A DNA stretch of 64,000 nt, taken from NCBI GenBank assembly GCA_000092065.1, contig CP000584.1; one strand, given 5' to 3'. The stretch comes from Ostreococcus lucimarinus. Taxonomy: Eukaryota. Below are positions 1 through 64,000 of the stretch, piece after piece. The position numbers and the translations under genes were made by a program. Position 1 is the first letter of the stretch. Every line of letters begins with the position of its first letter. Under the pieces are notes generated by a model, which searched no databases, was not told where the DNA came from, and saw nothing but the letters and a program-made list of their open reading frames with translations.

Positions 1-233
1 AACAGTCACGCGCGATCGTCGTCGCGCGTCCCGCGGGTCGCGATCGCGCGGCGCGCGCGCGTCGTCGCGCGTCCCGCGACCGCGCGTCGGCCCGTCGCGA
101 TCGCGCGCGCGATGCGGCACGCGTTCGGCCGGCGCGCGCGCGCTCGCTCGAGGGCGTCGAGCGTCGCTCGCCGCTCTGACGCGGCGCGATCGCAGACGCG
201 CGGGATTCGCGCGCGCGAATAGGGTCTAGGGCG

Positions 234-1679
234 ATGGCGCGCCGAACGCGACCGACCGAATGCGAATCGACGCGCGCACACGACGACGCGCGGCGCGCGC
301 GCGACGCGCGACGACCGAGGGTCCGAGCGACGCTTTCGAGCGACGCGCGGCGCGCGCGCGACGCGCGACGGCGACGCGCGGCGATGGCGCGCGCGATGAC
401 GACGCGGGGCGCGGTGGCGACGGGGCTCGACGGACGCCGCGGCGACGCGAAGACGCGCGCGCGTCGGCGCGGGGGGGGGCGAACGGCGACCGCGCGAGGC
501 GGGACGGACGCGCGGACGCGCGAGGGGGCGGGAGGGACGCGGGCGCGAGGTTGGGAGGGGACGCGCGCGAGCGCGCGGGACGCGCGGACGGGCGAGGACG
601 CGGCGCGACGGGCGAGGACGCGGGCGGTGATCGGGGCGCGCGAGCGGTGGGGCGATGGCGCGCGCGGGCGAGGGTGGGGCGCGCGCGTCGAGAGCGCGGC
701 GTCGGACGCCGCGGTGGGCGAGGGCGAGCGAAAGCCGACGAAGGGGAAGGGGGTGTCGAATTTGTTGAAGCGAACCGTGAGCTCTCTCTTCATGGTCGCC
801 GTGGGCGGGGTGGTGATCTTCGCCGGTGGGTGGCCATGGGCGCTGGCGATGGCGCTCTTCAACGGCGCGTCGTGCGTGGAATACTTTGGAATGGTGCGAG
901 AGATGAATAAGGAGCTTCCGTATCCGCCGCCGGAGTGGTGCATTAATTTATGCGTCGCGGCGTGCGCTTCGTTACCAGTTCTCCTGCACGCCACGGGGGG
1001 TAAGATGACGTCCATCATCGTCGCCACGGTGATTTCGTTCACCGCGATCTGCGCCGCGCTCATCGTGAACGAAGAGTCCCACTTTAACGAGTTTACGTCG
1101 TCTCTGTTTGGCTTGATTTATTGCGGCTTCTTGCCGACGTTTTGGGTCAAGCTTCGCGGCATGAGCGGCGTCTCGCTAGCCACTCCGGACAGTTTGCTTC
1201 ATCACTGGCCCGCTTGGCTCGGTGGTCCGGGGATTTGGACCCTCGGCCTCGCGGCGACGATCACCATCGTGCTCTCCGTCGTGAGCGCGGACGTCGGGGC
1301 GTACGCGTTTGGCAAAAACTTTGGTAAAAACAAACTCACGGCGGTAAGCCCGAATAAGACGGTCGAAGGCGCGATCGGCGGGTTGTTGGCTTGCGCGGGG
1401 ACGTGCGCGGCTTTGTTTTCAGTCATGGGGTGGCCTGGAACCGCGTGGCAAGGCGCGTTTTTGGGCGTCACGGTGTTCTTCACCTCCGTCTTTGGCGATC
1501 TCCTCGAGAGCGTGATGAAGAGAAATGCGACGATGAAGGACAGTGGGAATCTGATTCCGGGTCACGGCGGCTTGCTCGATCGATTTGATTCGTACATTTT
1601 CACCGGGAGTGTGACGTACTTCTTTGTCATCGCCGTCCTCGGCGGTTTCCGAAGAGTCTTTTCGGTTGGATATTACTAA
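234..1679 (+). CDS. Phosphatidate cytidylyltransferase (CDP-diacylglycerol synthase). The first ~150 codons of the ORF are Arg/Ala-rich low complexity and may be 5'UTR, so the true start is uncertain.
   Basis: C-terminal CDS-family signature ESVMKRNATMKDSGNLIPGHGGLLDRFDSYIF. Several hydrophobic TM segments start near nt 780. Long uninterrupted ORF. Confidence 0.75.
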   Translation: MARRTRPTECESTRAHDDARRARDARRPRVRATLSSDARRARDARRRRAAMARAMTTRGAVATGLDGRRGDAKTRARRRGGGRTATARGGTDARTREGAGGTRARGWEGTRASARDARTGEDAARRARTRAVIGARERWGDGARGRGWGARVESAASDAAVGEGERKPTKGKGVSNLLKRTVSSLFMVAVGGVVIFAGGWPWALAMALFNGASCVEYFGMVREMNKELPYPPPEWCINLCVAACASLPVLLHATGGKMTSIIVATVISFTAICAALIVNEESHFNEFTSSLFGLIYCGFLPTFWVKLRGMSGVSLATPDSLLHHWPAWLGGPGIWTLGLAATITIVLSVVSADVGAYAFGKNFGKNKLTAVSPNKTVEGAIGGLLACAGTCAALFSVMGWPGTAWQGAFLGVTVFFTSVFGDLLESVMKRNATMKDSGNLIPGHGGLLDRFDSYIFTGSVTYFFVIAVLGGFRRVFSVGYY

Positions 1680-1811
1680 AGCGCGGCAAATACATCAAAT
1701 ACATCATCCATGGCGGCGTCCGTCGCGCCCGTCGCGAAGATGTCACACATCTAGACTCGTACTAATAACCCTATTGTAGTTGTAACATCCGACTAATAAC
1801 GAAAAGGACTT

Positions 1812-2564
1812 CTATCCCTTTCGCGGCGTCGCCTCGATGACAAACGTGGTGCCGAGATGGTGCGTCGATTTTTCCACAATTTCCAACCCCGCGTCTTCGA
1901 TTAGCTTCAAAATGTCCCTATTCCAGTAACATCCCCATCGTCGCGCGTGTGCATCGGCGAAATGATCCAGAATATTACTCAACCAGCCGTACTCGCTTCG
2001 TCCGTGCTCGAGCAACAACACCCGACCGCCGTCTCGCTTAACGACGCGCTTCATCTCTCGCAACGCCCCCACCGCGTCCTCGTAACTGCACAACCCAAAC
2101 GTATCCACCACGGTATCCACGCTTCCCGTCTTCACATTCATCCTTTGCGCGTCTCCTCGCGTCACGATCGCCTCTCGCACCGTCGTCCCGCCGTCGCGCG
2201 TCCGCAGCTTCGCGCGCGCCTCCTCCACCATCCCATCGCACGCGTCCATCGCCAGCAGCGTGCGCACTTTTTTCGGGTCATAATACGAAAAGTTCCTTCC
2301 CGTACCGCACGCCACCTCCAACACGTCGCCGCGGGCGCCGTACGCGAGCGACGCGCGCATGTTTTCGATGCCGGACCAGTATTCACTGGACCTCACGGCG
2401 TCGTCAAAGGTTTTCGCCTCGCGATCGTACGCCGCGTCGCGCGCGCGCGCGTCGACGCGCTCGCAATCGCACGCGCGTCCACCGAGCGCGGCACCGTAGC
2501 CGACGACGACGCCCGCGCACGCGACGCCGGTCGCGAACGCGGAGGCGACGAGGCGAGGAAACAT
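1812..2564 (-). CDS. Class I SAM-dependent methyltransferase (Methyltransf_11 / METTL7-like) with a hydrophobic N-terminal anchor. Start taken at the internal Met MFPRLVASAF.
   Basis: Motif I VLEVACGTGRNF and downstream VDTVVDTFGLCS...GGRVLLLEHG. The ORF upstream of the chosen Met is Arg-rich junk. Confidence 0.7.
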   Translation of the reverse strand: MFPRLVASAFATGVACAGVVVGYGAALGGRACDCERVDARARDAAYDREAKTFDDAVRSSEYWSGIENMRASLAYGARGDVLEVACGTGRNFSYYDPKKVRTLLAMDACDGMVEEARAKLRTRDGGTTVREAIVTRGDAQRMNVKTGSVDTVVDTFGLCSYEDAVGALREMKRVVKRDGGRVLLLEHGRSEYGWLSNILDHFADAHARRWGCYWNRDILKLIEDAGLEIVEKSTHHLGTTFVIEATPRKG

Positions 2565-3017
2565 CCGCGCGACGACGTGTGACGCCAGAGCGCCGCGCGG
2601 CGTCGACGCGACGACGCGCGACGACGCGCGACGACGCGCGACGACGCGCGACGCGCGATGTCGCGCAAGCGACCGCGCGCGACGCGCGATACGAGCGACG
2701 ACGACGCGCATCTCTCGACGGTGGTTCAAAAATCATCTTTGCAAACGGCGCGCGCGACGACGCGAAACGGCGCGAAGCGGGCGCGACGAGACGCGACGGG
2801 ACGAAAAGTGCGCGCGCGGGGGAAGTCGTCGACGGCGCCGTTGGCGCTGGCGGTGACGCACGATCGCGTGCGGACGCTGGAGGTGCGATGATTAGACGAT
2901 TGGGATGGGCGTTCGAGGCGACGGCGGCGCGCGGGTGCCCGGTTTGACGCGAGAGAACGCGCGCGCGCGAAGAGACTGACGAAGGCGCGCTGGCGTCGAG
3001 ATCGCGGACAGGAGCTA

Positions 3018-6000
3018 GTGGAGGAGATGTGCGCGCGAAGCGGGCGACCGCAGCCGGTGTTGCGGAGGGTTGGGGACGAGGGCGCGTACGCGAACGCGCT
3101 GTTACGATCGACGTACGCGTTCGCGCCGGATTCTGCGCCAACGTTTTCGGGTAGAGGAGGCGAGCGTAGGGGTGGTGTGATGGATACCGTGCGCGCAGCG
3201 ATCGAGCATTCATTTCGCGCGTCGGCGAATCCGCGGAATGTGTTGTGTAAGGGGATGTGCCGACGCGTTGAGCGACGTGACGGCGGCGTTCGAGGCGCGC
3301 TTTTGAGCGGTTCGACAGAGGTGAGCGTGCGGTGCTCGACGAGCGCGTACGAGGCGTTCAAGTCACCGGTATGGGAAACATTTTGTGATAGAGTGGGAGA
3401 CGACATGTTTCTGCACATTTTATTGTACTGCAGCGTGTTTGTGAGAGTCGGTACGGACAGAGACACGCCGTTGTTGCAGATTTGTGGCTACCCGATGAAT
3501 GACTCCTCGCGCAAGCGGGCCATAACGACCGCGATGGCTACGAGTAAGACGCGAGCGGGAATTCGACGCGAACGGAGGGCGCGAAAGCGACGCCAAGATG
3601 AAGAGGCGGCAGAGAATTGCGCGTTGGAGACCGATTCCACCATGCTTGAGTCGAAGTGCATGTCCGAAAAGCCGCTCACCGCGAACCCATTCATTTCGCA
3701 CATCGACGTGAAGGAAGTCATTCGATTGAGCGACGTCTATCGTTGTTCACAAGATGTCTCAGTCGACGGGGATGGCGAGACTAGTGGACTGACGAGCGAG
3801 GAGGTGACTTTGTCGCCTGCCTCGACGGAATATCTGCAAACGTCGAGAAAGCGCTCGAAGTCGTACAGAAAGCCGAGTTGGCTTCGTAAGCGTGAAGCGC
3901 GGCTGAACTCAACGCATGCTCAGAGTTTGCGGACGCGAGAAGTGAAGCAAATGACCGCCGGCAACATCGTGAATCGACAAAAGAATGCGAGTTTGGGTAA
4001 CGAGGTGAAACTTGCTGACGAGGTCTTCGATCGAGGGGTGTTCATGTTTCGTTCAAGCTTCACGAAGAAACCAGGCTTGCCGGCGACGCATACTCTGCGA
4101 TCGATCGGCTTGGGCGTCCGCGCATCAAGGCGCCTTTACCTGACGATATTTAAGGCAAAAAAGCTTACGAAGGCTACATCGAAGCACAAGACAGATCGCG
4201 CTTTGCGGCAGGCAAAGAGTACGTATAGAATTCCGCAAAAGCACCGCGACACACTTTTACCGACGTTGCGGGCGATGTTGGACAAGGTTCGATGTTGCCC
4301 ATTCACGAACATCCTCAACAAGCACGCTCCCATGCCGCGTGAGCTAATGGTCTCCACGAAACGAGTCGGTGAATTGAGTCAAGCGTCGCTGTTATCTGCG
4401 TATACGGCACCACGAAGAGTAGCCGCCTTTGTTTGGGAAGTCATTGAGCGCCTCGTGCCCGTCGAACTCTTGGGGTCGGTCCAAACACGAAAAAGCCTGT
4501 ACGGTTGCATTCGCCGAATTGTGTCGTTGCGAAGATACGAGCGGTTTACTTTGCATGAAGTCATGCAAGGCATCCGAACGGCAGACTTCAAGTGTTTCAA
4601 GGCGAAAACGACCAATGCGAGTAACGCAGGACAGGTGGAGGCGAGTCAGCGGAGAATGGTCACCAAATGGATCAGCTGGCTCGTGCAAGAGATGGTCTTC
4701 CCAATCATACGATGTCATTTCTACGCCACGGATACGCAAACACACAAAAATAGGATATTCTTTTACCGGAAAGGGATTTGGTCTCGGCTCGTCACCGCCA
4801 CACTACAAAGCTTGGAAGAAACGTCGTTCAAGCGCCTCACGGCGAAGGAAGTGACAGCGATGATGGATAGATCGAATGCGTCCAACTTGGGGTTTTCGAA
4901 CATGCGATTTTTACCGAAAGGCTCGGGGTTACGACCTCTAGCGACGCTGAACAAACCGACGACCTTTGTCGTCAAGGGCGGCGGGAAGAATTCAATGCGG
5001 TGGTTGAAGAAATTCGATGCGATAAACAGACGGTTGAAAGACGTGCAGGATATTCTCCACCACGAGACAGTTCGAGATCCGAACGTCTTAGGCGCAGCCG
5101 TCGGAGATTATAAGGCGGCTCTTCTTCGTCTTGGACCGTGTCTACGCGCGATTCGTCGCCAAAAGTTACTTGGACGGCGTCCTCAGGCGTACATTCTCGC
5201 GACTGACATTAAAGGCGCTTTCGATAATCTTCCGCTCGAATCTCTCGAGCGCGTGGCCTTGGACCTAATCTCAAGCTCATCATATCAAACGCTTCATTAT
5301 GCCGTCGTGAAACAAAACGGTGAGGCAAAATATAAAAAGTTGGTGTCTTCCCTTCCGACCGCGGCGAAAGGCGAAAGAGTGCCGGGACCTCTCGTGACTG
5401 AAGCGCAGCGCGTTTCGAACACCGGCGGTGCGGCGATTCTTGGTAGAGAGAGCAGAAACTCGATCGTCATTGACGCAGGATTCGCTAAGGAAATTTCCGA
5501 TGAAAACATAGTGCCGTTATTGCGCGCACATCTACGAGAAAACATCATCTCTGCGCGCGGCAAGTTCTTGTTACAAACCGTCGGAATCCCGCAGGGTTCG
5601 ATTGTATCTCCGCTTTTGTGCAGCCTATTTTACGGCCACCTCGAACACGAGTATGGATTATTGAGCGGTTTCTGTGGCGAGCAATCAACCGTGTGTCGAT
5701 GGATGGACGACATGCTTCTCGTCACCACCGATCTTGATCGGGCCAAAGCGTTCGTCGACATGTGTAAGAAAGGTTTCGAGGCGCACGGCTGCACTCTAAA
5801 CACCACAAAAACGCTTTCAAACTTCGACCACGGAGAAGACGTACGACAAAGGACATTTGTGAACGCGGATGGGCGAAGTTACATCCCGTGGTGCGGTATA
5901 TTAATCGATTGCCTAACGCTAGAAATAATGGTGGACTACTCGAGGTACTCGGGAGAATTCGTTCGAGAGTCGATGAATCTACCGCTCGGGCGCAAGGCGT

Positions 6001-6497
6001 GGACGCGTCTACCCGAACGCATTTGTGGCTTTTTGAAGCCAAAATGTGCGGCTATATTTTTCGACGAGAGTATCAACAGCAAAGTCACCGTGCGCGTCAA
6101 CGTCTACCAGCTCTTCCTCATGGCGGCGATGAAAACACACAGCTACGTCGCTGCGACGAGCGCGATTCCGGGATGCGAGCAAATCTCATCGCTTGCACTT
6201 TATCGCGCGATCAAGCACGCCGTTCGTTTCGGACAAATATTGATACAGCGTCAGAGTAGCAGCGCGCGCGCGCACTGCAGTAGCGTCGGGAGACTGCCGG
6301 ACTCGCACGTTGAATTTCTCGCTATCCAAGCCTTCTTGAAAGTCCTTCAACAAAAGCAGACGCGATACAAGCGAGTAATTCAGCTATTGAACTCGCGACT
6401 CACCTCACAAGGCATGAAACGAACGTGCAGAAACGGTCTGCTCACACAAGCGATGGAACCATCGCGAAACACGATTTTCACACATATTAGATTTTAG
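3018..6497 (+). CDS. TERT: Telomerase reverse transcriptase (catalytic subunit), single exon.
   Basis: T motif WLVQEMVFPIIRCHFYATDT followed by RIFFYRKGIWSRL...MRFLPKGSGLRPLATLNKP. RT motif B' QGIPQGSIVSPLLCSLFYGHLE. Motif C RWMDDMLLVTTD. Motif E IPWCGILID. Collinear with human TERT. Confidence 0.9.
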   Translation: MEEMCARSGRPQPVLRRVGDEGAYANALLRSTYAFAPDSAPTFSGRGGERRGGVMDTVRAAIEHSFRASANPRNVLCKGMCRRVERRDGGVRGALLSGSTEVSVRCSTSAYEAFKSPVWETFCDRVGDDMFLHILLYCSVFVRVGTDRDTPLLQICGYPMNDSSRKRAITTAMATSKTRAGIRRERRARKRRQDEEAAENCALETDSTMLESKCMSEKPLTANPFISHIDVKEVIRLSDVYRCSQDVSVDGDGETSGLTSEEVTLSPASTEYLQTSRKRSKSYRKPSWLRKREARLNSTHAQSLRTREVKQMTAGNIVNRQKNASLGNEVKLADEVFDRGVFMFRSSFTKKPGLPATHTLRSIGLGVRASRRLYLTIFKAKKLTKATSKHKTDRALRQAKSTYRIPQKHRDTLLPTLRAMLDKVRCCPFTNILNKHAPMPRELMVSTKRVGELSQASLLSAYTAPRRVAAFVWEVIERLVPVELLGSVQTRKSLYGCIRRIVSLRRYERFTLHEVMQGIRTADFKCFKAKTTNASNAGQVEASQRRMVTKWISWLVQEMVFPIIRCHFYATDTQTHKNRIFFYRKGIWSRLVTATLQSLEETSFKRLTAKEVTAMMDRSNASNLGFSNMRFLPKGSGLRPLATLNKPTTFVVKGGGKNSMRWLKKFDAINRRLKDVQDILHHETVRDPNVLGAAVGDYKAALLRLGPCLRAIRRQKLLGRRPQAYILATDIKGAFDNLPLESLERVALDLISSSSYQTLHYAVVKQNGEAKYKKLVSSLPTAAKGERVPGPLVTEAQRVSNTGGAAILGRESRNSIVIDAGFAKEISDENIVPLLRAHLRENIISARGKFLLQTVGIPQGSIVSPLLCSLFYGHLEHEYGLLSGFCGEQSTVCRWMDDMLLVTTDLDRAKAFVDMCKKGFEAHGCTLNTTKTLSNFDHGEDVRQRTFVNADGRSYIPWCGILIDCLTLEIMVDYSRYSGEFVRESMNLPLGRKAWTRLPERICGFLKPKCAAIFFDESINSKVTVRVNVYQLFLMAAMKTHSYVAATSAIPGCEQISSLALYRAIKHAVRFGQILIQRQSSSARAHCSSVGRLPDSHVEFLAIQAFLKVLQQKQTRYKRVIQLLNSRLTSQGMKRTCRNGLLTQAMEPSRNTIFTHIRF

Positions 6498-6573
6498 GAA
6501 CTCTTTCATAGTCAAACAAACATCTCCTGTACTCATCCTTCTACTGTACTCAACAACAACAAATGTAAACATC

Positions 6574-6578
6574 GTCGT
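6574..6578 (+). promoter_or_regulatory. TGTAA candidate polyadenylation signal, ~77 nt after the TERT stop.
   Basis: TGTAA is the poly(A) signal in chlorophyte algae. Similar motifs occur after the stops at 1781, 11259, 51841 and 59679. Confidence 0.35.
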
Positions 6579-6664
6579 AAATTTTGATTCGTGGTTCGTC
6601 GTAGTCGTCGTCGAATCGATCGACGGTAAAAAACATTGCGAAAGCGTGATTCGCGGTGAAGCGC

Positions 6665-7489
6665 CTAGTAGGCGCGTTGTTCGCCTTCGTGGGCGAATCG
6701 ACAAGACTCACCGCGGTCGCAGCGCCCCTTTTGCCAGTCGAAGCACACGCCACGCGGGCGATCACCACCGCGGTCGCCACCGTAGCCGCGATCACGATCG
6801 CCGCCCCAGCGATCGCCGCCGCGGTTGCCACCGTAGCCGCGATCGCCGCCGCCGCGGTACCCGCCGCCGCCGCCGCCGCCGTCTTCAGAGTGCGCGAAGC
6901 GGCACGAGTCGCCTCGATCGCATCGGTTTTCTCTCCAAGCGTAGCACACACCTCGCGGGCGGTCTTCGCGAGCGTACGGACGATCATCCCGTCGGTCGTA
7001 CCCGCCTCGGCGATCGCCGCCTCGGCGGTCGTCGTATCCGCCGCCGCCTCGCCCTCGCATCTCATCCGGGTTCTTTCTTCGCTCGTTCGCGATCTCGCAT
7101 CGAACTTCCCGTCCCATGATGTCCATTCCGGTCGCCTTTTCGACCGCATCGTCCGCCTCACCCTGAATCGCGTACTTCACGAACGCCAATCCTCGCTTGC
7201 GTCCCGTCTCGCGATCCTTCGGCATGTACACGTCGAGCACGTTTCCGTACGCCTGGAACTTATCCCGGATGTCGTCCTCGTGCGCGTCGAACGAGATGTT
7301 TCGCACGAGCACGGAGACTCCCGGCAAGTCGCGCGGGTTCGGCGGTTCGTCTCGGACCGGCGGCGGCGGTGCCCCGCGGTCGCCGTCCCCGTGATCGGCG
7401 GCGCCGCCCTCATCGGCGGCGGGTTCGTCGGCGACGCGACGAGGGTTATCCTCGTCGATCTCGCGCTGTTCGTTATCTTCGTCGGACAT
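6665..7489 (-). CDS. RNA-binding protein with one RRM, a Gly/Arg-rich (RGG) region and two CCCH zinc fingers. Start taken at MSDEDNEQ.
   Basis: RRM segment VSVLVRNISFDAHEDDIRDKFQAYGNVLDVYMPKDRETGRKRGLAFVKY. Zinc-finger segments RGVCYAWRENRCDRGDSCRFAH and RGVCFDWQKGRCDRGESCRFAH. Confidence 0.7.
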   Translation of the reverse strand: MSDEDNEQREIDEDNPRRVADEPAADEGGAADHGDGDRGAPPPPVRDEPPNPRDLPGVSVLVRNISFDAHEDDIRDKFQAYGNVLDVYMPKDRETGRKRGLAFVKYAIQGEADDAVEKATGMDIMGREVRCEIANERRKNPDEMRGRGGGGYDDRRGGDRRGGYDRRDDRPYAREDRPRGVCYAWRENRCDRGDSCRFAHSEDGGGGGGGYRGGGDRGYGGNRGGDRWGGDRDRGYGGDRGGDRPRGVCFDWQKGRCDRGESCRFAHEGEQRAY

Positions 7490-7803
7490 CGTTCGGGCGT
7501 GCGCGGCGCGCGAGGTCGTGGGCGTCGGACGCGGGCGTCGACGTGTGCGGCGCGATCGGGGAATCGCGGCGGATTCGCGATTTTCGAGACGATTCAATTC
7601 TCCCGGATCGGATGAGTCGGGTCGGGTCGGGCGCTGCGGCGAGACTCGATCAATACGCAATACAACACTATCAGAGACTAAAAAAGAGAACCTACAGTAA
7701 ATAAATATGAATGAAGACGCCGTGAGTGGTGACGACGCGCGCGCTTGCAAAGGCGGAAGATTGCGAGAAGTAAGTCGCCGGCGCGCTGAAGGAGTCAACT
7801 CGG

Positions 7804-9300
7804 TCAGAGGTGCATGGCTGAAGAAAAGTGAGGCGCCCAGCGCGATTGCTTGGCGGCGAGCTTAAGGGTGCGGAAAACTTCCGCATTGGCGGCCCAGAAA
7901 CTGACGGAATGTAACCCTAGACCGTTGGCTTTGGCGTAAGGCTTGACGACGTCTTCGCGAAACGCGCGAAGCTTGTGTCGAGGTACGCGCGGGCACAGGT
8001 GGTGCTCGGTTTGAAACTGTAAACCACCGTGGAACCAGTCGAGCCAGCGCGGGCAGTCGATGTCCAACGTCCCAGCGAGTTGCATGTTCACCCACTCGTC
8101 GTTTTCAGGTCGCCCTTCGAAGACGTCGCGCGAAAAATGCGAGAGGCAAATTTGCACGTGGATGACGCCGGCGACGGCGTGCGAGAGGAAGAAGAACGGC
8201 ACTTTGTGACCCACGGGTAACTGAGCGATGAGCGTGGTGAGCCACGTGGCGAACACACCAAGTGTTAAAAACTCCATCGCTCGGCTCCGCACGCGCTTCG
8301 CCTTGATCAAGAAGATCAACGTCTGCAAGTATAAGTTGATGCGAGCGACGGCCATAATTGGATAGAACGTGTAGTGCTGGAATCGAACGAGCGTCCTGGC
8401 GAGACGGTCGTACGTCATGCGTCTGCGGTGATACAGAGAGTACACCGAGCCAAAATATTTGTTGGAGACCGCGAACACGGGCATGTGCTGGATGTCGGGG
8501 TCGCATTCCAACGAGTTGCACGCGCAGTGGTGGACGTTGTGCGTCGCCATCCACCACGCGATGCCGACGCCGTTGAAGAGGTTTCCAACGCACCACCCGA
8601 TCATGGCGTCTTTTTTGCGATCATAAGTGATCGATGTGTGCCCAGCATCGTGGCCGATGAACATACTTTGCTGCCAAAACAAACCGAGCAAGACGGCGCC
8701 GAACATGTGCGTCTTGAAACCGGCGCCCGACGACAACACGCACGCCAACACGCCGCCGAAAAGCACGACCAATCTCGCGATGATGAAGGCGTAATCCGTG
8801 AGATCGCTCTTCAACAACTTCTCACTACCCTCCATCGCGTCCCTCATCCGACGAAACGCCTTTAAATGCGTCGGCGGCGCCGCGCTCTCGTCCACCAAGC
8901 GCCCGATTCGAAGCGTCTCCAAGCGCGCCAGCGCGCGCCGCTCCCCCCCGTGATACGCCATGAACGCGTCCGTCGCGTCTCTCCCCGCGTACTGCTCCAG
9001 AATCGTGCTCCCCCCCGGATGTTTCTCGACCCAAGACGTCGCGTCGTACACCCCATCGCCCACGACGAGCCAACAATCGCTCCCGACGTCGTGCGAGCGC
9101 ACGTCGGCGCGCGCGTACGTCGCCTCGCCTCGCCGCGTCTCCCCCCCGACGCCCGTCCCGACGTCCCGCGCCGCGCTCGCGTCGCCGCGATTCGCCCGTC
9201 GCGCGCCCTCGCCCTCCCGCGCCGTCGCGCGCGTCGCGCTCGCGTCCCCGCGTCGTCGCGCGCGCGCGCGACGCGAGAGGTCCACGCCGTCCCGCGGCAT
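7804..9300 (-). CDS. Front-end membrane desaturase (delta6/delta8 type) with an N-terminal cytochrome b5 domain.
   Basis: Cytochrome b5 motif HPGGSTILEQYAGRDATDAF. His boxes HDAGH, HNVHH and the front-end-specific QTEHHL (Gln replacing His). Confidence 0.8.
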   Translation of the reverse strand: MPRDGVDLSRRARARRRGDASATRATAREGEGARRANRGDASAARDVGTGVGGETRRGEATYARADVRSHDVGSDCWLVVGDGVYDATSWVEKHPGGSTILEQYAGRDATDAFMAYHGGERRALARLETLRIGRLVDESAAPPTHLKAFRRMRDAMEGSEKLLKSDLTDYAFIIARLVVLFGGVLACVLSSGAGFKTHMFGAVLLGLFWQQSMFIGHDAGHTSITYDRKKDAMIGWCVGNLFNGVGIAWWMATHNVHHCACNSLECDPDIQHMPVFAVSNKYFGSVYSLYHRRRMTYDRLARTLVRFQHYTFYPIMAVARINLYLQTLIFLIKAKRVRSRAMEFLTLGVFATWLTTLIAQLPVGHKVPFFFLSHAVAGVIHVQICLSHFSRDVFEGRPENDEWVNMQLAGTLDIDCPRWLDWFHGGLQFQTEHHLCPRVPRHKLRAFREDVVKPYAKANGLGLHSVSFWAANAEVFRTLKLAAKQSRWAPHFSSAMHL

Positions 9301-9771
9301 GTGCCTCGTCGACCCGTCTCGCGTCGCCGCGTCGCGCGTTTCCGACGCGAGACGGTTCGACGCGTTTCCGTCGCGCGTTTGCGAAGAATCCCGCGCCGTC
9401 GCCGCGTCGCGCTTTGTCGCGGTGCGACGCGCTTCCGGTCAACGCGCGTCGTCCGACCGCATCGTCGACGTCGCCCCCCTGGGGCCTCGCGACGAGATTT
9501 TTTCACCTTTTCTCGCCCCTGGGGCCCGCGAACAAAGGTGAAAAAATCTCGAGGCGCGCGCGCGAGTCCCGACTCGTCGACGGCGCGTGTAAACACTACT
9601 TATACCCCCCTGGTTTCGTTTCTTTCATTTACTTCACCGCATCTCTTAAATACGACGCATTCGAGCTTTTCGACGGCCACCCAGGACACGAAACCCCGTA
9701 CTCATACGAACACCACACCGCACGCGCGTGGACGCGCGCGCGCCGCACAATCAATCGCGCGCGCGCCCACC

Positions 9772-10074
9772 ATGCGCGCCTGCACGCCTCGCGCGTCGAG
9801 CGCGAACGCTCCAGGCGCGCAAAACGACGAACGACGCGCGACGCGCGCGAAGACGCACCGACGACCCGCGGTGGCGTCGCCGACGATCCTCGTTCAGGGC
9901 GGCAAGGATCCGGAGACGACCACGAATGGGCTGTCGAAGAAACGACGCGCGGTGATCGAGGACATGACGTCGTTCGCGGCGGGAGAACTGAGCGGACTGC
10001 TGAAGGACCCGGACACGAATTGGCAACCGCAAGATTGGCTGCCGAATCCGGAGTCGCCGGATTTCTTGGATCAG
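9772..10074 (+). CDS. Acyl-ACP (stearoyl-ACP) delta9 desaturase, exon 1: putative plastid transit peptide plus the conserved N-terminal segment.
   Basis: Frame of ORF 8866-10251 reads ...NWQPQDWLPNPESPDFLDQ, matching the plant SAD segment CWQPQDFLPDPASDGFDEQ. The exon ends at CAG|GTGCGAG. Confidence 0.6.
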
Positions 10075-10282
10075 GTGCGAGGGCGAGGGGGGGCGAGGGG
10101 ACGCGCGCGAGGGATGGTTTATCCGCGCGAGGGCGGTCGAGGGCGTTCGAACGAGACGCGACGCGGGACGCGCGAGGCGAGGTCGAGGCGCGCGCGAGAT
10201 GGGCGAGGGGGTGGGTGGAGGCGTGCGCGCGCGCGAAAACGCGGTGACTGACGAGCGCGCGAACGCGTCGCGATCGCGATAG
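10075..10282 (+). other. Spliceosomal intron (208 nt, phase 0) within the acyl-ACP desaturase gene.
   Basis: Donor GTGCGAG. Internal GGTGACTGACGAG branch-like motif. Acceptor GATAG. Splicing joins ...FLDQ to [23 protein letters not shown] as in plant SADs. Confidence 0.6.
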
Positions 10283-11161
10283 GTGGCGGAGATTCGTAAA
10301 CGCGCGGCGAACATCCCCGACGATCTCTTCGTCGTGCTCGTCGGCGATATGATCACCGAAGAGGCGTTGCCGACGTACATGAACATGTTGAACACGCTCG
10401 AAGGAACGAAGGATAACTCTGGCGCGGATGCTCACCCGTGGGCGGTGTGGACGCGCAAGTGGACGGCGGAGGAAAACCGTCACGGCGACCTCATGAACAA
10501 GTACTTGTGGATGACGGGTAAGGTGAACATGAAGCCGGTCGAGACCACGATCCAGAAGCTCATCGGCAGCGGCATGAACCCTAAGACGGACAACAACCCG
10601 TACCTCGGTTTCGTGTACACGTCTTTCCAAGAGCGCGCGACGAAAATTTCCCACGGGAACACGGCGCGCTTGGCCAAGGAGGCGGGCGATCCGGAGTTCG
10701 CGAAGATGTGCGGCATCATCGCCGCCGACGAAGGCCGCCACGAGATCGCGTACCAGCGCATCATCGATGAAGTATTGGCGCGCGATCCCGACGGTGCCGT
10801 CCTCGCGTACGCGGACATGATGGAGAAGCAAATCACCATGCCCGCGCACATGATGTGCGACGGCCAGCACAAGGCGCGAACCGGCCGCGACCTCTTCGTC
10901 GATTTCGCCGCCGTCGCGGAGCGCACGGGCGTGTACACCGGCCACGATTACGCCGATATCATGGATCACCTCAACAAGCGTTGGGACATCGCCAACATCA
11001 CGGGTTTGGGCGGCGAGGCGGCCGCCGCGCAAGAGTACTTGATGAAGCAACCCGCTCGCATCCGCAAGCTCGTCGCTTTCGCCGAGAAGAGGGCGGCGAA
11101 GAAGCCTCCGGCCAAGGAAACCTTCTCCTGGATTTACGATCGTCCCGTCGACATCAACTAA
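10283..11161 (+). CDS. Acyl-ACP delta9 desaturase, exon 2 (soluble di-iron desaturase core).
   Basis: [40 protein letters not shown] and [12 protein letters not shown] (the two EXXH di-iron motifs). Near-collinear with plant stearoyl-ACP desaturases. Confidence 0.9.
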
Positions 11162-11404
11162 ACAACCACCACCGTAGCGCGAGAAAGGCAATATAGCCTC
11201 CGCTTTTAGCTCTTGCCGTTGCGGCGTGTTGCTCGGTGCTCGACTATTCACGCTCAAATGTAAAAAGATTCAGATTCAATTCCCTACGCGATTCCCTGCG
11301 GCGCTTGATGGATGTGTATTATTATTGCACGCATCATTCCTCGAACCACGCGTCGAGCTCTACGCTAGAAACGACTCTGCGACTCGATCGCTCGTCGCGC
11401 ATCC

Positions 11405-12048
11405 TTAGTTTTCGCGCGTCGGCAAGACCGCCTCGATGGCCGTCCACACCTCGCTCATGTCCTTTGCCGCGTCGATTTTCGCGACGACGGGAGAGTAGTG
11501 CTCCAAAATGGGCTTCGTTTGCGAGTGGTACGCTTCGAGGCGCGTCACGAGCGCTTCTTTCGTGTCATCGCTGCGCTGCTCGAGCTGCTCGCCAGTCTCG
11601 TCGTCAAACATGCGCTTCGGCTTGGCTTGCTTACCCGGGCACGCCTTCAGGCTCTTCGGCGGGTTGAACGTGGCGTGATACGAGCGACCGCTCGCCTTGT
11701 GCACCCATCGGCCGCAGATGCGCTTCTCCAAAAGCGAGTCCGGGACCTCGAGCGAGACGACGACGTCCACCTTCTCGCCGCGCTTCGCCAGCATCTCATC
11801 CAGCTTCTTCGCCTGCTCGATCGTCCGCGGGAACCCATCCAAAATGAACCCACGCGCGCAATCCTTCGCCGCGATTCGATCGCGAATGATCGCCACGACG
11901 ATGTCGTCCGTCACCAATCCCCCCGAATCCATCGCCGCCTTCGCGCGTCTCCCGACATCCGTCCCCGCCGCCACCGCCGCGCGCAGCATGTCTCCCGTCG
12001 CGAGCTGCGGCACGCCGAGCTTCTCCGTGATCTTCGGCGCTTGCGTTC
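11405..12048 (-). CDS. Adenylate kinase, exon 2.
   Basis: After splicing it reads G|[29 protein letters not shown]...[14 protein letters not shown]...KRICGRWVH. The LID and core motifs are typical of adenylate kinase. Confidence 0.85.
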
Positions 12049-12165
12049 CTGCGTCGCGCGCGTCCGTCGCGTCCGTCAGTCACCGCGCGCGCGTCGTTCG
12101 CGTCGCGCGTCGATCGCCGTCGTCTCGCGTCGCCGACGCTCGCGTCTCTCGCGTCTCTCGCGCAC
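12049..12165 (-). other. Spliceosomal intron (117 nt, phase 1) in the adenylate kinase gene.
   Basis: Minus-strand donor GTGCGCGAG. Internal GGTGACTGACGGACG. Acceptor CGCAG. It restores the P-loop GPPGAGKG|TQ. Confidence 0.65.
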
Positions 12166-12241
12166 CCTTGCCCGCGCCCGGCGGTCCGAAGATGACGATC
12201 ACCGATCGCGGCGCGCCGCGCTTGCTCTGCCCGCCGCCCAT
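12166..12241 (-). CDS. Adenylate kinase, exon 1: MGGGQSKRGAPRSVIVIFGPPGAGKG.
   Basis: The reverse complement of 12166-12241 encodes a Met followed by the Walker A / P-loop that is missing from ORF 11405-12013. Confidence 0.65.
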
Positions 12242-12307
12242 CGCGCGGCGTCGCGTTCCGCGGCGTGCCGACGTCTGCCGACGTCACTCGTCGACGCTGA
12301 TTACGCG

Positions 12308-13387
12308 ATGCGGCGCGCGCTGCACGTCGCGCGCGTCGCCAAGGCGAAGAACCGCGACGCCGGACGGTCGATGCACTGGCGCGTGGGTAAGGGGAGCGAG
12401 TCCGCGAACGGCGCGGGCGAGGCGACGGCGCGCGGCGGGAAAGGAAGCTCGAAGACGACGCGGTCGCAGCGGACGAACAAGAGCTACAAGGTGTACGTCA
12501 GCGGACGACCGACGATCGACGACGTCGAACGGGCGTCGAGGGGGGAGAAGACGAAGTCCATGGGCGTGGTCGAGCGCGAGGCGCCGTACAGGCTGACGCG
12601 AGACGAGCGAGAGGCGTGGGAGCGAGCGAAACGGCGAGGAGGGCTGGAGACGCGAAGCGCGAGTCGAGACGGGCTCGCGAGACGACGGTTTCCGTTGGTG
12701 AACACGCATCGGGCGTACTGCGATGCGGTGGGGATGGTGTTCGTGTGCACGGAACAAGACGTGGGGGGGGGGGAGGATTGCGTGGTGGTGGACGTGTCGA
12801 CGCTGCGGGCGAGCGAGGACGGCGACGCGCGCGCGCGGTTGAGCGAGTTGGCGATCGCGTTGGGGGCGAGCGCGGAGGATTTGTGCGGCGACGAGGAACC
12901 GCTGATGGCGCAGATGCGATACGTGGCGGCCATGGAGGGGGGGTTCGAGCGCACGGCGCTGGTGGAAGTGTTGGAGGGAGACGCCGAAGCCGAGCCGGCG
13001 CCGAGCGAGAGCGAAATCGCGGCGGCGAGAGACGCCGTCTCGGCCGCGGCGGATCGCGTGCGCGAAATGAAAGATTCAGGGAAATCGAACGCGGATGATG
13101 ACGTGAAAGCTGGCGTGCGATGCCTCCTCGAGGCGAAGGCGAAGCTGGGAGCGATGGAGGCCGCCGCGGAGAAGACGTCGGCGGCCGCGAACGAGGCCGC
13201 GGAAGTGGATCTGGAGGCTGAATTAAAACGAATCGAAGAAGCGGCTCGGAGATCACTCGTCGAGTTACCCATTCACGGTTTGCCCGAACGATATATGCGG
13301 TTCAAGTGTCCTGATCGTCCAACGGCGAAGGCGCTCTCGAAAGCCATCGCAAAGGAGGATCTCGCGCCTTTGTTGCTCGAAGTCTAG
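12308..13387 (+). CDS. Hypothetical protein. The Ala/Glu-rich C-terminal half looks helical. No family recognised.
   Basis: 360-codon ORF with non-repetitive composition in its second half, ending ...ERYMRFKCPDRPTAKALSKAIAKEDLAPLLLEV. The antisense ORFs (12484-13272 -) are Pro/Arg/Ser low complexity. Start chosen at the first ATG outside adenylate kinase exon 1. Confidence 0.4.
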   Translation: MRRALHVARVAKAKNRDAGRSMHWRVGKGSESANGAGEATARGGKGSSKTTRSQRTNKSYKVYVSGRPTIDDVERASRGEKTKSMGVVEREAPYRLTRDEREAWERAKRRGGLETRSASRDGLARRRFPLVNTHRAYCDAVGMVFVCTEQDVGGGEDCVVVDVSTLRASEDGDARARLSELAIALGASAEDLCGDEEPLMAQMRYVAAMEGGFERTALVEVLEGDAEAEPAPSESEIAAARDAVSAAADRVREMKDSGKSNADDDVKAGVRCLLEAKAKLGAMEAAAEKTSAAANEAAEVDLEAELKRIEEAARRSLVELPIHGLPERYMRFKCPDRPTAKALSKAIAKEDLAPLLLEV

Positions 13388-13450
13388 GCAGCATCACGGT
13401 TTAGTTGCGGTACGCGCTCTGCTTTGCTATGTACAATGTATTTATTTGCT

Positions 13451-16144
13451 TTACTGTATTCCTCGCGCGACTCGCTGAGGCGCGATGTCACCAGGACCGA
13501 CGCCCTTGGAGGCGTAGTACTCGCTGAAATCGAGGCGGAACAACAAGAATTGCGTGTCCACGTGCGTTTGGAGTGGCAAAAGGTTCAAGAAACCGTCCAA
13601 TGCACGCGCGTAGTCGTCGCGCAAATTTGCCAGTCGACTCTGCGCCACGGCGACCTCGTCCTTATCGATAAAATCGCTCGCATTCGACTCCTCGCCGACG
13701 TATGTCCCCCATTGCTTGTTCTTCTCGCGCTCGGCGATGCGCTCTCGCGTCGCCGCCTTCTTCGCGACGACGTCTGCCGCCATGTCGAAAAGATCAGCTG
13801 CGACTTCGCGGAACGACATCATCACCTCAAAAAGTGCGTAAAGGGTCTGCAGAACTAGCTGCGACTTTGACCCGAGCAAAGCCTTTTGAACGACGGCGTC
13901 GAGGAATACGTCGTGCGCCGCGATGATTTCATCCAAATCGGAATGCTTGGCAAACTTCTCCTCGAGCTCGACCCACGAGGTCTCCAGCACCTCGAACATG
14001 ACGTAGTACTGAAAGTTAGAAATAAAGCTGTGCATCTCCCCTCGCAATGAATGACAGCTGCGTAGCATGTCAGCCAACGCCGCGCCAGACGTGCCCCCGC
14101 CGGCGGTTTCGCTTGACAACAAATGCGCTACCGTCGGTTTCATCATCTGCCACGTCCCACAGAGCGAATGTTCCACTCGCTTCAGACGCCACAGAAAGTT
14201 GAACACGCGCAAATACTTGCTCATCGCGTGTTCGGTGAATATCGTCGTCAAAGGCTGATTTACGACGTACTCGAGCGTGAAGACATCCCATCCCACTTCT
14301 TCGTTCAAGTGCGCCATCAAACGCACGCGTAAGCGATCGAGAAAGTCTGGAGAATCCGACTGGGCGCTACTGCTGCGCACGGCTTGTTCGAGCATACCGC
14401 TGAGCTTGAAGACACTCAATGAATTCGCGGGCTGCTCCAAGCTCGGACCCATCAAGTCCATCAAGCACTCGTGCAAATCCCCCTGGCCGAGCAACAAATA
14501 GCGCTTGAGCGCTTGACAATGCTCTCCGAGCTTGAAGCGTTCGAAGAGTACGCGACGCACCGTTCCGTCCACACGCTTTGCTGTCTCGCTAATCAACGTC
14601 GTCAAACCATCTGGATTCTCAAAGTCTAGCCCTCCAGCCTTTTCCACCGCGTTCAAGACGTCCGCGCGTTCGGGCGTCCAGCTCGAGTCGTCGCAGCATC
14701 TGCGAAGAAAGTTTATGCTCTTGCCGAGGCGAAGTATAGTTTTCCCCTGTTCGCGCGTGATGAACGAGGGCAGCATGTCCTCATCGAACGCATACTTTCG
14801 GCGCCATAAATCTTTATCCGAAATCGAGTGATCAACGCTCACGAAGAACTCGCACAATGGGTCTTCGAGCTCGCCGCTCACCGTCCATCGATGCACCATG
14901 CCCAAATACGGCGTCGCGCTCGCGCTCAAAACTCTTCGTACCAACGCGGTGGATGACGGGTCGCCGTGTTGAGAGTAGTTGTACATGGCCGCCAAAGCAG
15001 CGCCTCCTCGCTTGCCGTGCGTCGCGTCGACCAAAACCGCTAGCGTCCGTAACATCTTGAGAGGATCGGCGAGCCACACGAAGAGTCGACGCAGGGTGAG
15101 GTAACTGTCGCCGCCCTTCGCCGCGCCGTCGCCTCGTTCGAGGTAAGCCACGATCGGAATCTGCGCTTGAGCTTCTAATACCGCGATCAACTTGTAGTAA
15201 CTCGCAAGCTCGCGCTGAATCGCCGCTCTGAACGCCTGCCGCGTGCTGCCGTCGCCGTCGTCGACGTCGACGCCCGCCGTCCTGCCGTCGCCGAGCGCCG
15301 CCGAAACCTTCTTAAATAACCACCCTACTTCGGTGAGGCACTTGATCAAATTTCGTCGCCCGGCCGAGACGTTCACGTTCGGTGCCAGCGCGAACGCTTG
15401 TTGGGCCGGAGAAAACTTGATGAACTCGCCGTCGATGCCTTGACACGCGTACAGCACGTCTCGCACCAATTCGCGTTCGTCGCACTCCCCGCTCGCCGCG
15501 CGTTCAATCTCCAAAGTCCTGTACGCATCCGCGCGCCGACCGACGGCGTGCAACCCGAGCGCCCCTTTCTCACCGCCCGCGAGCGCGCGCGCGGCCTCGC
15601 CATCATCCAACCGTCTCGTCGCCGCCGCCGTCGCCGCGCCCGCGCGTTCGTCTCGCGTCAACGCCTTCGCCGCCGCGTCCAAATCCAACCGCCGCATCCC
15701 TCGCGCGCTCGCGCCCACCCCCCCGCCCGCTCCCCACGCGCCCTCCGCGTCCTCCGAGATCGCCAACAGCGTCCTGAGCACTCCCGCGCGTCGCGTCGAC
15801 CCGCTCGCGTCGCGCCTTCGCGCGCGTTCGCACGCCTCCGCCGCGCGCGCCGCCGCGTCCTCCCCCCGCCTCTCTCGCACCCTTCGCACGATCGCCCGCG
15901 CCACCGCCTCGCCGTCGTCCATCGCGTCCCTCACGGCCGTTCCCTCGCCCAGCGTCGACGCGAGCACGCGCGTCGCGACCCGGCGTCCCGCGTCCGCGCG
16001 TCGCGTCGCCTCGCGATCGTCCGTCGGCATCGCGTGCGTCGGCGTCGCGTTCGTCGGCATCGCGTTCGCGAGCGTTCGCTCGACGAGCGCTCGAACGAGC
16101 GCGGCGACATCGCGCGCGTCGTCGCGCGCGCGCGCGTCGGCCAT
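13451..16144 (-). CDS. Gamma-tubulin complex component (GCP2/GCP3-like, Spc97/Spc98 family).
   Basis: GRIP motifs YLLLGQGDLHECLMDLMGP and YLRVFNFLWRLKRVEHSL. The ~900-aa size is typical of GCP3. Confidence 0.8.
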   Translation of the reverse strand: MADARARDDARDVAALVRALVERTLANAMPTNATPTHAMPTDDREATRRADAGRRVATRVLASTLGEGTAVRDAMDDGEAVARAIVRRVRERRGEDAAARAAEACERARRRDASGSTRRAGVLRTLLAISEDAEGAWGAGGGVGASARGMRRLDLDAAAKALTRDERAGAATAAATRRLDDGEAARALAGGEKGALGLHAVGRRADAYRTLEIERAASGECDERELVRDVLYACQGIDGEFIKFSPAQQAFALAPNVNVSAGRRNLIKCLTEVGWLFKKVSAALGDGRTAGVDVDDGDGSTRQAFRAAIQRELASYYKLIAVLEAQAQIPIVAYLERGDGAAKGGDSYLTLRRLFVWLADPLKMLRTLAVLVDATHGKRGGAALAAMYNYSQHGDPSSTALVRRVLSASATPYLGMVHRWTVSGELEDPLCEFFVSVDHSISDKDLWRRKYAFDEDMLPSFITREQGKTILRLGKSINFLRRCCDDSSWTPERADVLNAVEKAGGLDFENPDGLTTLISETAKRVDGTVRRVLFERFKLGEHCQALKRYLLLGQGDLHECLMDLMGPSLEQPANSLSVFKLSGMLEQAVRSSSAQSDSPDFLDRLRVRLMAHLNEEVGWDVFTLEYVVNQPLTTIFTEHAMSKYLRVFNFLWRLKRVEHSLCGTWQMMKPTVAHLLSSETAGGGTSGAALADMLRSCHSLRGEMHSFISNFQYYVMFEVLETSWVELEEKFAKHSDLDEIIAAHDVFLDAVVQKALLGSKSQLVLQTLYALFEVMMSFREVAADLFDMAADVVAKKAATRERIAEREKNKQWGTYVGEESNASDFIDKDEVAVAQSRLANLRDDYARALDGFLNLLPLQTHVDTQFLLFRLDFSEYYASKGVGPGDIAPQRVARGIQ

Positions 16145-16424
16145 CGTCGCGCGCGCGGTCGTCTGTCGCCGCGCGCGGGCGTCCGCGGCCGTTGACGTCG
16201 TGTTTGGTCCGTGTTTGGTCCGTGTGTGTACGAGACCGACCGTCGCGAACTCTCGTAGAGCGGCGTCCGCGAGCGGTAGTACATAGCGACGAACCGCGCG
16301 ATAAAAGCGTCCGACGACGGAGCGTTTTCGTCGCGGCGCGAGCGTTACGCGACGGACGCCGCGGCGGGCGACGGCGGGCGACGCGCGACGACGCGCGGCA
16401 GACGCCAGCGCGAGGGCGCGTGCG

Positions 16425-18392
16425 ATGGACGGTCGGCGTCTCGCGCCGGCGGACGCGCGCGAGGCGCGCGAGACGGCGGACGCGCGCGAGACGGCGTGGA
16501 AGGTGGACGTGCGCGCGCTCGAGCGAGAGGCGCGTCGACGGCGCGCGACGGACGCGCGCGGAGGCGCGGACGCGGACGACGCGGACGCGGGCGACGACGG
16601 TGGGAAGGCGGGACGCGCGACGCCGTTGGCGGTGGTGTGTCAGGACGTGCGGTACGAGGTGAGGGATCGTAAGACGGGCGCGACGACGCGGTTGCTGGAC
16701 GACGTCAGCGCGGTGTTTCCTCCGGGGGGGGCGTCGGCGCTCATGGGTCCGTCGGGGGCGGGGAAGACGACGCTGCTGGACGTCATGAGCGGGAGGAAGA
16801 CGCAGGGACGCTTGCGCGGGCGCGTCGTCGTCGGTGCCGAGCCGGCGACGAAGGCGGCGTTGAAGACGTGCGCGGCGTACGTCGAGCAGTTTGATTGCTT
16901 GCTCGCGTCGTTGACGGTGCGAGAAACGTTGATGTATCAAGCCGAGTTAAAGCGAGGCGCGGAAGGTTTCGACGCCAAGGCGCGCGAGGAGCAAGTGAAT
17001 CGATTGATCGAAGACTTGCAGTTGGAAAAGTGCGCCGACGTCGTCGTCGGCAGCGCTTTGTCGCGAGGGATTTCCGGCGGGCAAGCAAAGCGCACGAACA
17101 TCGGCATAAGTTTGGTCACTCGTCCTCGTATTTTGTTCTTGGACGAGCCCACGAGCGGATTGGATTCGAAAACTTCGTACGATTTGATGCGAGTCATTCG
17201 AAAATTTTGCGACACCGCCGGAGTCACGGTCATCGCCACCATTCACTCGCCGAGCTCGGAGGCGTTTCGTCAATTCGATCGTCTGTTGATGCTGAAGAAT
17301 GGCAAAGTCACCTACGCGGGTCCATTATTCGGCGAAGAGGGCGCAGAGACGTACTTTTATTCGCTCGGGTTTTACTTTGATCCGAACGATAACTTTGCGG
17401 ATTTCTTAATCGCCACCGCGGGCGACGATTCGACGGATTTTGCCAGAGAGTTTACGGCGAGTTTTCATCACAAGCGTAATCGCGACGAAGTGCGCAAGTA
17501 CGTGCGAGAAGTGGTGAATCGGCGGGAAGCAGGCGACACGCGATCTCTGCTGCTCGCAAACGCCCCAAAACCTGTCGGTTTTGCGAGCGCCGTGCGCACG
17601 CTGTTAAAGTACCGCACGTCTCGAAATTACCGCGACGCGCAATTCGTCGGCGCGCGCTGCGCCGGGCACCTCATATTCGCCGCCGTCATGGCGACCATGT
17701 ACGCGGGCCAAGGAAAGGTCATGTCACTCGACGCCCAAATCAACGTCTCTAACATGCTGTTTATGAACAACGTCCTCCCCGCGTTCGCTGCGAGTGGATA
17801 CTTGCCTTCAATCTTGATGGAACGCCCACTTCTGTACCGCGAGCTCGACGACGGATGTTACCCACTCTTGGCGTACATCGCGTACAAAATCATCGAAGAA
17901 GCACTCGTGGCGCTCATTGTCTCACTCGTTGCGACTGCGATCTTATACAACGCCGCAGGTCTGCGAGGCAACTTCTTCGTCGATTGGCTCGCGTACTTTG
18001 GCATGCAACAATGCGGCGGCGCCGTCGCCTACCTCTGCGCCGCCGTCGCCCGCGACGTCGACGCCGCCAACGCCATCTTACCCGTGTACAACGTCCTTCA
18101 GGTCCTTTTCGCCGGTGTTTTACTCAACATCAACGACGTCCCGCGCGCTTGGACCTGGTGGCCACCGACGTTATTCGTTCGATACGGCTGGAAGGCGCAA
18201 ATGCTCAACCACTTCGCTCGCGTCGAGCCTCCCGTCTTTCTCGCCGACGACGGCTCCCTCGTCGGCGTCACCTCGTATTACGACGTCACCGGCACGACGT
18301 CGTCTAATCTCGGTTTCGTGTACTTGCTCTGGGCGTGTTGGCTCGTCGTCGCCGCCGTCTGCACCGCGAGCGTGCGCCACCAAAATCGTTAG
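16425..18392 (+). CDS. ABCG (white-brown-complex type) half-transporter, NBD followed by TMD.
   Basis: Walker A GPSGAGKTTLL. ABC signature ISGGQAKRTNIGISL. Walker B ILFLDEPTSGLDS. C-terminal multi-TM domain. Confidence 0.85.
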   Translation: MDGRRLAPADAREARETADARETAWKVDVRALEREARRRRATDARGGADADDADAGDDGGKAGRATPLAVVCQDVRYEVRDRKTGATTRLLDDVSAVFPPGGASALMGPSGAGKTTLLDVMSGRKTQGRLRGRVVVGAEPATKAALKTCAAYVEQFDCLLASLTVRETLMYQAELKRGAEGFDAKAREEQVNRLIEDLQLEKCADVVVGSALSRGISGGQAKRTNIGISLVTRPRILFLDEPTSGLDSKTSYDLMRVIRKFCDTAGVTVIATIHSPSSEAFRQFDRLLMLKNGKVTYAGPLFGEEGAETYFYSLGFYFDPNDNFADFLIATAGDDSTDFAREFTASFHHKRNRDEVRKYVREVVNRREAGDTRSLLLANAPKPVGFASAVRTLLKYRTSRNYRDAQFVGARCAGHLIFAAVMATMYAGQGKVMSLDAQINVSNMLFMNNVLPAFAASGYLPSILMERPLLYRELDDGCYPLLAYIAYKIIEEALVALIVSLVATAILYNAAGLRGNFFVDWLAYFGMQQCGGAVAYLCAAVARDVDAANAILPVYNVLQVLFAGVLLNINDVPRAWTWWPPTLFVRYGWKAQMLNHFARVEPPVFLADDGSLVGVTSYYDVTGTTSSNLGFVYLLWACWLVVAAVCTASVRHQNR

Positions 18393-18440
18393 CGCCAAAT
18401 GCAAAGCCAAGTTGTCCCCAGTCCTCACCTCGCGAACATG

Positions 18441-20369
18441 CGATCGCGCGCGTCGCCGTCGTCGCGCGTCGCCGCACCGCGCGCGTCGGCGAAGCGCCAC
18501 CGCGACGTTCGACGCACCGACGCGCGCGCGTCGCGCGCGTCGGCGCCGGCGCCGCGCGACGACGATGAAGACGTCGACGCGTCGACGTTCGATGCGTCGA
18601 CGTTCGACGCGTCGCGTCGCGCGCTGCTCGCGCTCGCCGCGTCGACGACGACGGTGATGGTCGGTGCGGACGTCGCGCGCGCGTCGCCCGTGCGGGCGTC
18701 GATGCGGATGGCGGATCGAGGGCCGGTGGCGCGCGCGGCGCCGCGACCGCCGTGCGGGCCGGGATACGCGACGCTGCGCGACGCGGGAACGTATCGAGGA
18801 TTGGCCACGGTCGATCGCGAGGGACGCGGTCTGCGAGGGTTGTTGCCACCGAACGTCGTCGAGGACGACGTGGAGGTGCGCCGGGCGAGGGAAGCGCTCG
18901 GGCAGTGCGACGGCGCGTTCGAGTCGTACAAGCAGTTGGTGGCGCTGCAGACGACGGACGAGCGGACTTTTTATAAATTGTTGCGATCGGACACCGAGCG
19001 GTTGCTGCCGCTGTTGTACACGCCCACGGTCGGCGAGGCGTGTCTGAGATTCGGGACGCTGATACAACGACCGATGGGGGTGTGGGTAAGCTCGGACGAC
19101 GCGGGGAACGTGCGGGAATTGATGCGCAATTGGCCGCGCGACGACGTGAAAATCGCCGTGATCACGGATGGGGAGAGAATTTTAGGGCTCGGAGATCAAG
19201 GAGCGAACGGGATGGGAATTAGCGCGGGAAAGAGCATGGTGTACGCCGCATGTGGAGTGCCGCCGAGTGCGCTGTTGCCGATTCAGATTGACACCGGTAC
19301 AAACAACAAGACGTTGCTCGACGATCCGTTGTACATCGGGCTCAAACGCGAGCGCGACCGCTCCCAGGCCTACGACGCGCTCTTGGATGAAGTCGTCGTT
19401 TCGATTCGCGAGCGATTCGGTCCGAACACGATCATACACTGGGAAGACTTCGCGCCGAGGAACGCGTTCAGGGTATTGAAAAAGTATTACTCCGCGCCCG
19501 ATGTCGTGACGTACAATGACGACATCCAAGGCACCGCAGCGGTTACGGTGAGCGGGATATTGGCGTCGGTGCGAGCGCTAGAGAGAGGTGGTGACGTCAC
19601 TCAGCAGCGCGTATTGTTCTTTGGCGCTGGACAGGCGAATATCGGCGCCGCTGAACTCTTCGTCCTCGCGTTGACGAAGCGCGGCGTCGCGGAAGCCGAC
19701 GCTAGGAAACGGGTGTGGCTGTTTGATTCAAAAGGCCTCGTCGTGCGCTCGCGCGCGTCGCAGCTGAGTGATGACAAATTGCCTTTTGCACAAGACGCGA
19801 GGGAGGAAACTGACCTCGCATCAGCGATCGAAAGCATCAAGCCGACGGTGTTGGTCGGCGCCGCCGCGGTGCCCGGGGCGTTTACTCAAAAAGTCGTCAA
19901 GTCGATGAGCAAACTCAACGACCAACCGATCATTTTCGCGCTCTCCAACCCGACGTCCAAGGCTGAGTGCACCGCCGAGCAGGCGTACGCGTGGAGCAAC
20001 GGCCGAGCGATATTCGCGAGCGGCACCCGATTTCCGCCGGTGCGATTCTCGGCTGAAAAGACGTTCGCCCCCGGATTCGCCAACAACGCCTTCATCTTCC
20101 CACCCATCGCCCTCGCCACCATCGTCAGCGGCGCGAAACAAGTCACTCCAGACATGTTTCTCACCGCCGCCGAAGCCTTGGCCGAATCCGTCGACGCCAA
20201 CCTCTTCGCCGTCGGCGCCGTCTACCCGCCCGTCGATCGCATCGCCTCCTCCGCCGTCGCCGTCGCCGCGCGCGTCGCTCGCGCCGTCGACCCATCCATC
20301 GATCTCGACACCTGGCGCGCCCGCGTCCAGGACTACATCGCATCCAACGATTTATTCGATAGCCTGTAA
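18441..20369 (+). CDS. NAD(P)-dependent malic enzyme, probably plastid-targeted. The ORF opens at 18399, only 7 nt after the ABCG stop, so the true start is uncertain.
   Basis: LYTPTVGEACLRFGTLIQRPMGVWVS. NAD(P)-binding GAGQANIGAAEL. Full collinearity with malic enzymes. Ser/Arg/Ala-rich N-terminus. Confidence 0.85.
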   Translation, partial: RSRASPSSRVAAPRASAKRHRDVRRTDARASRASAPAPRDDDEDVDASTFDASTFDASRRALLALAASTTTVMVGADVARASPVRASMRMADRGPVARAAPRPPCGPGYATLRDAGTYRGLATVDREGRGLRGLLPPNVVEDDVEVRRAREALGQCDGAFESYKQLVALQTTDERTFYKLLRSDTERLLPLLYTPTVGEACLRFGTLIQRPMGVWVSSDDAGNVRELMRNWPRDDVKIAVITDGERILGLGDQGANGMGISAGKSMVYAACGVPPSALLPIQIDTGTNNKTLLDDPLYIGLKRERDRSQAYDALLDEVVVSIRERFGPNTIIHWEDFAPRNAFRVLKKYYSAPDVVTYNDDIQGTAAVTVSGILASVRALERGGDVTQQRVLFFGAGQANIGAAELFVLALTKRGVAEADARKRVWLFDSKGLVVRSRASQLSDDKLPFAQDAREETDLASAIESIKPTVLVGAAAVPGAFTQKVVKSMSKLNDQPIIFALSNPTSKAECTAEQAYAWSNGRAIFASGTRFPPVRFSAEKTFAPGFANNAFIFPPIALATIVSGAKQVTPDMFLTAAEALAESVDANLFAVGAVYPPVDRIASSAVAVAARVARAVDPSIDLDTWRARVQDYIASNDLFDSL

Positions 20370-20522
20370 TCGTGCTTTCGCGCTCGCGTTCTCCCCTCGC
20401 CCTTCGTCGACGCGCGTCCCGTCCCGCTCGCGGGTTATCCACTCACTCCGGTCGCCATCGACGTCGCGTCCAAGCCGCGTCGCGCCGCACTTCACCGCGC
20501 GTTCGCGACCGGCGCGGCGACG

Positions 20523-20545
20523 ATGCGCGCGGGACCGCGCGCGAC

Positions 20546-20584
<39 letters not shown>

Positions 20585-22169
20585 GCGGCGTCGGCGCGCG
20601 CGCGTCGACGCGACGCCGAGCCCGCGCGGCGACGTCGACGCGAGCTCGAGCGCGCGCGAGCGCGCGACGGCGCGCGACGACGGCGTCGTGCGCACGCGCG
20701 TCGTGCGCGAGCGAGGGAGCGAGACGCCGAGAGAGGCGCGCGCGAGCGCGAGCGCGGAGGGGAGGAGGACGACGAATCGCGAGGCGCCGCGCGGCGCGAC
20801 GGGCGGCGGCGCGCGAGCGCGACGACGACGCGCGACGACGACGAAGGAGACGCGCGATGGCGTCGTCGACGCGACGATGACGACAGAAGGCGCGCCAGGG
20901 AGCGAACGCGGCGCTGGAGGGAGGGATCGACAGACGAAGAAGGAACGCGCGAGGACGCGCTGGGCGGACGCGCGGTCGCGAGCGAGAGGGACGTCGATGG
21001 GTCAAGATGAACGTATGAGCGTCGAGGACGAGCGAAATCTCGGGCGGGCGATACAGGCGTTGTTGCGAATCGAGCGCGAGGCGGAGATTTTGCGAGATGA
21101 GGCGGCGGCGACGAGGATTCAAGCGACGGAGGCGCTGGGCGCGGTCGAGGCGTTGGCGCTGCGAGAGAAAGCGGCCAAGCAGTCCAAGCGTCTGTTCGAA
21201 GACACGCTCGCGTTGCGATTAGAGTACGACAGCCCGGCGGCGATGAGAGCTGCGGAGCGCGAGGGGAAGATGGCGCGGAAGAGGCTCGTGACGGCGAACA
21301 TGGCCTTTGCAGCGAGCATCGCGCGAAAGCTGTACGATAGAATTCCCGCCATGGAAAAGGCGGGGATGAGTAGGCAAGACATGGTTCACGAGGGCGCCAC
21401 CGGTCTCGTTCGCGCGAGTGAGCTATTCGATCCTTCAAAAGGATTCAGATTCACGACGTACGCTCACGCATGGGTTCGTCAGGCCATCGTACGCGGCGTG
21501 CACGCCAACGGCAGAACGATTCGCGTCCCTTCGCACGCTCACGTTCTCAAGAAGGCGGCTTACGAAAAGCAGCTCGAGATGCAAAGCGAACTCGGTCGCA
21601 GCGCGACGAAAGAAGAAATTGCCGACTCTTCGTCGCGCTTCACCGTGGAGATGCTGGAGAAGTTCAAGGATTTGAGCATGGATCCTCTCAGCCTGGACGC
21701 GAACGCCTCGCAGGAAACGGACGAACTCGATCTCGCAAGCCCCGACGACGCCGCCGAACTCGGTCCATCCGATGCCGTGGCGCGGGAGATTGAGAGGGAT
21801 TTCCTTCGAAACGAGATCAGAGCGAGTTTGGACCGACTACCCGCGCCGCAAGCGTACGTCCTCCGACGCCGTTTCGGTCTCATCGGCGACGGTCCGATGA
21901 CGCTCGCCGAAATCGGCGCCGCGCTCAACAAGACCGGTGAAGGTGTCCGCTACCTCGAGAAGAAAGCGCTCGAAAACCTCAAACGACAAGATGGTATCAC
22001 TGTCGATGGCGTCACCGTCTCGCTCGCACAGCATTTGGATACGTCCAACGACGCGAGGGCGTCGATGGCGACGGCGCCCGCGAAACCAAAACGCAGACGC
22101 GCCAAGACCAAGACCACGACGATCGCGCCGTCCGCGCTCGATCTCGTGCGCTCGATCGATTTAGCATAG
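20523..22169 (+). CDS. Sigma-70 family RNA polymerase sigma factor (nuclear-encoded plastid SIG). The N-terminal start is uncertain.
   Basis: Region 2.4 TYAHAWVRQAIVRGV. Region 3. Region 4.2 MTLAEIGAALNKTGEGVRYLEKKALENLK. Confidence 0.8.
20548..20580 (+). repeat. (CGTCGG)5 hexanucleotide microsatellite inside the sigma-factor ORF N-terminus, encoding (VG)n.
   Basis: Direct reading: cgtcggcgtcggcgtcggcgtcggcgtcgg. Confidence 0.85.
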
Positions 22170-22314
22170 CATAGATGGTCTCGCTCGGAGCGCTTCGAGC
22201 TGAGACGCGCAACACATAGTCCATTTTTTTAACGCATTCTTCGCAGAGCCGCGCGCGCTCGCAAAACAACCGACGAGTGGATAACAACCTCCTCATTCCC
22301 ACACACGCGTTCCC

Positions 22315-22866
22315 ATGCGCGTCCTCGCCGTCGCGCCCGCGGTCGGGCCCGCGCGCGCGACGAAGGCGTCCGCGCCGACGCGCCGCGCCGCGCTCGCGAT
22401 GTTCCTCGCCCCCTCGCTCACCGTCGTCGCTCGAAACGACGCCGCGATGGCGAAGACTGATTACGAAACCGACGCCAAAGCCGTGCTCGACGCGCAGCGC
22501 AAGCTTCTGCGCGACGGCAAGGGCGACGCGTACGCGACGTACCGCAAAGCCGCGGACGAGTTTTTCGCGACGTACAAGTTTGATCACAAAGGACACACGA
22601 ATTCGTTTTCGCAGACGACGAACCTGGACGTCATCGTCGAGACGCAGCGCGAATATTTAGACGCGAAGGGATTGAAGTGGGATAAAACGCAAGTACCACC
22701 GTCGAGCAGTAACAAAGGAGCGATGCTCGATGCGTATCTGGCGAACGGAGAGCGATGCTTGGTGAAGGAGGCGTACCCGCCTTTTGGCGAGATTCGCAAA
22801 GACGAGTCGATGCTCGCTGAATGGAAGGCGATCGAGTGCACGCAAGGTTTGGTGAAGCCGAAGTAG
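22315..22866 (+). CDS. Small hypothetical protein with a twin-arginine-type signal (RRAALAMFLAPSLTVVA, cleavage near ARNDAA). Putative thylakoid-lumen protein.
   Basis: 183-codon ORF with mature-protein-like composition: Lys/Asp-rich and not Arg-rich. Confidence 0.45.
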   Translation: MRVLAVAPAVGPARATKASAPTRRAALAMFLAPSLTVVARNDAAMAKTDYETDAKAVLDAQRKLLRDGKGDAYATYRKAADEFFATYKFDHKGHTNSFSQTTNLDVIVETQREYLDAKGLKWDKTQVPPSSSNKGAMLDAYLANGERCLVKEAYPPFGEIRKDESMLAEWKAIECTQGLVKPK

Positions 22867-22919
22867 GAAAAAGACACATGTTTGTTATCGTACATAGTTT
22901 GTGTCGATCTATATCATCG

Positions 22920-23876
22920 TCACACGTGACGCTTGTCACCCTTGCTCGCCGCGGACTTTTTCGCGTTCTCCGCGTTGTACACCGGGAGGCGGATGTCGTA
23001 CGTGTCCGCCGCCACGCGAAGACCGATACCTGCGCTTACGCCCGCGATGATCCGCAAAGACGGCGGCGCACCGGCTTGACGCGCGATGATGTACGCCAAC
23101 GCCCCGGTGGCGGCGGTCGTGGCGTAGATATCGGCGTACGAGTGAAAGATTCTCGTTGGCCGTTGAACTAAAATATCGCGCACGATGCCCCCAAACGTAG
23201 CCGTCATAATTCCGCACAACACCTGCGCAATCATAGGTACGCCCGCGCGTATGCCATTTTGCGTGCCGATGACGCAAAAAGCCCCGACTCCCAACGCATC
23301 GCTCGCCTCGATCCAATAATCATCATCGGTAAATCCAAACTGTTTCTTCGCGCTCTCCCAGCCGCAAAACGTCGCCAACGCCGTGCCCGCCGCGATCCAC
23401 AAGTACTCCTGCTCCTCCATCCAAAACGCCCGCCGTCCTTGACCGAGCAAAATATCTCTCACCGTACCCCCGCCCACCGCGGTGATGGTGCCGACCGCGG
23501 TGCATCCGAACGCGTCCATCCCGCTCGCCGCCGCGAGCAGGCTCCCCGTCATCGCGAACGAGCTCGTGCCAAAGTAATCCGCCAACCGTAGCGCGCCTGG
23601 GACGGTGAAGTTCGGATAGCGAGGCATACCGTCTGGATGTACCGTAGGGGCGCCCACCTGCGCATCCGCGGCGAACGAGCGCGCGTGCGCGCGCGTCCGC
23701 GGTCGTGTGTTCGCGAGCGATGACTTCACGCGTCCCGACGCGTCGAAAGATTTGCACGCGCCCGTGTTGAGCGACGCGCGCGCCGTGGACACCGCCGACG
23801 CGGAAGCAGATGACGCGAACGATGCGCGAGCGAATCCCGCGGACGCGAGGTCAGCGAGACGCTTGCGAGTGGACAT
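22920..23876 (-). CDS. Membrane protein with two UPF0126 (YadS 'glycine transporter') domains.
   Basis: Duplicated segments GTITAVGGGTVRDILLGQ and GIMTATFGGIVRDILVQR inside hydrophobic helices. Confidence 0.65.
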   Translation of the reverse strand: MSTRKRLADLASAGFARASFASSASASAVSTARASLNTGACKSFDASGRVKSSLANTRPRTRAHARSFAADAQVGAPTVHPDGMPRYPNFTVPGALRLADYFGTSSFAMTGSLLAAASGMDAFGCTAVGTITAVGGGTVRDILLGQGRRAFWMEEQEYLWIAAGTALATFCGWESAKKQFGFTDDDYWIEASDALGVGAFCVIGTQNGIRAGVPMIAQVLCGIMTATFGGIVRDILVQRPTRIFHSYADIYATTAATGALAYIIARQAGAPPSLRIIAGVSAGIGLRVAADTYDIRLPVYNAENAKKSAASKGDKRHV

Positions 23877-24069
23877 GACGAGCGGCGCTGTGCGGGCGGG
23901 ACGGGGCCAGCGCGAACGAACGACGCGAACGCGATCGGATTCGACAAGGCAAGATGCGCGCTATGGCGGTGATTAAATCAATTCTAGCGAAATAAATGTC
24001 AACGGTCGTGCGCACGCAGCGGCGAGAATCGAGCCTCGCGATTCAATAGGCGTGAAACGTTATTACGTT

Positions 24070-24777
24070 TCACGCCTCGTCCACGTTGACGCCGAGCAAG
24101 GTCACCTTGAAGAACACGTCCGCTCCCGCGAAGGGGTGATTGGCGTCCAAAACAACTTTCTCGGCGTCCATCGCGCGCACCACCGCGGGTTGCCCGTTGA
24201 CGAGAGTCACCGTCAATCCTTCGACCAAACCTCCCTTATCCGACCACTCGGCGCGCAAGCGCGCGATTTCCTCGTGATTCGCCGGCACGCTAAATAACAA
24301 GTTCGGATCGTAATCACCCCCGCTCGCGCTCACCACCGCACTATTTCCAACGTTCAGCTTCCGCACCGCCTCATCGAACGCCTTAAACAGCGGATTTCCC
24401 ATGACGTCGCTCGCGCCGACCTCAAACGTCACCGCCTCCGTCGCCGCCGCGTCTTGCAAAACCTCCCCTTCCCCAGTCTCCACGCCGAACTGAATCTTCA
24501 CGATGTCACCGGTCACGGGAAACCCTTCGCTCGCGTCCGCGCGCGCGTCTTCGTGCACGCTCATGCGCGTGGCGAAGCCCTTTTGACCTTTTCGCACGTC
24601 TTGGAGAATGGTGCCGATGAAATCGACGTCAGGCATCTCAAACGTCTCGTCCTCCGCGCTCGCGCGACGCCGCGCCGCGCGCCCGCGCGCCGACGCCGCG
24701 CGCATCGAGCGCTTCCCCGTCGTCGTCGCGCGCGGCGCCCGGACGCGCGCGGCGCTCGACGTCGTCGTCGCGAACAT
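24070..24777 (-). CDS. FKBP-type peptidyl-prolyl cis-trans isomerase (SlyD-like), probably organelle-targeted. Start uncertain (alternatives at 24705 or 24636).
   Basis: C-terminal GLTVTLVNGQPAVVRAMDAEKVVLDANHPFAGADVFFKVTLLGV. Ser/Thr/Arg-rich presequence. Confidence 0.7.
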   Translation of the reverse strand: MFATTTSSAARVRAPRATTTGKRSMRAASARGRAARRRASAEDETFEMPDVDFIGTILQDVRKGQKGFATRMSVHEDARADASEGFPVTGDIVKIQFGVETGEGEVLQDAAATEAVTFEVGASDVMGNPLFKAFDEAVRKLNVGNSAVVSASGGDYDPNLLFSVPANHEEIARLRAEWSDKGGLVEGLTVTLVNGQPAVVRAMDAEKVVLDANHPFAGADVFFKVTLLGVNVDEA

Positions 24778-24829
24778 GCCGAGCGTCGAGCAGTGCGGCC
24801 TCGCGCGGCAGAGCGCGCCTCGCGGCGGC

Positions 24830-25423
24830 ATGCCGTCGCGCGTGGCGCGCGTCATCGACGCGCTCGACGCGCTCGACGCCGACGTCGAGTTCACGCGCCC
24901 CGGGGACGTGGACGCCGCGCGGTTTTGCGACGTCATGGATGCCATGCTCGAAGTCATCGCCGCGCTCGGCTTCGCGTTCGAGCTCGCGAAGGCGGACGTA
25001 TCGAAGAACGTGCGACGGATTCGAGACGTGGTTCGGGCGCGCGGCGAGGCGCGGGCGTCGCTGTTCGAGGCGATCGCGCGCGACCGCGAGGCGGGCGGAC
25101 GGGTCTGGGTGCCGGCGCTCTGGTTGCGGCGGTTCGGCGGCTTCGTCGTGGGTTTGCTCGGGGAACTCACGCGAGACGCGAGCTTGGATCTCCGGACGTG
25201 CGGGGCGAGGTCGTACGAGCGCGCGCTGAAGCCGTATCACGGGTTCGCGTTGCGAGGGGTTTTCGCGGCGGCGTTGGCGATGCCGCCGAGCAGAGCGCAG
25301 TTCTGCGCTGTGGCTGGGAGCGAGGAGGAGATGCGCGCGTGTGTGGCGAAGTTTGCGCCCGTCATGGACGCGCTCGACGGATTCTTAACGGCGGAAGGGT
25401 TGAACGACCCGACTCCGGTGTAA
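24830..25423 (+). CDS. Glycolipid transfer protein (GLTP/ACD11 family).
   Basis: FCDVMDAMLEVIAALGFAFELAKADVSKNVRRI. ...VWVPALWLRRFGGFVVGLL. YERALKPYHGFALRGVFAAAL. These are collinear with GLTP-fold motifs. Confidence 0.65.
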   Translation: MPSRVARVIDALDALDADVEFTRPGDVDAARFCDVMDAMLEVIAALGFAFELAKADVSKNVRRIRDVVRARGEARASLFEAIARDREAGGRVWVPALWLRRFGGFVVGLLGELTRDASLDLRTCGARSYERALKPYHGFALRGVFAAALAMPPSRAQFCAVAGSEEEMRACVAKFAPVMDALDGFLTAEGLNDPTPV

Positions 25424-25497
25424 AATATTTGCGCTCAAAGCGCGTTAGAGTAGAAGTGTATTTGAAGAGCGGAACGTTTGGTTCGATTGCAAGGATT

Positions 25498-26625
25498 TTA
25501 ATCATCCATAGTGTTGTACATGGAGAAGTCTGGCATCGATGCCGATGATACCAGACCCTTCTTCATTTTTCGCATAGATGGCGGCGCGCGCAAGCCCTTG
25601 TCAAGGCCAAGCTCAGCGATTTTATCGCGTTCTTCTTCGGCTTCGCGTGCGTCGTCGTCGTCCGACTGGCCCGCGGCTTCTCGAATCTTTGATAAATCCG
25701 GCACAGAGCTAACCTTGACGAACTTGCCCTTGACTCGCGGGCGGTTGTCAGCGCATGCTTTGCGCGATTGATACCGAATCACCTTGTTGAAGTTTCGATT
25801 CTTCCTCTTTTCCTTCCATCGTTTCAATCGCTCGAGACGCGTCTGCGGCTGCGGTAACCCGGCGTACGTATCCGATCCCGAAGGTGGGCCTTCTGGAATC
25901 GAGCGTAACGCGTCAGCCATCGCAGAATGTCCATTCGCATCCCCTGCGCCGCTCGATGCGACCGTCTGATTGTCCAAATCGCTCTCGGGTTCGCGTTTGA
26001 CAGCCACCGCGCTCAGCTTCCCCGCGAGAGATTCAAAACCCATATCGCTAGACTCAGGCGATGGCGAGCCGAACGCGCCGTACGATGGATTCAATTCTAA
26101 AAACCGCACCGCAGAATCGTCCAAAATTGGACCTAAAAAGCCGCTCGACGAGGCATACTCGCCGACCCGACGTAACGCCTCGATTTCGCTCTTCGACATC
26201 CCCACCGAGTCGCTATACTTGCTTCCCGATCGCTCCCCGTCGATTTCTCGATTCACCACCCCATCCTTCGCCGCATCTTCATCATCGAGCGGGTCCCTCA
26301 AGAAGCTCTCCGGATCGATCCCATCAGCGTCAAGCTCGCCCAAATTCTCGTCCCAAAACGCTCCGTCCAACGTTTCCACCGGAAACGACGACGACGGCAT
26401 CATGGGATTACTCAAATACTCATCGCATATCCCGATCACATCATCCGTCGTCACCTCAACGTCATCGCCGTCGCCGTACGCATCGCTCATCCGTCTCGAA
26501 TCCGCATCCTCCGCGCCGTGCGCGCCGACCCCTCGCCCGTTCGTCCCGAGCGCCGTGCGCTCGTGCTTACTCGCGATCGCGTTCGCCGCGTGCACGCGCG
26601 CATCGCACGCATCGCACAGGTACGC
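25498..26625 (-). CDS. CONSTANS-like B-box/CCT protein, exon 2 (second half of the B-box, acidic middle region, C-terminal CCT domain).
   Basis: AYLCDACDARVHAANAIASKHERT (B-box C-terminal half). CCT domain RLERLKRWKEKRKNRNFNKVIRYQSRKACADNRPRVKGKFVK. Confidence 0.8.
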   Translation of the reverse strand, partial: AYLCDACDARVHAANAIASKHERTALGTNGRGVGAHGAEDADSRRMSDAYGDGDDVEVTTDDVIGICDEYLSNPMMPSSSFPVETLDGAFWDENLGELDADGIDPESFLRDPLDDEDAAKDGVVNREIDGERSGSKYSDSVGMSKSEIEALRRVGEYASSSGFLGPILDDSAVRFLELNPSYGAFGSPSPESSDMGFESLAGKLSAVAVKREPESDLDNQTVASSGAGDANGHSAMADALRSIPEGPPSGSDTYAGLPQPQTRLERLKRWKEKRKNRNFNKVIRYQSRKACADNRPRVKGKFVKVSSVPDLSKIREAAGQSDDDDAREAEEERDKIAELGLDKGLRAPPSMRKMKKGLVSSASMPDFSMYNTMDD

Positions 26626-26858
26626 CTGCGTCACCGTCGTTCGCACCACCGTCAGTCGTCGCGCGCGTCTTCGCGCGCGCTTTCGTCGCCGCGCGTCGTC
26701 CGAACGTCCCCGTTCGTCGTCGTCGTCTTATCGTTATCCGAAGCGCCATCCTCTCCGACCGCGCCTCGCCGCCGCGCGTCGCGCGCGCGCGTCCCGCGCG
26801 TCGTCGACGCGTCGCGAGCGCGTCGTCTCCCGGTCACCGCGCGCGCCGTCGCGCGCAC
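26626..26858 (-). other. Spliceosomal intron (233 nt, phase 0) in the CONSTANS-like gene.
   Basis: Minus-strand donor GAG|GTGCGCGCGAC. Internal CGACTGACGGTG. Acceptor GACGCAG|GCG. It fuses the two halves into a canonical B-box. Confidence 0.6.
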
Positions 26859-26999
26859 CTCGTCCTGCGCGCAGTACCAACTCGCCGCGCGCCGCGCGCC
26901 TTCGGGACACGATTCGCACGCGGCGCCCGTCGCGTCGCGCGTCGCGTCCTCGGCGCGCGCGCGATCGGACGCGCTCGCGCGCGCGTCGCTCGGCGCCAT
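26859..26999 (-). CDS. CONSTANS-like protein, exon 1 (MAPSDAR...ACESCPEGARRAASWYCAQDE, the N-terminal half of the B-box).
   Basis: CxxCx8-9YCxxD pattern in the frame of ORF 26652-26999. Joined to exon 2 it gives C-x2-C-x9-YC-x2-D-x-A-x-LC-x2-CD-x3-H-x-AN-x5-H-x-R. Confidence 0.6.
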
Positions 27000-27320
27000 G
27001 CGTCGCGCGAGCGCCGTGCGCGCGCGTGTGCGCGGCGCGCGCGGCGCGCGCGCGCGTAACGACTCGAGACCCGGGAGTCGGGCATCGGCGCGCGGTCCGA
27101 CCGACCGCCGAGCCGAGTCATCAACTCAATCCATCGCGGCGAACCAGGATGCGCCGCCTGCACTCGTCGCCGCGCGCGCCGACGCCGACGAAGCGTAGCG
27201 AACGTCGTGAACGTCGTTAACGTCGCGCTCCGCGCCCCCGCGCGCCGTCGTCGCGGCCCCGGTTCGACGTCGCGACGCGCGACGCGCGCGAACAGTTGAC
27301 GGTTAAGAAAAAGTCGCGCT

Positions 27321-30300
27321 TTGGCGGCGATGCGCGCCCGGTTCGCGCGCGGCGCGTCGATGTCGGCGCTTCTGCTCGCGCTGTGCGCTTTGGCGTCGCT
27401 CTTAGGCGTCGCTCGGGGCGGTGGTTCGCCGTCGCCGTCCCCCGTGCACTGTTCGGCGAGGTGGATCGACGTCAACAAAGGGGGCTGCCCAAGCTGCGGA
27501 CCAGGCACGTATAGTAAGCGATACCAAATCGATCGCGATCCCGCGTACGATGGACGACGGTGTCCTCATGTCAACGGGCATGTGTCTTATGGACATGATT
27601 GCGAGGCACCGCCATGTCCGCCGCCGCCGCCATCGCCGCCGCCGCCGTCGCCACCGCCGCCGCCGCCGGGACAGTTTGTTCCCGTGCAGGTATCCATCAA
27701 CGATCCCGTGCCGAGAGTGTCAGATGCGTACGACTTTCACATTCTCACCTCACATCCTTCGTGCGATTCACAAAACGATTGTTTTGAGAGTCACATCGAG
27801 ACGGACGTGAGCGAGCATCACGTCGGACTCAGGTGCGACGTCACCGTGCAAAAGAAGGACCAAGTTTGTGCGACATTCGGTCGTCACATGCCTTGCAGGC
27901 TGTGGAATGACTTTTATCCAACAACTTTAACCCTCACGGATGAGCATGGTGACATCGTCGAAGGCGATTACGTCATTGAGTATGAATGCTACTTTGAACT
28001 CGCAAACGGCGAGCTCGTACCTGAGCCGACCAAGGTGAAGAAGACGCTGCACGAGTTCAGCGTATCCAAAGGGTGCGATTTGAAAATGAATTTGAATCGA
28101 GATTCCAAAGCAGAGCTCGCGGCGTATCTCCTCAGTGGCGCCGATGAATTCAATATCGCTGACTGCTCGAGTTTGAAGAGTATTTACGCCGCGAAGGAGG
28201 CCGTGTTCCGTATTTTCGATTCAAACCCGACAGATGGCCGACTCGATCACGAAGAAATCCTCATCGGTGTTGAGGCACACAGCATGGATACACAGATAGT
28301 GAATCATTGGAAGGACATCGTCGACGCTGAGGGTGGCGATGGACTGTTCCTCACACTTTCGAACTTCATGTCGGCAGACATCGCGCCTCGCGGTTGTCAA
28401 TCCGGCGCCGGTGACGTCGTGACGTTCACGGAGGCGACGTATCCAACGAGTGATCCTGGACGTGAAACGGGATCCAGGCAATGCGGAGAGATGGCGGGAT
28501 CTATGAAGACCACGTGGTCGTTTCCTCGATCAATGCAACTCGGCGATTGGTCGTGCGTATACATCGACGGGCTTTTGTACAGTCAATTGCTCGCCCAAAC
28601 GAGCCGAAACGCCGTATCGATGCAGAACAGCGTGACAGATATTCGCCCTGTCATTGGCTCTTTTCATGATGCAGAGCAATCTCTCGCTGCGCATTTCACG
28701 TTCGCAGGCGTGTCAAACGCAAGGCTGATTTCTTCAGAATCGCCGCGGGCGGATGGCCAAGAAGTGGTTCCAACCCTCTCCATCGATGATACGTATACAG
28801 GTAGTCTGCGAGTCTTCACGGCTTCTCAACACGGTAAACACGGGGCGTGCCTGAACAGCTGCCAAGGTTGTACCTTCCATTCGTACAAGTACATTGGGGA
28901 ACCGTTCAAGAATGATTTTGCCGTGTCGATGCAAATATTCATTCCTACACAGCTTTCGAGCAATTCTGGCTTTCGGAAGAAGTCGGAACCTCTCATGAGC
29001 TTCACTTCAGATGCATCTGGTAGTATGCAGCACAGCATCAAGTTACGATTGGGCACGGCACTCTCGAAGTTTTCACTTCAATTTATACATGAAAAAGTAA
29101 ACAGCGTGACGGGTCATCGAGATGAGCTATCAGAGCCCATTCCTCTGGGTGCGTTTGGACGCTGGACGTCAATTGGATTTTCTTTCCACCCAAAAGATGG
29201 TCTCACGTTGTACAGGTTCAGCGTTGAGGGAGGTAGGGTAACACATGAAATCAAGGTGCCGAGCAATAACGATGAGTGGAAATCGAGACTGCGAGACACG
29301 TTGCATTTGATGCACCGTCGTGAATTTTTCAAAGAGAACCGAATAGAATACGACGATCTTCGCGTGTACACTGGCCGAGTAAAGAACAACACATTCATAG
29401 ACGCGTATAAGTGCGACGCGTTGGGTGCTCAGTGTGCACCTCGAGCACACGCAACGCCAAACTCACGTCGCGTCGTATGTGTCATGCTGGATGTCCACGA
29501 CAGTAGTGGAGGAGACGCCCGTGCGCCGTATTCCTGCACCGGTGCCCTGTACTACGACGGCGGCGCCATTGAAGTGCGCGCGAAAATGGATCTCACTGGA
29601 GTCGCATTCGAATTCCGCGACACGGCTTGGCACGAATCATCTTTTGAAATCTTGCGACGCACGCACGATCCAAGTGGCGATAACGCGTTTGATACAGTCG
29701 TACTCGTTGACGGTGGTTTGAACGGCTGTGCGTCGATGTTTTCGTCGATTACGTATCTCGACCGAGAGGCTGGTCAGCAGCCCAACTCTCGCTGGCAGTA
29801 CAAGATCAAAACAAAGACGGACGATGTCGATGTAAGCTTTTTGTCGCTCACTACTCATTTTAAAACGCCTTGGATTGGTCAAATTGTGGGCGAAGTGATG
29901 GCCGGTAAGTCGGTTGTTCCTGTTGGCGAAGTCCGCATTTGCGCAGACTTCGTGAAGCCCAACGGTACTTTTCTGATGTATCGCAGTCACAATCACTCTA
30001 ATCTGGCTTTGCACATGCCCGTCGTTCACACATCTAATCTCACTATCTCAGCAGAACAACAGGCGCATCGAGCTACGGACGGCTTACACTTGAAGCCTGA
30101 CTCGATTCGTGTCGCAAGAGGACAGTATTTGCGCGTCAACCTCGACTATTGGAGCGCAATACAAGAGGTCGAAGTGTGCACCGCAACCGGAGAGAACAAT
30201 TTCAGAACTTTCGTGCGGGAGTTCGATCCGGGATACTCTGTGAATCACGGTCACGAGTGCAAATTACGAGAAACTAACGCAACCCAAACTTTCAGCGCAT

Positions 30301-33300
30301 CGCGCGTGACTTGCTTCTTCTTCACCTGTCGGGGCTCAAAGCTTACGACATTGCATGGTCAGTTCGTAACCGCAGCCGTCGAAGAAGGCGACGACGTGAG
30401 AATGACGCAAATTCGTGTTGTTGGTCAGCGTGGCAGATGCACGTTCACGGCGATAAGTGATGACGATGGGCGCTATGCAATCGATGTACTCGATCGCTCC
30501 GGGAACGTCCCCGTCAAGGCGAATATGCTCATCGGCGCGTATAAGGAAGAAGTTTTTGGTGAAGAATTCGAAGTTCCCCTCCTGGATACGAGCGATTCAG
30601 ATGGCGATGATGATTCGCTAAACGTTCCGACGCGAGTGTTACTCGTACTTCGTCGAAAGAACAGTTCGCTTGCGGCGCGTCTCGGGCATGAAGTCCCGGA
30701 TTACAGCAGCTCCTACTACGACGGCGAAACGCATCAGTATCTGGATCAACATGGATATAGTCCACCGTATGGCAGCTCCTACTACGACGGCGAAACGCAT
30801 CAGTATCCGGATCAACATGGATACAGTCCACCGTTCGGCAACACGCCATATGTGCACACTATTTACGATAACGCCTACGATTCAGGCGTTCCTGCCGCCA
30901 AAGTAGAGTTCCAAAGTTTGACGAATTTACGTCTGGAAAACACAACTCTTATGAAGAAAGATGGAGTTGCTGATGGTTGGAATGCAGGGGGGTCCTCGAA
31001 TCAGTCAATGTTTAATGTCACGGGTCGTTTTACTGGAATGGACGCGGTTGAGGGTATCAGGGTCGAATGCTCCTGCGATGATGGCGAATATGTCGTTGGT
31101 TTGAGCTACGCAGAGCACATAGCTAACTTTTCCAAAGCAGCGACCGAATTTGCCATTCACTGTCGTGGTAAAGGCTATGAGCCAGCCATCATTTCAGGTG
31201 GTCGCTCTTACGCAAATTCAAATAACTATCGGATGGCCATGGAGACGAGACCATCGCATCACATGACGGATCTATACGATGTGTACCAGTCAACTGACAT
31301 CACATCTTCGCCACCCATCTCCACGGCGAATGATTTCTCATATGCAGCAGCGCAGAGGCGACTACTGGCTCCAACGAGTTCGTACCCTGCAAGAAGCCCG
31401 ACGTCAAACGAGTATCCAACGACGAGCCCGACGCCAAGCAGTCAATTATTGAACTCTTATCCTCAGTCGTATGATGCGCAAACGAATGAGTATCCTCAGT
31501 CGTATGATGCGACGACGTCTACTTATTTTCCACCCTACCACATCGATGACTATCTCGATCGAGGCTATCGTTCAAACATGTGTATGAAGAAGACATTCAC
31601 CATTAAACTTACACGCAGTGGGCGTGTTTTGTTTTATGAAACGCAAGGCCATTGGCTGTACGATCATCCGGTGCAGCATGAAAATTTTCACCATACTCAG
31701 ACGTGGCAAACTGGTGGACAGTCGCCGCCGTACGGCTACACGGAGCAAACGCCACCGTACGGCTACGCGGAGCAAACGCCGCCGTACTCTGCGCGCGACA
31801 AGTCTTCCCTGGGCGCACATGCCGACGTTTCGCACACGGGCCAAGCTTTGCATGAGTACCATGAACCTGCTCAACTCATAGTACCGGTCGCGTACGCAGA
31901 AAGAGCACACAGCCCCTTGTTTGTGCGAATGGTGGTAATTTCACAAAATGTGACGCTGAGCGACGCCGACATACGTTGGACAGTGCCGACTCCCTCACCG
32001 CCGCCATCACCGCCACCATCACCACCGCCACCGTCACCACCGCCATCACCACCACCACCGCCGCCGCCGCCGTCCCCGCCGCCGCCGCCGCCTTCACCGC
32101 CGCCGCCGCCGCCGTCGCCACCGCCGTCGCCGCCGTCGCCGCCGCCGCCGCCCCCTGCGAAAGCTATCAGAGGTAACAGCGTCGATTGGACGGTGAAGAA
32201 GAACGTCGATAGTACCTCATCGGGGGGAGTTTTCTTGGTCGGATGGAATTCGAAGGGTGCTGCAGTGAGCGCGCGGGCGATCCATTCGTCCTCAAATGTC
32301 ACTCGAGGGATATCTGCAACTTTGGAACGTGGGCCTTATTCAATGGGTCACACTTGCGTAGGTCTGACGAGCTCTGCGGATCGCGAGACGGTTGATAGTT
32401 CTAACATCGATTTCGCCATGTGTTGCGAATGGGGTTATCTTGGTGTTTTTGAAAAGGGATCGCGCAAATGGCGTGCTAGTGGAAACTTGCAGGATAGTTG
32501 TTCACAAACGGACACGCTACAAATCGTCGTGAACGATGGGGATGGCGCGATCGAGTACTTCAAGAATCGGCGTCGCGTGTATACCAGTCAACGGACACCT
32601 CAGTATCCGCTTCACGCAGACGCTGAAGTCTATTTCGGAAGACTGGGTGAAGTTGTTTGGATTGAACGAATTCCATCACCGCCTCCTTCTCCTCCTCCAC
32701 CGCCTTCACCGCCGCCGCCACCATCACCGCCCCCGCCGCCCCCGCCTTCACCGCCGCCATTGCATCAGTTTACATCCGCGGATGTAGATCCACGCATCAA
32801 CACGGCCGCGGCTATTCCGCACATCACACGCGAGGAGTTCGAGGATTTCATCGAAAATATAACAGGCTTCCCTAATTTGGGACACGCCATCGTGATGGAT
32901 GAAATCTGGCAGTATATCGACGACGACGGGGACGGTGTTTTGAGTGAGATTGAGTTCCAGCACGCGTCTTACAAAATGCACACTCACGAGCTGTACGTTG
33001 ATCCCATCATCGTCTACCCCAGCCGCTCGATAAAACATCGCTACGGCTTCAAGGTTTCCAAATCAGTCAGGAGTGATTCTAGTGCCTGCGTGGGTGACGC
33101 CGTATCTTACGACGGTCCCTCTGCGTCGCTTGGTTCGTGCGAATTGACTTCGGAGAAGGAGCCTGTAGAGATTACATTATGGGGAAATGGTTTTGCTGGC
33201 ACACCGTCGACGACCACTATTTACAGCTTGGGAGCTTCCAAGAATGGAGACACTACGTACATCGCGAGCGCGCGCGTTTCTGTCGGCACCTGGTTCACGT

Positions 33301-36300
33301 ACAACGTGTGTGCGGTGATAAAGTTTCGCGTGATAAAGAAAGATGGTCAGTGCTCGATCGTCGTTGACCAAGTTCATAAGATGTGGCCAAGCCTGGTGTC
33401 TTCGAAATGTGGCATCACGCCACCCATCTATGACAGATGGAGCCGCTACATGGTTGCATCCGTTGCGACGTCGGCGACGAACGGCTTTGCTGGCATGAAA
33501 TCTTCTATGTTCAAGAGCTGCGCTGCGAGTTGTGAGAATGCGATTCTACTTCGACACAATAAAACTGTGCCGTACAATACATCTGAGTGGCGAAATTATT
33601 ACGAGTCTCTAGTAAAACGAGACATGGAGCCGACTACTCACGTCGACTGCTCTCACCGAGAAGACATGGTTGTGCTCGGCAGAGAAGAGGACACGCTCGC
33701 CATGCCCATGGTGCTCTCATCCATGGCTAGGAAGCAATGGCTTCTTGACCTCGATTCGGCGCGGCGAAAGCAGAGTACCAGTGAGAATGTCACCAAATTG
33801 CTCGGCACCATGCACTCCAATTTTGCCATCAGTTCAGATTTATGGCTGCCGGATATTGTACACGTGTTTGACAAAATTCCAAAGCCTGAAAATGCTTCTT
33901 CGGGTCCATCCAAGGAGGATGAAATTCACGTGGTGGATAACGATCTCGGGAATTCTTTCTCAAACTTTGCGCGTATAGAAGTAAACCGACTCCAACTTGA
34001 ACACAAGCGCATTGGAGAAAAAACATTTACAGATGACACCGCCGCTGTGGTCAAAGGCGCTATTCTTTTCCCACAGCATCTCACGGGCGGCAGTCCAAAC
34101 TGTGGATTGTTTGAAGCCATGATTCGTGTTTACGACGTGGAAGAAGACGGCGAGCCAGATGTATACTTGACTGAAGAAGATGGCTCGTTCGAGATGGCTT
34201 TAACGCGTGGAAAGACCTTCAGAATTGAAGCCTTTTATGAAGGACACACCATTTGCTACGCCGGAAGTCAGCCTCAAGACGCGACGTCACCCAATGGCTA
34301 TGATTTCGAAGGAGGACAGCAGGCGTGTGTCAAGACGACCCACACGCTCGCTCGTGTCGGCGATGGCAACTTTTTATACTTTACAGATATTACGCGCGGA
34401 AATATTGACCTTGGTTTGTATGCGGGAGAATGCGAAGAAAGGTACACGGGCGAAGATGTCAAGTTTAGGGTAACGCCCGTCAACGGCTGTCATAAACCCG
34501 TCATCGTTTCCGAAACCGACATCAACGAGCGATGGCATACGATTGAGGATATCCTACCGGAAGGCCAGCAGGTTGGCGACAACGCCCGCGTGTGGAAATT
34601 CGCGGCGATGGATTACTCCATCACGCTAGCGAGTGGTTCCGACATCAGTAGAGTTACCGAAAAAGCGTGTCCAGACGAGGCATGCCCAGATTACTGGGAT
34701 GGATGTCAAGTCGAGCCAGACGACATGCGTCAATTTTTCCGCAATCGAAACTCACTCGAAAGACTTGCGCTGATGAGAGATGAATTTGCGTGGAATTCCA
34801 TCAGGTACAAGTATCACGGATATATCTGCGCACAAATAATGGACATTCCTCGAATCACTGATAACGAGCTCAGACTCGAGACTTGCGTAGGCAACTTAAC
34901 TTCCGGAATGTTGACAGAGAAGCATTTACTGGGTTCGTCTGATCACGACACAATCAGCGTCGCCGCTGACAAATCGTTGAGGGTGAAGGTGTTTGAACTT
35001 CACGATCTCACACCGAATGCCGCAGATGCCCCATTTAAATGCACAAAGTTTCCAAATACGCAAAGTCGCACGGGAAACACGAAATTTTCCGTTCGACAGA
35101 CTGTCACAAATGAAGAAGATAACGTGTGTCATCCAAATCGCGGGGGTGGGCCCCTGTGCGATTTTGAAGTTAATATATCAACGGCTGACGTCGGCAAACT
35201 CATCTTTCCGACGGAAGAAGATACGGATCAGGAAACTACCCAAATGGTCATTGCCGCGGGGTATCCAAACCTTGCAAACCCGTATCGACGAGAAGTCACG
35301 ATCACTGTGACACGCGACGATACACCCTTGGACGGTGGTCTTGGGCGATCGCTGCAAGCAACGATGACGCGAGTACTTATCCCATTGGGCTCCAAGCCAC
35401 GAGGAGGATTTGACACGGGAGATGACACCTTGTGGGCGACAGTGCCTATTGATGGATTGGTATACACAGTGGTGCACGATCCGCCAGGTGGTAATTCTGT
35501 AGCCGAGCTGCAATCTGGATCTGAGATTACGATTCAGTGGGAAATCGCTTCAGCTCGCTCTGTGAAAGTTGGCAGATCGATCGAGCTCAACCTCGGTTTC
35601 GCAGGTAAAACTACGTTTGATCTAGGCTTTAACGCCGGTTACACCGCAGAGGCTGCTACAAAATCGAGCGTTCTCACGTTGGAGACGGAGAAAGATTTCG
35701 GACACAAAGAATCTGGTCCACACTTCACCGCGAAGGCGACGTCCGAAGAAGTGTGGGAGACGACGGTTACGATGGATCGACACATCCGGAGCAGCGACGA
35801 TGAAGGCACACCTGGACGTCCGGGCGACGTCATTTTAGGAGGTGGTATCGAACTCGTGTACAAGGTATCAGATACGCTCGACGTAGGTACTGTTGACGAC
35901 TGCTTAACTACGGGTGTTGGTATAACCTGGTTACCGCGTCGACCAACCTCTTACGTGTTCAACGTCTTTTCCATCGAGTCTCAAGTGCTGCCGAATCTCT
36001 ACTTTCTGTATACTGTCGCCAAGTCTGGCGAAAATACGGCGAAGACACCGTCAGATAGAATCGTCAAGGATGGATCGGGTATGCGATATGAGTGCGCGTC
36101 ATCGCCGTGCTCTAACTCAGAAATGAATCAACATTGGGCAAGCTACATACTGAGACGAATCCATACGTGGAAGCGAACGTTGCTTTGGTCCTCGCCCGAA
36201 GTTTACTGGATGCCAAAGGGTGCGAGTTATGAAAAGAACTACAAAGCATACGATCGCATCAATGAACCGTACATCGATTCACGTTCCCTCTTTGAACGGC

Positions 36301-39300
36301 GCATGTCATCCGCGTTGGCACAGCGTGATTCCAAGCGTGATCCATCGATTCTGAGGGTTGCATTCGAGCTGAGTAAAATGTGGTACGAGCAATCCCTCCT
36401 CAGTGTGGGTGACAGAGGCATGCTTCGTTCGAAACCTCACATCCCTGCTTTATTTCTCACTGCAGGACTGGAAATTCCGAGACTAGCACCATTTCTCGAA
36501 AATTCACGAGCAGCGTCTTTTGCTTCGATCGCGTACCCACGTTCGTCAAAGGGTGCGTGGTCATTCGATGAAGTGGTAAATGACCAAACAAACATCGGAA
36601 TGTACTCTTTTGGGATGAACGAAGTCGCCGCTCGTGACCTCGATGCGCAGGTCAAGAAGTGCGACGGTGTACTGTGCGAGACCAGTGGAGAATTCGACGC
36701 CGCACCACATGACGTGTTGTACGGAGGATCACTGAACGCCATGGGTGAGACCGGCGACCTTCGCGCCACGGACCCTTCGCGCTTAATGGCGTCTCTTACT
36801 GGGACTCCTGGTCCAACCGGAATGCTTCAAAAGGATGCCGTCGCGAGCGGCGGAGAAGAGGAGACGATATACTTAACTTTTGGTGGTGGTGGACATGCGT
36901 TGGAATTCTCTTTCAGCGCAAAGGAGTCCATCAACCGCGATGCATTCGCGTACTCGCTTGACTTTGATGCAAGCGCCGAAAACACAAACAACATGAAGTT
37001 CTCGGGCTCACCAATACCCACCATCGAGTTTAATCGAGCGACAGACATCGCCAGAACGCTGTCCACGGATCGTATCTTTGCGTGGAACAAGTACGGAACG
37101 ATGACGACGGTGTATTCTCTCGCGGATCCAGATTATGGCGATAAATTTGTTCTGAAAGTCGGAAGCGATGCGCGATTCGGCACACCGCTCTTCATGACAA
37201 TGGGCGGTAGATCCATGTGTCCCGGCGAATTGACGACGATGTGGCGCGAATCGGGAAATATCATTGAAAGACCTCGTTCGTTATCCTTTGGTACGCTCCC
37301 GCTGAACCCAGGAGAGCGCGCTGTTCACGAAATAACTATTCAGAATGAATCTCCATACAGAGAAGCCCGACCGCTGTATTTACGTATCGTTGATGGACAC
37401 TCAGAGTCGTTACGATCGCTGGTGCGCGCAGCGCTGAACATCATCAAGGATGATGAATCAGCTTCGGCACAACATGTAGCCACAGTTGTCACGAACACTG
37501 CTGCAAACTCAGTAGCTTCGGCATCCCTGTCCATGGCCACTGTCATAGAGAAAGTTGAAGAGGCAGCTGGCAGCGGCGACGCGACTGCCCTGAGTGTTAT
37601 GCAAGTCGTCGTCGCCGAAGTCGAGAGCGTCAGTAAATCGGCTATGACGCCGTTACAGGATGTAGAGATTACCGTGAACGGCAAGAAGGTGGTACCTGTC
37701 GCTGAGTGGCTTCCTTTGAAGCATGTCATCGGCGATGCTCTTGAATCACAACGGACCGTTCACAAGACTGTGTTCAACTTGGGTTTCAAGCCAACGGAAA
37801 CCTCGCATCCTATCATTGAACACATTCAAGTTGAAATTGGATCTCTGTGCGAAATGCAAATCTCATATGATGGAGCTGGTCTGTATCGCGATCCAATCGC
37901 CGTCAAGGCTCAACTTGAAAAGATGCGATGGGAATCCAAGTGTCCGAGCGTGACGTTTTCCAAGTCCACCGTCATTGACAGTGAAATCACGCGCGCAAAC
38001 GCGACTGCGCCGCCGCTTCGTTTGGTGGTGGTCAATCCCGATTCTGGAAACTTGTGGGATCCTAGCAGCGCCAGTAGACTCGAAAAGGTTGTCGTACAGT
38101 ACAGACCGCTTTCGGGTGGCGAATGGATTACTGCGAAGGAGGATCATGTGAAGTACAAAGACGACTCGTACAAGAAAAATCTCATCTGCGAACATTCTCG
38201 AACGAGCGGATGCACGTGGGACTGGGATTTGAACAACAAATACGACAAGTTACTCAGCGGATACAAGGACGGTGCGTACGAGGTTCGCGTTAAAAACTTT
38301 TGCTCGGGCGGTGACGCTTTCGCCGCGACCGAGGTGCACGAGTACGTCGGCGATAAGACGCTATTACTCTTCACGGATACGAAAAACCCGCTCGTCGAGC
38401 AGCACGTGTCGTCACCCGCGGCGCGCACCGTCACCATCGTGTACGCGGAGGAAATCGATTGCGCAGATCCACCGACCTTCGAAGTGGCGCAAACTCACGA
38501 CGAATCCTGCGTCGCCGTCGCGGGCGATGGCACAGTCAGCGCGGCTATCATTCGTGAGTCTTACGAGCAAACGTGCCTCAACACCGGCGTTCAAGGAAAG
38601 TGGATGATGCAATATCCCAACAATGAGGATGCTCCGAATCCTGGATTGTACAGAGTCACCGTCAGAGACATACGTGACAAAGCCGGTAACCCTTTCGTCG
38701 GCGATTTGACGATAAACTACGTCGTGGGTGACGTCGTCGATGACTGTGACATTTTGAAAGCATCCAAAGATGACCTCACCCCGCTCATCGGTTTGGGAAA
38801 TTTCGCCGATGTTCAAGGCAATACCATCTGGGGGGTGTACTCTAAAAATATCGACTGTCGCTCGCAGCGAGTCACCATCACGAAGAGTTTTGATCAATCG
38901 TGCCGATCCACGAGCACAGAAATTGGCACAACCAACTTCACGCTTGCGTGCGTGAACGTCGGCGGAACGGGACAATGGATCATGAAATATCCTGAAGATC
39001 TGGAATCTGGAGTTTACACCGTGCGAGTTCAAGGCGTGAAAGATCGCACTGGTCACGAAGCGTCTTCTTTCATTCGCAAGTTTACAACGCTTCATAACTC
39101 GGATGGAACGTTGAACGAATGCGACGACGCGTCCGCCTCTTTTGCCATCGGACTTGGGCGGATGCGTCGTCGACGTCTCGCTCCGAGCGCGTCCGCGACA
39201 AAGACGTCCACAAACTTGATTCTGTCCGATCTCGCCATCGTCGTGTTCGCTATCTGCGCGCTCGTGATGATCATCAAGAAAAGAATCGCGCTGCCCGCGG

Positions 39301-39371
39301 ATGAGAGTGAGCTGCGCGAACGCGAAGCCTTCGACAAGGTGGACATTCCGCGCTATGGTTCATCTTTGTGA
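27321..39371 (+). CDS. Giant single-exon gene encoding a 4016-aa secreted, C-terminally membrane-anchored protein. It has an N-terminal signal peptide, Cys-rich and extensin-like PPSPPP modules, an EF-hand loop and internal duplications. No family assignment is possible from sequence alone.
   Basis: A 12,051-nt uninterrupted ORF is vanishingly unlikely by chance. Signal peptide MAAMRARFARGASMSALLLALCALASLLGVARG. PPSPPP blocks at 27617-27672, 31990-32157 and 32675-32760. EF-hand loop DDDGDGVLSEIEFQHA (~32921-32962). TM anchor LILSDLAIVVFAICALVMIIKKR (~39211-39280) with a short tail. Confidence 0.85.
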   Translation: MAAMRARFARGASMSALLLALCALASLLGVARGGGSPSPSPVHCSARWIDVNKGGCPSCGPGTYSKRYQIDRDPAYDGRRCPHVNGHVSYGHDCEAPPCPPPPPSPPPPSPPPPPPGQFVPVQVSINDPVPRVSDAYDFHILTSHPSCDSQNDCFESHIETDVSEHHVGLRCDVTVQKKDQVCATFGRHMPCRLWNDFYPTTLTLTDEHGDIVEGDYVIEYECYFELANGELVPEPTKVKKTLHEFSVSKGCDLKMNLNRDSKAELAAYLLSGADEFNIADCSSLKSIYAAKEAVFRIFDSNPTDGRLDHEEILIGVEAHSMDTQIVNHWKDIVDAEGGDGLFLTLSNFMSADIAPRGCQSGAGDVVTFTEATYPTSDPGRETGSRQCGEMAGSMKTTWSFPRSMQLGDWSCVYIDGLLYSQLLAQTSRNAVSMQNSVTDIRPVIGSFHDAEQSLAAHFTFAGVSNARLISSESPRADGQEVVPTLSIDDTYTGSLRVFTASQHGKHGACLNSCQGCTFHSYKYIGEPFKNDFAVSMQIFIPTQLSSNSGFRKKSEPLMSFTSDASGSMQHSIKLRLGTALSKFSLQFIHEKVNSVTGHRDELSEPIPLGAFGRWTSIGFSFHPKDGLTLYRFSVEGGRVTHEIKVPSNNDEWKSRLRDTLHLMHRREFFKENRIEYDDLRVYTGRVKNNTFIDAYKCDALGAQCAPRAHATPNSRRVVCVMLDVHDSSGGDARAPYSCTGALYYDGGAIEVRAKMDLTGVAFEFRDTAWHESSFEILRRTHDPSGDNAFDTVVLVDGGLNGCASMFSSITYLDREAGQQPNSRWQYKIKTKTDDVDVSFLSLTTHFKTPWIGQIVGEVMAGKSVVPVGEVRICADFVKPNGTFLMYRSHNHSNLALHMPVVHTSNLTISAEQQAHRATDGLHLKPDSIRVARGQYLRVNLDYWSAIQEVEVCTATGENNFRTFVREFDPGYSVNHGHECKLRETNATQTFSASRVTCFFFTCRGSKLTTLHGQFVTAAVEEGDDVRMTQIRVVGQRGRCTFTAISDDDGRYAIDVLDRSGNVPVKANMLIGAYKEEVFGEEFEVPLLDTSDSDGDDDSLNVPTRVLLVLRRKNSSLAARLGHEVPDYSSSYYDGETHQYLDQHGYSPPYGSSYYDGETHQYPDQHGYSPPFGNTPYVHTIYDNAYDSGVPAAKVEFQSLTNLRLENTTLMKKDGVADGWNAGGSSNQSMFNVTGRFTGMDAVEGIRVECSCDDGEYVVGLSYAEHIANFSKAATEFAIHCRGKGYEPAIISGGRSYANSNNYRMAMETRPSHHMTDLYDVYQSTDITSSPPISTANDFSYAAAQRRLLAPTSSYPARSPTSNEYPTTSPTPSSQLLNSYPQSYDAQTNEYPQSYDATTSTYFPPYHIDDYLDRGYRSNMCMKKTFTIKLTRSGRVLFYETQGHWLYDHPVQHENFHHTQTWQTGGQSPPYGYTEQTPPYGYAEQTPPYSARDKSSLGAHADVSHTGQALHEYHEPAQLIVPVAYAERAHSPLFVRMVVISQNVTLSDADIRWTVPTPSPPPSPPPSPPPPSPPPSPPPPPPPPSPPPPPPSPPPPPPSPPPSPPSPPPPPPAKAIRGNSVDWTVKKNVDSTSSGGVFLVGWNSKGAAVSARAIHSSSNVTRGISATLERGPYSMGHTCVGLTSSADRETVDSSNIDFAMCCEWGYLGVFEKGSRKWRASGNLQDSCSQTDTLQIVVNDGDGAIEYFKNRRRVYTSQRTPQYPLHADAEVYFGRLGEVVWIERIPSPPPSPPPPPSPPPPPSPPPPPPPSPPPLHQFTSADVDPRINTAAAIPHITREEFEDFIENITGFPNLGHAIVMDEIWQYIDDDGDGVLSEIEFQHASYKMHTHELYVDPIIVYPSRSIKHRYGFKVSKSVRSDSSACVGDAVSYDGPSASLGSCELTSEKEPVEITLWGNGFAGTPSTTTIYSLGASKNGDTTYIASARVSVGTWFTYNVCAVIKFRVIKKDGQCSIVVDQVHKMWPSLVSSKCGITPPIYDRWSRYMVASVATSATNGFAGMKSSMFKSCAASCENAILLRHNKTVPYNTSEWRNYYESLVKRDMEPTTHVDCSHREDMVVLGREEDTLAMPMVLSSMARKQWLLDLDSARRKQSTSENVTKLLGTMHSNFAISSDLWLPDIVHVFDKIPKPENASSGPSKEDEIHVVDNDLGNSFSNFARIEVNRLQLEHKRIGEKTFTDDTAAVVKGAILFPQHLTGGSPNCGLFEAMIRVYDVEEDGEPDVYLTEEDGSFEMALTRGKTFRIEAFYEGHTICYAGSQPQDATSPNGYDFEGGQQACVKTTHTLARVGDGNFLYFTDITRGNIDLGLYAGECEERYTGEDVKFRVTPVNGCHKPVIVSETDINERWHTIEDILPEGQQVGDNARVWKFAAMDYSITLASGSDISRVTEKACPDEACPDYWDGCQVEPDDMRQFFRNRNSLERLALMRDEFAWNSIRYKYHGYICAQIMDIPRITDNELRLETCVGNLTSGMLTEKHLLGSSDHDTISVAADKSLRVKVFELHDLTPNAADAPFKCTKFPNTQSRTGNTKFSVRQTVTNEEDNVCHPNRGGGPLCDFEVNISTADVGKLIFPTEEDTDQETTQMVIAAGYPNLANPYRREVTITVTRDDTPLDGGLGRSLQATMTRVLIPLGSKPRGGFDTGDDTLWATVPIDGLVYTVVHDPPGGNSVAELQSGSEITIQWEIASARSVKVGRSIELNLGFAGKTTFDLGFNAGYTAEAATKSSVLTLETEKDFGHKESGPHFTAKATSEEVWETTVTMDRHIRSSDDEGTPGRPGDVILGGGIELVYKVSDTLDVGTVDDCLTTGVGITWLPRRPTSYVFNVFSIESQVLPNLYFLYTVAKSGENTAKTPSDRIVKDGSGMRYECASSPCSNSEMNQHWASYILRRIHTWKRTLLWSSPEVYWMPKGASYEKNYKAYDRINEPYIDSRSLFERRMSSALAQRDSKRDPSILRVAFELSKMWYEQSLLSVGDRGMLRSKPHIPALFLTAGLEIPRLAPFLENSRAASFASIAYPRSSKGAWSFDEVVNDQTNIGMYSFGMNEVAARDLDAQVKKCDGVLCETSGEFDAAPHDVLYGGSLNAMGETGDLRATDPSRLMASLTGTPGPTGMLQKDAVASGGEEETIYLTFGGGGHALEFSFSAKESINRDAFAYSLDFDASAENTNNMKFSGSPIPTIEFNRATDIARTLSTDRIFAWNKYGTMTTVYSLADPDYGDKFVLKVGSDARFGTPLFMTMGGRSMCPGELTTMWRESGNIIERPRSLSFGTLPLNPGERAVHEITIQNESPYREARPLYLRIVDGHSESLRSLVRAALNIIKDDESASAQHVATVVTNTAANSVASASLSMATVIEKVEEAAGSGDATALSVMQVVVAEVESVSKSAMTPLQDVEITVNGKKVVPVAEWLPLKHVIGDALESQRTVHKTVFNLGFKPTETSHPIIEHIQVEIGSLCEMQISYDGAGLYRDPIAVKAQLEKMRWESKCPSVTFSKSTVIDSEITRANATAPPLRLVVVNPDSGNLWDPSSASRLEKVVVQYRPLSGGEWITAKEDHVKYKDDSYKKNLICEHSRTSGCTWDWDLNNKYDKLLSGYKDGAYEVRVKNFCSGGDAFAATEVHEYVGDKTLLLFTDTKNPLVEQHVSSPAARTVTIVYAEEIDCADPPTFEVAQTHDESCVAVAGDGTVSAAIIRESYEQTCLNTGVQGKWMMQYPNNEDAPNPGLYRVTVRDIRDKAGNPFVGDLTINYVVGDVVDDCDILKASKDDLTPLIGLGNFADVQGNTIWGVYSKNIDCRSQRVTITKSFDQSCRSTSTEIGTTNFTLACVNVGGTGQWIMKYPEDLESGVYTVRVQGVKDRTGHEASSFIRKFTTLHNSDGTLNECDDASASFAIGLGRMRRRRLAPSASATKTSTNLILSDLAIVVFAICALVMIIKKRIALPADESELREREAFDKVDIPRYGSSL
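30708..30839 (+). repeat. In-frame 2 x 66-nt tandem duplication inside the giant gene (SSYYDGETHQY[L/P]DQHGYSPP[Y/F]G).
   Basis: Two adjacent near-identical 66-mers differing at ~4 positions. Similar short PPYGY(T/A)EQT and NEYPQSYDA(Q/T)T repeats follow at ~31440-31800. Confidence 0.85.
31990..32157 (+). repeat. Low-complexity (CCGCCGYCR)n tract encoding (S)PPPSPPPP extensin/HRGP-like repeats. Similar tracts lie at 27617-27672 and 32675-32760.
   Basis: Direct reading: ccgccgccatcaccgccaccatcacc...ccgccgccgccgccccct. Confidence 0.8.
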
Positions 39372-39858
39372 TTCCACCGCGCGAATTGACCGTCGGCGAC
39401 AAAGTCGAGAAACCGACGAACCTACGTCGCCGTCACTTTTTGACAATTTTGATTTACTCCTTTTCTCTATGTTCGAGTCGCCGCCGTTCGACCTCGCGTC
39501 TCGCCTCCTTCGCGCGCCGTCGCCCCGGGAGTCACCGCCGTCGTTTGGCGAAATCTCGCGCCGTCGAGCGTTTTGAGCGTTTTTCGCCGCGCGCGACCGC
39601 CTCGACCGCCGCGCCCTCGGCCGCGCGAGCGCGCGACGCGCGGCGAGGGCGACATGGCGGCGACGCGCGAGGACGACGGCGACGTTGAGGCGCGGCTGCG
39701 CGCGCGCTGGGCGGCGGACGGACGCAAAAACCCCGACGTCGAGGACGCGCTGCGGCGCGTGGGGATCGCGAAGGCGCGCGAGCGACGGTGCGTCCGCGCC
39801 GCGCGGGCGACGACGACGACGGCGACGAGCGATGCGCGAACGACACTAACGCTCGTTT

Positions 39859-41631
39859 ATGCGACGCAGGGCGATGATGGCGCGAGCAAAGAATGTGGAG
39901 TTGCGCTCGAGCGAGGACGTCGGCGCGGCGAAGACGTACGAGGAGGCGGCGCCGCGCGCGGACACGCCGCCCAAGCGCGAACGGAGCGTGGAGGCGGCGA
40001 GTGAGTCGGCGGCGGACGAAGAGGCAACGCGTAAAGAAGCGATGCTCATCGAAACGTTCGATTCATCGCGGGCACCGAGGGGCCGAGGCGAAGGCGTCGC
40101 GGGGTCTCGTCGAGCGACGCCGAACGCGTCGATTGACGAACGCGCGCCAGGCGCGGGATTGCGGCTGAAAGGGAACGAAGCGATGAAGTGCGGCGATTTT
40201 GCACTCGCACAGGCGTTATACGGCGAAGCGCTGGATGCCGCGCGAGAAGAGGATGCGCATCTTCGAGCGGTGGTGTTTTGTAATCGCGCGTTGGCGTTTC
40301 ACAAGATGAACGAATACGATGCCGCGTTGTGCGACGCCAAGTGCGCGGAAGAGCTCGCGCCGACTTGGAGTAAACCCAAGCATAGACTCGCTGAGGCGTG
40401 TTTACGCCTGGGGTCGTACACTCTCGCCGTCACATACGCGCGTCTGGGCGAAAAACTCCAGTTCGAGGAGGGCGATTTCAGCAAATCGTTTCGCGACGTG
40501 CTGGACGAAATCGCGATTTGCGCCGCGGAGGACGGGTCCGTCGCCGGGTTTGACGGCAAATTAATTTACGTCCGAAGCGCGGGCGAAGACGCATGGCTCG
40601 GACGAGAGGCTCCTTTGAACGCGGCTTTCGATGAGCTAGAAGGCGAAGTCGCGGATCCTATGTTTGGTGGCGGCTCGGCGAAGGACGCGAATTCGATGAA
40701 ACCCGTGCACGCGAGGTCACTTCCGGAGGCAATTTCTAAAGCAAACGACGGTGACCGCATACTCTTACTGCGTGGCGTTCACAACGGGCTCGGAACCGTG
40801 GTTGAGATTGACAAGCGCGTGCTCATACGAGGCGAAGGCGCGCTTCGAGACACGACGTGCGATTGCCGAAACAACGCGGCGTTATTTCGCATCAAGCGTC
40901 CGTGCGTGATTCAAAATCTCGACATCGATTTCACAGGGTTTAGCGAGGCGATTCGCATCAAGGGAGATTCGCGCGTGAACGCGTTGATCGAGAATTGCGT
41001 GATCAGATCGAGCGGCGGCGACTGCGTTGCGGTCGGTGGCAAATCTGCGCCGACATTTCGCAACTGCTCAATCACGGGAAAATTGAGCGGCGTTCGCTCG
41101 TACGCCCAAGCAACGCCGACGTTTATCGATTGCAACATCACGCGCTCGGGATTACAGGGCGTGCTCGCCATGAAGGAATCACGAGTCATCATGCACGGCT
41201 GCGCGGTGCAAAACAACGAAGAAGACGGCGTCGTCGTCATGGAACAGTCCAACGTGGTGATGAGCAAATGCGTCGTACAAGACAACAAAGGCCCGGGCGT
41301 GGACGTTTCGAATACGGCAAAGGTTGTCGTGAACGATTGCGACATCGACGCCAATGTCGGCGGACTGTGGCTGTGGGACCATTCGTGCGCGCACGTCGCC
41401 GCGTCCAGCGTGAACGGGGGCAAATCTCACGCCGTGCTCGTCGACGTCAACGCTCGCGCGAATTGTCGCAGAACCAAAATCATCGGCGTCGTGCACGCGT
41501 CGGAGACGGGCGCGCGGGGCGTTCGGGGCGAAGGCACCGTCGTCGAGACGTTGGAAACGCCCACGTCGCTTCCCCAAGAAGCCAAAGGCGCGTTCAAGCA
41601 CGACCCGTGCGGCTTTTCACGAAAACAATAA
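39859..41631 (+). CDS. Protein with N-terminal TPR repeats and a C-terminal right-handed parallel beta-helix (PbH1) repeat region.
   Basis: TPR segment GLRLKGNEAMKCGDFALAQALYGEALDAAREED...CNRALAFHKMNEYDAALCDAKCAEELAP. Repeated beta-helix rungs NCVIRSSGGDCVAV / NCSITGKLSGV / DCNITRSGLQGV / GCAVQNNEEDGVVV / KCVVQDNKGPGVDV / DCDIDANVGGLWL. Confidence 0.7.
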   Translation: MRRRAMMARAKNVELRSSEDVGAAKTYEEAAPRADTPPKRERSVEAASESAADEEATRKEAMLIETFDSSRAPRGRGEGVAGSRRATPNASIDERAPGAGLRLKGNEAMKCGDFALAQALYGEALDAAREEDAHLRAVVFCNRALAFHKMNEYDAALCDAKCAEELAPTWSKPKHRLAEACLRLGSYTLAVTYARLGEKLQFEEGDFSKSFRDVLDEIAICAAEDGSVAGFDGKLIYVRSAGEDAWLGREAPLNAAFDELEGEVADPMFGGGSAKDANSMKPVHARSLPEAISKANDGDRILLLRGVHNGLGTVVEIDKRVLIRGEGALRDTTCDCRNNAALFRIKRPCVIQNLDIDFTGFSEAIRIKGDSRVNALIENCVIRSSGGDCVAVGGKSAPTFRNCSITGKLSGVRSYAQATPTFIDCNITRSGLQGVLAMKESRVIMHGCAVQNNEEDGVVVMEQSNVVMSKCVVQDNKGPGVDVSNTAKVVVNDCDIDANVGGLWLWDHSCAHVAASSVNGGKSHAVLVDVNARANCRRTKIIGVVHASETGARGVRGEGTVVETLETPTSLPQEAKGAFKHDPCGFSRKQ

Positions 41632-41676
41632 TCTCACATTCCTCCGCAATCCATCGCCCGCGTTCGCGCGCGCCGC

Positions 41677-42258
41677 CTATTCGTCCCCGAAATCGAACCC
41701 GCCGCTCTCGACGAGTCGCGCTTCGTCGTCCGTCGCCGTCGCCGTCGTCCCCGCGTCGACGTCGATCCTCGCGCGACGTCGTTCGCGCGTCGCGTCTCCC
41801 TCCTCTCGCGCGCGCGTCCGCCTCCGCGCGTCGTCCTCGCGAATCGCGCGCTTCGCCTCCGCGGTTCTCGCCCTCGCCTTCGCGTTCGCGTCGTCGCGTT
41901 CTCGCCGCGCGTCGTCTCGCGCCCTCTCGTTCGCCCTCGCGCTTTCGATCGCCCTCGCGCACGTCTCCGCGAGTCCTTCCCCTCCCGCCCGTCGCGTCCT
42001 CGCCGATTCCTCGCCCCCGTACGCGCGCGCCGCGCCGTCGCCCGCGCGTCCGCGCGACCACGCCGTGTGCGTCGGTTCGCCGTCGCGCGCGGTCGGCATC
42101 GTCGCGCCGCGAAACCCGTGTCGCGCGAGCGCCTCCATCGACACCGCCGCGCGTCGCGCCGTCGCGCCTTTCGTCGTTTTTTCTTCCCCGTCGTCGTCGT
42201 CGTCGTCGTCGTCGTCGCTCGACGTCGCGCCGAGCGCGTCCATGAATTTCGCCGGCAT
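41677..42258 (-). CDS. Hypothetical highly charged (Asp/Glu/Arg/Ala-rich) protein starting MPAKFMDALGATSSDDDDDDDDDGEEK. Whether it is really coding is uncertain.
   Basis: 193-codon ORF with a poly-Asp run and a C-terminus ...LVESGGFDFGDE. It sits in a zone of heavy GC-driven ORF overlap. Confidence 0.3.
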   Translation of the reverse strand: MPAKFMDALGATSSDDDDDDDDDGEEKTTKGATARRAAVSMEALARHGFRGATMPTARDGEPTHTAWSRGRAGDGAARAYGGEESARTRRAGGEGLAETCARAIESARANERARDDARRERDDANAKARARTAEAKRAIREDDARRRTRAREEGDATRERRRARIDVDAGTTATATDDEARLVESGGFDFGDE

Positions 42259-42510
42259 GCGCGCGGCGACCGACCGCGACCGCGCGACTGTGTTTGCAGT
42301 CCCGATACACATTTCGCGAATCGTCGCGCGCACGCGATGCGTTAAATACGGTTAAATACGGCGCGACGGCGACGCGAGCTCCGGCGCGCGCGGCGACCGA
42401 CCGCGACCGCGCGACTGTGTTTGCAGTCCCGATACACATTTCGCGAATCGTCGCGCGCACGCGATGCGTTAAATACGGCGCGACGGCGACGCGAGCTCCG
42501 GCGCGCGCGC
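42252..42510. repeat. Tandem direct duplication of a ~117-nt unit. The first copy carries an extra 10-nt TTAAATACGG duplication, giving a 127-nt period.
   Basis: cggcgaccgaccgcgaccgcgcgactgtgtttgcagtcccgatacacatttcgcgaatcgtcgcgcgcacgcgatgcgttaaatacggcgcgacggcgacgcgagctccggcgcgcgc occurs twice, back-to-back, starting near 42264 and 42391. Confidence 0.85.
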
Positions 42511-42736
42511 GCTGACGTGGCGAACCGAAACGGCGCCGTCGTCGCCGCACACCTCGACGGCGCGCGCGACGCGACGGCGCGCGACGCCGGCGCGACGGAC
42601 GACGGCGCGCGCGCGGGCGGGCGAATCGACCGCGCGCGCGATTCGCGACGCGCGACCGGGCGCGCGAGGACGACGCGCGTCGCGCGAGGACGACGCGCGA
42701 GGACGACGCGGGACGTGCTGACGCGGCGTCGCGGCG

Positions 42737-43411
42737 ATGGCGACGCTCGCGCGCGTGCCGCGCGCGCGGAGCGGCACGGAACTGAGCGGGATGGAGGCGA
42801 AGAGCGCGAAAACGACGTCGACGACGACGCAGACGGGCGCGAGCGGGGCAGGGGCGACGCGAGGGAAGGGAAGGCGAAGCTGCGTGAAGGCGGCGCGCGG
42901 GCGCGGGACGGCGAAGCGACGCGGACCGCGCGTCGCGTTCGCGCGCGAGGTGTGCGAGGTGATCGGACGCGCGGATGCGGACGTCGATCGAACGCCCAGG
43001 GGTGAACCGTCGAAGTGTTCGTCGTGTGGATTGCACGTCGTCGGGTACTCGTTCGAGTGTTTGGCGTGCGCGGGGGCGGGCGCGGGGAACGACGGCGGCG
43101 CGTACGCGCTGTGCGCGATGTGCTTTACGGCGCACGCGCACTTGACGGCGGCGCCGGAGTTGGCGCGAGCGCACGGGATCACGTATTTGATTCACAAACA
43201 CGCGCCGTCTGTGTTCGTCAGAGGCGGGGACGACGATCAGATGATGCTCGATGAGATTTTGCGAGATCGTCGCGAGCTCATGGTCAACGGCGGCGCGCCG
43301 CCCGAGCGCGAAGCCTCGACCGGGGACCTCGAGCGGTGTTTTGAACGCGAGCGTCAGCCGAGCGCGGGGAGCGACGAATCGGAGGATGTTTTGCAGTATT
43401 GTCCCGTGTGA
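42737..43411 (+). CDS. Hypothetical protein with a ZZ-type zinc-finger-like Cys/His cluster.
   Basis: KCSSCGLHVVGYSFECLACAG...YALCAMCFTAHAH fits CxxC-x7-G-x4-CxxC...(Y)xLCxxC-x4-HxH. The rest is low complexity. Confidence 0.4.
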   Translation: MATLARVPRARSGTELSGMEAKSAKTTSTTTQTGASGAGATRGKGRRSCVKAARGRGTAKRRGPRVAFAREVCEVIGRADADVDRTPRGEPSKCSSCGLHVVGYSFECLACAGAGAGNDGGAYALCAMCFTAHAHLTAAPELARAHGITYLIHKHAPSVFVRGGDDDQMMLDEILRDRRELMVNGGAPPEREASTGDLERCFERERQPSAGSDESEDVLQYCPV

Positions 43412-43482
43412 TCATCTCGCGCGAGGCTGATGTTTTGTTGTACTTTTAGACCTCATTCTTTTCTCAATATCACAGACTAGTG

Positions 43483-44889
43483 TCACTTCTTCTTCGCCGC
43501 CTCGCGACCTCGAGCGATGGCGAGATCAAACATCCGTTTCAAGTCTGCGTTATCACCGTCGACTTGCAAACCCTCAAAAAACGCTAACGCGGCGTCTTCG
43601 TACTCCTCTAACTCTAGCGCGGCCTCGCCCTCGCGGTACCACGCCTTGATGAACATCGGATCGAGCGTCCTCGACGCGCGCGCGTCGTCCCTCGCGCCTT
43701 CGTATTTCTTGAGCTTTAGACGCGCCGCCGCGCGATTCGCCCACGTCTTCGCGCACGAACCATCCTGTTCGAGGGATGACGAGTACTCCGTTTCTGCCTC
43801 TTCGAATTTCCCCGCCACGAACGCTTCGTTACCCGCACGTTTCGTCTTCGCCGCCGCCTCGGCGTCTCGCGTGACGAATCGTTCCGAGGTCGACGCTGGC
43901 GCCTCGCCGGCGTCGACGCCACTGTCTCTTTGCATCGCGCTCAGTTTCGCGGCGACGCGCGCGATGATGGCATCCGTCGTCCACTCGCCCTCGTCATCGG
44001 GCGTCGTCACGGGTAGCAACACGTCGACGACGACGCGCCTCTTCGTCGCCGCGGCGGCGTGAATCGCCTTCATGCCTCCCGAATCCGCCTTGTCGGCGTC
44101 GGCGCCGCCCTTCAACAGCGCCTTCACCATCGCCTCCGAGCACGTCTCCGTCGCGGGATGCGCGGCGGCGATGTGCAACGCCGTCATACTCCCCTCCGGT
44201 CCCGCGTTCACGTTCGCGCCGGCGTCAATCAACACCTCCACGCTCTTCAAATCTCCCGAAGCGCACGCGAGCGCCGTCGCCGCGACGCCGCCCTCGAGCG
44301 CGACGTCACACCTCGCCCCGTGCTTCAACAGCGTCTCCAGCATCCCCGAGCACCCTCTCATCGCCGCCACCAGCAACGGCGTCCCCACGTTCGCGCACCG
44401 CTGTTCGATCGCCTCCGATATCGTCAGCCCGTACGTCCCGCTCGCGAGCGTCCGCAGCGCCTCCTCGCAGCGCGTCGCGTCCGCGCCGATCCCTTTCGCG
44501 TGCGCCCCCATGACGATCTGATGCATCGCTCCCGCCCCAGATTTCGTTAATTTCCTCGCGTCCGCTCCCAGGCTCACCAGCGTCTTCACGCACTCGACGT
44601 GTCCGAGCGCCGCCGCCGTCGTGAGCGCGGTGAAGCCCTCGGCGTCGGGCGCGTCGGCGTCGCACCCGAGCTCGCACACCAGCGCCTTGAGCACGCCGAC
44701 GTCCCCTCGCGCCGCCGCGACGTGCGCGCAAGACCGTCCATCGCCGTCGACGATCGTCGCGACCGCGGACGCGCCGTGCGCGAACGCCGTGGACGCCGCG
44801 CGGACGTCGTCGGCGCCGCCGAGCTGAATGGCGCGCATGAGCGTCTGCAGCGCCTCGACGTCGTTCGTCGCGGGCGCGCGACGCGACAT
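43483..44889 (-). CDS. Ankyrin-repeat protein with C-terminal TPR repeats. Start taken at [14 protein letters not shown].
   Basis: Repeated ankyrin units GxTALxxAAxxGHxxxVKxLVxxGAD (e.g. [43 protein letters not shown]...[12 protein letters not shown]). TPR-like [24 protein letters not shown]...[19 protein letters not shown]. Confidence 0.75.
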
Positions 44890-45294
44890 GGCGCGCGACG
44901 CGACGAACGACGATTGACGACTCCGCGCGCGCGCGCGCGAGGGCGGGACGCGCGGGCGAGCGACGCAATGGCGACGCGATGGCGTCGGCGACCGAACGGC
45001 ATTCGCCGCGCGGCATTCGCCGACGCCGCGCGTCGAACGATCGCGCGCGCGAGGCGCGGACGCGACGCGCGGACGCGTCCGCGACGCGCGCGCGCGCGTC
45101 GAGCGCGCGCGAGAGACGCGGCGAGGAGGCATCGACGGGACGACGCGCGAGGCGTTGAATCATTCCGACGCATTCGCGGTGATATCTCTCGCGCGCGCGC
45201 GTGCGAGCGACGGCGGACGGCGCGAGGGGGCGACGAGCGTCGAGCGTCGACGCGAGGCGCGATCGAGGGGCGCGGGCGCGCGGGCGCGAGTGCG

Positions 45295-46212
45295 ATGAGT
45301 CACGAGCTCGACGGGTGGATCGCGGCGCTGCGCAAATGCGAGCCATTGGAGGAAGACGACGTCAAGCGATTGTGTCAGATGGCGATCGAGATCTTGGTGG
45401 AAGAGTCGAACGTGCAGACGATCGATTCGCCGGTGACGATATGCGGGGACATTCACGGGCAGTTTTACGATTTGTTGGAACTGTTTAAAGTCGGCGGCGA
45501 CTGCCCGGATACAAACTATTTGTTCATGGGGGACTTCGTCGATCGCGGGTTTTACAGCGTGGAGACGTTTTTGTTGCTCCTGGCGCTGAAGGTGAGGTAC
45601 CCGGATCGAATGTATCTCATTCGGGGGAATCACGAGTGTCGACAGATCACGCAGGTGTACGGGTTTTACGACGAGTGTTTGCGCAAATACGGGAGCGTCA
45701 ACGTGTGGCGATATTGCACGGATGTGTTCGATTACCTTTCGTTGTCTGCGCTCATAGATAACAAGATATTTTGCGTGCACGGGGGGTTGTCCCCGAGCAT
45801 CACGACGATCGATCAGATTCGAACGATCGATCGTAAACAAGAGGTGCCGCACGAAGGCGCGATGTGCGATTTGCTTTGGAGCGACCCCGAGGACGTCTCC
45901 GGCTGGGGGCTTTCCCCTCGAGGGGCGGGGTATTTGTTCGGCGACGACGTGTGCACGTCGTTCACACAGACGAATAGCGTAGACATGATCGCGCGAGCGC
46001 ATCAGCTCGTGATGGAGGGGTACAAGTGGATGTTTAACAAACGGCTCGTCACTGTGTGGTCGGCGCCGAATTACTGCTACCGCTGCGGCAACGTCGCGGC
46101 CATCTTAGAACTGGACGAAAACCTGGCGCACGACTTCAAGGTTTTCGAGGCGGCACCGCAAGAGGCGCGCGGGGTGCCGGCGAAGAGGGCGACGCCCGAT
46201 TACTTCCTGTAA
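45295..46212 (+). CDS. PPP4C: Serine/threonine protein phosphatase 4 catalytic subunit (PPP family, PP4c/PPX).
   Basis: Near-identical to PP4c across its full length: [16 protein letters not shown]...[16 protein letters not shown]...[14 protein letters not shown]...[21 protein letters not shown]...[20 protein letters not shown]...DYFL. Confidence 0.9.
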
Positions 46213-46238
46213 TGGTATTTAGAAATTTCACGCCGACG

Positions 46239-47096
46239 CTACCGTTTTCGGCAAAAGCTCAAGCCGTCGCCGACGGGAATCATACTATAACTCACGCGTT
46301 CGTCCCCGGCGACGAACTCGTTGAACGCGCGAATGGCCTCGGTCTGTTTATCGTTCACCTCGGCGTCGGCGACTTTACCGTACCACAGCACGTTGTCCAC
46401 GATTATCAAACCGCCCGGCCGCACGAGCTCGAGCAGCGCCTCGTAATACTCCCTATACGCGCGTTTATCGGCATCTATGAACCCTAAATCGAACGACCCC
46501 GCCCCGTGCGCGTCCAACAACTCCCTCACGCTCTCCTTCGCGTCGCCAAACTTCTCCTTTACGATCCCCTCGACCCCCGCGCGCGCCCAATACCGTCTCG
46601 CCGTCGCCAGCGCTTCCTCGCTCTTATCGCACGCGTACAGCGCTCCCTCGCCTCGCATCGCGAGCGCCATCGCGATCGAGCTGTACCCGGTGTACGTGCC
46701 GATCTCGACGACGCGCCGCGCGCCGATCATCTCCACCGCGAGCGCCAGCAGCGCGCCCTGCTCCGGCGCCACCTGCATGCGCGCGCCGCGCAGCGCGCTC
46801 GTCTCCTCTCGCAGCGCGCGCAGCACCGCGGGCTCGCGCGTGTGACGCAGCACGTACGCGTACAGGTCATCGCTCATCACCAGCGGCGCCGTGTTCCACG
46901 GCCCCGTCGACGACGACGACGCGCTCGACGACGACGCGCGCGCGAGGACGGGACGTCGACCGGCGGCGGCGGCGACGACGCGCGCGCGCGACGCGCGCGA
47001 CGGCGACGCGCGCGACGACGCGGGCGGCGACGCGAACGAGCGCCGCGTCGCCGCGCGCGCCGCGCGGTGCATCGCGCGCGTCGCGCGCGTCGTCAT
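46239..47096 (-). CDS. Cation-dependent class I O-methyltransferase (caffeoyl-CoA OMT-like, Methyltransf_3) with a Ser/Arg/Ala-rich presequence. Start taken at MTTRATRAM.
   Basis: VVEIGTYTGYSSIAMALAM...DLGFIDADKRAYREYYEALLELVRPGGLIIVDNVLWYGKV. Confidence 0.8.
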   Translation of the reverse strand: MTTRATRAMHRAARAATRRSFASPPASSRASPSRASRARVVAAAAGRRPVLARASSSSASSSSTGPWNTAPLVMSDDLYAYVLRHTREPAVLRALREETSALRGARMQVAPEQGALLALAVEMIGARRVVEIGTYTGYSSIAMALAMRGEGALYACDKSEEALATARRYWARAGVEGIVKEKFGDAKESVRELLDAHGAGSFDLGFIDADKRAYREYYEALLELVRPGGLIIVDNVLWYGKVADAEVNDKQTEAIRAFNEFVAGDERVSYSMIPVGDGLSFCRKR

Positions 47097-47406
47097 TCGC
47101 GCGCGCGAGTGCGCCGACGCCGACGCGACGCGCGCCGAAACGCCTCGGCGAAAACGCACGGACGCGACCGCACAGCGCGACCGATGGCGACGGACGGCGC
47201 GCGCGGCGGCGGCGCGACGGCGACGGACGCGAAAAAAAACGATGGACGCACGATTTGGTCGTACAGGGACGAGTGCCAGACGTGGCGCAACTACGACGCG
47301 TCGAAGGGGTTGCGATACACGCGAGAATCGATCGATGCGGTGCGTTCGAAGACGTCGCGCGCGCGATGGTCGGAACGACGCGACTGACGGCGCGCGAACG
47401 ACGCAG

Positions 47407-47808
47407 ATGACGCGCGCGCACGAGTCGTTCGGGGAGCTGACGAAAGACTTGGACATGGACATCGATGATCCGGGGGAGCGGGCGTTGAATATTTTGAGAA
47501 GGGAACGCGCGGATCCGACGAGGCCGCCGGACGAGCCGACGCCGTTGCGGTTGAAACCGTTCGACGCCTCGCCGGGAGACGAGACGTGCGTGGTGAAGTA
47601 TACGTTTAGAAATGAACTCACGACGATCGGGGAGGTCGTCGAGGAGTTGGCGGAGATGCTGGGATTGATGCCGTGCGCGGTGTCGCTCGTGCACGCGGGG
47701 CGCGAGCTCGGGCCGCTCGAGCACACGTTGACCGATTGCGGTGTTTGCGCGAATTACGTGGTGTACTGGCGCGTGAAAAATGGCATCGCGGTGGTGACCA
47801 CCGCGTGA
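47407..47808 (+). CDS. Small hypothetical protein with a ubiquitin-like (beta-grasp) C-terminal segment. An upstream exon is possible.
   Basis: CVVKYTFRNELTTIGEVVEELAEMLGLMPCAVSLVHAGRELGPLEHTLTDCGVCANYVVYWRVK. The upstream part of the ORF is Arg-rich antisense to the OMT gene. Confidence 0.35.
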   Translation: MTRAHESFGELTKDLDMDIDDPGERALNILRRERADPTRPPDEPTPLRLKPFDASPGDETCVVKYTFRNELTTIGEVVEELAEMLGLMPCAVSLVHAGRELGPLEHTLTDCGVCANYVVYWRVKNGIAVVTTA

Positions 47809-47860
47809 TGTAATTTATCGTACTGAGCTAGCGTGCTACGTCTACGTTCCTAATGCGTTG

Positions 47861-49090
47861 CTAATCGCGCTTCTTCCCGGCGCGGCGAAACCGCGCGACG
47901 CTTCGCGCCACTTGCGTCGACAAGAGCGTCTGCGTGCACGCGTACACCAGAGTGATGGCGTAGTAGAAATTTGCGTTCGCAACCCGAGTGTGTATCCACA
48001 TGTACCACGTCAAAGGGCTCAACAGAGCGACGTACAAGAAACCTCCCGCGATGACGGCGCCGTACTTGACGTACACCAACGGATTTCCACGATCGTCCAT
48101 GGCGACGACGGAGAGCAGGGAAACGTACGTCACGAAATCGTTCGCGGTCGGATACGGCGCGCACGTCGAGATGGCTATCAAACACAACGTCATGGCGACG
48201 AGAGGATCGTCTGCGAACCCAAGCGTCAGCGGCGCGGACAGGGCCAGCGGAATCGCGTTCAGAGCGACGACGTAAAACAGACGAAACTGATCAAACATCG
48301 TCGTGAATAGATACCAATGCAACCCAAGATTCGGCGTTTGATCTTCGCTCATCACCGCGAACGTCACCGCGGCGCGCCACCACTTCGGAAAATCGTCCCC
48401 CATCGCGACGAAGGACGCCGCGGCGGCGACCGCAAACGCGCCCGCGAACCGCCCCGCGCTCACCACCGCTCGACCTCCTCGACTTTTCACCGCGCGCGCG
48501 CTCGTCCACATCAGCGCCGGTGCGAGCGCGACGTAATGCGGGTTCAGTTGCGCCGCCAACGCGAACGCGACGCCCGCGACGACGTCGTTCCCGAGCGTCG
48601 CCGCCAACGCGCTCGCGTACGCGCACGCCCGCGTCGCCGTCGCCGTCGTCCGCGCCAAGCGCGCCATCGCGTGCAGCGGATTCATCGCATACATCGCGTA
48701 CACTCGTCTCACTTTCCCCTCGTCGCGCGTCACGCCGCACGCGAGCGCGCACAGCGCCGCCGCCGCCAACGCGTCCGCCGCCGTCGTCGCCAAGTCCAAT
48801 CCGAATCCACCCCCGAGCGCGCCCGCCGCCGCCACCGTCCACGGGTGCCCGTGAAACGCGCTCCCGTCGTACGCCGACGCGCCCAGCGCGCGCGCCGCGT
48901 GCGCGCCCTCGAGCGTCTTTCGCACCGCGTCCGTCGCCGCGCTCAGCTCGATGCGTTTGCTCAGCGCGTCGCGCGCGAACGGCGCCACCGCGCTCGCGAC
49001 GCCGACGCACGCGCCGTAAATCGCGACGTGCGCGACGAAGGCGCACCGCGCCGCCCTCCAGCGCGCGCGCGCGGCGTCGCGCGACGCCAT
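47861..49090 (-). CDS. PIGU: GPI transamidase subunit PIG-U (CDC91-like). Start taken at MASRDAARARW and is uncertain by 1-2 nt.
   Basis: DQTPNLGLHWYLFTTMFDQFRLFYVVALNAIPLAL...YPTANDFVTYVSLLSVV and WYMWIHTRVANANFYYAITLVYACTQTLL are collinear with human PIG-U ([20 protein letters not shown]... / [20 protein letters not shown]...). Confidence 0.8.
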   Translation of the reverse strand: MASRDAARARWRAARCAFVAHVAIYGACVGVASAVAPFARDALSKRIELSAATDAVRKTLEGAHAARALGASAYDGSAFHGHPWTVAAAGALGGGFGLDLATTAADALAAAALCALACGVTRDEGKVRRVYAMYAMNPLHAMARLARTTATATRACAYASALAATLGNDVVAGVAFALAAQLNPHYVALAPALMWTSARAVKSRGGRAVVSAGRFAGAFAVAAAASFVAMGDDFPKWWRAAVTFAVMSEDQTPNLGLHWYLFTTMFDQFRLFYVVALNAIPLALSAPLTLGFADDPLVAMTLCLIAISTCAPYPTANDFVTYVSLLSVVAMDDRGNPLVYVKYGAVIAGGFLYVALLSPLTWYMWIHTRVANANFYYAITLVYACTQTLLSTQVARSVARFRRAGKKRD

Positions 49091-49172
49091 CGCGCGACGA
49101 CGCCGTGGTTTGACGCCGTGACGTCGACGCCGCGCGACAACGCGACGCGACGCGACGACGACGACGCGACGG

Positions 49173-51812
49173 ATGATGACGATCGCGCGCGGCGCGCGCG
49201 CGAGCGGATGCGCGACCGCGCGGCGCGCGCTGCGGCAGCGGGATCGCGCGCGCGGCGCGGTCGGCGCGCGCGCGCGCGGCGATGATTTCATCGCGACGCT
49301 GCGGCGGCGACGCGCGCGGGCGACGACGACGACGACGACGCGCGCGACGCCGACGGCGCGGCTCGCGGGCGTGATCGACGTGAAACGCGTGACGGAAGTC
49401 GCGGGCACGGCGGCGCTGGAGGTGTCGAAGAGCGTGCGCATGCGAGGCGTGGAGGCGCCGGATGTGGATAAATCGTACGTCGCGCGGTCGAGCGCGTTGG
49501 AGATGGACGAGGACGGATTGCCGCTGGTGTACGATAAAGCACAGATTCAAAAGTACTGGGATAAGCAAGGCGGGGCGTTGCAACGACGATGGGGGGAGTT
49601 TTTAAGCCTGAGCGTGCCGTTTTTGACGAAAGTGGCGACGCTCGCCATCACGGGCGGAAGCGCCGAGTTGAGCAAAAACGACAGAGCGTTGGCGAAGGAT
49701 GCGAGGATAATCATCGAAAAGCTTGGACCGACGTACATCAAGGCGGGGCAGATGATGAGCGTGAGACCGGACGTGTTGCCGCAGGCGGCGCTGGACGAGT
49801 TGGCGGTGTTGCAAGATTCGGTCAAGGCGTTCGAGACGTCGGTCGCCATCGATACCATAGAGAGTGAGCTCGGCGGGCCTTTGGCTGAATTCTTCGATGA
49901 AATTAGCGAAACACCCGTCGCGGCGGCGTCGCTGGCGCAAGTGTATCGCGCGAAACTGAAGGGCAAGGATGAGTACGTCGCTGTCAAAGTGCAACGGCCT
50001 AAGATTTTGGACACCGTGTCGAAGGACTTGTACGTGTTGCGTCGCGCGGCGGAGGTGTATCAAGGCTTGATTGAGCGTTTCGCGCCGCAACAGCGCACGG
50101 ATTACGTCGGTTTATTGAACGAATGGGCGGTCGGCTTTTACACCGAGCTTGATTTCTTGAACGAAGCTGCGAATCAGCAAAAGCTGCGCGACCTGTTGAT
50201 GCAAGAGGAAGTCAAGGACATTTACGTGCCAGAGGTGAAACACGAGCTTTGCACGCGTCGTATCCTCGTAACTGAATGGATGGACGGCGTCAAACTGAGC
50301 GATTGCCCGCCAGAAGAGATTCGCGAGTTGGTCGGCATCGGTCAAGAGTGTTTCCTCGTGCAGCTTTTGCAAGTTGGCTTCTTTCACAGCGATCCGCACC
50401 CTGGAAATTTGATGAAGCTCAACGATCCGTCCAAGGGCAAGCTGGCGCTTTTGGATTTTGGACTCGTGGCTTCTATTCAACAAGAAGACATGGACACCAT
50501 GGTGAGCTCGATCATTCACTTGGCGAACAAGGATTACCCAAGTCTGGTCGACGACTTCATCAATCTTAAAATTTTACCGACGGACTGCGACCGGGCCAAG
50601 GTCGTGCCGTTGATGGATAAAGCGCTGTCACCGTACGTCAAGGGTGGTGGTGCGAAAAAGTACGAAGCTGAACTGAAGCGCATGTACAACATGGATGGAT
50701 CGTTGAGTTCCACCGCCGGGGGATTTCAAGCGATGACGCAGGATTTGTTGACGGTGTTGAACGACATCCCGTTCTCGATTCCGCCGTATTTCGCACTCCT
50801 CGGACGCGCTGTCGTGACGCTCGAGGGCATCGCGCTTCTGGGCAACCCGGATTATAGGCTCGTGATGGAGGCGTACCCATTCGTCGCTCGAAAGTTGCTT
50901 CGCGAAGACCGTCCGGAGGCGCAGCGGGCGTTGCAGGAGGTGTTGTATGCCTCGACGCAAGGCGGTGGGAGCATTTTGCAAGGACGTCGACTCGCAGTGA
51001 TGTTGAACAGCGCAATGGGCATCGTGGCGAAGAGCGAAGACGTGTTTGTCGATTTAGAAACCATTCCGGAAGACGCCGCGACGCTGGACCAATCGTTGAA
51101 GTATTTACTTCAGCCGCAAGCGGCGAGCTTACGGAACTTGCTCGAGCGTGAGGCGGAGACTGCGGCTGATTTGCTCTTGCGCCAGTCGCTGCGAAAGGGC
51201 GCGACGCGCCTCTTCGCGCAATTGCCGAAGCCGCCATCCTGGTTGCCGTTCGCGAGCTCGCTGCCGAATCCGCTCGATATCAGTGGGCCAGTATTGTTAC
51301 CGGTCCGCGGAAGCTCCACGCCAGCGCCGGCTTTCGCGTCGCCGGGGCAGTTATTGGACCTCGCCGCGCCACAGCTCGATCTCGAAGAGGAGGTGTTTGC
51401 GATCTCCCTCGGGGATTTGGCCGCCGGTCTGATTGGTAAAGATGCGGCGACGGTATTGACCGGTGATGCGTTCCTCGAGCCGGAGGCCATCGCGGCGCTG
51501 TTCTTGAGCATCATCGCCACGGGCGAGTTACCCATCGGTAGCAGTCAAGAGGTGCGACAGTTGGCGGCAAACGCTCGCGATTCGCTTCGCCGCGTCACTC
51601 CAGAAGGCGAAGAGAGCGAAGAGCAAAGCTTCGAAGACTTGATCGCCGCCGTGCAGAGGCTCGATGAGAACGAGCGCGAGGTCTTGCAGGCCACTACCTC
51701 GCGAGTCATCTCTCGTGTGTACGATAAGTTCTGCGATCGCCTCGTGCCACTGACGGGCGGCGCTCCCGTGGCCGTCGACGAAGTGTCGTCGGTGGCTTTG
51801 AACGCGCGATGA
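49173..51812 (+). CDS. ABC1/UbiB-family atypical protein kinase (ABC1K, plastoglobule/organelle type) with a long C-terminal extension.
   Basis: LGPTYIKAGQMMSVRPDVLP, AAASLAQVYRAKLKGKDEYVAVKVQRP, FFHSDPHPGNLM, LLDFGLV. Confidence 0.85.
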   Translation: MMTIARGARASGCATARRALRQRDRARGAVGARARGDDFIATLRRRRARATTTTTTRATPTARLAGVIDVKRVTEVAGTAALEVSKSVRMRGVEAPDVDKSYVARSSALEMDEDGLPLVYDKAQIQKYWDKQGGALQRRWGEFLSLSVPFLTKVATLAITGGSAELSKNDRALAKDARIIIEKLGPTYIKAGQMMSVRPDVLPQAALDELAVLQDSVKAFETSVAIDTIESELGGPLAEFFDEISETPVAAASLAQVYRAKLKGKDEYVAVKVQRPKILDTVSKDLYVLRRAAEVYQGLIERFAPQQRTDYVGLLNEWAVGFYTELDFLNEAANQQKLRDLLMQEEVKDIYVPEVKHELCTRRILVTEWMDGVKLSDCPPEEIRELVGIGQECFLVQLLQVGFFHSDPHPGNLMKLNDPSKGKLALLDFGLVASIQQEDMDTMVSSIIHLANKDYPSLVDDFINLKILPTDCDRAKVVPLMDKALSPYVKGGGAKKYEAELKRMYNMDGSLSSTAGGFQAMTQDLLTVLNDIPFSIPPYFALLGRAVVTLEGIALLGNPDYRLVMEAYPFVARKLLREDRPEAQRALQEVLYASTQGGGSILQGRRLAVMLNSAMGIVAKSEDVFVDLETIPEDAATLDQSLKYLLQPQAASLRNLLEREAETAADLLLRQSLRKGATRLFAQLPKPPSWLPFASSLPNPLDISGPVLLPVRGSSTPAPAFASPGQLLDLAAPQLDLEEEVFAISLGDLAAGLIGKDAATVLTGDAFLEPEAIAALFLSIIATGELPIGSSQEVRQLAANARDSLRRVTPEGEESEEQSFEDLIAAVQRLDENEREVLQATTSRVISRVYDKFCDRLVPLTGGAPVAVDEVSSVALNAR

Positions 51813-51899
51813 ACACGCACATTGCTTTTTAGGACACCTGTGTAAGATATATATAAGCGAAAGTCGATTCTTTAATTAAATCCTACCGAGCTACTGATA

Positions 51900-53237
51900 T
51901 CAGCTTTGGTGCAATTGCGCGAAGTAATCCTTGTACAGACCTTCGCGAATGGACATGAAGCCGGCGATGTATCGCTTGTACTGCTGCAAGCGCGCGAGCT
52001 CCTTCTTCGTGAGCAACGTATGCAATCGCCACACGACGTGCTTGATGTATTGGATCACGAAATAAGTTATCAAACTCGCACTCAAGGAGTACGCACCGCC
52101 GTGCTTGATACCAGACCAACGAATTTGCCCTTCTCGCGGGAGCAAGCCCTCGAGTTGCGGGACGCGCGGAAGAAGCGTTCTCAAGCCGTGGGCGATGACG
52201 GGCGTCGCACAAATCTCCAAAGCCGCGACGTAAATAGACAAGAACAAGAACACCCACCCGAGGAGCATCAGCGCGATCCCACGGAGCGATCGTTTCAAGT
52301 TATCCTTCTTGTTCAATTCGTTCGTTTTAATAACTTGATCGATGCGATCTTCGATGCGCGTGCAATCCTCCTTCATCGTCGTCAGGTTTTTCTGCACCGT
52401 CAAACGAATCGCTCTATCGATGTCTTCACACACCTCCTCGATAGCGTTCGGAATTGGGACGGTCAAATCGTCTCGTGGCAGATAAATCGTCGGTAATTTG
52501 AACGCGTGCGAATTCTTAATTCGCGAGCTCAAGTTTTGCGTAATCTGAATCAAAACCCGCTGTCGATCGTGCTCCTTCTCTACCTGGTCCGCCTTCGACA
52601 TGTAATACGCCAGCTTGTCCGCGTGGTTCTCATTCAACGCCTCGATGACCTTCATCGTGCGCTTACACAGCGCCTGACCGATCGGGTCAAAGAACACCAA
52701 AATTAAGTCAACGTGGTCGGCGAGCGACTCGATGACTTTCGCCACGTCAAACGGGTAGCACATATCGCCATCCACCAACCCCGGCGAGTCCACGATGTCG
52801 ACGCAACTAAAGTTTTTCTCCTTACTCGTCGAAATCTCGGTAAAAATGTTCGCATTCAAACCCTCGACGTTCTGCACGCCTTCCAAATAATCGTAAAACG
52901 CGAACGTCGCGTCTCCCTTCAGCGTCTCCCGCTTCCTTCCGCTCGTCACGAACGTGAACCCACGCGTCTCGATCGCAACCCCCGTGGTTTGCACGCTCTC
53001 TCCGATGTACCAATTTATGAACGAGCTCTTCCCCGCGGAGTGATTCCCGATGATCATCGCGCTCACCTTCTTCCTCGGCTTGAAGCACTTCACCCTGAGC
53101 AGCGCGTCGTTCGCGATGTCGAGCAACCCGATCGACGTTCGCGACGTCGACGACCCAGCCCCCGGGCTCGGTCCTCGTTCGTACAATTCGTGTATGCTCT
53201 TCAGGATGCGCTCCTGCGCGTCGTCGCGGCGTCGCAT
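51900..53237 (-). CDS. EHD/sarcalumenin-like dynamin-family GTPase with no recognisable EH domain. Start taken at MRRRDDAQERILKSIHELY.
   Basis: P-loop IGNHSAGKSSFINWYIG. ...IVDSPGLVDGD...LILVFFDPIGQA...YYMSKADQV is collinear with the EHD G-domain (GQYSTGKTTFI...IIDTPGILSG...ILLLFDAHKLD...VVLNKADQI). Confidence 0.7.
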   Translation of the reverse strand: MRRRDDAQERILKSIHELYERGPSPGAGSSTSRTSIGLLDIANDALLRVKCFKPRKKVSAMIIGNHSAGKSSFINWYIGESVQTTGVAIETRGFTFVTSGRKRETLKGDATFAFYDYLEGVQNVEGLNANIFTEISTSKEKNFSCVDIVDSPGLVDGDMCYPFDVAKVIESLADHVDLILVFFDPIGQALCKRTMKVIEALNENHADKLAYYMSKADQVEKEHDRQRVLIQITQNLSSRIKNSHAFKLPTIYLPRDDLTVPIPNAIEEVCEDIDRAIRLTVQKNLTTMKEDCTRIEDRIDQVIKTNELNKKDNLKRSLRGIALMLLGWVFLFLSIYVAALEICATPVIAHGLRTLLPRVPQLEGLLPREGQIRWSGIKHGGAYSLSASLITYFVIQYIKHVVWRLHTLLTKKELARLQQYKRYIAGFMSIREGLYKDYFAQLHQS

Positions 53238-53582
53238 CGTCGCCGTCGTCGTCGTCAGTCGTCTCGGTCGCGTCGCTCGCGCGTCGTCGCGTCGCTTTTC
53301 GCGTCGTTTTCGCCCCACGCACGTTCGGCGACATCGCCAGCGCGCCGGCATCGTTCGAGGTGTTCACTCGCTTCGCTTTGCCCGCGCTCATGCTCGCCGC
53401 GCGCGCGTCCGCGCGTCGTCGTCTGCGGTCGCGCGCGTCGCGTCGTCCCAGCCGTTGGTCGGCGGGACAAGATGATGCGCGACGCGCGCGTCCGCACAGC
53501 GCATCGCGCGAGCTCGCGAGCGCGACGCGGGCGAGAGAAACGCGCGCGGAGGACGTCGCGGCGCGCGCGCGCGCGAGCCGCG

Positions 53583-53589
53583 ATGTCGA

Positions 53590-53625
<36 letters not shown>

Positions 53626-54239
53626 ACGACGTGTTGGACGCGCGCGAAACGCTGGCGGACGGAGGTAAACGCCTCGCGCGCGCGCTCAGGGGACCGTTCG
53701 CGCGCGCGCAGCCGCACTGGAAGTCGTTCGCGCAGTTGACGTTCGCGTGTCCGACCGCGTCGGAGGTGCCGGGGCGGATGAAGAAGAATTTGCAACAGTT
53801 TGGATACTGCTACGTCAGCCTGGCGGCGGCGCTGGCGGCGTATAACGCGCTCTCGCGCGCGCTCCTCGCGGTGATGCTCGCGGGAGCGTTCATCGGACAT
53901 CATTACGTCACGCGCGTTCGACGGGCGCCGATCGAGATCGGTGGGCGAGTCTTCGGCGCGAAGACGCAGGGCGTCGCGTGCGCGGCGGCGACGGCGATTT
54001 TCTTTTGGAAGTTTATCACCGACGTGTTTTTCAGCGCCGCGTCCGTGGCGCTCGCGTTCGCGGCCGCGCACGCGGTGATGCGCGTGCCGGAACCGAAGAC
54101 GGACGAGGACGAGGGCGAGATTCCGTTGTTGCGCGATTTCGCCGCCGCGTACAGGGAGAGCGGCGCCGACGACTACGTCCCGCCGCAAGTCTCATCCACG
54201 GTTCGCGGTCTGTTCGCCTCCGTCTTCGCGCGCAAGTGA
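53583..54239 (+). CDS. PRA1 (prenylated Rab acceptor 1 / Yip3) family membrane protein.
   Basis: MKKNLQQFGYCYVSLAAALAAYNALSRALLAVMLAGAFIGHHYV...QGVACAAATAIFFWKFITDVFFSAASVALAFAAAHAV. The upstream part of ORF 52713-54239 is antisense to the GTPase gene. Confidence 0.75.
53592..53621 (+). repeat. (GCGGGC)5 microsatellite encoding (AG)5 at the PRA1 N-terminus.
   Basis: Direct reading: gcgggcgcgggcgcgggcgcgggcgcgggc. Confidence 0.85.
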
Positions 54240-54360
54240 GGCGAGCGATGTCGCACCAATATAAACGACGCGCGCGTCGGCGCACCGCGCCGCGTCCCGC
54301 GCGTCTCGTGTAACTAATAAAAATCCCAGCGGCTCGACGCTTCGTCCGCACTCGTCGCCG

Positions 54361-54966
54361 ATGCGCGCGAACGCCGACACTCGACTGGCGTACGCGCGCG
54401 TCGAGCTCGTGCCGTATCGCGCCGAACACGTCGAGCGTTACCACGCGTGGATGTCCGACGAGCACCTCCTGGAAGCCACGGCGAGCGAGCGCCTGAGCGC
54501 GGACGAAGAGCTCGCCATGCAGCGCGAGTGGGCGCGCGACGAGCGAAAGTGCACCTTCATCGTCCGCGACGCCGCGACGCACGCGATGATCGGCGACTGC
54601 AACCTCTTCTTCAACGACCACGACGACGACAGGGCGTGCGAGATCGAGATAATGATCGCCGAGCGCGCGTTCAGGCGGCGCGGGCTCGCGCGCGAGACGC
54701 TCGAGGCGTTCACCGCGTACGGCGCGTGTTCGCTCGGCGTCACCACCTTCGTCGCGAAGATCGGGTTCGGCAACGACGCGTCGAACGCGTTGTTTAAATC
54801 GTTCGGTTTCGTCGAGCGGAGTCGAAGCGAGGTGTTCGAGGAGACGACGTACGCGCTGCGCGCTCGCGACGCCGCCGACGCGCCGACGCCGCGGTTCGCC
54901 GACGCGTGGGCGCGAACGACGCGCGATTCCTACGACGCCTTCGAGGCGGCGCGCGCCGTAAAATAA
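54361..54966 (+). CDS. GNAT N-acetyltransferase, NAT9-like.
   Basis: VELVPYRAEHVERYHAWMSDEHLLEATASERLSADEELAMQREWARDERKCTFIV...EIEIMIAERAFRRRGLARETL...KIGFGNDASNALFKSFGF is collinear with human NAT9. Confidence 0.8.
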   Translation: MRANADTRLAYARVELVPYRAEHVERYHAWMSDEHLLEATASERLSADEELAMQREWARDERKCTFIVRDAATHAMIGDCNLFFNDHDDDRACEIEIMIAERAFRRRGLARETLEAFTAYGACSLGVTTFVAKIGFGNDASNALFKSFGFVERSRSEVFEETTYALRARDAADAPTPRFADAWARTTRDSYDAFEAARAVK

Positions 54967-55088
54967 CATGACCGCGAGCCGTTTCGCGCGCGCGCGATAG
55001 ACGTAGCGATAGATGTAGCGATCAGCGATAGACGTAGCCGAGCGCCGCGTCGCCGTCTCGGTCGGTCGGTCGTCACTCGCGCGCGCGC

Positions 55089-55571
55089 ATGGACAGACTC
55101 GCGCCGCCCGCGCGGCGCGCGCACGTCCTCGCGTGCGGACGCGTCGCGTACGAGTGGGAGCAAACGCTGGACGCGGTGTCGGTGTACGTGCGCGCGCCGC
55201 CGGGCGCGCGCGGGCGCGACTTGGACGTCGCGCTCGAGCCGACGCGCGCGCGCGTCGGCGTCAAGGGAAACGCGCCGTACATGGAGCACGAGCTCTGGGC
55301 GCGCGTCAAGGCGAGCGAATCCACGTGGACGCTCGCGGACGGCGAGCTCGCGTTGACGCTGGTGAAGGCGACGCGAGGCGAGGCGTGGCGGTCGCCGTTC
55401 GCGGCGCACGGCGACGCGAGCGACGCGAAGGAAGACGAGCGAGATAAGCAGCGGTTGATGCTGGAGCGGTTTCAGGCGGAGAATCCTGGATTCGATTTCA
55501 GCGACGCGAGCTTTAACGGGCAGACGGTGCCGGACGCGTCGACGTTCATGGGAGGGTGCGGCGGCGGGTGA
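55089..55571 (+). CDS. CS-domain (p23/NudC-domain) protein, NudCD2-like.
   Basis: YEWEQTLDAVSVYVRAPPG...DLDVALEPTRARVGVKG...ESTWTLADGELALTL and NudC-type tail LERFQAENPGFDFSDASFNG. Confidence 0.65.
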   Translation: MDRLAPPARRAHVLACGRVAYEWEQTLDAVSVYVRAPPGARGRDLDVALEPTRARVGVKGNAPYMEHELWARVKASESTWTLADGELALTLVKATRGEAWRSPFAAHGDASDAKEDERDKQRLMLERFQAENPGFDFSDASFNGQTVPDASTFMGGCGGG

Positions 55572-55596
55572 GCGACGCGCGGCACAACGAGACGCG

Positions 55597-56508
55597 ATGG
55601 CGCCCGCGGTGGATGATTACGACGAATCCTACGACGCGCTCGATGACGCGCTGAATGAAGAGTTATCCGCCATCGAGAGCGATTTGATACGTCTGAACTC
55701 GCGGTCGTGGCCGAAACCAGAGGATGGGGAAGACGCGCGCGGGGCGCGTCGGTTTCGCGACGGCGCCGAAGCCGAGCGCGCGGAAGTCGTCGTGCTCGAC
55801 GACGAAGACGGGACCGTGGAGGCGGCCGCGTGGATGACGCGCGCCGAGGATGCCATGGTGCGTGGCGCGCGCGAAGACGGCGCGGTGTCGACGAGGACGG
55901 CGTCGGGGTCGTTCGCGCGCGCCGAGACGAGACGCGACGCCGACGCCGATGAACGAGACTTTCAAACGGACCCGCGTCGCGCGAGATGGACTTTGGCGTT
56001 CTTGCTCGTCTGTCTCTCGCTGTCGTTCGTCGCGTTTGCGTTTAAGCGCGGCGAAGACGGACTGTTGAGCCCGATGCGCGTCGTGGAAAAGTTGGCGTAT
56101 CGCGGCGCGACGAATCGAATCGTCGCGTACTACGATCCGGCGCGCGTCGTCGAGATGCAGCGAAAATGGATCGAGACCCTCATGGATGAAAAGGTGCTCC
56201 TTATCGAGAGATTACGTCGCGCGCGACGCATCGCTGACGAAAACCGCGAATCAGCGCTCGCGTGGCGGCGCGCGTACGTCGACTGTCGCGCCAACAAAAA
56301 CGCCTTCGCCGAGCCGAAGCCAATCGTCGCGAAGCCGCACGACGCCACCTCGTGGTCTCCCGCGTGGTCGTGGTACGCCCATCCTCGATCAAAGTCGACC
56401 GTAAAAACCGTGAACGTGATCCGTCGGTTTTGTCCGATCGTCGCGGAACTCCGACTCCGACGAATCGTCGAGTGGATGGCTCGCCGACTCGTCTCGACGA
56501 AACGATAG
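55597..56508 (+). CDS. Hypothetical protein with an acidic N-terminus and one predicted TM helix (WTLAFLLVCLSLSFVAFAF).
   Basis: 303-codon ORF of ordinary composition. No motif recognised. Confidence 0.4.
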   Translation: MAPAVDDYDESYDALDDALNEELSAIESDLIRLNSRSWPKPEDGEDARGARRFRDGAEAERAEVVVLDDEDGTVEAAAWMTRAEDAMVRGAREDGAVSTRTASGSFARAETRRDADADERDFQTDPRRARWTLAFLLVCLSLSFVAFAFKRGEDGLLSPMRVVEKLAYRGATNRIVAYYDPARVVEMQRKWIETLMDEKVLLIERLRRARRIADENRESALAWRRAYVDCRANKNAFAEPKPIVAKPHDATSWSPAWSWYAHPRSKSTVKTVNVIRRFCPIVAELRLRRIVEWMARRLVSTKR

Positions 56509-56651
56509 ATGGCGCGTCTTGCCCGCGCGCACGAACGAGCAACGCAAGAACCCATCGCAGACAATGTAACGCAACGCAACGCAGTCACGCACGCATTCAC
56601 CGTTCGTCTACCGATCTACTCAACTACTCTTATTACACATCGACGTTCGCG

Positions 56652-57104
56652 TCAGTTCGTCACCGCCGTCGCCACGATTTTCCCTTGCGTCTCCAAAATC
56701 CCCTCCACGTCCGCCTCCCTGACCCGTCCCTCGGCGACTAGCGCGTGTAACCTCGCCGAGAGCCTTCGCACGCACGCGTCGCGCGCCCCTCGCACCGTGC
56801 CTCCGCAGTGCGTCACCGCGAACGCCGCTCGCCGTCCTCGAAACCCCTCCATCGTCGTCACCGCCCCTCGCACCGCGCGCGCCCGCTCGCGATCGCATCG
56901 CACGACGCACACCCCCGTCATCGCGTCCGCGTATCGCACGCTCAGCGCCGCCACCGCGCGCCCCGCGCCGACGTCGCCAAAGTTTTCCTTGACGGCGTCC
57001 CGAATGGCGTCCAGTAAATCCCTCTCCTTGCGCGCGTCCTCCATCGCGCGCCCGTCGTTGTGCGCGATCTCGACGACCAAGTAGCGGTTCTTGAACCTCA
57101 CCAT
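56652..57104 (-). CDS. POP5: RNase P/MRP protein subunit POP5 (Rpp14/Pop5 family).
   Basis: Hallmark N-terminus MVRFKNRYLVVEI. ~150 aa with a characteristic basic C-terminal half. Confidence 0.8.
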   Translation of the reverse strand: MVRFKNRYLVVEIAHNDGRAMEDARKERDLLDAIRDAVKENFGDVGAGRAVAALSVRYADAMTGVCVVRCDRERARAVRGAVTTMEGFRGRRAAFAVTHCGGTVRGARDACVRRLSARLHALVAEGRVREADVEGILETQGKIVATAVTN

Positions 57105-57206
57105 GGCGCGGCGTCGCGCGAGGCGCGCGCGACGCGGTGTGGCGACGATCGTCTCGTCGATTGTCGTCGCCCGCGGCGGCATTGACGCGCGCGCGAGGGC
57201 GTCGCG

Positions 57207-59675
57207 ATGTACGCCACCGCGAGCGCCAACTCGGACGTCGTGCGGAACAGATCGTTCGCGTCGCACTCGCGCTCGCACAGCGCGGAGCCGCTGGACGTCG
57301 AGGGCGGACGCGGCGCGCGCGAAAAGACGCAACGAAATGAATTCAGCGCGCATCCGAACGGCATTCATAATCGCGTGCAGCGCGCGATCCAGCGCGACGC
57401 GAAGGCGCTGACGAACGCGGCGATCGTCGCGGCGGTCGTGTGCTTCTTGCTGGCGTGGCGCGCGTCGTGGACGGCGGCGAGCGTGTTCGTCGCGTGCGCG
57501 GGGTCGTTGGCGTTCGCGGGACACCTGGCGCGGTGGACGCTGGCGGTGGACGAGGGAAGCGAGGACATGCGCGCGGTGAGCGATGCGATTCGAGACGGTG
57601 CGGATGGATTCTTCGCGACGCAATACGGATTGATCAGTCGATTGGCGGGCGTGGTGGCGGGGTCGATCTTTTTCGTGTACTTGTTCCGAGCGACGACGCC
57701 CGAACAGCAAGAGGCGGGCGTCGGCGCGTTTACGATGGCGACGCTCACGACTGTGAGTTTTGTGAGCGGTGCGGTGTGTAGTGGAGTGAGTGGATACGTT
57801 GGAATGTGGGTGAGCGTGCGGGCGAACGTGCGCGTCGCGAGCAGCGCGAGACACGGGGCGCGAGAGGCGCTCACGGTGGCGCTGCGCGCGGGCGGATTCG
57901 CGGCGTTGATCGTCGTCGGCATGACGGTGCTGGGGGTGACGATCTTGTTTTCGGTATTTTCGTTCATCTTCAGCGTCGGTCGCGACGGTGGCATGGATGT
58001 GCATGAAATTCCTCTCATGCTCGTCGGATACGGCTTCGGCGCGTCCTTCGTCGCGCTCTTCGCGCAGTTGGGCGGCGGTATCTACACCAAAGCCGCCGAC
58101 GTCGGCGCCGATTTGGTCGGCAAAGTTGAGCAGGGCATTCCCGAAGACGACCCAAGAAATCCTGCGGTGATCGCGGATTTGGTCGGCGATAACGTCGGCG
58201 ACTGTTCAGCGCGCGGGGCGGACCTGTTCGAGTCCATCGCCGCCGAAGTCATCTCGGCGATGATTTTGGGCGCCACCATGGCCAAGAGCGCGGGCATCGA
58301 AGACTCCACCGGTTTCATCATGTTTCCACTCGTCATTCACGCGATGGACTGCATCGTGAGCGCGTGCGGTATCATGTCGATAAGCGAAACGTCTACTCGT
58401 CGTGAGGATCCTTACAAAGTTCTCAAGGGTGGGTACAACGTCGCCATTTCGCTCGCCGTCGTCGGATTTGGCGTGGCGTGTCGCGTCATGCTCGTCTCGG
58501 ACAAACATCCAGGAGCGTGGTTTTCCTTTTACATGTGTGGGCTGATCGGTATCGCGTGCGCGTATGCTTTCGTGTTCATCGCGCAGTACTACACCGATTA
58601 CAAGTTCCCGCCCGTACGTCACATCGCCGAAGCGTCGACAACCGGTCACGGCACGAACATCATCGCCGGCATTGGCGTCGGCATGGAATCCACGGCGGTG
58701 CCCGTAATCGTGATCTCGATCGCCATCATCTCCGCGTACTGGTGCGGCAACGCGAGTGGTATCACGGACGCTAATGGTAAAGCGATCGGTGGGCTGTTTG
58801 GCACCGCTGTGGCGACCATGGGTATGTTATCGACGGCGGCGTACGTGCTCACTATGGACGTCTTCGGGCCGATTGCCGACAACGCCGGTGGCATCGTCGA
58901 AATGTCGGATCAACCCGAAAGCGTTCGCGATATTTGCGACGAACTTGATGCCGTCGGAAATACGACTAAGGCTACGACGAAAGGTTACGCCATCGGTTCC
59001 GCTGCCCTGGCGTCCTTCTTGTTATTTTCGGCCTTTATGGATGAAGTCACCGCGTTCACGGGGAAGCCTTTCAATCAAGTTGACATTGCGATTCCAGAAG
59101 TCTTCGTCGCCGGCCTGCTCGGTGCCGCACTCGTCTATCTATTCTCCGCGTGGTCCATCACCGCAGTTGGACGATCTGCGCAAGAAGTCGTGCGAGAAGT
59201 GAGACGGCAGTTTGCCGAACGTCCGGGTATCATGACGGGCGAAGAGAAGCCAGATTACGCTCGATGCGTCGCCATAGTCGCCCAGAGCGCGTTGCGCGAG
59301 ATGGTTCGACCTGGCGCGCTCGCAGTTTTGAGCCCAGTTGTGGTTGGCATCGTATTCAAAAACCTTGGCGCGGCGACAGCGCAAGAGCTGCTCGGCGTCA
59401 AAGCGGTCGCCGCGTTCTTGATGTTCGCCACCGTCGCCGGTATTTTGATGGCGCTCTTCTTGAACACAGCGGGAGGGGCTTGGGATAACGCCAAAAAATA
59501 CATCGAGACCGGGGCGCACGGTGGCAAAGGAAGCGAAGCACACAAAGCGGCGGTCTCAGGAGATACGGTTGGCGATCCGTTCAAAGACACCGCCGGACCA
59601 AGCATACACGTGTTGATAAAGATGCTCGCGACGATTACTCTAGTCATGGCTCCGATGTTCCTCGACGCCGTTTAA
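57207..59675 (+). CDS. Membrane-bound H+-translocating inorganic pyrophosphatase (V-PPase). It carries the GNTTKA (Lys) variant associated with K+-independent type II enzymes.
   Basis: GGGIYTKAADVGADLVGKVEQGIPEDDPRNPAVIADLVGDNVGDCSARGADLFESIAAE. ...AVGNTTKATTKGYAIGSAALA. 14-16 TM helices. Confidence 0.9.
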   Translation: MYATASANSDVVRNRSFASHSRSHSAEPLDVEGGRGAREKTQRNEFSAHPNGIHNRVQRAIQRDAKALTNAAIVAAVVCFLLAWRASWTAASVFVACAGSLAFAGHLARWTLAVDEGSEDMRAVSDAIRDGADGFFATQYGLISRLAGVVAGSIFFVYLFRATTPEQQEAGVGAFTMATLTTVSFVSGAVCSGVSGYVGMWVSVRANVRVASSARHGAREALTVALRAGGFAALIVVGMTVLGVTILFSVFSFIFSVGRDGGMDVHEIPLMLVGYGFGASFVALFAQLGGGIYTKAADVGADLVGKVEQGIPEDDPRNPAVIADLVGDNVGDCSARGADLFESIAAEVISAMILGATMAKSAGIEDSTGFIMFPLVIHAMDCIVSACGIMSISETSTRREDPYKVLKGGYNVAISLAVVGFGVACRVMLVSDKHPGAWFSFYMCGLIGIACAYAFVFIAQYYTDYKFPPVRHIAEASTTGHGTNIIAGIGVGMESTAVPVIVISIAIISAYWCGNASGITDANGKAIGGLFGTAVATMGMLSTAAYVLTMDVFGPIADNAGGIVEMSDQPESVRDICDELDAVGNTTKATTKGYAIGSAALASFLLFSAFMDEVTAFTGKPFNQVDIAIPEVFVAGLLGAALVYLFSAWSITAVGRSAQEVVREVRRQFAERPGIMTGEEKPDYARCVAIVAQSALREMVRPGALAVLSPVVVGIVFKNLGAATAQELLGVKAVAAFLMFATVAGILMALFLNTAGGAWDNAKKYIETGAHGGKGSEAHKAAVSGDTVGDPFKDTAGPSIHVLIKMLATITLVMAPMFLDAV

Positions 59676-59769
59676 AAGTGTAATTTAATAAGTGCTGCTG
59701 AAATTAAAGGGGAGTGCTGTACGTTGCTCGTCGAGAAAATTTGAATGATCAGTTATTGGTTGCGAGCGC

Positions 59770-60663
59770 TTACGCGCCGCGACCGATTTGCGCGGCTTGA
59801 CCTTGCATCAAGCCCATGCGAATATCGCGGGACGCCTCCGCGACGGCGCCCGGACCGGAAGGCACAAAAATGGTCGAGTTGCCGCCTTGCGTGCCGACTT
59901 CCTTCATGGTGTCAAAGTACTGCGTCATCATCATCATCTCCAAAACGTCTTTGCTTGAGATACCATCCACAGATTCTTGGAAGTCAACCACGGATTCGCG
60001 CAAACCGGCGATGATGGCTTGACGTTGACGCGCCATCCCCGTACCCGCGAGATACTTGGACTCCGCATCGGCTTCGGCAGCCTTGACGACCATGATCTTA
60101 TCCGCCTCGGCGCGATCTTGCGCCGCGACTCTCGCGCGCTGCGCGGCGTTGATCTCGTTCATCGCCTGTTTGACTCGCGCGTCCGGCGCGATGTCCGTCA
60201 CGAGCGTGTTCATGATTTGATACCCGAATCCCTCCATCGACTTGCTCAGCAACTCCTTCACGCTCTGCGCGATCTCTTCCTTGCTCTCGAACACGTCGTC
60301 CAACTTGATCCTCGGCACCGTCGATCGCACGACGTCGAACACGTACGACCGAATCTGCGCCTTGGAATCCGTCAGTTTGTAAAACGCGTCGTACAATCGC
60401 GTCTCGTCCATCGACAGCACCTGATACTGCGTGCTCACGACGATCGTCACGAACACGTTATCCTTCGTCTTCGTCTCCACGCTCACGTCCAGCGACTGCA
60501 CGCGCGTCGACACCGTCCCCGCGACCGCCTGCCCGATGAACGGGTTCACGAAGTGGCACCCCTCGCGCGCGAAGAACGCAAACTTCCCGCACTGCTGGAT
60601 CACCTGCACCGTGCCCGTGGGCACGCACGTGAAGCAGCAGCACCCCGTGGGGCCGGCCGTCAT
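59770..60663 (-). CDS. Hypersensitive-induced-reaction (HIR) / band-7 SPFH-domain protein with an N-terminal Cys cluster (MTAGPTGCCCFTC).
   Basis: VQVIQQCGKFAFFAREGCHFVNPFIGQAVAGTVSTRVQSLDVSVETKTKDNVFVTIVVSTQYQV is collinear with plant HIR proteins. Confidence 0.85.
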   Translation of the reverse strand: MTAGPTGCCCFTCVPTGTVQVIQQCGKFAFFAREGCHFVNPFIGQAVAGTVSTRVQSLDVSVETKTKDNVFVTIVVSTQYQVLSMDETRLYDAFYKLTDSKAQIRSYVFDVVRSTVPRIKLDDVFESKEEIAQSVKELLSKSMEGFGYQIMNTLVTDIAPDARVKQAMNEINAAQRARVAAQDRAEADKIMVVKAAEADAESKYLAGTGMARQRQAIIAGLRESVVDFQESVDGISSKDVLEMMMMTQYFDTMKEVGTQGGNSTIFVPSGPGAVAEASRDIRMGLMQGQAAQIGRGA

Positions 60664-60755
60664 GTCGGTCGTCGTCGTCGTCGCGCGGCGATGTGCGTCG
60701 TCGTCGCGATGCGATGGCGCGCGAGATCGCCACGTGGCTTTTTTAAAAAATAAAA

Positions 60756-60814
60756 CTGTTTGCGCATATAAAAAGTATAAAAAGCCTTTTTATACTTTTT
60801 ATATGCGCAAACAG
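60756..60814. promoter_or_regulatory. AT-rich perfect inverted repeat (29-nt arms around a single C) with a TATAAAA box on each arm. Candidate bidirectional core promoter between the divergent HIR gene (-, ATG 60663) and the 60868 gene (+).
   Basis: ctgtttgcgcatataaaaagtataaaaag-c-ctttttatactttttatatgcgcaaacag. Flanked by tttttaaaaaataaaa. Everything around it is about two-thirds GC. Confidence 0.5.
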
Positions 60815-60867
60815 TCCGACGCTCTTTTCGACACCGCGCCGCTGGGCACGCCGGACAGCGACACACG

Positions 60868-61938
60868 ATGGCGACGGCGCGCGCGACCGCGGGCGCGCCG
60901 GCGCGCGCGACGACGGCGCGCTGGATCGCGACGCGATCGCGCGCGACGCGCGCGACGCGCGGGACCCGCGGCCGCGCGCGCGCGACGCCGAACGACGGCG
61001 AAGCGCACGCGGCGTACCTGCGAGACGTCGCGGCGACGCGCGCGCCGGCGGAGCTCGAGGCGCTCGCGCGCGTGCTCGACGCGCTGGGGTGCGAAACGAT
61101 CGCGCCGAACGCGCGGCGAGGGATCCACCCGCTGGTGATGCCGCTGGCGAGGACGCGCGAGGGAGGGGTGATCGGACTCATGGTGACCGAGGACGACGGC
61201 GAGGCGACGCCGGTGGTCGAGGTGCGGGACGGCGCGCACGCGACGATGCTGGCGAAGAGCGCGAGGGATTACGTGCACAGAGCGATCGTCGAGGAGGAAG
61301 CGATGAGCGATGAGCAGACGACGACGGTGGCGGCGGCGGCGGGCGCGGTGGGGGTGAGCCTGCACGCGCACGGGGCGTTTAAGACGTCGGGGAAGGAGTT
61401 CGACGTGTACGTGACGACGCAAATCGGGAAGTTTCCGTCGTCCATGGAGGGGCTGGTTCGGAGACACTTGAAACGAAACGACGAACAGTCGGCGTTGATC
61501 ACGTGTGATCTGTACAAGGCGACGTTCGGCGATTGGGGGGCGCCGCACGTGTTCATCTCTGATTTATATTCCAAATTAGGACGCGACGAGGAGGCGCGAG
61601 ACGCCGCGCGACAGGCGTTGCAAACGCCGTGGTCCACCATCGGCGGCAGAGACGCCATCACGCGAATGATTGACGTCGCCGGGTGGTCTGGTAAGACCGT
61701 GGCAGAGATCAAAGAAGTCCTAGAGAGCCGACGCGGTCCATCCGCGGCGGCGTTCGACGGCCCGAAGAGCGAAAAGCAACTCGCGCGCGAAGAGGGCGAG
61801 CTCTTGCTCGACCAAATCGCCGCGGGTGAGATCGAATCCTCGACCGTCAATCAGCGTTTGGCGGAGTGTTACATGAACGCCGGCAAGCCCGCGCTCGCGA
61901 AGTTCATCATGTGCGGCGCGGGGATGCCGGCGCTGTGA
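60868..61938 (+). CDS. Hypothetical protein, possibly organelle-targeted (Ala/Arg/Thr-rich N-terminus).
   Basis: 356-codon ORF. The second half has ordinary globular composition (e.g. FDVYVTTQIGKFPSSMEGLVRRHLKRNDEQSALITCDLYKATFGDWGAPHVFISDLYSKLG). No family recognised. Confidence 0.45.
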   Translation: MATARATAGAPARATTARWIATRSRATRATRGTRGRARATPNDGEAHAAYLRDVAATRAPAELEALARVLDALGCETIAPNARRGIHPLVMPLARTREGGVIGLMVTEDDGEATPVVEVRDGAHATMLAKSARDYVHRAIVEEEAMSDEQTTTVAAAAGAVGVSLHAHGAFKTSGKEFDVYVTTQIGKFPSSMEGLVRRHLKRNDEQSALITCDLYKATFGDWGAPHVFISDLYSKLGRDEEARDAARQALQTPWSTIGGRDAITRMIDVAGWSGKTVAEIKEVLESRRGPSAAAFDGPKSEKQLAREEGELLLDQIAAGEIESSTVNQRLAECYMNAGKPALAKFIMCGAGMPAL

Positions 61939-61991
61939 GCGCCGATAGCGAGCATTGGAATTTAATATCGAACCCCACAACGCGACTCAAC

Positions 61992-62582
61992 ATGATGCTC
62001 CGATCGCACGACGACGACGACGACCACGTCCGAAAGACGCTCGACGAGGCCGAAGACGACGCAGTCGAAGAATTTTTCACGCGTTGCCCGCGACTGACGC
62101 CACCGCGCGGACGAGGACGGACTCGCGCGCGCGACCGCGACGGTTGGCCTTCTGGCGCCGCCGCGCGCGCAAAGGGCGCGCGGTGTGCGACACCACACCC
62201 GACGGCGACGGCGTCGAGATTTTCGCACGGTACCGGCGATGAGATCGATTACGACGTCGTGCGCGTGAAGGCGTTCGCGGTGACACCGCCGGGCTGTTCT
62301 CCGCCAACGTCTCGTCGTCGATATCGCTCGGCGTCGTCCGACGACGACAACGACGAGAACCAGAGTCCGAAGGACGAACTTCGACGACTCAAGCGTCGAG
62401 GCGCTGAACGCGCCGAGAGACTGTTACACAGTGTGTCTCCCGTGAGGTTATCGCGAAAGCGACAGGCGCTCGAACAGGTTGAAGAAATTCGACGCCGCCA
62501 AGATAAAGTCATCGACGATATGGGTGTGTTGCTCGCGAAGATGCACTCGCTAAAGGTCGCGTCAAGTCGATCGAGCCCGTGA
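61992..62582 (+). CDS. Hypothetical acidic/basic low-complexity protein with a C-terminal helical segment. Weak.
   Basis: Poly-Asp run. ELRRLKRRGAERAERLL...QALEQVEEIRRRQDKVIDDMGVLLAKMHSL. Confidence 0.25.
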   Translation: MMLRSHDDDDDHVRKTLDEAEDDAVEEFFTRCPRLTPPRGRGRTRARDRDGWPSGAAARAKGARCATPHPTATASRFSHGTGDEIDYDVVRVKAFAVTPPGCSPPTSRRRYRSASSDDDNDENQSPKDELRRLKRRGAERAERLLHSVSPVRLSRKRQALEQVEEIRRRQDKVIDDMGVLLAKMHSLKVASSRSSP

Positions 62583-62651
62583 TGCGAGACGATCGACGCG
62601 ATATGATACGAACTGAACTACGTGATTCGATTATATGTACACTTTTGAACT

Positions 62652-63833
62652 CTACCCCGCGAGCGCCTCGTCGTCGGCGACGGTCATGGTCGCGTCCTCG
62701 GGCTCTTGCTTTAAAGTTTTCTTCGCCGTTGCGAGGGTTTTCTTCGCCACCGTGGACAATTGAGACGCCGACGGTTTCCCCGGTCGTTTCTTTGTGCTTT
62801 TCGCTTTCGTTTTCTGCGCCAACGGTGCCTCCGGCTCCATGGGAACGTCGATGACGACTTCAATCTTTGGTTCGATCGGCGCCGCCGCCGCCGCGTCGGG
62901 CTCCTCGGGCGCGGGCTTCGGTTTCGGCGGCAAGGGCGGATACCGCGCGCGCACCTTCTTAAACGCTTCGATCGTCGCGTACGGCATTCCAGTCACGGGA
63001 TCCTTATACTTTGCCGGCAAACCGGTGATGACGCACTTGTCCTTGTGCGCCGGAGTCGGCTTGTTTTGCCGCAACGGTTCGGGCGTCTCGGCGCCGCGCG
63101 CGAGCTCAATCATCGTCGCCCCCTCGTCGACTTTCGCCGAGCTGCGATACACCAACGATGGTCCTTCATACGCGTTCGAGACCGTCGGCGCCTTTTTCTT
63201 CATCTCCGCCTCCAGCGTGAGTAAACGTTCCAAATCAATCAAATTCCAATACTCCGTCTCCTTCGCCTCCTCGAGCAACTCCTCCTGCGTCCACGTCCTG
63301 TGTTCAACCTTTTGCCGCTCTTGCGCCGGTTTCGACGCGCGCTCCGCGCGCATTCGTTCGCTCCGCTCCAAAATCGCTTGCGCCGTCGACCGTTTCGATT
63401 TCCGCATCTCAAAATCCCCTCCCGCCGCCGCCGCCGCCGTCGTCGCCCTCGCCCCCCGCGCGTTCGCGTCGCCGCGCCCGTCCCCCACCGCCGCCGCCTC
63501 CCCCCCCTCGCCCGTCCCTCCTCCCCCCGCCCCTCGCGCATCCTTCCCTCGCCTTTCCGGCGCCTTCAGCGTCCTCTTCGCGCGTTCTCTCGCCACTCGC
63601 ACCTCTCCCTCGCTCTCGCTCGACTCGCTCTCGTCGAAGTCGTCCTCGAACACGTCCTCCGGCTCCTCCTCGCTCTCGTACGCGTCGTCCCCGCTCTCCT
63701 CCGCCAGCGCGTCTTGGTTCCAGAACGCCTCATCCGCGCTGTCCTCGTCCTCGAGCAGCGTCGCGAGCCGTCGTCCGCGCGTCGATCGCGACGGCAGCGC
63801 CGAGACGTACCGCGGCGCGTCCGCCGCGCCCAT
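62652..63833 (-). CDS. YL1/Vps72-family nuclear protein (SWR1/SRCAP chromatin-remodelling complex subunit) with the YL1 C-terminal domain.
   Basis: Acidic N-terminus LLEDEDSADEAFW...ESEEEPEDVFEDDFDESE. C-terminal KCVITGLPAKYKDPVTGMPYATIEAFKKVRARY. Confidence 0.7.
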   Translation of the reverse strand: MGAADAPRYVSALPSRSTRGRRLATLLEDEDSADEAFWNQDALAEESGDDAYESEEEPEDVFEDDFDESESSESEGEVRVARERAKRTLKAPERRGKDARGAGGGGTGEGGEAAAVGDGRGDANARGARATTAAAAAGGDFEMRKSKRSTAQAILERSERMRAERASKPAQERQKVEHRTWTQEELLEEAKETEYWNLIDLERLLTLEAEMKKKAPTVSNAYEGPSLVYRSSAKVDEGATMIELARGAETPEPLRQNKPTPAHKDKCVITGLPAKYKDPVTGMPYATIEAFKKVRARYPPLPPKPKPAPEEPDAAAAAPIEPKIEVVIDVPMEPEAPLAQKTKAKSTKKRPGKPSASQLSTVAKKTLATAKKTLKQEPEDATMTVADDEALAG

Positions 63834-64000
63834 CGTCGCGCGCGCGTCGCGCGTCGCGCGTCGCGGCGTCGCGTCGCTCGAATCGCCGCGCACGGCGCCG
63901 ATCCGCGCGCACGCGCGCGCGTCGCGAATCCGCGCGTCGCGACGTCGCGTCGCGAATCCGCGTCGTCCAATGCCGCCGACGACGCGCGCGCGACACGACG

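What the first reader, a model, noticed from the sequence alone, without database searches (positions are those of the whole stretch)
3018..6497. Single-exon telomerase reverse transcriptase gene
All TERT-specific motifs (T, 1, 2, A, B', C, D, E) are present in order in one 1159-codon exon. This is a high-value functional locus because it defines telomere maintenance in this alga. The start codon and any N-terminal TEN-domain boundary are uncertain. The gene converges tail-to-tail on an RRM/CCCH RNA-binding gene with only ~170 bp between the stops.
Basis: partly seen in the sequence, partly recalled or inferred. Interest (0 to 1): 0.5.

Follow-up and report, generated by a model that had tools for sequence, protein, structure and literature searches.

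The report
Ostreococcus telomerase gene, actually two exons
This is the real telomerase catalytic-subunit (TERT) gene of the green picoalga Ostreococcus lucimarinus and is already in GenBank, but it has a short first exon and a 129-base intron upstream of the long reading frame, so it is not single-exon.

Summary
The ORF 3018..6497 (+) exists. It is a TERT by every sequence test: Pfam Telomerase_RBD 3.9e-36, TERT_C, RVT_1, and human TERT in the PDB at 9e-83.

Translated from ATG 3027 it is identical to GenBank ACH81296.1, 'telomerase reverse transcriptase [Ostreococcus sp. lucimarinus]'. The locus is therefore already known.

The tail-to-tail RRM/CCCH neighbour is confirmed, with 167 bp between the stops. 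The gene order is conserved in related species.

'Single-exon' is not supported. Upstream lies a 75-codon exon 1 (ATG 2658..2882). It ends in the conserved peptide PLALAVTHDRVRTLE. A GT..AG intron follows (2883..3011, 129 nt, in-frame TGA), and the long ORF is exon 2, starting at 3012.

- Seven orthologous loci share this layout. Introns are 98-141 nt and two shift the frame.
- Four of the seven lineages have no Met at the position of ATG 3027.
- The RNA-seq-guided O. tauri model XP_022838809.1 has exactly this structure.
- The spliced N-terminus aligns without a gap across the junction to other TERTs and completes the TEN domain (human TERT residues 5-181).

The corrected product is 1236 aa. 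No telomerase RNA candidate lies in the window. No transcript data were available. Interest is low: an ordinary known gene with a gene-model correction.

The parts
2658..2882 (+). TERT exon 1 (75 codons): MSRKRPR..., a basic low-complexity stretch, then the conserved block PLALAVTHDRVRTLE, which is the first conserved segment of the TEN domain.
   Evidence: It is the only in-frame ATG between the upstream stop and the donor site. The block is conserved in 7 orthologous loci with synonymous codon changes: the Arg codon appears as CGG, CGA, CGC and CGT. It is homologous to the N-termini of other TERTs. The O. tauri RefSeq model has the equivalent exon.
2883..3011 (+). Intron, 129 nt: 5' splice site ctggag|GTGCGA, 3' splice site gacAG|gagcta, in-frame TGA at 2889.
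   Evidence: GT..AG introns of 98-141 nt sit at the same position in all 7 loci, with stops in every read-through frame. In L002 and L006 the length modulo 3 is 1, so the two exons are in different frames. The body of the intron is unalignable apart from the splice signals and one motif.
2934..2945 (+). Conserved intronic element GGTGCCCGGTTT (consensus GGTGCCYGGTTT). Function unknown.
   Evidence: It is the only conserved block inside the intron across the 7 loci. It has one exact copy in the 64-kb window. RNAalifold pairs it with exon 1, but without compensatory changes.
2974..2982 (+). Branch-point-like GACTGACGA. The candidate branch A is at 2979, 32 nt before the 3' splice site.
   Evidence: (A/T)(C/T)TGACG is conserved in all 7 introns. 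Matching it to the CTRAY branch consensus rests on general knowledge.
3012..6497 (+). TERT exon 2 (1161 codons plus stop TAG 6495-6497). It begins ELVEEMCARSG.
   Evidence: The block (E/D)(L/T)(V/I)E..C starts directly after a YAG in all loci.
2829..3521 (+). Coding region of the TEN (GQ) domain, split by the intron: aa ~58-245 of the 1236-aa product. It contains NVLCKGM, W..F.DRVGD and LLQICGYP, with an invariant Gln that aligns with the Gln of human TERT 'AYQVCG'.
   Evidence: The N-terminal profile hits the TEN region of human TERT: residues 33-189 at 1.3e-35 without exon 1, and residues 5-181 at 3e-39 with it. It also hits the Tetrahymena TEN crystal structure 2b2a at 2.5e-7 and 1.1e-6. 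hhalign of the Ostreococcus-only profile against human TERT gives E 8.7e-6.
3522..4016 (+). Basic, poorly conserved linker with indels between species.
   Evidence: Alignment A1. There is no PDB or Pfam match here.
4017..4817 (+). Telomerase RNA-binding domain (TRBD), including the CP-like and QFP regions and the T motif (4719-4790, FYATDTQTHKNRIFFYRKGIWSRL).
   Evidence: Pfam Telomerase_RBD 3.9e-36 on nt 4419-4811. Medaka and Takifugu TRBD structures 4o26 and 4lmo score 2e-22 and 1e-18. The profile alignment reaches human TERT residue 381.
4818..5909 (+). Reverse-transcriptase domain: motifs 1 (4902-4940), 2 (5022-5066), A (5187-5231), the IFD insertion, B' (5568-5636), C (5694-5726, WMDDM), D (5784-5813) and E (5880-5909).
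   Evidence: The catalytic Asp residues are invariant in the 11 orthologues.
5910..6494 (+). C-terminal extension (thumb).
   Evidence: Pfam TERT_C 6.7e-15 on nt 6015-6389. The human CTE structure 5ugw scores 6.5e-9.
6498..6664 (.). 167-bp AT-richer spacer between the convergent stop codons. It presumably holds both 3' UTRs.
6665..7489 (-). Convergent neighbour: a 274-aa protein with one RRM, RGG-rich spacers and two CCCH fingers.
   Evidence: Pfam RRM_1 3.6e-16 and zf-CCCH. It shows only generic RRM similarity in the PDB. The same convergent position is kept in L001-L006 and L008.
1812..2564 (-). Divergent upstream neighbour: an Ubie/Methyltransf_11-type methyltransferase. Its likely start is ATG 2564 (MFPRLVAS...), which leaves 93 bp (2565-2657) between the two start codons.
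   Evidence: Pfam. The start is inferred from the annotated O. tauri orthologue MALRVAVSAIAAS....

Best explanation
The locus is the single, functional TERT gene of Ostreococcus lucimarinus. TERT is the catalytic protein of telomerase. Together with a still unidentified telomerase RNA, it copies a short RNA template onto chromosome 3' ends to make the TTTAGGG-type telomere repeats of this alga.

The gene has two exons:
- exon 1: 2658..2882
- intron: 2883..3011 (129 nt)
- exon 2: 3012..6497

The 1236-aa product has the full canonical TERT architecture: TEN, linker, TRBD, RT with IFD, and CTE.

Shown here: family membership, the domain order, the conserved catalytic residues, the conserved exon-intron structure, and conserved synteny. 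Inferred: that the intron is spliced in O. lucimarinus, that translation starts at ATG 2658, and the enzymatic activity with its repeat product.
For: TERT identity:
- Pfam Telomerase_RBD, TERT_C and RVT_1.
- Human TERT structures at 9.4e-83 over aa 456-1150, with all motifs aligned; the profile reaches 1.5e-93.
- An exhaustive HMMER search found 866 relatives below 1e-30, many of them colinear from end to end.
- The product from ATG 3027 is exactly ACH81296.1.

TEN domain.

Two-exon structure:
- The conserved block PL.L...H..VRTLE, followed by GTG(C/A/G)G, is present in 7 lineages.
- The introns are 98-141 nt, with a conserved branch-like CTGACG and a YAG acceptor.
- Every read-through frame contains stops, and two lineages are frame-shifted.
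- The residue at the position of ATG 3027 is Val, Ile or Leu in 4 of the 7 lineages. L002 has no in-frame ATG at all ahead of the conserved block.
- The O. tauri model XP_022838809.1 / CEF97648.1 joins TLE|ELVED across a 98-nt intron, and the spliced translation reproduces it exactly. That annotation was guided by RNA-seq junctions, and 89% of its introns were validated (PMC4378021).
- BLASTP of the spliced N-terminus crosses the junction without a gap against P0011 (1e-13) and P0079 (7e-22).
- Fourteen distant TERTs align into the exon-1 block.

Orthology: the gene order CTP_transf_1(+) / methyltransferase(-) / TERT(+) / RRM-CCCH(-) is kept.

Telomere repeat type: PMC3318450 and PMC8287931 Table 1.
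Against: There is no transcript evidence for O. lucimarinus itself.
- A protein search with the spliced N-terminus found no junction-containing protein.
- A degenerate junction pattern scanned against JGI metagenome contigs gave only one chance hit, in a 70% GC contig that is not a TERT.

The first ~57 residues of exon 1 are low-complexity and poorly conserved, so ATG 2658 is supported mainly by being the only ATG in frame and by similar basic N-termini in the orthologues.

The intron length (129) is a multiple of 3 in this species, so frame alone does not prove an intron here; the TGA at 2889 does.

The AlphaFold model was too poor to use (pLDDT 41.8). The GenBank depositor chose the 1156-aa form.
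Confidence: 0.9

Rival explanations
1. The gene is single-exon as the first reader and GenBank ACH81296.1 have it. Translation starts at ATG 3027 and gives a 1156-aa TERT. The upstream conserved block would then be a non-coding promoter or 5'-UTR element.
For: ATG 3027 opens an uninterrupted frame to 6497. The deposited proteins ACH81296.1 and ACH81297.1 use this start. No spliced O. lucimarinus transcript was found.
Against: - The Met is not conserved: it is Val, Ile or Leu in 4 of 7 lineages, and L002 has no start codon in frame.
- The upstream block varies at synonymous positions and keeps its peptide.
- It is homologous to the N-terminal segment of other TERTs and joins exon 2 colinearly.
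- The later RNA-seq-guided O. tauri model includes the exon.
- Without it, the TEN domain lacks the segment that matches human TERT residues ~5-32.
Confidence: 0.06
2. Both forms exist. The intron is sometimes retained, which terminates the exon-1 frame at TGA 2889. Translation of TERT then depends on reinitiation at ATG 3027 or is shut off. This would make the 5' intron, with its conserved GGTGCCYGGTTT element, a regulatory switch for telomerase.
For: A 12-nt element is conserved inside an otherwise unalignable intron and has one exact copy in the window. RNAalifold proposes that it pairs with exon 1 around the 5' splice site. The in-frame ATG 3027 is present in 3 of 7 lineages.
Against: The proposed helix has no compensatory changes, and its covariation term is unfavourable at +1.86. 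The internal Met is not conserved. No expression data were available. The element could equally be a transcription-factor site, since it lies about 280 bp from the start codon.
Confidence: 0.1
3. It is a generic or retroelement reverse transcriptase (LINE-like or Penelope-like) rather than telomerase.
For: RVT_1 alone would fit many retroelements.
Against: - The TRBD with T motif, the TERT_C thumb and the TEN domain are all present.
- Apart from one marginal group II intron maturase (6me0, E 7.9e-4) in the profile search, every PDB hit is a TERT.
- It occurs once in the window, in conserved synteny, and no endonuclease or gag-like domain was found.
Confidence: 0.01

Closest known systems
GenBank ACH81296.1, telomerase reverse transcriptase [Ostreococcus sp. 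'lucimarinus'] (1156 aa)
   Same: Identical, residue for residue, to the translation of window 3027..6494 (exact look-up).
   Different: It starts at the internal Met. It lacks the 80 N-terminal residues (exon 1 plus ELVEE) proposed here. The 1236-aa spliced product is not in the 15-billion-protein collection.
Ostreococcus tauri TERT, RefSeq XP_022838809.1 / CEF97648.1 (1216 aa, chromosome record CAID01000004.2)
   Same: It is the orthologue: the O. tauri 1150-aa form ACH81297.1 is 68-69% identical. It has the same two-exon structure, the same junction TLE|ELVE, the same splice signals and intronic motif, and the same flanking genes.
   Different: Exon 1 has 61 codons rather than 75, and the intron is 98 nt rather than 129. 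The low-complexity N-terminus is unrelated in sequence.
Human TERT (PDB 7qxa, 7trd, 7bg9)
   Same: It has the same domain order and all RT, T, CP/QFP and CTE motifs. The catalytic Asp residues of motifs A and C align. The TEN domain matches residues 5-181 through a profile.
   Different: The linker is unrelated. The alga has about 57 extra low-complexity residues ahead of the TEN core. A direct Ostreococcus-only comparison reaches only residues ~30-176. From general knowledge, the human gene has 16 exons.
Tetrahymena thermophila TERT (PDB 6d6v; TEN domain 2b2a)
   Same: Its TRBD-RT region is detected directly at 8.9e-24 (3.7e-35 with the profile) and its TEN domain at 2.5e-7.
   Different: It is much more divergent, and no claim is made here about ciliate-specific accessory contacts.

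Membership tests
TERT (telomerase reverse transcriptase) | RT fingers and palm with motifs 1, 2, A, B', C, D and E, and the catalytic Asp triad (one in A, two in C). | tested here: met
   All the motifs align to human TERT. D of ATDIKGAFD and DD of WMDDM are invariant in 11 orthologues. Pfam RVT_1 4e-14.
TERT (telomerase reverse transcriptase) | A telomerase-specific T motif and an RNA-binding domain (CP/QFP) N-terminal to the RT. | tested here: met
   Pfam Telomerase_RBD 3.9e-36, covering 131 of 133 profile positions. FYATDTQTHKNRIFFYRKGIWSRL aligns with human [24 protein letters not shown]. TRBD crystal structures 4o26 and 4lmo match.
TERT (telomerase reverse transcriptase) | A TERT-type C-terminal extension (thumb). 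| tested here: met
   Pfam TERT_C 6.7e-15. 5ugw scores 6.5e-9.
TERT (telomerase reverse transcriptase) | An N-terminal TEN (GQ) domain. | tested here: met
   A profile of the N-terminus plus distant TERT N-termini hits human TEN at 3e-39 (residues 5-181) and Tetrahymena TEN 2b2a at 1e-6. The Ostreococcus-only hhalign gives E 8.7e-6. Invariant residues are the G of NVL..G, the W, the G of RIGD, and Q..G. The domain is complete only if exon 1 is spliced in.
TERT (telomerase reverse transcriptase) | An insertion in the fingers domain (IFD) between motifs A and B'. | tested here: met
   About 112 residues separate motif A (aa 721-735 of the 1156-aa form) from B' (848-870). They align colinearly with the human IFD region.
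TERT (telomerase reverse transcriptase) | A folded TRBD-RT-CTE ring with TEN, as in solved structures. | tested here: inconclusive
   The AlphaFold2 model from 11 sequences reached only pLDDT 41.8 and pTM 0.29. No fold search was attempted.
TERT (telomerase reverse transcriptase) | A cellular gene at a stable locus, not a mobile element. | tested here: met
   It occurs once in the window. The same four-gene neighbourhood is kept in 7 lineages down to 57% protein identity. Genome-wide copy number was not tested.
TERT (telomerase reverse transcriptase) | Association with a telomerase RNA and synthesis of telomere repeats. | not testable with these tools
   No telomerase RNA lies in the window. 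Rfam gave 0 hits. There is no run of 10 nt or more of (CCCTAAA)n, and the three 9-mers found equal the chance expectation of 3.4. PMC8287931 lists 6 TR-like loci in O. lucimarinus, none with TR homology.

The most novel reading that the evidence does not exclude
The short 5' intron could be a conserved regulatory device for telomerase in Ostreococcus. It carries a TERT-specific invariant element, GGTGCCYGGTTT. If the intron is retained, the frame stops after 77 codons, leaving either no TERT or, by reinitiation at ATG 3027, a TERT lacking the first TEN segment. Splicing of this intron could therefore set telomerase dosage or processivity, for example across the cell cycle.
Probability: 0.08. 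Interest if true: 0.4.

Novelty: already known. Interest (0 to 1): 0.15.

Why it matters
TERT is the expected telomere-maintenance enzyme, and finding it in Ostreococcus says nothing new. The protein was deposited years ago, and the sister species has a curated model.

The useful result is practical. The O. lucimarinus entry ACH81296.1, and any 'single-exon' annotation, is N-terminally truncated by 80 residues and lacks the first conserved segment of the TEN domain. In other telomerases (general knowledge) this domain is needed for repeat-addition processivity and recruitment. Anyone expressing this TERT to reconstitute algal telomerase, or to fish for the still unidentified Ostreococcus telomerase RNA, should use the 1236-aa spliced form.

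Tried and rejected
1. AlphaFold2 of the 1156-aa form with the 11-sequence alignment gave pLDDT 41.8. It was unusable, so no fold search was run.

2. The search for a spliced transcript or protein failed.
   - The spliced N-terminus retrieved only an uninformative 214-aa fragment.
   - The degenerate junction pattern in JGI metagenome contigs gave one chance hit, in a 70% GC contig that is not a TERT.

3. No telomerase RNA was found in the window: Rfam at gathering threshold gave 0 hits, and the template-permutation scan gave only chance 9-mers inside coding regions.

4. The idea that the TERT intron hosts a C/D snoRNA was rejected. C-box-like strings occur in only some species, at non-homologous positions (inspection of the introns).

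5. A conserved RNA helix between exon 1 and the intronic element has no covariation support.

6. The idea that the RRM/CCCH neighbour is telomerase-specific was rejected. It shows only generic RRM similarity.

7. A methyltransferase start at ATG 2711, which would overlap exon 1 by 54 nt, was rejected in favour of ATG 2564 by comparison with the annotated O. tauri orthologue.

8. No paper mentioning ACH81296 was found.
Full report
**Observation**

The ORF listing shows an uninterrupted + strand frame 3018..6497. The 1159 codons are counted from a mechanical GTG. The first ATG is 3027 and the upstream in-frame stop is TGA 2889.

Pfam gives Telomerase_RBD 3.9e-36, TERT_C 6.7e-15 and RVT_1 4e-14. 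phmmer against the PDB gives human TERT (7qxa and others) at 9.4e-83 over aa 456-1150. Every other hit is also a TERT.

Motifs T, 1, 2, A, B', C, D and E lie in order at 4719-5909. They align residue for residue with the human motifs, including the motif A Asp and the motif C Asp-Asp.

The minus-strand neighbour 6665..7489 has an RRM and two CCCH fingers. Its stop lies 167 bp from the TERT stop.

**Identity of the organism and prior knowledge**

The closest proteins are ten full-length, colinear orthologues at 57-99% identity. One is named 'telomerase reverse transcriptase [Ostreococcus tauri]'.

An exact-sequence look-up shows that the translation from ATG 3027 is GenBank ACH81296.1, 'telomerase reverse transcriptase [Ostreococcus sp. 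lucimarinus]'. The window is therefore O. lucimarinus, and the gene is already deposited under this name.

Ostreococcus has Arabidopsis-type TTTAGGG telomeres (PMC3318450; CCCTAAA is listed for O. lucimarinus in PMC8287931 Table 1).

**The N-terminus and the TEN domain**

With the ORF alone, similarity to human TEN is weak: aa 96-162 against human 113-177, i-Evalue 0.058.

An exhaustive profile search found 3205 relatives, 866 of them below 1e-30. A profile of the first 175 residues then hit the N-termini of 86 distant TERTs.

The alignment shows the classical GQ-motif residues as invariant: NVL..G, W..LL.RIGD, Q..G. As a profile it matches the human TEN domain (residues 33-189, 1.3e-35) and the Tetrahymena TEN crystal structure 2b2a (2.5e-7).

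However, the alignment starts at human residue 33. The other TERTs carry 30-50 more N-terminal residues, which suggested that something was missing.

**The missing piece is an upstream exon**

Translating the region upstream of the ORF in the window and in orthologous contigs gave a peptide conserved in every lineage:
- window: PLALAVTHDRVRTLE
- L001: PLALAATHARVRTLE
- L002: PLVLTAVHDHVRTLE
- L004: PLVLTATHARVRTLE
- L005: PLALAVTHDRVRTLE
- L006: PLALAATHARVRTLE

In each case it is followed at once by GTG(C/A/G)G.

Downstream, the conserved exon-2 block (E/D)(L/T)(V/I)E..C(A/D) begins directly after a YAG. The sequence in between is 99-141 nt and contains stops in every read-through. In L002 and L006 its length is 112 nt, so the two coding blocks are in different frames.

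The DNA alignment shows the following:
- synonymous variation in the exon-1 block (the Arg codon is CGG, CGA, CGC or CGT; the Leu codon is CTG, CTC or TTG);
- an unalignable intron body;
- a conserved (A/T)(C/T)TGACG about 30 nt before the acceptor, which looks like a branch point. Matching it to the CTRAY branch consensus is general knowledge.

The residue at the position of ATG 3027 is Met in only three of seven lineages and Val, Ile or Leu in the others. L002 has no in-frame ATG at all before the conserved block. A single-ORF gene is therefore impossible there.

**Independent confirmation from O. tauri**

The O. tauri cluster holds two forms: ACH81297.1 (1150 aa, internal Met) and XP_022838809.1 / CEF97648.1 (1216 aa).

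The longer form begins MASAIQ...PPLALVVQHARVRTLE|ELVEDMCAKSG. On the genome record CAID01000004.2 the gene spans 3749 nt. Removing a 98-nt GT..AG intron at the homologous position reproduces the protein exactly.

That annotation was guided by RNA-seq junctions, and 89% of its introns were validated (PMC4378021). Whether this particular intron was among them I could not check.

**Homology across the junction**

The spliced O. lucimarinus N-terminus aligns by BLASTP without a gap across residues 75|76. It matches P0011 (PPVLRSAYPRIATLEQTIRDACAHLGR, 1e-13) and P0079 (7e-22, starting in the basic patch).

With a spliced profile, 14 distant TERTs align into the exon-1 block. Alignment A3 shows the widespread motif (V/I)P..L...(Y/F)..V.TLE.... 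The A3 profile now matches human TERT from residue 5 to 181 (3e-39).

An Ostreococcus-only hhalign against human TEN is significant (8.7e-6) but covers only residues ~30-176. The link between the exon-1 block and the human N-terminus is therefore transitive, through other TERTs.

**Gene model in the window**

- Exon 1 is 2658..2882. ATG 2658 is the only in-frame ATG after the upstream stop. The N-terminus MSRKRPR resembles MSRAKRPRR in L006 and the basic N-termini of other TERTs.
- The intron is 2883..3011.
- Exon 2 is 3012..6497.
- The product is 1236 aa. This exact sequence is absent from the 15-billion-protein collection.

Colinearity with the O. tauri two-exon product, and the lack of lineage-specific insertions, argue against further introns.

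By comparison with O. tauri, the divergent methyltransferase most likely starts at ATG 2564. That leaves 93 bp between the two start codons.

**What it does**

By membership in a very well characterised family, the protein is the catalytic subunit of telomerase. The TRBD and CTE hold the telomerase RNA, the RT palm copies its template, and the TEN domain supports repeat-addition processivity. These roles come from established knowledge of TERT and were not tested here.

The RNA partner is not in the window and was not identified in O. lucimarinus by Fajkus et al. 2021.

**Limits**

- No O. lucimarinus transcript data were accessible, and searches for a spliced protein or a junction sequence failed.
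- The AlphaFold model was unusable.
- The conserved intronic element GGTGCCYGGTTT has one exact copy in the window. It has no explanation, and a proposed pairing with exon 1 lacks covariation.

**Verdict**

This is a real, ordinary, already known TERT gene. The corrected model is two exons and 1236 aa with a complete TEN domain. The novelty is only a gene-model correction for this species.

Noticed in passing
window 27330-39371 (+): A giant uninterrupted ORF of 4013 codons. It has the lowest GC3 in the window (0.556, against 0.75-0.90 for most genes) and no Pfam domain above threshold, only a sub-threshold EF-hand_7. It accounts for the low-GC stretch at 28-38 kb.
   Followed up: partly
window 3027-6497; L001 6001-9492; L002 6001-9381: TERT has an unusually low GC3 for this genome: 0.61 here, second lowest of about 37 ORFs. 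The same dip relative to neighbours is seen in two orthologous loci (0.64 vs 0.71-0.82, and 0.60 vs 0.62-0.66). Weak codon bias in a lowly expressed gene is a plausible reason, but it was not tested.
   Followed up: partly
window 2934-2945 (inside the TERT intron); the same motif in L001, L002, L004, L005, L006 and L008: A 12-nt element, GGTGCCYGGTTT, is conserved in an otherwise unalignable intron across 7 lineages. It has one exact copy in the 64-kb window. Its function is unknown.
   Followed up: partly
window 2594-2708: A degenerate 10-bp tandem array (CGCGCGACGA, about 11.6 copies, 74% matches). It fills most of the 93-bp divergent spacer between the methyltransferase and TERT start codons and runs into the first ~17 codons of TERT exon 1.
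   Followed up: no
window 25498-26490 (-): A 330-aa ORF with a CCT motif (PF06203, 2.9e-18) and low GC3 (0.636). It may be a CONSTANS/TOC1-family-like regulator.
   Followed up: no
window 234-1679 (+), 1812-2564 (-), 2658-6497 (+), 6665-7489 (-), 7804-9300 (-): The block CDP-diglyceride synthase-like (CTP_transf_1) / methyltransferase / TERT / RRM-CCCH is syntenic in all Ostreococcus-like loci examined. The next gene differs: Cyt-b5 + FA_desaturase here and in L005 and L006, but FA_desaturase_2 in L001 and in O. tauri L008.
   Followed up: partly
L002 6001 and L005 283 (proteins P0010, P0005, P0003, P0008): Several metagenome-derived 'TERT proteins' in the public collection begin with a Met that is really a GTG, CTG or TTG codon chosen by a prokaryotic gene caller. 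Small separate ORFs called just upstream (L002 5610-5909, L004 2653-2907, L005 1-213) are in fact TERT exon 1 plus intron read-through.
   Followed up: yes

What the first reader, a model, noticed from the sequence alone, without database searches (positions are those of the whole stretch)
10075..10282. Short intron splits the acyl-ACP desaturase; same GTGCG donor and TGACTGACG branch-like signature as two other introns in the window
Exon 1 (9772-10074) is hidden inside a long Arg-rich ORF (8866-10251) and is only recognisable through the conserved NWQPQDWLPNPESPDFLDQ segment. The three introns I could define (10075-10282 +, 12049-12165 -, 26626-26858 -) all start GTGCG(A/C)G. All contain GGTGACTGACG or CGACTGACGG 25-35 nt upstream of a (C/T)AG. 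All are GC-rich and 117-233 nt long. This looks like a lineage-specific splice-signal consensus, and it is useful for finding further first exons missed by ORF-based calling.
Basis: partly seen in the sequence, partly recalled or inferred. Interest (0 to 1): 0.55.

Follow-up and report, generated by a model that had tools for sequence, protein, structure and literature searches.

The report
Known Ostreococcus intron splice signals
The 208-base gap in the acyl-ACP desaturase gene is a real spliceosomal intron, and the GTGCG...GACTGACG signature it shares with other introns nearby is the splice-signal consensus already published for this alga (Ostreococcus lucimarinus), so the finding is correct but ordinary.

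Summary
The window comes from Ostreococcus lucimarinus CCE9901, not Micromonas. Three of my spliced gene models match its GenBank proteins exactly.

Intron 10075-10282 is removed exactly as proposed. An environmental transcript contig carries the exact exon1-exon2 junction, and the public model XP_001417298.1 uses the same junction.

The adenylate kinase intron is confirmed by RNA-derived contigs. The B-box/CCT intron is confirmed by the annotated model and by an intact B-box domain.

The signature consists of a GTGCGNN donor, a GACTGACG branch box 19-41 nt upstream of a mostly CGCAG acceptor, high GC, very little T and no polypyrimidine tract. It is real. GACTGACG is expected about 0.02 times in these introns and is seen in every one. 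Donor and branch box are conserved in orthologous desaturase and adenylate kinase introns across the Ostreococcus lineages sampled, while intron interiors diverge.

This consensus was published for this species by Irimia and Roy (2008), and GYGCGY donors are described for Mamiellales. These introns are not introner elements.

One small addition: the signature found three more introns. Two reveal first exons missing from public protein models, for a dynamin-like GTPase and for TERT. The public desaturase model also lacks 64 N-terminal residues.

The parts
9772..10074 (+). Acyl-ACP desaturase exon 1 (101 codons: transit peptide plus the start of the desaturase domain)
   Evidence: It lies in frame inside the spurious ORF 8866-10251. 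Transcript contig L001 starts 1 nt before this ATG and encodes the same 393-aa architecture. The public model XP_001417298.1 starts only at M65, position 9964.
10075..10282 (+). Desaturase intron: 208 nt, phase 0. Donor GTGCGAG at 10075-10081, branch box GGTGACTGACG at 10243-10253 (branch A at 10251, 31 nt from the 3' end), acceptor GATAG.
   Evidence: The exact 40-mer exon junction is present in L001. The public model has the same junction. The intron sits at the same site in all Ostreococcus lineages sampled.
10283..11161 (+). Desaturase exon 2 (292 codons plus stop)
   Evidence: ORF list. Pfam FA_desaturase_2 spans the junction.
12049..12165 (-). Adenylate kinase intron: 117 nt, phase 1, inside the P-loop codons GAGKG|T. 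Donor GTGCGCG, branch box GGTGACTGACG at 12074-12084 (branch A at 12076, 27 nt from the 3' end), acceptor CGCAG.
   Evidence: The spliced 239-aa product equals XP_001417553.1 exactly. RNA-derived contig L087 holds the exact junction 40-mer. The intron is conserved in 15 distinct orthologous sequences.
26626..26858 (-). B-box/CCT (CONSTANS-like) gene intron: 233 nt, phase 0. Donor GTGCGCG, branch box CGACTGACGG (branch A at 26652, 26 nt from the 3' end), acceptor CGCAG.
   Evidence: The spliced 422-aa product equals XP_001417557.1 exactly. The zf-B_box match (residues 30-71) spans the junction at residue 47/48. No transcript contig was found.
47340..47406 (+). Fourth signature intron, in a ubiquitin-like-domain gene: 67 nt, phase 0. 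Donor GTGCGTT, branch box CGACTGACG (19 nt from the 3' end), acceptor CGCAG.
   Evidence: It was found by the motif scan. The spliced 185-aa product equals XP_001417308.1 exactly.
53214..53322 (-). Fifth signature intron, in a dynamin-N/sarcalumenin-like GTPase gene: 109 nt, phase 0. Donor GTGCGTG, branch box CGACTGACG (41 nt from the 3' end), acceptor CGCAG. Exon 1 is 53323-53391.
   Evidence: Found. The public model XP_001417561.1 starts MRRRDDAQ at an ATG inside this intron. Exon 1, MSAGKAKRVNTSNDAGALAMSPN, aligns with the N-termini of transcript-derived homologues, for example MAQKDKKRVNTKSSVEDMTMSPNERILK.
2883..3011 (+). Sixth signature intron, in the telomerase reverse transcriptase gene: 129 nt, phase 0. 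Donor GTGCGAT, branch box GACTGACG at 2974-2981 (32 nt from the 3' end), acceptor GACAG. Exon 1 is 2658-2882.
   Evidence: O. tauri has the same exon-1 end (..LALVVQHARVRTLE), a GTGCGCG donor, a GTGACTGACG box and an acceptor in front of ELVEDMC. The spliced ORF is continuous at 1236 aa. GenBank ACH81296.1 starts at the M at 3027.
39788..39869 (+). Candidate seventh intron in front of a TPR-repeat gene: 82 nt, phase 2. Donor GTGCGTC, branch box ACACTAACG (20 nt from the 3' end), acceptor CGCAG. Unverified.
   Evidence: It passed the strict scan. The spliced model is not in the protein collection, and only the unspliced 585-aa ORF call is on record.

Best explanation
Segment 10075-10282 is an ordinary U2-type GT-AG spliceosomal intron. 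It is phase 0 and interrupts the plastid acyl-ACP (stearoyl-ACP) desaturase gene of Ostreococcus lucimarinus CCE9901 after codon 101.

It belongs to the strong-signal intron class that fills most of this intron-poor genome. That class has:
- a nearly fixed 5' splice site, GTGCG(T/C/A)(G/T);
- a nearly fixed branch box, (G)ACTGAC(G), about 20-40 nt upstream of the acceptor;
- an acceptor that is usually CGCAG;
- a GC-rich, T-poor body with no polypyrimidine tract;
- a position near the 5' end of the gene.

Shown here: removal of the intron from mRNA at exactly these borders; restoration of complete protein domains; and purifying selection on the donor and branch box while the rest of the intron drifts.

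Inferred, not shown: that the A in ACTGAC is the lariat branch point. This motif is close to the standard CURAY/UACUAAC branch consensus that pairs with U2 snRNA. It is also inferred that the 3' splice site is chosen as a YAG at a permitted distance downstream.

According to a preprint, the U1 snRNA of Mamiellales keeps the standard ACUUAC. On that basis the unusual +3G/+4C donor is not explained by a compensating U1 change.
For: Identity of the genome: the spliced adenylate kinase, CCT and Ubl proteins are exact matches to XP_001417553.1, XP_001417557.1 and XP_001417308.1 of O. lucimarinus CCE9901.

Splicing of the desaturase intron:
- JGI contig L001 (1307 nt) has a continuous 393-aa ORF and the exact 40-nt exon junction. 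Its exon 2 is 99.9% identical to the window.
- Genomic metagenome contigs of the same population keep the intron.
- The public model has the same FLDQ|VAEIRK junction.

Splicing of the adenylate kinase intron: L087 holds the exact junction.

Domain integrity of the spliced products: FA_desaturase_2 covers profile positions 2-324 of 325, ADK covers 1-147 of 151, and zf-B_box covers 5-40 of 42. Each match spans its junction.

Conservation:
- 13 representative orthologous desaturase introns (167-293 nt) share the site. Donors are GTGCG[ACT]G, with GTACGCG or GTGAGGG in two. The box GACTGAC (ACTGAG in one lineage) lies 27-31 nt from the 3' end, and the interiors cannot be aligned.
- 15 adenylate kinase orthologues show the same pattern.

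Six of the eight GACTGACG occurrences in the window are branch boxes of sense-strand introns.

Literature:
- In O. lucimarinus, 87% of EST-confirmed introns outside chromosome 2 contain ACTGAC and 66.5% contain GACTGACG. The donor consensus is GTGCGTG, the branch-to-AG distance is about 20-35 nt, and the preferred acceptor is CGCAG (PMC2483917).
- Mamiellales prefer GYGCGY donors and keep a standard U1 (bioRxiv 10.1101/2022.06.08.495308).
Against: - No branch point has been mapped experimentally here.
- The B-box/CCT, Ubl, GTPase and TERT introns have no transcript contig in the collections searched.
- I infer that L001 comes from RNA only because it lacks the intron and its exon 2 is nearly identical to the window. 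I could not look up the sample type.
- Exon 1 of L001 is only 94.8% identical to the window.
- The chromosome was not identified, so calling this intron class 'non-chromosome-2' rests on local GC content and the signals themselves.
Confidence: 0.95

Rival explanations
1. The introns are copies of a mobile, repetitive intron family: introner elements, as in Micromonas pusilla or M. commoda. These spread recently and carry their own splice signals.
For: The introns share identical 5' and branch motifs, are GC-rich and lie in a Mamiellales genome. Introner families are known in the sister genus Micromonas (PMC4540971, PMC4815162).
Against: - Apart from the splice signals, the introns match each other only through short low-complexity GACGCG-type words. 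Those words occur all over the window on both strands. The longest specific match is the 14-nt branch box itself.
- No terminal inverted repeats were found beyond (CG)n self-complementarity.
- The desaturase and adenylate kinase introns occupy the same site in every Ostreococcus lineage sampled, including O. tauri. Their interiors and lengths have diverged, so they are old, not recent insertions.
- The published ABC-type introner elements of M. commoda are a single highly conserved motif of about 64 nt. The D-type elements of M. pusilla show high identity genome-wide. Neither is seen here.
Confidence: 0.02
2. There is no intron. The long Arg-rich ORF 8866-10251 or a read-through product is the real coding sequence, and the motif co-occurrence is a chance product of GC-rich low-complexity DNA.
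For: GTGCGMG and ACTGAC are each at chance frequency in the window. GC-rich genomes produce long spurious ORFs in all frames.
Against: - The transcript contig lacks exactly these 208 nt.
- Exon 1 and exon 2 are in different frames (9772 versus 10283), so read-through cannot make the desaturase.
- The 5' part of the 8866-10251 ORF overlaps the cyt-b5 desaturase gene on the other strand.
- Pfam domains are complete only after splicing.
- The motif placement has a Poisson probability of about 8e-7.
- Donor and branch box are conserved across species while neighbouring intron sequence is not.
Confidence: 0.01
3. The conserved motifs serve a second function besides splicing. For example, the intron could host a transcriptional enhancer or a structured RNA, and that function is what keeps it in place.
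For: A GTTTATCC block about 45-50 nt into the desaturase intron is shared by O. lucimarinus, O. tauri and two or three other lineages. A 15-nt block, ACGGGTGCCCGGTTT, is conserved in the TERT intron between O. lucimarinus and O. tauri. All six introns are first introns close to the start codon.
Against: - The GTTTATCC block is absent from about half of the lineages.
- No Rfam family matches anywhere in the window.
- The GTGCG and GACTGACG motifs themselves sit exactly where splice signals must be, and they are shared by unrelated genes.
Confidence: 0.1

Closest known systems
Strong-signal introns of the standard (non-outlier) genome of Ostreococcus lucimarinus, described by Irimia and Roy 2008, PLoS Genet 4:e1000148 (PMC2483917)
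   Same: Same species. The donor consensus is the same (GTGCGTG published; GTGCG + A/C/T + G/T here). The extended branch box GACTGACG is the same. The branch-to-AG distance falls in the same range (published broad peak of 20-35 nt; here 19-41 nt). The CGCAG acceptor preference is the same (4 of 6). The body is GC-rich.
   Different: Nothing essential. The desaturase intron ends GATAG and the TERT intron ends GACAG rather than CGCAG. One intron has a 41-nt branch-to-AG distance, which is outside the published peak.
GYGCGY donor preference of Mamiellales with an unmodified U1 snRNA (bioRxiv 10.1101/2022.06.08.495308)
   Same: All seven donors in the window, and almost all orthologous donors in other Ostreococcus lineages, fit GTGCGN.
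   Different: That work reports the donor logo and the U1 sequence genome-wide. No snRNA gene lies in this window, so the U1 statement could not be re-tested here.
Micromonas introner elements (D-IE1/2 in M. pusilla CCMP1545, ABC-IE in M. commoda RCC299; PMC4540971, PMC4815162)
   Same: They are spliceosomal introns in a Mamiellales genome with recognisable branch points and canonical GT/AG ends.
   Different: Introner elements are defined by high sequence identity among hundreds of copies and by clade-specific presence. The introns here share only the splice signals. They are present at the same sites across the genus, and they are in Ostreococcus.
Small AT-rich introns of the low-GC region of the big outlier chromosome (chromosome 2 in Ostreococcus; PMC3491373, PMC2367439)
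   Same: Same genome and presumably the same spliceosome.
   Different: Those introns are 40-65 nt, AT-rich relative to their exons and lack detectable conserved splice or branch motifs. The introns here are 67-233 nt, 68-75% GC and have near-invariant motifs.
Intron-poor yeasts with fixed GTATGT and TACTAAC signals (Saccharomyces and relatives)
   Same: Low intron density, introns biased towards the 5' end of genes, and near-invariant donor and branch sequences.
   Different: The consensus sequences differ (GTGCG versus GTATG; ACTGAC versus ACTAAC). The lineage is unrelated, so this is convergence.

Membership tests
U2-type GT-AG spliceosomal intron | GT at the 5' end and AG at the 3' end | tested here: met
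   All six introns and the candidate begin GT and end AG.
U2-type GT-AG spliceosomal intron | Precisely removed from mature RNA | tested here: met
   Exact junction 40-mers are present in contig L001 for the desaturase and in L087 for adenylate kinase. This was not available for the other four introns.
U2-type GT-AG spliceosomal intron | Removal restores an uninterrupted, homologous coding sequence | tested here: met
   Searches show continuous ORFs. One search shows Pfam domains spanning the junctions. One search shows exact matches to annotated proteins. Searches show homology of the newly found first exons.
U2-type GT-AG spliceosomal intron | Branch-point adenosine in a CURAY-like motif 18-40 nt upstream of the acceptor | tested here: inconclusive
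   The ACTGAC motif lies 19-41 nt upstream in all six introns and is conserved in orthologues. Use of that A as the lariat branch was not measured.
O. lucimarinus strong-signal intron class (Irimia and Roy 2008) | Donor GTGCGTG-like | tested here: met
   The donors are GTGCGAG, GTGCGCG, GTGCGCG, GTGCGTT, GTGCGTG and GTGCGAT. The published consensus is quoted.
O. lucimarinus strong-signal intron class (Irimia and Roy 2008) | ACTGAC or extended GACTGACG branch box | tested here: met
   Six of six introns contain GACTGACG.
O. lucimarinus strong-signal intron class (Irimia and Roy 2008) | Branch-to-AG distance of about 20-35 nt and a CGCAG acceptor preference | tested here: met
   The distances are 31, 27, 26, 19, 41 and 32 nt. 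CGCAG occurs in 4 of 6. The published values are quoted.
O. lucimarinus strong-signal intron class (Irimia and Roy 2008) | Located outside the low-GC, intron-dense part of chromosome 2 | tested here: inconclusive
   The flanking DNA is 62-66% GC and the record is 930,724 bp long, but I could not establish the chromosome number. The only low-GC stretch in the window is one giant ORF.
Micromonas-type introner elements | High sequence identity among many intron copies | tested here: not met
   Only low-complexity words and the branch box are shared among the introns and with the rest of the window. This covers the window only, not the whole genome.
Micromonas-type introner elements | Clade-specific presence/absence, indicating recent insertion | tested here: not met
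   The desaturase and adenylate kinase introns are at the same site in all Ostreococcus lineages sampled, including O. tauri, and their interiors have diverged.
U12-type (minor) intron | A (G/A)TATCCTT donor and a TCCTTAAC branch site 10-15 nt from the acceptor | tested here: not met
   The donors are GTGCG and the branch box is GACTGACG, 19-41 nt from the acceptor.

The most novel reading that the evidence does not exclude
Signature-guided re-annotation could recover many short first exons that are missing from the public O. lucimarinus gene set. The search would look for GTGCG ... GACTGACG, then 19-41 nt, then YAG, just upstream of or overlapping annotated start codons.

In this one 64-kb window, two of six signature introns are absent from public protein models: the dynamin-like GTPase XP_001417561.1 and TERT ACH81296.1. 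A third model, the desaturase, is N-terminally truncated by 64 residues and so lacks its transit peptide.

If that rate holds genome-wide, a sizeable share of targeting peptides and N-termini in this reference picoalga are wrong. A weaker side reading is that the conserved internal blocks (GTTTATCC in the desaturase intron, ACGGGTGCCCGGTTT in the TERT intron) are intron-borne regulatory elements.
Probability: 0.45. Interest if true: 0.25.

Novelty: already known. Interest (0 to 1): 0.15.

Why it matters
The finding has little value as a discovery. The consensus was published for this species in 2008, and the desaturase intron is already in GenBank.

Its practical value lies in annotation quality. 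The signals are so stereotyped that they work as a reliable detector of short 5' exons. Both ORF-based gene calling on metagenomes and the original genome annotation miss such exons.

Here the signals restore the chloroplast transit peptide region of the desaturase and the conserved N-terminus of a dynamin-like GTPase, and they add an upstream exon to TERT. This matters to anyone using Ostreococcus protein N-termini for predicting protein targeting, or using metagenomic gene calls from picoeukaryotes.

Tried and rejected
1. A permissive scan combined any GT/GC donor, any CTRAY-like branch motif and open frames. It gave 337 candidates, nearly all inside continuous coding sequence. Only after I required an interrupted frame and an upstream ATG did it shrink to the true introns plus two candidates.
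2. I first rejected a TERT intron (2883-2972) because GenBank ACH81296.1 starts at 3027. Comparison with O. tauri then showed a real intron, 2883-3011, that uses the GACTGACG box.
3. Inverted repeats flank the branch box in introns 1 and 2. They are (CG)n self-complementarity and are not conserved in O. tauri, so I do not regard them as functional.
4. A search for transcript evidence for the CCT, Ubl and GTPase introns found nothing. The exact proteins are not on record as gene positions. The homologue searches returned only prokaryote-style ORF calls that start inside the introns.
5. The Rfam scan of the whole window found no snRNA or other RNA family. Complementarity between U1/U2 and the signals therefore could not be examined directly.
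7. The chromosome number of the 930,724-bp record could not be determined.
8. The GACTGACG occurrences at 3787 and 62092 were checked and lie in coding sequence.

Full report
**What is in the sequence**

The ORF list shows a 461-codon Arg-rich open frame on the + strand from 8866 to 10251. Its last part reads MRACTPRASS...NWQPQDWLPNPESPDFLDQ and then runs on as VRGRGGARG. A separate 292-codon ORF (10283-11161), in a different frame, begins [14 protein letters not shown].

Joining 9772-10074 to 10283-11161 gives a 393-aa protein with no stop. Its Pfam FA_desaturase_2 match runs from profile position 2 to 324 of 325, straight across the junction at residue 101/102.

The removed segment, 10075-10282, is 208 nt long and 75% GC, with 51% G and only 9% T. 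It starts GTGCGAG, carries GGTGACTGACG with the putative branch A 31 nt from the end, and ends GATAG.

- 12165-12049 (minus strand) is 117 nt and phase 1, with donor GTGCGCG, box GGTGACTGACG and acceptor CGCAG. It splits the P-loop of an adenylate kinase (GAGKG|TQ).
- 26858-26626 (minus strand) is 233 nt and phase 0, with donor GTGCGCG, box CGACTGACGG and acceptor CGCAG. It splits the B-box of a CONSTANS-like B-box/CCT protein.

**Which organism**

The spliced adenylate kinase, B-box/CCT and a third protein are letter-for-letter identical to XP_001417553.1, XP_001417557.1 and XP_001417308.1 of Ostreococcus lucimarinus CCE9901, on a record of 930,724 bp. The gene order desaturase, adenylate kinase, GCP, ABC transporter is shared with O. 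tauri. The window is therefore Ostreococcus, not Micromonas.

**Is the intron really spliced**

A 1307-nt JGI environmental contig (L001) encodes the 393-aa architecture in one continuous ORF. It contains the exact 40-mer made of the last 20 nt of exon 1 and the first 20 nt of exon 2, and its exon 2 part is 99.9% identical to the window.

Genomic metagenome contigs of the same population (about 99% identical) keep the intron. L001 is therefore best read as mRNA-derived, although I could not look up the sample type.

The public O. lucimarinus model XP_001417298.1 (329 aa) equals residues 65-393 of my model and contains the same FLDQ|VAEIRK junction. The intron is thus already annotated, and only the first 64 residues (the presumed transit peptide) are missing from that model.

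For adenylate kinase, two short Logan contigs encode the exact 239-aa protein without interruption, and L087 holds the exact junction 40-mer.

For the B-box/CCT gene I found no transcript. The evidence there is the identical annotated model and a B-box match above the Pfam cut-off that spans the junction.

**Is the shared signature more than chance**

Taken alone, the short motifs are unremarkable in this GC-rich DNA:
- GTGCGMG occurs 94 times against 86 expected.
- ACTGAC occurs 18 times against 21 expected.
- GACTGACG occurs 8 times against 3.95 expected, and 4 of 100 shuffles reach 8.

The placement is what counts. The three introns make up 558 nt of sense strand, where 0.017 GACTGACG are expected and 3 are seen (Poisson about 8e-7). 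Only 3.9% of GT dinucleotides in the window are followed by GCG, yet every intron starts that way.

I followed up the other five GACTGACG sites, and three are branch boxes of further introns.

- **47340-47406 (+):** 67 nt, GTGCGTT...CGACTGACG...CGCAG. Its spliced product is an exact match to XP_001417308.1.
- **53322-53214 (-):** 109 nt, GTGCGTG...CGACTGACG...CGCAG, in a dynamin-N/sarcalumenin-like GTPase gene. The public model XP_001417561.1 begins MRRRDDAQ at an ATG inside this intron. My 23-residue exon 1, MSAGKAKRVNTSNDAGALAMSPN, aligns with the N-termini of transcript-derived homologues from other green algae (MAQKDKKRVNTKSSVEDMTMSPNERILK and similar).
- **2883-3011 (+):** 129 nt, GTGCGAT...GACTGACG...GACAG, in the telomerase reverse transcriptase gene. 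O. tauri has the same exon-1 end (LALVVQHARVRTLE against LALAVTHDRVRTLE), a GTGCGCG donor, a GTGACTGACG box and an acceptor before ELVEDMC.

The remaining two GACTGACG sites are inside coding sequence. A seventh candidate, 39788-39869 (GTGCGTC...ACACTAACG...CGCAG), remains unverified.

**Evolutionary test**

A scan of metagenome contigs with the desaturase returned 79 loci. Every locus with more than 90% identity in exon 2 has an intron at residue 101/102. These loci represent several Ostreococcus lineages, O. tauri among them.

In 13 representative sequences the intron is 167-293 nt long and its interior cannot be aligned between lineages. The donor is GTGCG[ACT]G, with GTACGCG and GTGAGGG in one lineage each. 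A GACTGAC box (ACTGAG in one lineage) lies 27-31 nt from the 3' end.

The neighbouring adenylate kinase intron behaves the same way in 15 distinct sequences. Donors are GTGCG[CA][GAT], with GTACGTC in O. tauri. The box is GACTGACG or GACTAACG, 20-32 nt from the end, and lengths range from 106 to 227 nt.

This is the pattern expected for splice signals under purifying selection in old introns.

Loci resembling Bathycoccus or Micromonas (about 78% identity) are uninterrupted at residue 101/102 and have an intron near residue 72/73 instead. A more distant green alga (L083) has an intron at 101/102 with a GC donor.

**Not introner elements**

Compared with each other and with the rest of the window, the introns share only low-complexity GACGCG-type words. 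Those words occur on both strands everywhere. The longest specific match between two introns is the 14-nt branch box. There are no terminal inverted repeats beyond (CG)n self-complementarity.

Taken with the genus-wide conservation of position, this fails both defining features of Micromonas introner elements as described in PMC4540971 and PMC4815162.

**Mechanism**

These are standard U2-type introns of the strong-signal kind found in intron-poor genomes.

Shown: exact removal from RNA (two introns), restoration of complete domains, and selective conservation of donor and branch box.

Inferred from established spliceosome biology: the A of ACTGAC is the branch nucleophile. The motif fits the CURAY/UACUAAC family that pairs with U2 snRNA.

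There is no polypyrimidine tract. Only 0-3 T lie between the box and the acceptor in introns 1-5. In those five introns no AG lies between the branch region and the acceptor, apart from one AG 3-4 nt after the branch A in intron 1. The TERT intron skips a GAG at +21.

A preprint reports that Mamiellales prefer GYGCGY donors while their U1 snRNA keeps the standard ACUUAC, so the odd +3G/+4C is not compensated in U1. I could not re-test this because the window holds no snRNA gene.

**Comparison with what is known**

Irimia and Roy (2008, PMC2483917) analysed EST-confirmed O. lucimarinus introns. Outside chromosome 2 they report:
- 87% contain ACTGAC and 66.5% contain GACTGACG;
- the 5' splice site has the 'atypical consensus GTGCGTG' (4.8 bits);
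- the branch-to-AG distance peaks broadly at about 20-35 bp;
- the acceptor prefers CGCAG.

The contrasting class is the 40-65-nt AT-rich introns without motifs in the low-GC part of chromosome 2. It does not appear in this window, whose only low-GC stretch is one giant ORF.

**Verdict**

The small new points are annotation corrections:
- a longer N-terminus for the desaturase;
- a missed first exon for the dynamin-like GTPase;
- an upstream exon for TERT that is absent from the 1156-aa GenBank protein ACH81296.1.

Noticed in passing
window 27321-39371 (+): A single 4016-codon ORF accounts for the low-GC stretch of the window (about 51% GC against 62-66% around it). No Pfam domain reaches its cut-off, and only weak EF-hand and Big_13 hits appear.
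   Followed up: partly
window 9494-9510 and 9536-9552: A perfect 17-nt inverted repeat, GAGATTTTTTCACCTTT / AAAGGTGAAAAAATCTC, lies in the 472-nt divergent promoter between the cyt-b5 front-end desaturase (7804-9300, minus strand) and the acyl-ACP desaturase. It contains AAAAAATCT, which from memory resembles a CCA1-binding or evening-element-type site. It is not conserved upstream of the desaturase in other Ostreococcus lineages.
   Followed up: partly
window 10117-10126 (inside the desaturase intron): A GGTTTATCC block about 45-50 nt into the intron is shared with O. tauri and L023. It appears as GCTTATCC in L019 and inverted, as GGATAA, in L026 and L027. It is absent in four or five other lineages. 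It could be an intron-borne regulatory element or just residual homology.
   Followed up: partly
window 9772-10074 compared with loci L003-L008 and L001: The transit-peptide exon of the desaturase is only 87-96% identical in protein among conspecific environmental contigs whose exon 2 is more than 99% identical. The N-terminus is hypervariable in natural populations.
   Followed up: no
window 53214-53391 (-): The public protein XP_001417561.1 (445 aa) starts at an ATG inside a predicted intron. The conserved 23-residue first exon (53323-53391) is missing from it.
   Followed up: yes
window 2658-3011 (+); L002 about 660-1006: TERT has an upstream 75-codon exon and a 129-nt signature intron, both conserved in O. 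tauri. A 15-nt block, ACGGGTGCCCGGTTT, inside the intron is also conserved between the two species. GenBank ACH81296.1 begins only at the M at 3027.
   Followed up: yes
window 39654-39869 (+): A candidate 44-codon first exon and an 82-nt intron (GTGCGTC...ACACTAACG, 20 nt, CGCAG) lie in front of a TPR-repeat gene. Only the unspliced 585-aa ORF call is on record.
   Followed up: partly
loci L044, L067 and L083 compared with window 10075-10282: Relatives resembling Bathycoccus or Micromonas lack the intron at desaturase residue 101/102 and have one near residue 72/73 instead. A more distant green alga (L083) has an intron at 101/102 with a GC donor (GCACGCG). This points to intron gain, loss or sliding within 29 codons.
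   Followed up: partly
window 18540-18622 (+): ARAGORN calls an 83-nt tRNA-Phe(GAA) here. Rfam reports no tRNA at its gathering threshold, and the site lies in a long open frame. It is probably a false positive.
   Followed up: partly
window 10080-10099 (+): The first 25 nt of the desaturase intron contain four G-runs (GGGCGAGGGGGGGCGAGGGG), which fit a G-quadruplex motif on the sense strand. The runs are not conserved in closely related contigs such as L007.
   Followed up: no

What the first reader, a model, noticed from the sequence alone, without database searches (positions are those of the whole stretch)
42252..42510. Tandemly duplicated ~120-bp element carrying splice-site-like motifs
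Two adjacent near-identical copies include a 10-nt internal TTAAATACGG duplication in copy 1. On the minus strand each unit contains GTGCGCGCGAC, identical to the donor of the CONSTANS-like intron, and ACTGCAAACACAG. On the plus strand it contains TGTGTTTGCAG. The repeat is translated in three different frames by overlapping spurious ORFs (e.g. ...ATIREMCIGTANTVARSRSVAAR appears twice in ORF 41594-43201), which confirms it is not coding. It sits exactly at the 5' end of the putative gene 41677-42258. One possibility is an introner-like element, as described for Micromonas, that has duplicated in a 5'UTR or promoter. Another is a recent local duplication.
Basis: partly seen in the sequence, partly recalled or inferred. 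Interest (0 to 1): 0.5.

Follow-up and report, generated by a model that had tools for sequence, protein, structure and literature searches.

The report
Copy-number-variable tandem repeat in an algal promoter
The repeat is real, but it is not a jumping intron: it is a stretch of one gene's own promoter in the tiny marine alga Ostreococcus lucimarinus that has been duplicated in place and varies from one to four copies among wild cells (up to 19 in a sister lineage), which is an ordinary kind of unstable promoter repeat.

Summary
Window 42259-42385 (127 bp) and 42386-42502 (117 bp) are identical tandem copies apart from one extra TTAAATACGG. The array starts at the base next to the ATG of a small minus-strand gene (41677-42258) and lies in the 478-bp divergent intergenic region shared with gene 42737-43411.

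The organism is Ostreococcus lucimarinus, not Micromonas. The introner idea fails:
- The unit occurs nowhere else in the window or in any fetched contig, and all five metagenome hits are this same locus.
- It is orthologous to promoter sequence at the same position in sister lineages.
- The 'donor' GTGCGCG is at chance frequency and is the most polymorphic site of the unit.
- The Ostreococcus branch motif GACTGACG is absent.
- The two 'acceptor' motifs are one sequence read on both strands.

Fifteen wild haplotypes carry 1, 2, 3 or 4 units. All 15 arrays differ, and diversity is about 20 times that of the flanks. A sister lineage has a 77-bp-unit array at the same promoter with 1 to 19 copies.

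Best reading: a hypervariable promoter/5'UTR minisatellite generated by slippage or unequal exchange. Each unit carries a TATA-like box and a TTTCGCG(CG)AA palindrome. An effect on expression is inferred, not shown. Interest is modest.

The parts
42259..42385 (.). Unit 1 of the array (127 bp), next to the gene B ATG. It is the 117-bp unit plus a second TTAAATACGG.
42386..42502 (.). Unit 2 of the array (117 bp), identical to unit 1 except for the 10-nt indel.
42503..42509 (.). GCGCGCG, which repeats the first 7 nt of a unit. With CCGGC before it, it forms an imperfect direct repeat (CCGGC[AT]GCGCGCG / CCGGCGCGCGCG) flanking the single-copy allele. This is the inferred microhomology for slippage or unequal exchange.
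42342..42361 (-). TTAAATACGG x2 (a third copy at 42469-42478). On the gene B strand it reads CCGTATTTAA, a TATA-like box 90 nt upstream of the ATG. It is nearly invariant among units (one unit reads TGAAATACGG, one 5' copy ends ...ACGT) and is conserved in sister lineages.
42311..42321 (.). ATTTCGCGAAT palindrome (second copy 42438-42448). Conserved in 28 of 29 O. lucimarinus units; it reads TTTCGCGCGAA in the sister lineage. The resemblance to an E2F site (TTTSSCGC) is recalled from memory and was not tested.
42327..42341 (.). Hypervariable spacer between the palindrome and the TATA-like box (second copy 42454-42468). It reads CGCGCAC, CGTGTAC, CGTTCAC, CGTGGAC or CGTGCAC, or carries a 13-nt deletion.
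42286..42301 (.). GACTG-TGTTTG-CAGTC small hairpin (second copy 42413-42428). This is the source of both 'acceptor-like' motifs. One T/C polymorphism lies in the loop.
41677..42258 (-). Gene B: 193-aa acidic/charged protein found only in Ostreococcus, with a poly-Asp tract. Its ATG abuts the array, so the unit holds its 5'UTR and core promoter.
42737..43411 (+). Gene C: 224-aa Cys-rich protein found only in Ostreococcus (XP_001417306.1 is a shorter model of it), transcribed divergently from the same intergenic region.
42511..42522 (.). GCTGACGTGGCG, an ACGT-core (G-box/ABRE-like) element just outside the array. It is conserved in the sister lineages, and each added unit moves it 104-127 bp further from gene B.

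Best explanation
The feature is a hypervariable minisatellite (VNTR) made of the native proximal promoter and 5'UTR of gene B (41677-42258, minus strand), duplicated in place. It sits inside the bidirectional promoter shared with gene C in Ostreococcus lucimarinus.

Shown:
- The single-copy state (117 bp between the gene B ATG and GCGCGCGCGCTGACGTGG) exists in wild haplotypes and is orthologous to promoter sequence at the same position in sister lineages.
- Wild O. lucimarinus haplotypes carry 1, 2, 3 or 4 units of 104-127 bp. All arrays differ, and diversity is about 20 times that of the flanks.
- A sister lineage has a 77-bp-unit array, with different unit boundaries, at the same promoter with 1, 3, 8, 9 or 19 copies.
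- Within units, the TTTCGCG(CG)AA palindrome and the TTAAATACGG (TATTTAA on the gene B strand) motif are almost fully conserved, while the spacer between them is hypervariable.

Inferred:
- The first duplication arose by replication slippage or unequal sister-chromatid exchange between the short GC-rich direct repeats that flank the single-copy unit (CCGGC[AT]GCGCGCG ... CCGGCGCGCGCG).
- Later unequal exchange or gene conversion expands, contracts and shuffles the units.
- The internal 10-nt duplication and the 8- and 13-nt deletions are small-scale slippage at short direct repeats.
- The reference strain's two identical units are a recent re-duplication or homogenisation from an L011-like single-copy allele.

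Inferred and weaker (about 0.4): each unit is a self-contained core-promoter module (TATA-like box 90 nt upstream of the ATG, in a genome whose neighbouring promoters are mostly TATA-less). Copy number would then change start-site choice, transcript 5' leaders (with upstream ATGs) and the distance to the conserved ACGT element, and so tune expression of gene B and possibly gene C.
For: - Structure and position.
- Organism: PP4c is identical to O. lucimarinus CCE9901 XP_001417307.1, and gene C clusters with XP_001417306.1.
- Single locus: there is no other copy in the 64-kb window. All 5 JGI metagenome contigs matching a 27-nt unit core map to this locus. Viral contigs gave 0 hits.
- Copy-number polymorphism: 15 complete arrays come from independent assemblies. 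One copy: L001, L002, L005, L008, L011. Two: window, L003, L004, L009, L016. Three: L010 (a 931-kb contig), L017 and probably L007. Four: L012.
- Diversity: pi is 0.043-0.048 in units against 0.0019-0.0023 in the 3-kb flanks, and 15 of 15 arrays are distinct.
- Orthology to native promoter: the alignment of the single-copy allele with L018 and L020 keeps CACATTTCGCGAATCG, CTTAAATACGGCGCG and GCTGACGTGGCG.
- Recurrent amplification: L030/L035 has 19.1 copies of 77 bp at 98% match. L032, L033, L034 and L036 have 9, 3, 8 and 1 copies. The unit boundaries differ, because the 77-bp unit includes the gene B ATG.
- Motif conservation against spacer variability.
- TATA-like run: it is the only A/T run of 6 or more in the gene B upstream region, and such runs are absent from the 160 nt upstream of 6 of the 10 neighbouring genes.
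- Flanking microhomology.
- Background: promoter tandem repeats are known to vary and to alter expression (Vinces et al. 2009, as cited in PMC3887541).
Against: - No transcript data were available. The start site, the 5'UTR extent and any effect of copy number on expression are untested.
- Most wild haplotypes come from short-read metagenome assemblies. These can collapse or chimerise tandem repeats: L006 and L007 have N gaps, and L013, L015 and L020 end inside the array, as apparently does L037. Individual copy numbers and some of the haplotype diversity may therefore be assembly products. The finished-quality window (2 copies), the chromosome-scale L010 contig (3 copies) and the contigs named contig_N, which may be long-read assemblies (8, 9 and 19 copies), still differ.
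- The whole O. lucimarinus genome could not be searched, so a few diverged copies elsewhere cannot be excluded.
- CG-rich microhomology is everywhere in this genome, so it does not by itself explain why this promoter amplifies.
- The single-stranded unit has no unusual fold (z = -0.49).
Confidence: 0.8

Rival explanations
1. The structure is the same (a slippage-generated minisatellite) but it is functionally neutral. Copy number drifts, distal units are silent, and the motif conservation within units only reflects their recent common origin.
For: - Units within an array are young, so conservation of motifs among units is weak evidence for constraint.
- No expression data exist.
- Single-copy alleles are common: 5 of 15 in O. 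lucimarinus and L036 in the sister lineage.
Against: - The same two motifs are conserved between lineages whose flanks have diverged, while the spacer between them varies in both lineages.
- The same promoter has amplified with different unit boundaries in two lineages.
- No comparable intergenic array exists elsewhere in the 64-kb window.
Confidence: 0.4
2. It is an introner-like or other mobile element that inserted in the 5'UTR or promoter and then duplicated.
For: - On the minus strand each unit has GTGCGCGCGAC, identical to a real intron donor at 26848-26858, followed 46 nt later by ACACAG.
- Related Mamiellophyceae (Micromonas) carry introner elements (PMC3879977, PMC4540971).
Against: - Only one genomic locus was found.
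- The unit is orthologous to promoter sequence at the same position in sister lineages.
- The donor-like site is the most polymorphic site and is deleted in 104-bp units.
- GTGCGCG is at chance frequency.
- The Ostreococcus branch motif GACTGACG is absent from the array, though present in the real intron.
- There are no terminal inverted repeats beyond (GC)n.
- Introner elements were reported absent from other published mamiellophycean genomes.
Confidence: 0.02
3. The repeat is a promoter for, or a copy of, a small non-coding RNA gene: a type-3 snRNA-like promoter (USE plus TATA) or a tandem snoRNA.
For: On the plus strand, TCCCGATACACAT followed about 26 bp later by TTAAATA superficially recalls the plant USE (TCCCACATCG, recalled from memory) plus TATA arrangement. 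The USE-TATA architecture itself is described in PMC8287931.
Against: - The USE consensus reported for O. lucimarinus is CCCRTAA (PMC8287931). It is absent from 42200-42750 on both strands.
- There is no run of four or more T that could act as a terminator.
- There is no Rfam match at E<=1 apart from a chance miRNA hit elsewhere in the region.
- The fold is unexceptional.
Confidence: 0.03
4. The repeat encodes an N-terminal extension of gene B, so it is a coding repeat.
For: An in-frame ATG at 42312 gives MCIGTANTVARSRSVAAR ahead of MPAKFMD, and some gene callers used it (214-aa products). The 117-bp unit length is a multiple of 3.
Against: - Units of 127, 119, 118, 105 and 104 bp shift the frame.
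- The upstream ATG is out of frame in L018 and in the sister lineage.
- The window's second unit is read in a different frame.
- The conserved start is M(P/A)(A/P)(K/R)FMD.
Confidence: 0.03
5. It is an assembly artefact: a spurious duplication in the reference or spurious variation in the metagenomes.
For: Tandem repeats break or collapse short-read assemblies. Several contigs end in, or have N gaps at, the array.
Against: Multi-copy arrays with distinct unit sequences were recovered independently by many assemblers and samples. These include a 931-kb contig and contigs named contig_N. Unit-to-unit SNPs make the junctions resolvable.
Confidence: 0.02

Closest known systems
Promoter/5'UTR tandem repeats (minisatellites, VNTRs) that confer transcriptional variability, e.g. 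yeast promoter repeats (Vinces et al. 2009, as cited in PMC3887541)
   Same: - A tandem array lies within a few hundred bp of a start codon.
- Copy number is polymorphic within the species.
- Mutation and diversity are far above the flanks.
- Units contain putative factor-binding motifs.
- Expansion and contraction by slippage or unequal exchange is the expected mechanism.
   Different: - The unit is long (104-127 bp, or 77 bp in the sister lineage) and is a whole core-promoter plus 5'UTR module, not a short AT-rich tract.
- It lies in a bidirectional promoter of an extremely compact, repeat-poor 13-Mb genome.
- An effect on expression has not been measured.
Micromonas introner elements (IE-A to IE-D; PMC3879977, PMC4540971)
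   Same: - The host class is the same (Mamiellophyceae).
- The length is of the order of 100 bp.
- GT...AG-like strings are present on one strand.
   Different: - It occupies a single locus rather than hundreds of copies.
- It is not inside a coding exon.
- There is no conserved donor and no branch motif.
- It is orthologous to native promoter sequence in relatives.
- The genus is one in which introner elements have not been reported.
Duplicated enhancer/promoter modules, e.g. tandem 72-bp-type repeats in viral and cellular promoters (recalled from memory, not tested)
   Same: A regulatory module with a TATA-like or factor-site content is repeated head to tail just upstream of a gene.
   Different: Here copy number is highly unstable in natural populations, and the repeated module includes the 5'UTR (and, in the sister lineage, the ATG itself).

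Membership tests
Introner elements / introner-like elements | Many (tens to thousands) near-identical copies dispersed through the genome | tested here: not met
   The 64-kb window has no other copy. All 5 JGI metagenome contigs with the 27-nt core are this locus. The whole genome could not be searched, so a few diverged copies cannot be excluded.
Introner elements / introner-like elements | Located inside genes and removed as spliceosomal introns, with conserved donor, branch point and acceptor | tested here: not met
   The array is intergenic/5'UTR. The donor-like GTGCGCG is the most polymorphic site and is deleted in 104-bp units. GACTGACG is absent from the array. Splicing itself cannot be tested without RNA-seq.
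Introner elements / introner-like elements | Insertion at a position that is empty in relatives (a novel position) | tested here: not met
   The unit aligns to orthologous promoter sequence at the same position in the L018 and L020/L036 lineages.
Transposon-type introners / MITEs | Terminal inverted repeats and target-site duplications | tested here: not met
   Only (GC)n self-complementary matches are found at the unit ends. The flanking direct repeat is GC microhomology shared with the unit itself.
Minisatellite / VNTR | Head-to-tail array of units of roughly 10-100+ bp | tested here: met
   The window has 127 + 117 bp. Up to 4 units occur in O. lucimarinus and 19 x 77 bp in the sister lineage.
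Minisatellite / VNTR | Copy number polymorphic among individuals of one species | tested here: met
   Fifteen haplotypes of about 99.4-99.6% flank identity carry 1, 2, 3 or 4 units. Caveat: most are short-read metagenome assemblies.
Minisatellite / VNTR | Internal unit variants and elevated diversity relative to the flanks | tested here: met
   Pi is 0.043-0.048 against about 0.002, and 15 of 15 arrays are distinct. Unit types of 104, 105, 117, 118, 119 and 127 bp occur.
Functional promoter tandem repeat (expression 'tuning knob') | Copy number changes transcription of the adjacent gene | not testable with these tools
   No expression data were available. There is only indirect support, from motifs conserved within units and between lineages.
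Type-3 (USE + TATA) snRNA-type promoter | Species-specific USE (CCCRTAA in O. lucimarinus, PMC8287931) upstream of a TATA box and a known small-RNA gene | tested here: not met
   CCCRTAA is absent from 42200-42750 on both strands and there is no T-run. There is no Rfam hit.

The most novel reading that the evidence does not exclude
The same core-promoter module (TTTCGCG(CG)AA palindrome plus TATTTAA box) has been amplified independently, with different unit boundaries, in at least two Ostreococcus lineages. It is kept hypervariable in both (1-4 and 1-19 copies). The most novel reading is that this is a selected, contingency-like 'expression dial' for a fast-evolving protein specific to Ostreococcus (gene B and/or gene C) in a haploid picoeukaryote. 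It would give wild populations standing, rapidly reversible variation in transcription. The alternative within this reading is that the module is an intrinsic hotspot of replication or recombination instability.
Probability: 0.15. Interest if true: 0.55.

Novelty: new member of a known kind. Interest (0 to 1): 0.3.

Why it matters
It removes a tempting but wrong lead: there is no evidence for introners in Ostreococcus from this locus.

It documents a concrete, highly polymorphic minisatellite in one of the most compact and repeat-poor eukaryotic genomes. The array sits on a bidirectional promoter.

Practical uses:
- It is a ready strain-level marker for O. lucimarinus and its sister lineage in cultures and long-read metagenomes.
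- It is a known breakpoint for short-read assemblies.

Biologically, the parallel amplification of the same promoter module in two lineages offers a small, tractable case. Luciferase reporters were, from memory, established in O. tauri. They could test whether promoter repeat number tunes expression in marine picoplankton.

Tried and rejected
- Tandem Repeats Finder on the window does not list the 117/127-bp repeat. The repeat finder and a direct alignment were needed.
- The Rfam scan of 41600-43000 gave only a chance miRNA hit at E=0.91.
- Pfam and PDB sequence searches for genes B and C gave nothing informative. Both proteins have homologues only in Ostreococcus-type contigs.
- The viral-contig scan for the unit gave 0 hits.
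- The single-stranded DNA fold of the unit is not unusual (z = -0.49), so there is no support for a special hairpin or cruciform mechanism.
- The USE/type-3 promoter idea was rejected.
- The coding-extension idea was rejected on frame arguments.
- More distant lineages (O. tauri = L027; L021; L024) are syntenic, but their intergenic regions are not alignable to the unit. They could not date the origin of the module. A suspected CCAATCAAAA repeat in O. tauri was not confirmed by TRF.
- My first alignment attempt used wrong L011 coordinates and was discarded. One search is the valid one.
- Literature searches for Ostreococcus promoter repeats, minisatellites, E2F sites or TATA boxes found nothing specific to this locus.

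Full report
**1. Observation**

Reading 41500-43300 and running repeat finder and a pairwise alignment confirm a head-to-tail duplication. Unit 1 is 42259-42385 (127 bp). Unit 2 is 42386-42502 (117 bp). They are identical except that unit 1 carries TTAAATACGG twice (42342-42361). The array is followed by GCGCGCG (42503-42509), which repeats the first 7 nt of a unit.

A 48-nt core occurs exactly twice in the 64-kb window against 0.00 expected. A sensitive local BLAST finds nothing else beyond CG-rich low-complexity matches. The array starts at the base after the CAT (= ATG, 42256-42258) of minus-strand ORF 41677-42258 ('gene B'). It lies in the 478-bp gap before plus-strand ORF 42737-43411 ('gene C'). 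Tandem Repeats Finder misses the repeat.

Three details in the finding need correction:
- The two 'acceptor' motifs are reverse complements of one another. They are one small hairpin, GACTG-TGTTTG-CAGTC.
- The cited peptide occurs once, not twice, in ORF 41594-43201.
- The left edge is 42259, not 42252.

**2. Organism and context**

The PP4 catalytic subunit encoded at 45295-46212 is identical to Ostreococcus lucimarinus CCE9901 XP_001417307.1. Gene C clusters with XP_001417306.1, a shorter model of the same ORF. So this is Ostreococcus, not Micromonas.

Genes B and C have no Pfam or PDB match, and their homologues come only from Ostreococcus-type contigs. Synteny is conserved in every related contig, including O. 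tauri. The order is TPR/beta-helix gene, gene B (minus), gene C (plus), ankyrin gene, PP4c.

**3. Splice-like motifs are chance**

- GTGCGCGCGAC occurs 3 times against 1.02 expected, and two of those are the duplicated unit. GTGCGCG occurs 66 times against 67.8 expected.
- The third GTGCGCGCGAC is a genuine-looking donor. It belongs to a 232-nt, phase-0 intron in a B-box/CCT gene (26858 to 26627, minus strand). That intron carries the canonical Ostreococcus branch motif GACTGACG at 26650-26657 (motif from PMC3879977).
- The motif occurs 8 times in the window and never in the array.
- The unit has no terminal inverted repeats other than (GC)n self-complementarity, no Rfam match and no unusual fold.

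**4. It is one locus**

A scan of JGI metagenome contigs with a 27-nt unit core gave five contigs. All are collinear with the window around 42.25 kb. Viral contigs gave none. Introner elements are defined by hundreds of dispersed intronic copies, and they were reported absent from mamiellophycean genomes other than Micromonas (PMC3879977).

**5. Population variation**

Exact-protein look-ups of genes C and B returned 12 independent marine-metagenome contigs of the same locus. The DNA scan added two complete arrays. The metagenome-scan contigs are 99.3-99.6% identical to the window over 5-12 kb.

Copy number of the 15 complete arrays:

| Units | Haplotypes |
|---|---|
| 1 | L001, L002, L005, L008, L011 |
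| 2 | window, L003, L004, L009, L016 |
| 3 | L010 (a 931-kb contig), L017, probably L007 |
| 4 | L012 |
| uncertain | L006 (N gap) |

- Units come in 104-, 105-, 117-, 118-, 119- and 127-bp forms. They differ by the 10-nt TTAAATACGG duplication, an 8-nt deletion and a 13-nt deletion.
- All 15 arrays are different. Nucleotide diversity is 0.043-0.048 in the units against 0.0019-0.0023 in the 3-kb flanks.
- The site of the supposed splice donor is the most variable. CGCGCAC is replaced by CGTGTAC, CGTTCAC, CGTGGAC or CGTGCAC, or is deleted. This is the opposite of what a functional donor would show.
- The window's two units are identical and differ by one SNP from the single-copy allele L011. 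The reference array is therefore a recent duplication or homogenisation within an old polymorphic locus.
- Caveat: most contigs are short-read assemblies. Several contigs end in, or are gapped at, the array. Individual copy numbers may therefore be wrong, but the finished-quality window and the chromosome-scale L010 contig already differ (2 against 3).

**6. The unit is native promoter sequence**

The single-copy allele aligns with two sister lineages (L018, whose gene C is 84% identical, and L020, 90%). The alignment shows the same sequence at the same place. The conserved blocks are CACATTTCGCGAATCG, CTTAAATACGGCGCG and, just outside the array, GCTGACGTGGCG. L018 has two extra, degenerate TTAAATA modules. 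More distant lineages, including O. tauri, are syntenic but not alignable here.

**7. Parallel amplification**

In the L020 lineage, contig L030/L035 carries 19.1 copies of a 77-bp unit (98% match) at the same promoter. Other contigs of that lineage have 9, 8, 3 and 1 copies (L032, L034, L033, L036).

The 77-bp unit shares the core of the 117-bp unit but has different boundaries. It includes the gene B ATG and lacks the 24 nt distal to the TATA-like box. The two arrays therefore most likely arose independently. In both lineages the palindrome and TTAAATACGG are almost fully conserved across units, while the spacer between them varies.

**8. How it most likely works**

Shown: this is a polymorphic tandem array of the gene B proximal promoter and 5'UTR.

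Inferred:
- It originated by slippage or unequal exchange between the short GC-rich direct repeats that flank the single-copy unit (CCGGC[AT]GCGCGCG / CCGGCGCGCGCG). Unequal exchange, gene conversion and micro-slippage followed.
- On the gene B strand each unit offers TATTTAA 90 nt upstream of the ATG (63 nt in the sister lineage). It is the only A/T run of 6 or more in that upstream region. Six of the ten neighbouring genes have no such run within 160 nt.
- The TTTCGCG(CG)AA palindrome resembles the E2F consensus TTTSSCGC. That resemblance is recalled from memory and was not tested.
- Extra units would add upstream start sites, lengthen leaders that contain upstream ATGs, and move the conserved ACGT element 104-127 bp further from gene B. 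An effect on expression is plausible by analogy with yeast promoter repeats (Vinces et al. 2009, as cited in PMC3887541). It is untested, and a neutral reading remains open.

**9. Rivals**

Five alternatives are each contradicted by the tests listed in the structured fields:
- introner or mobile element
- small-RNA gene or type-3 promoter (the O. lucimarinus USE CCCRTAA, PMC8287931, is absent)
- coding extension of gene B
- assembly artefact
- neutral minisatellite, which is the only serious rival and concerns function, not identity

**10. Verdict**

The introner interpretation is wrong and the 'local duplication' alternative is right. The locus is a hypervariable promoter minisatellite, a new member of a known kind. 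The recurrent amplification of the same promoter module in two lineages is the one mildly surprising element. Interest is 0.3.

Noticed in passing
L030 1722-3188 (= L035); also L032, L033, L034, L036: A sister lineage of O. lucimarinus (gene C about 90% identical) carries a 77-bp-unit array at the same promoter, with 19, 9, 3, 8 and 1 copies in different contigs. Each distal unit contains a copy of the gene B ATG followed by a 6-codon mini-ORF (ATGGCGCCGCGCCGTATTTAA).
   Followed up: yes
window 42189-42227: A (CGT)n microsatellite encodes the poly-Asp tract of gene B. Its length differs between haplotypes, giving products of 193, 196 and other lengths.
   Followed up: partly
window 25498-26999 (minus): A CONSTANS-like B-box/CCT gene has a 232-nt phase-0 intron (26858 to 26627). 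The donor is GTGCGCGCGAC, the branch motif GACTGACG lies at 26650-26657, and the acceptor is GACGCAG. Splicing restores a canonical B-box.
   Followed up: partly
window 27321-39371 (plus): A single 4016-aa ORF with PPSPPP-rich tracts and internal 66- and 27-bp coding repeats coincides with the low-GC (about 51%) stretch of the window. Gene callers on related contigs give products of about 4010 aa.
   Followed up: no
window 42511-42522; L018 5709-5720; L020 about 111-122: GCTGACGTGGCG (ACGT-core, G-box/ABRE-like) is conserved immediately distal to the array in the close lineages. ACGTGGC or CACGTG also occurs in the otherwise unalignable intergenic regions of L024 and O. tauri (L027). GCTGACGCGGCG recurs just upstream of the gene C ATG.
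   Followed up: partly
L031 1-360: One haplotype (gene B about 90% identical) has a single partial unit. It then switches to AT-rich sequence and a different downstream gene, and its CCT gene lies next to the beta-helix gene. This looks like a structural rearrangement with a breakpoint at the array.
   Followed up: no
L006, L007 (N gaps); L013, L015, L020, L037 (contig ends): Short-read metagenome assemblies frequently break or are gapped exactly at this array. In L007 the left flank is duplicated on both sides of the gap, which is a scaffolding artefact.
   Followed up: partly
L024/L025/L026 intergenic (e.g. L024 3085-3135): In a more distant Ostreococcus lineage the region just upstream of gene B holds GAAAAATCGCCCGCGCGGGAAAAATCTCCCGCGCGCGAATC. 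This contains TTTCCCGC-type E2F-like sites, a possible functional counterpart of the TTTCGCGAA palindrome.
   Followed up: no
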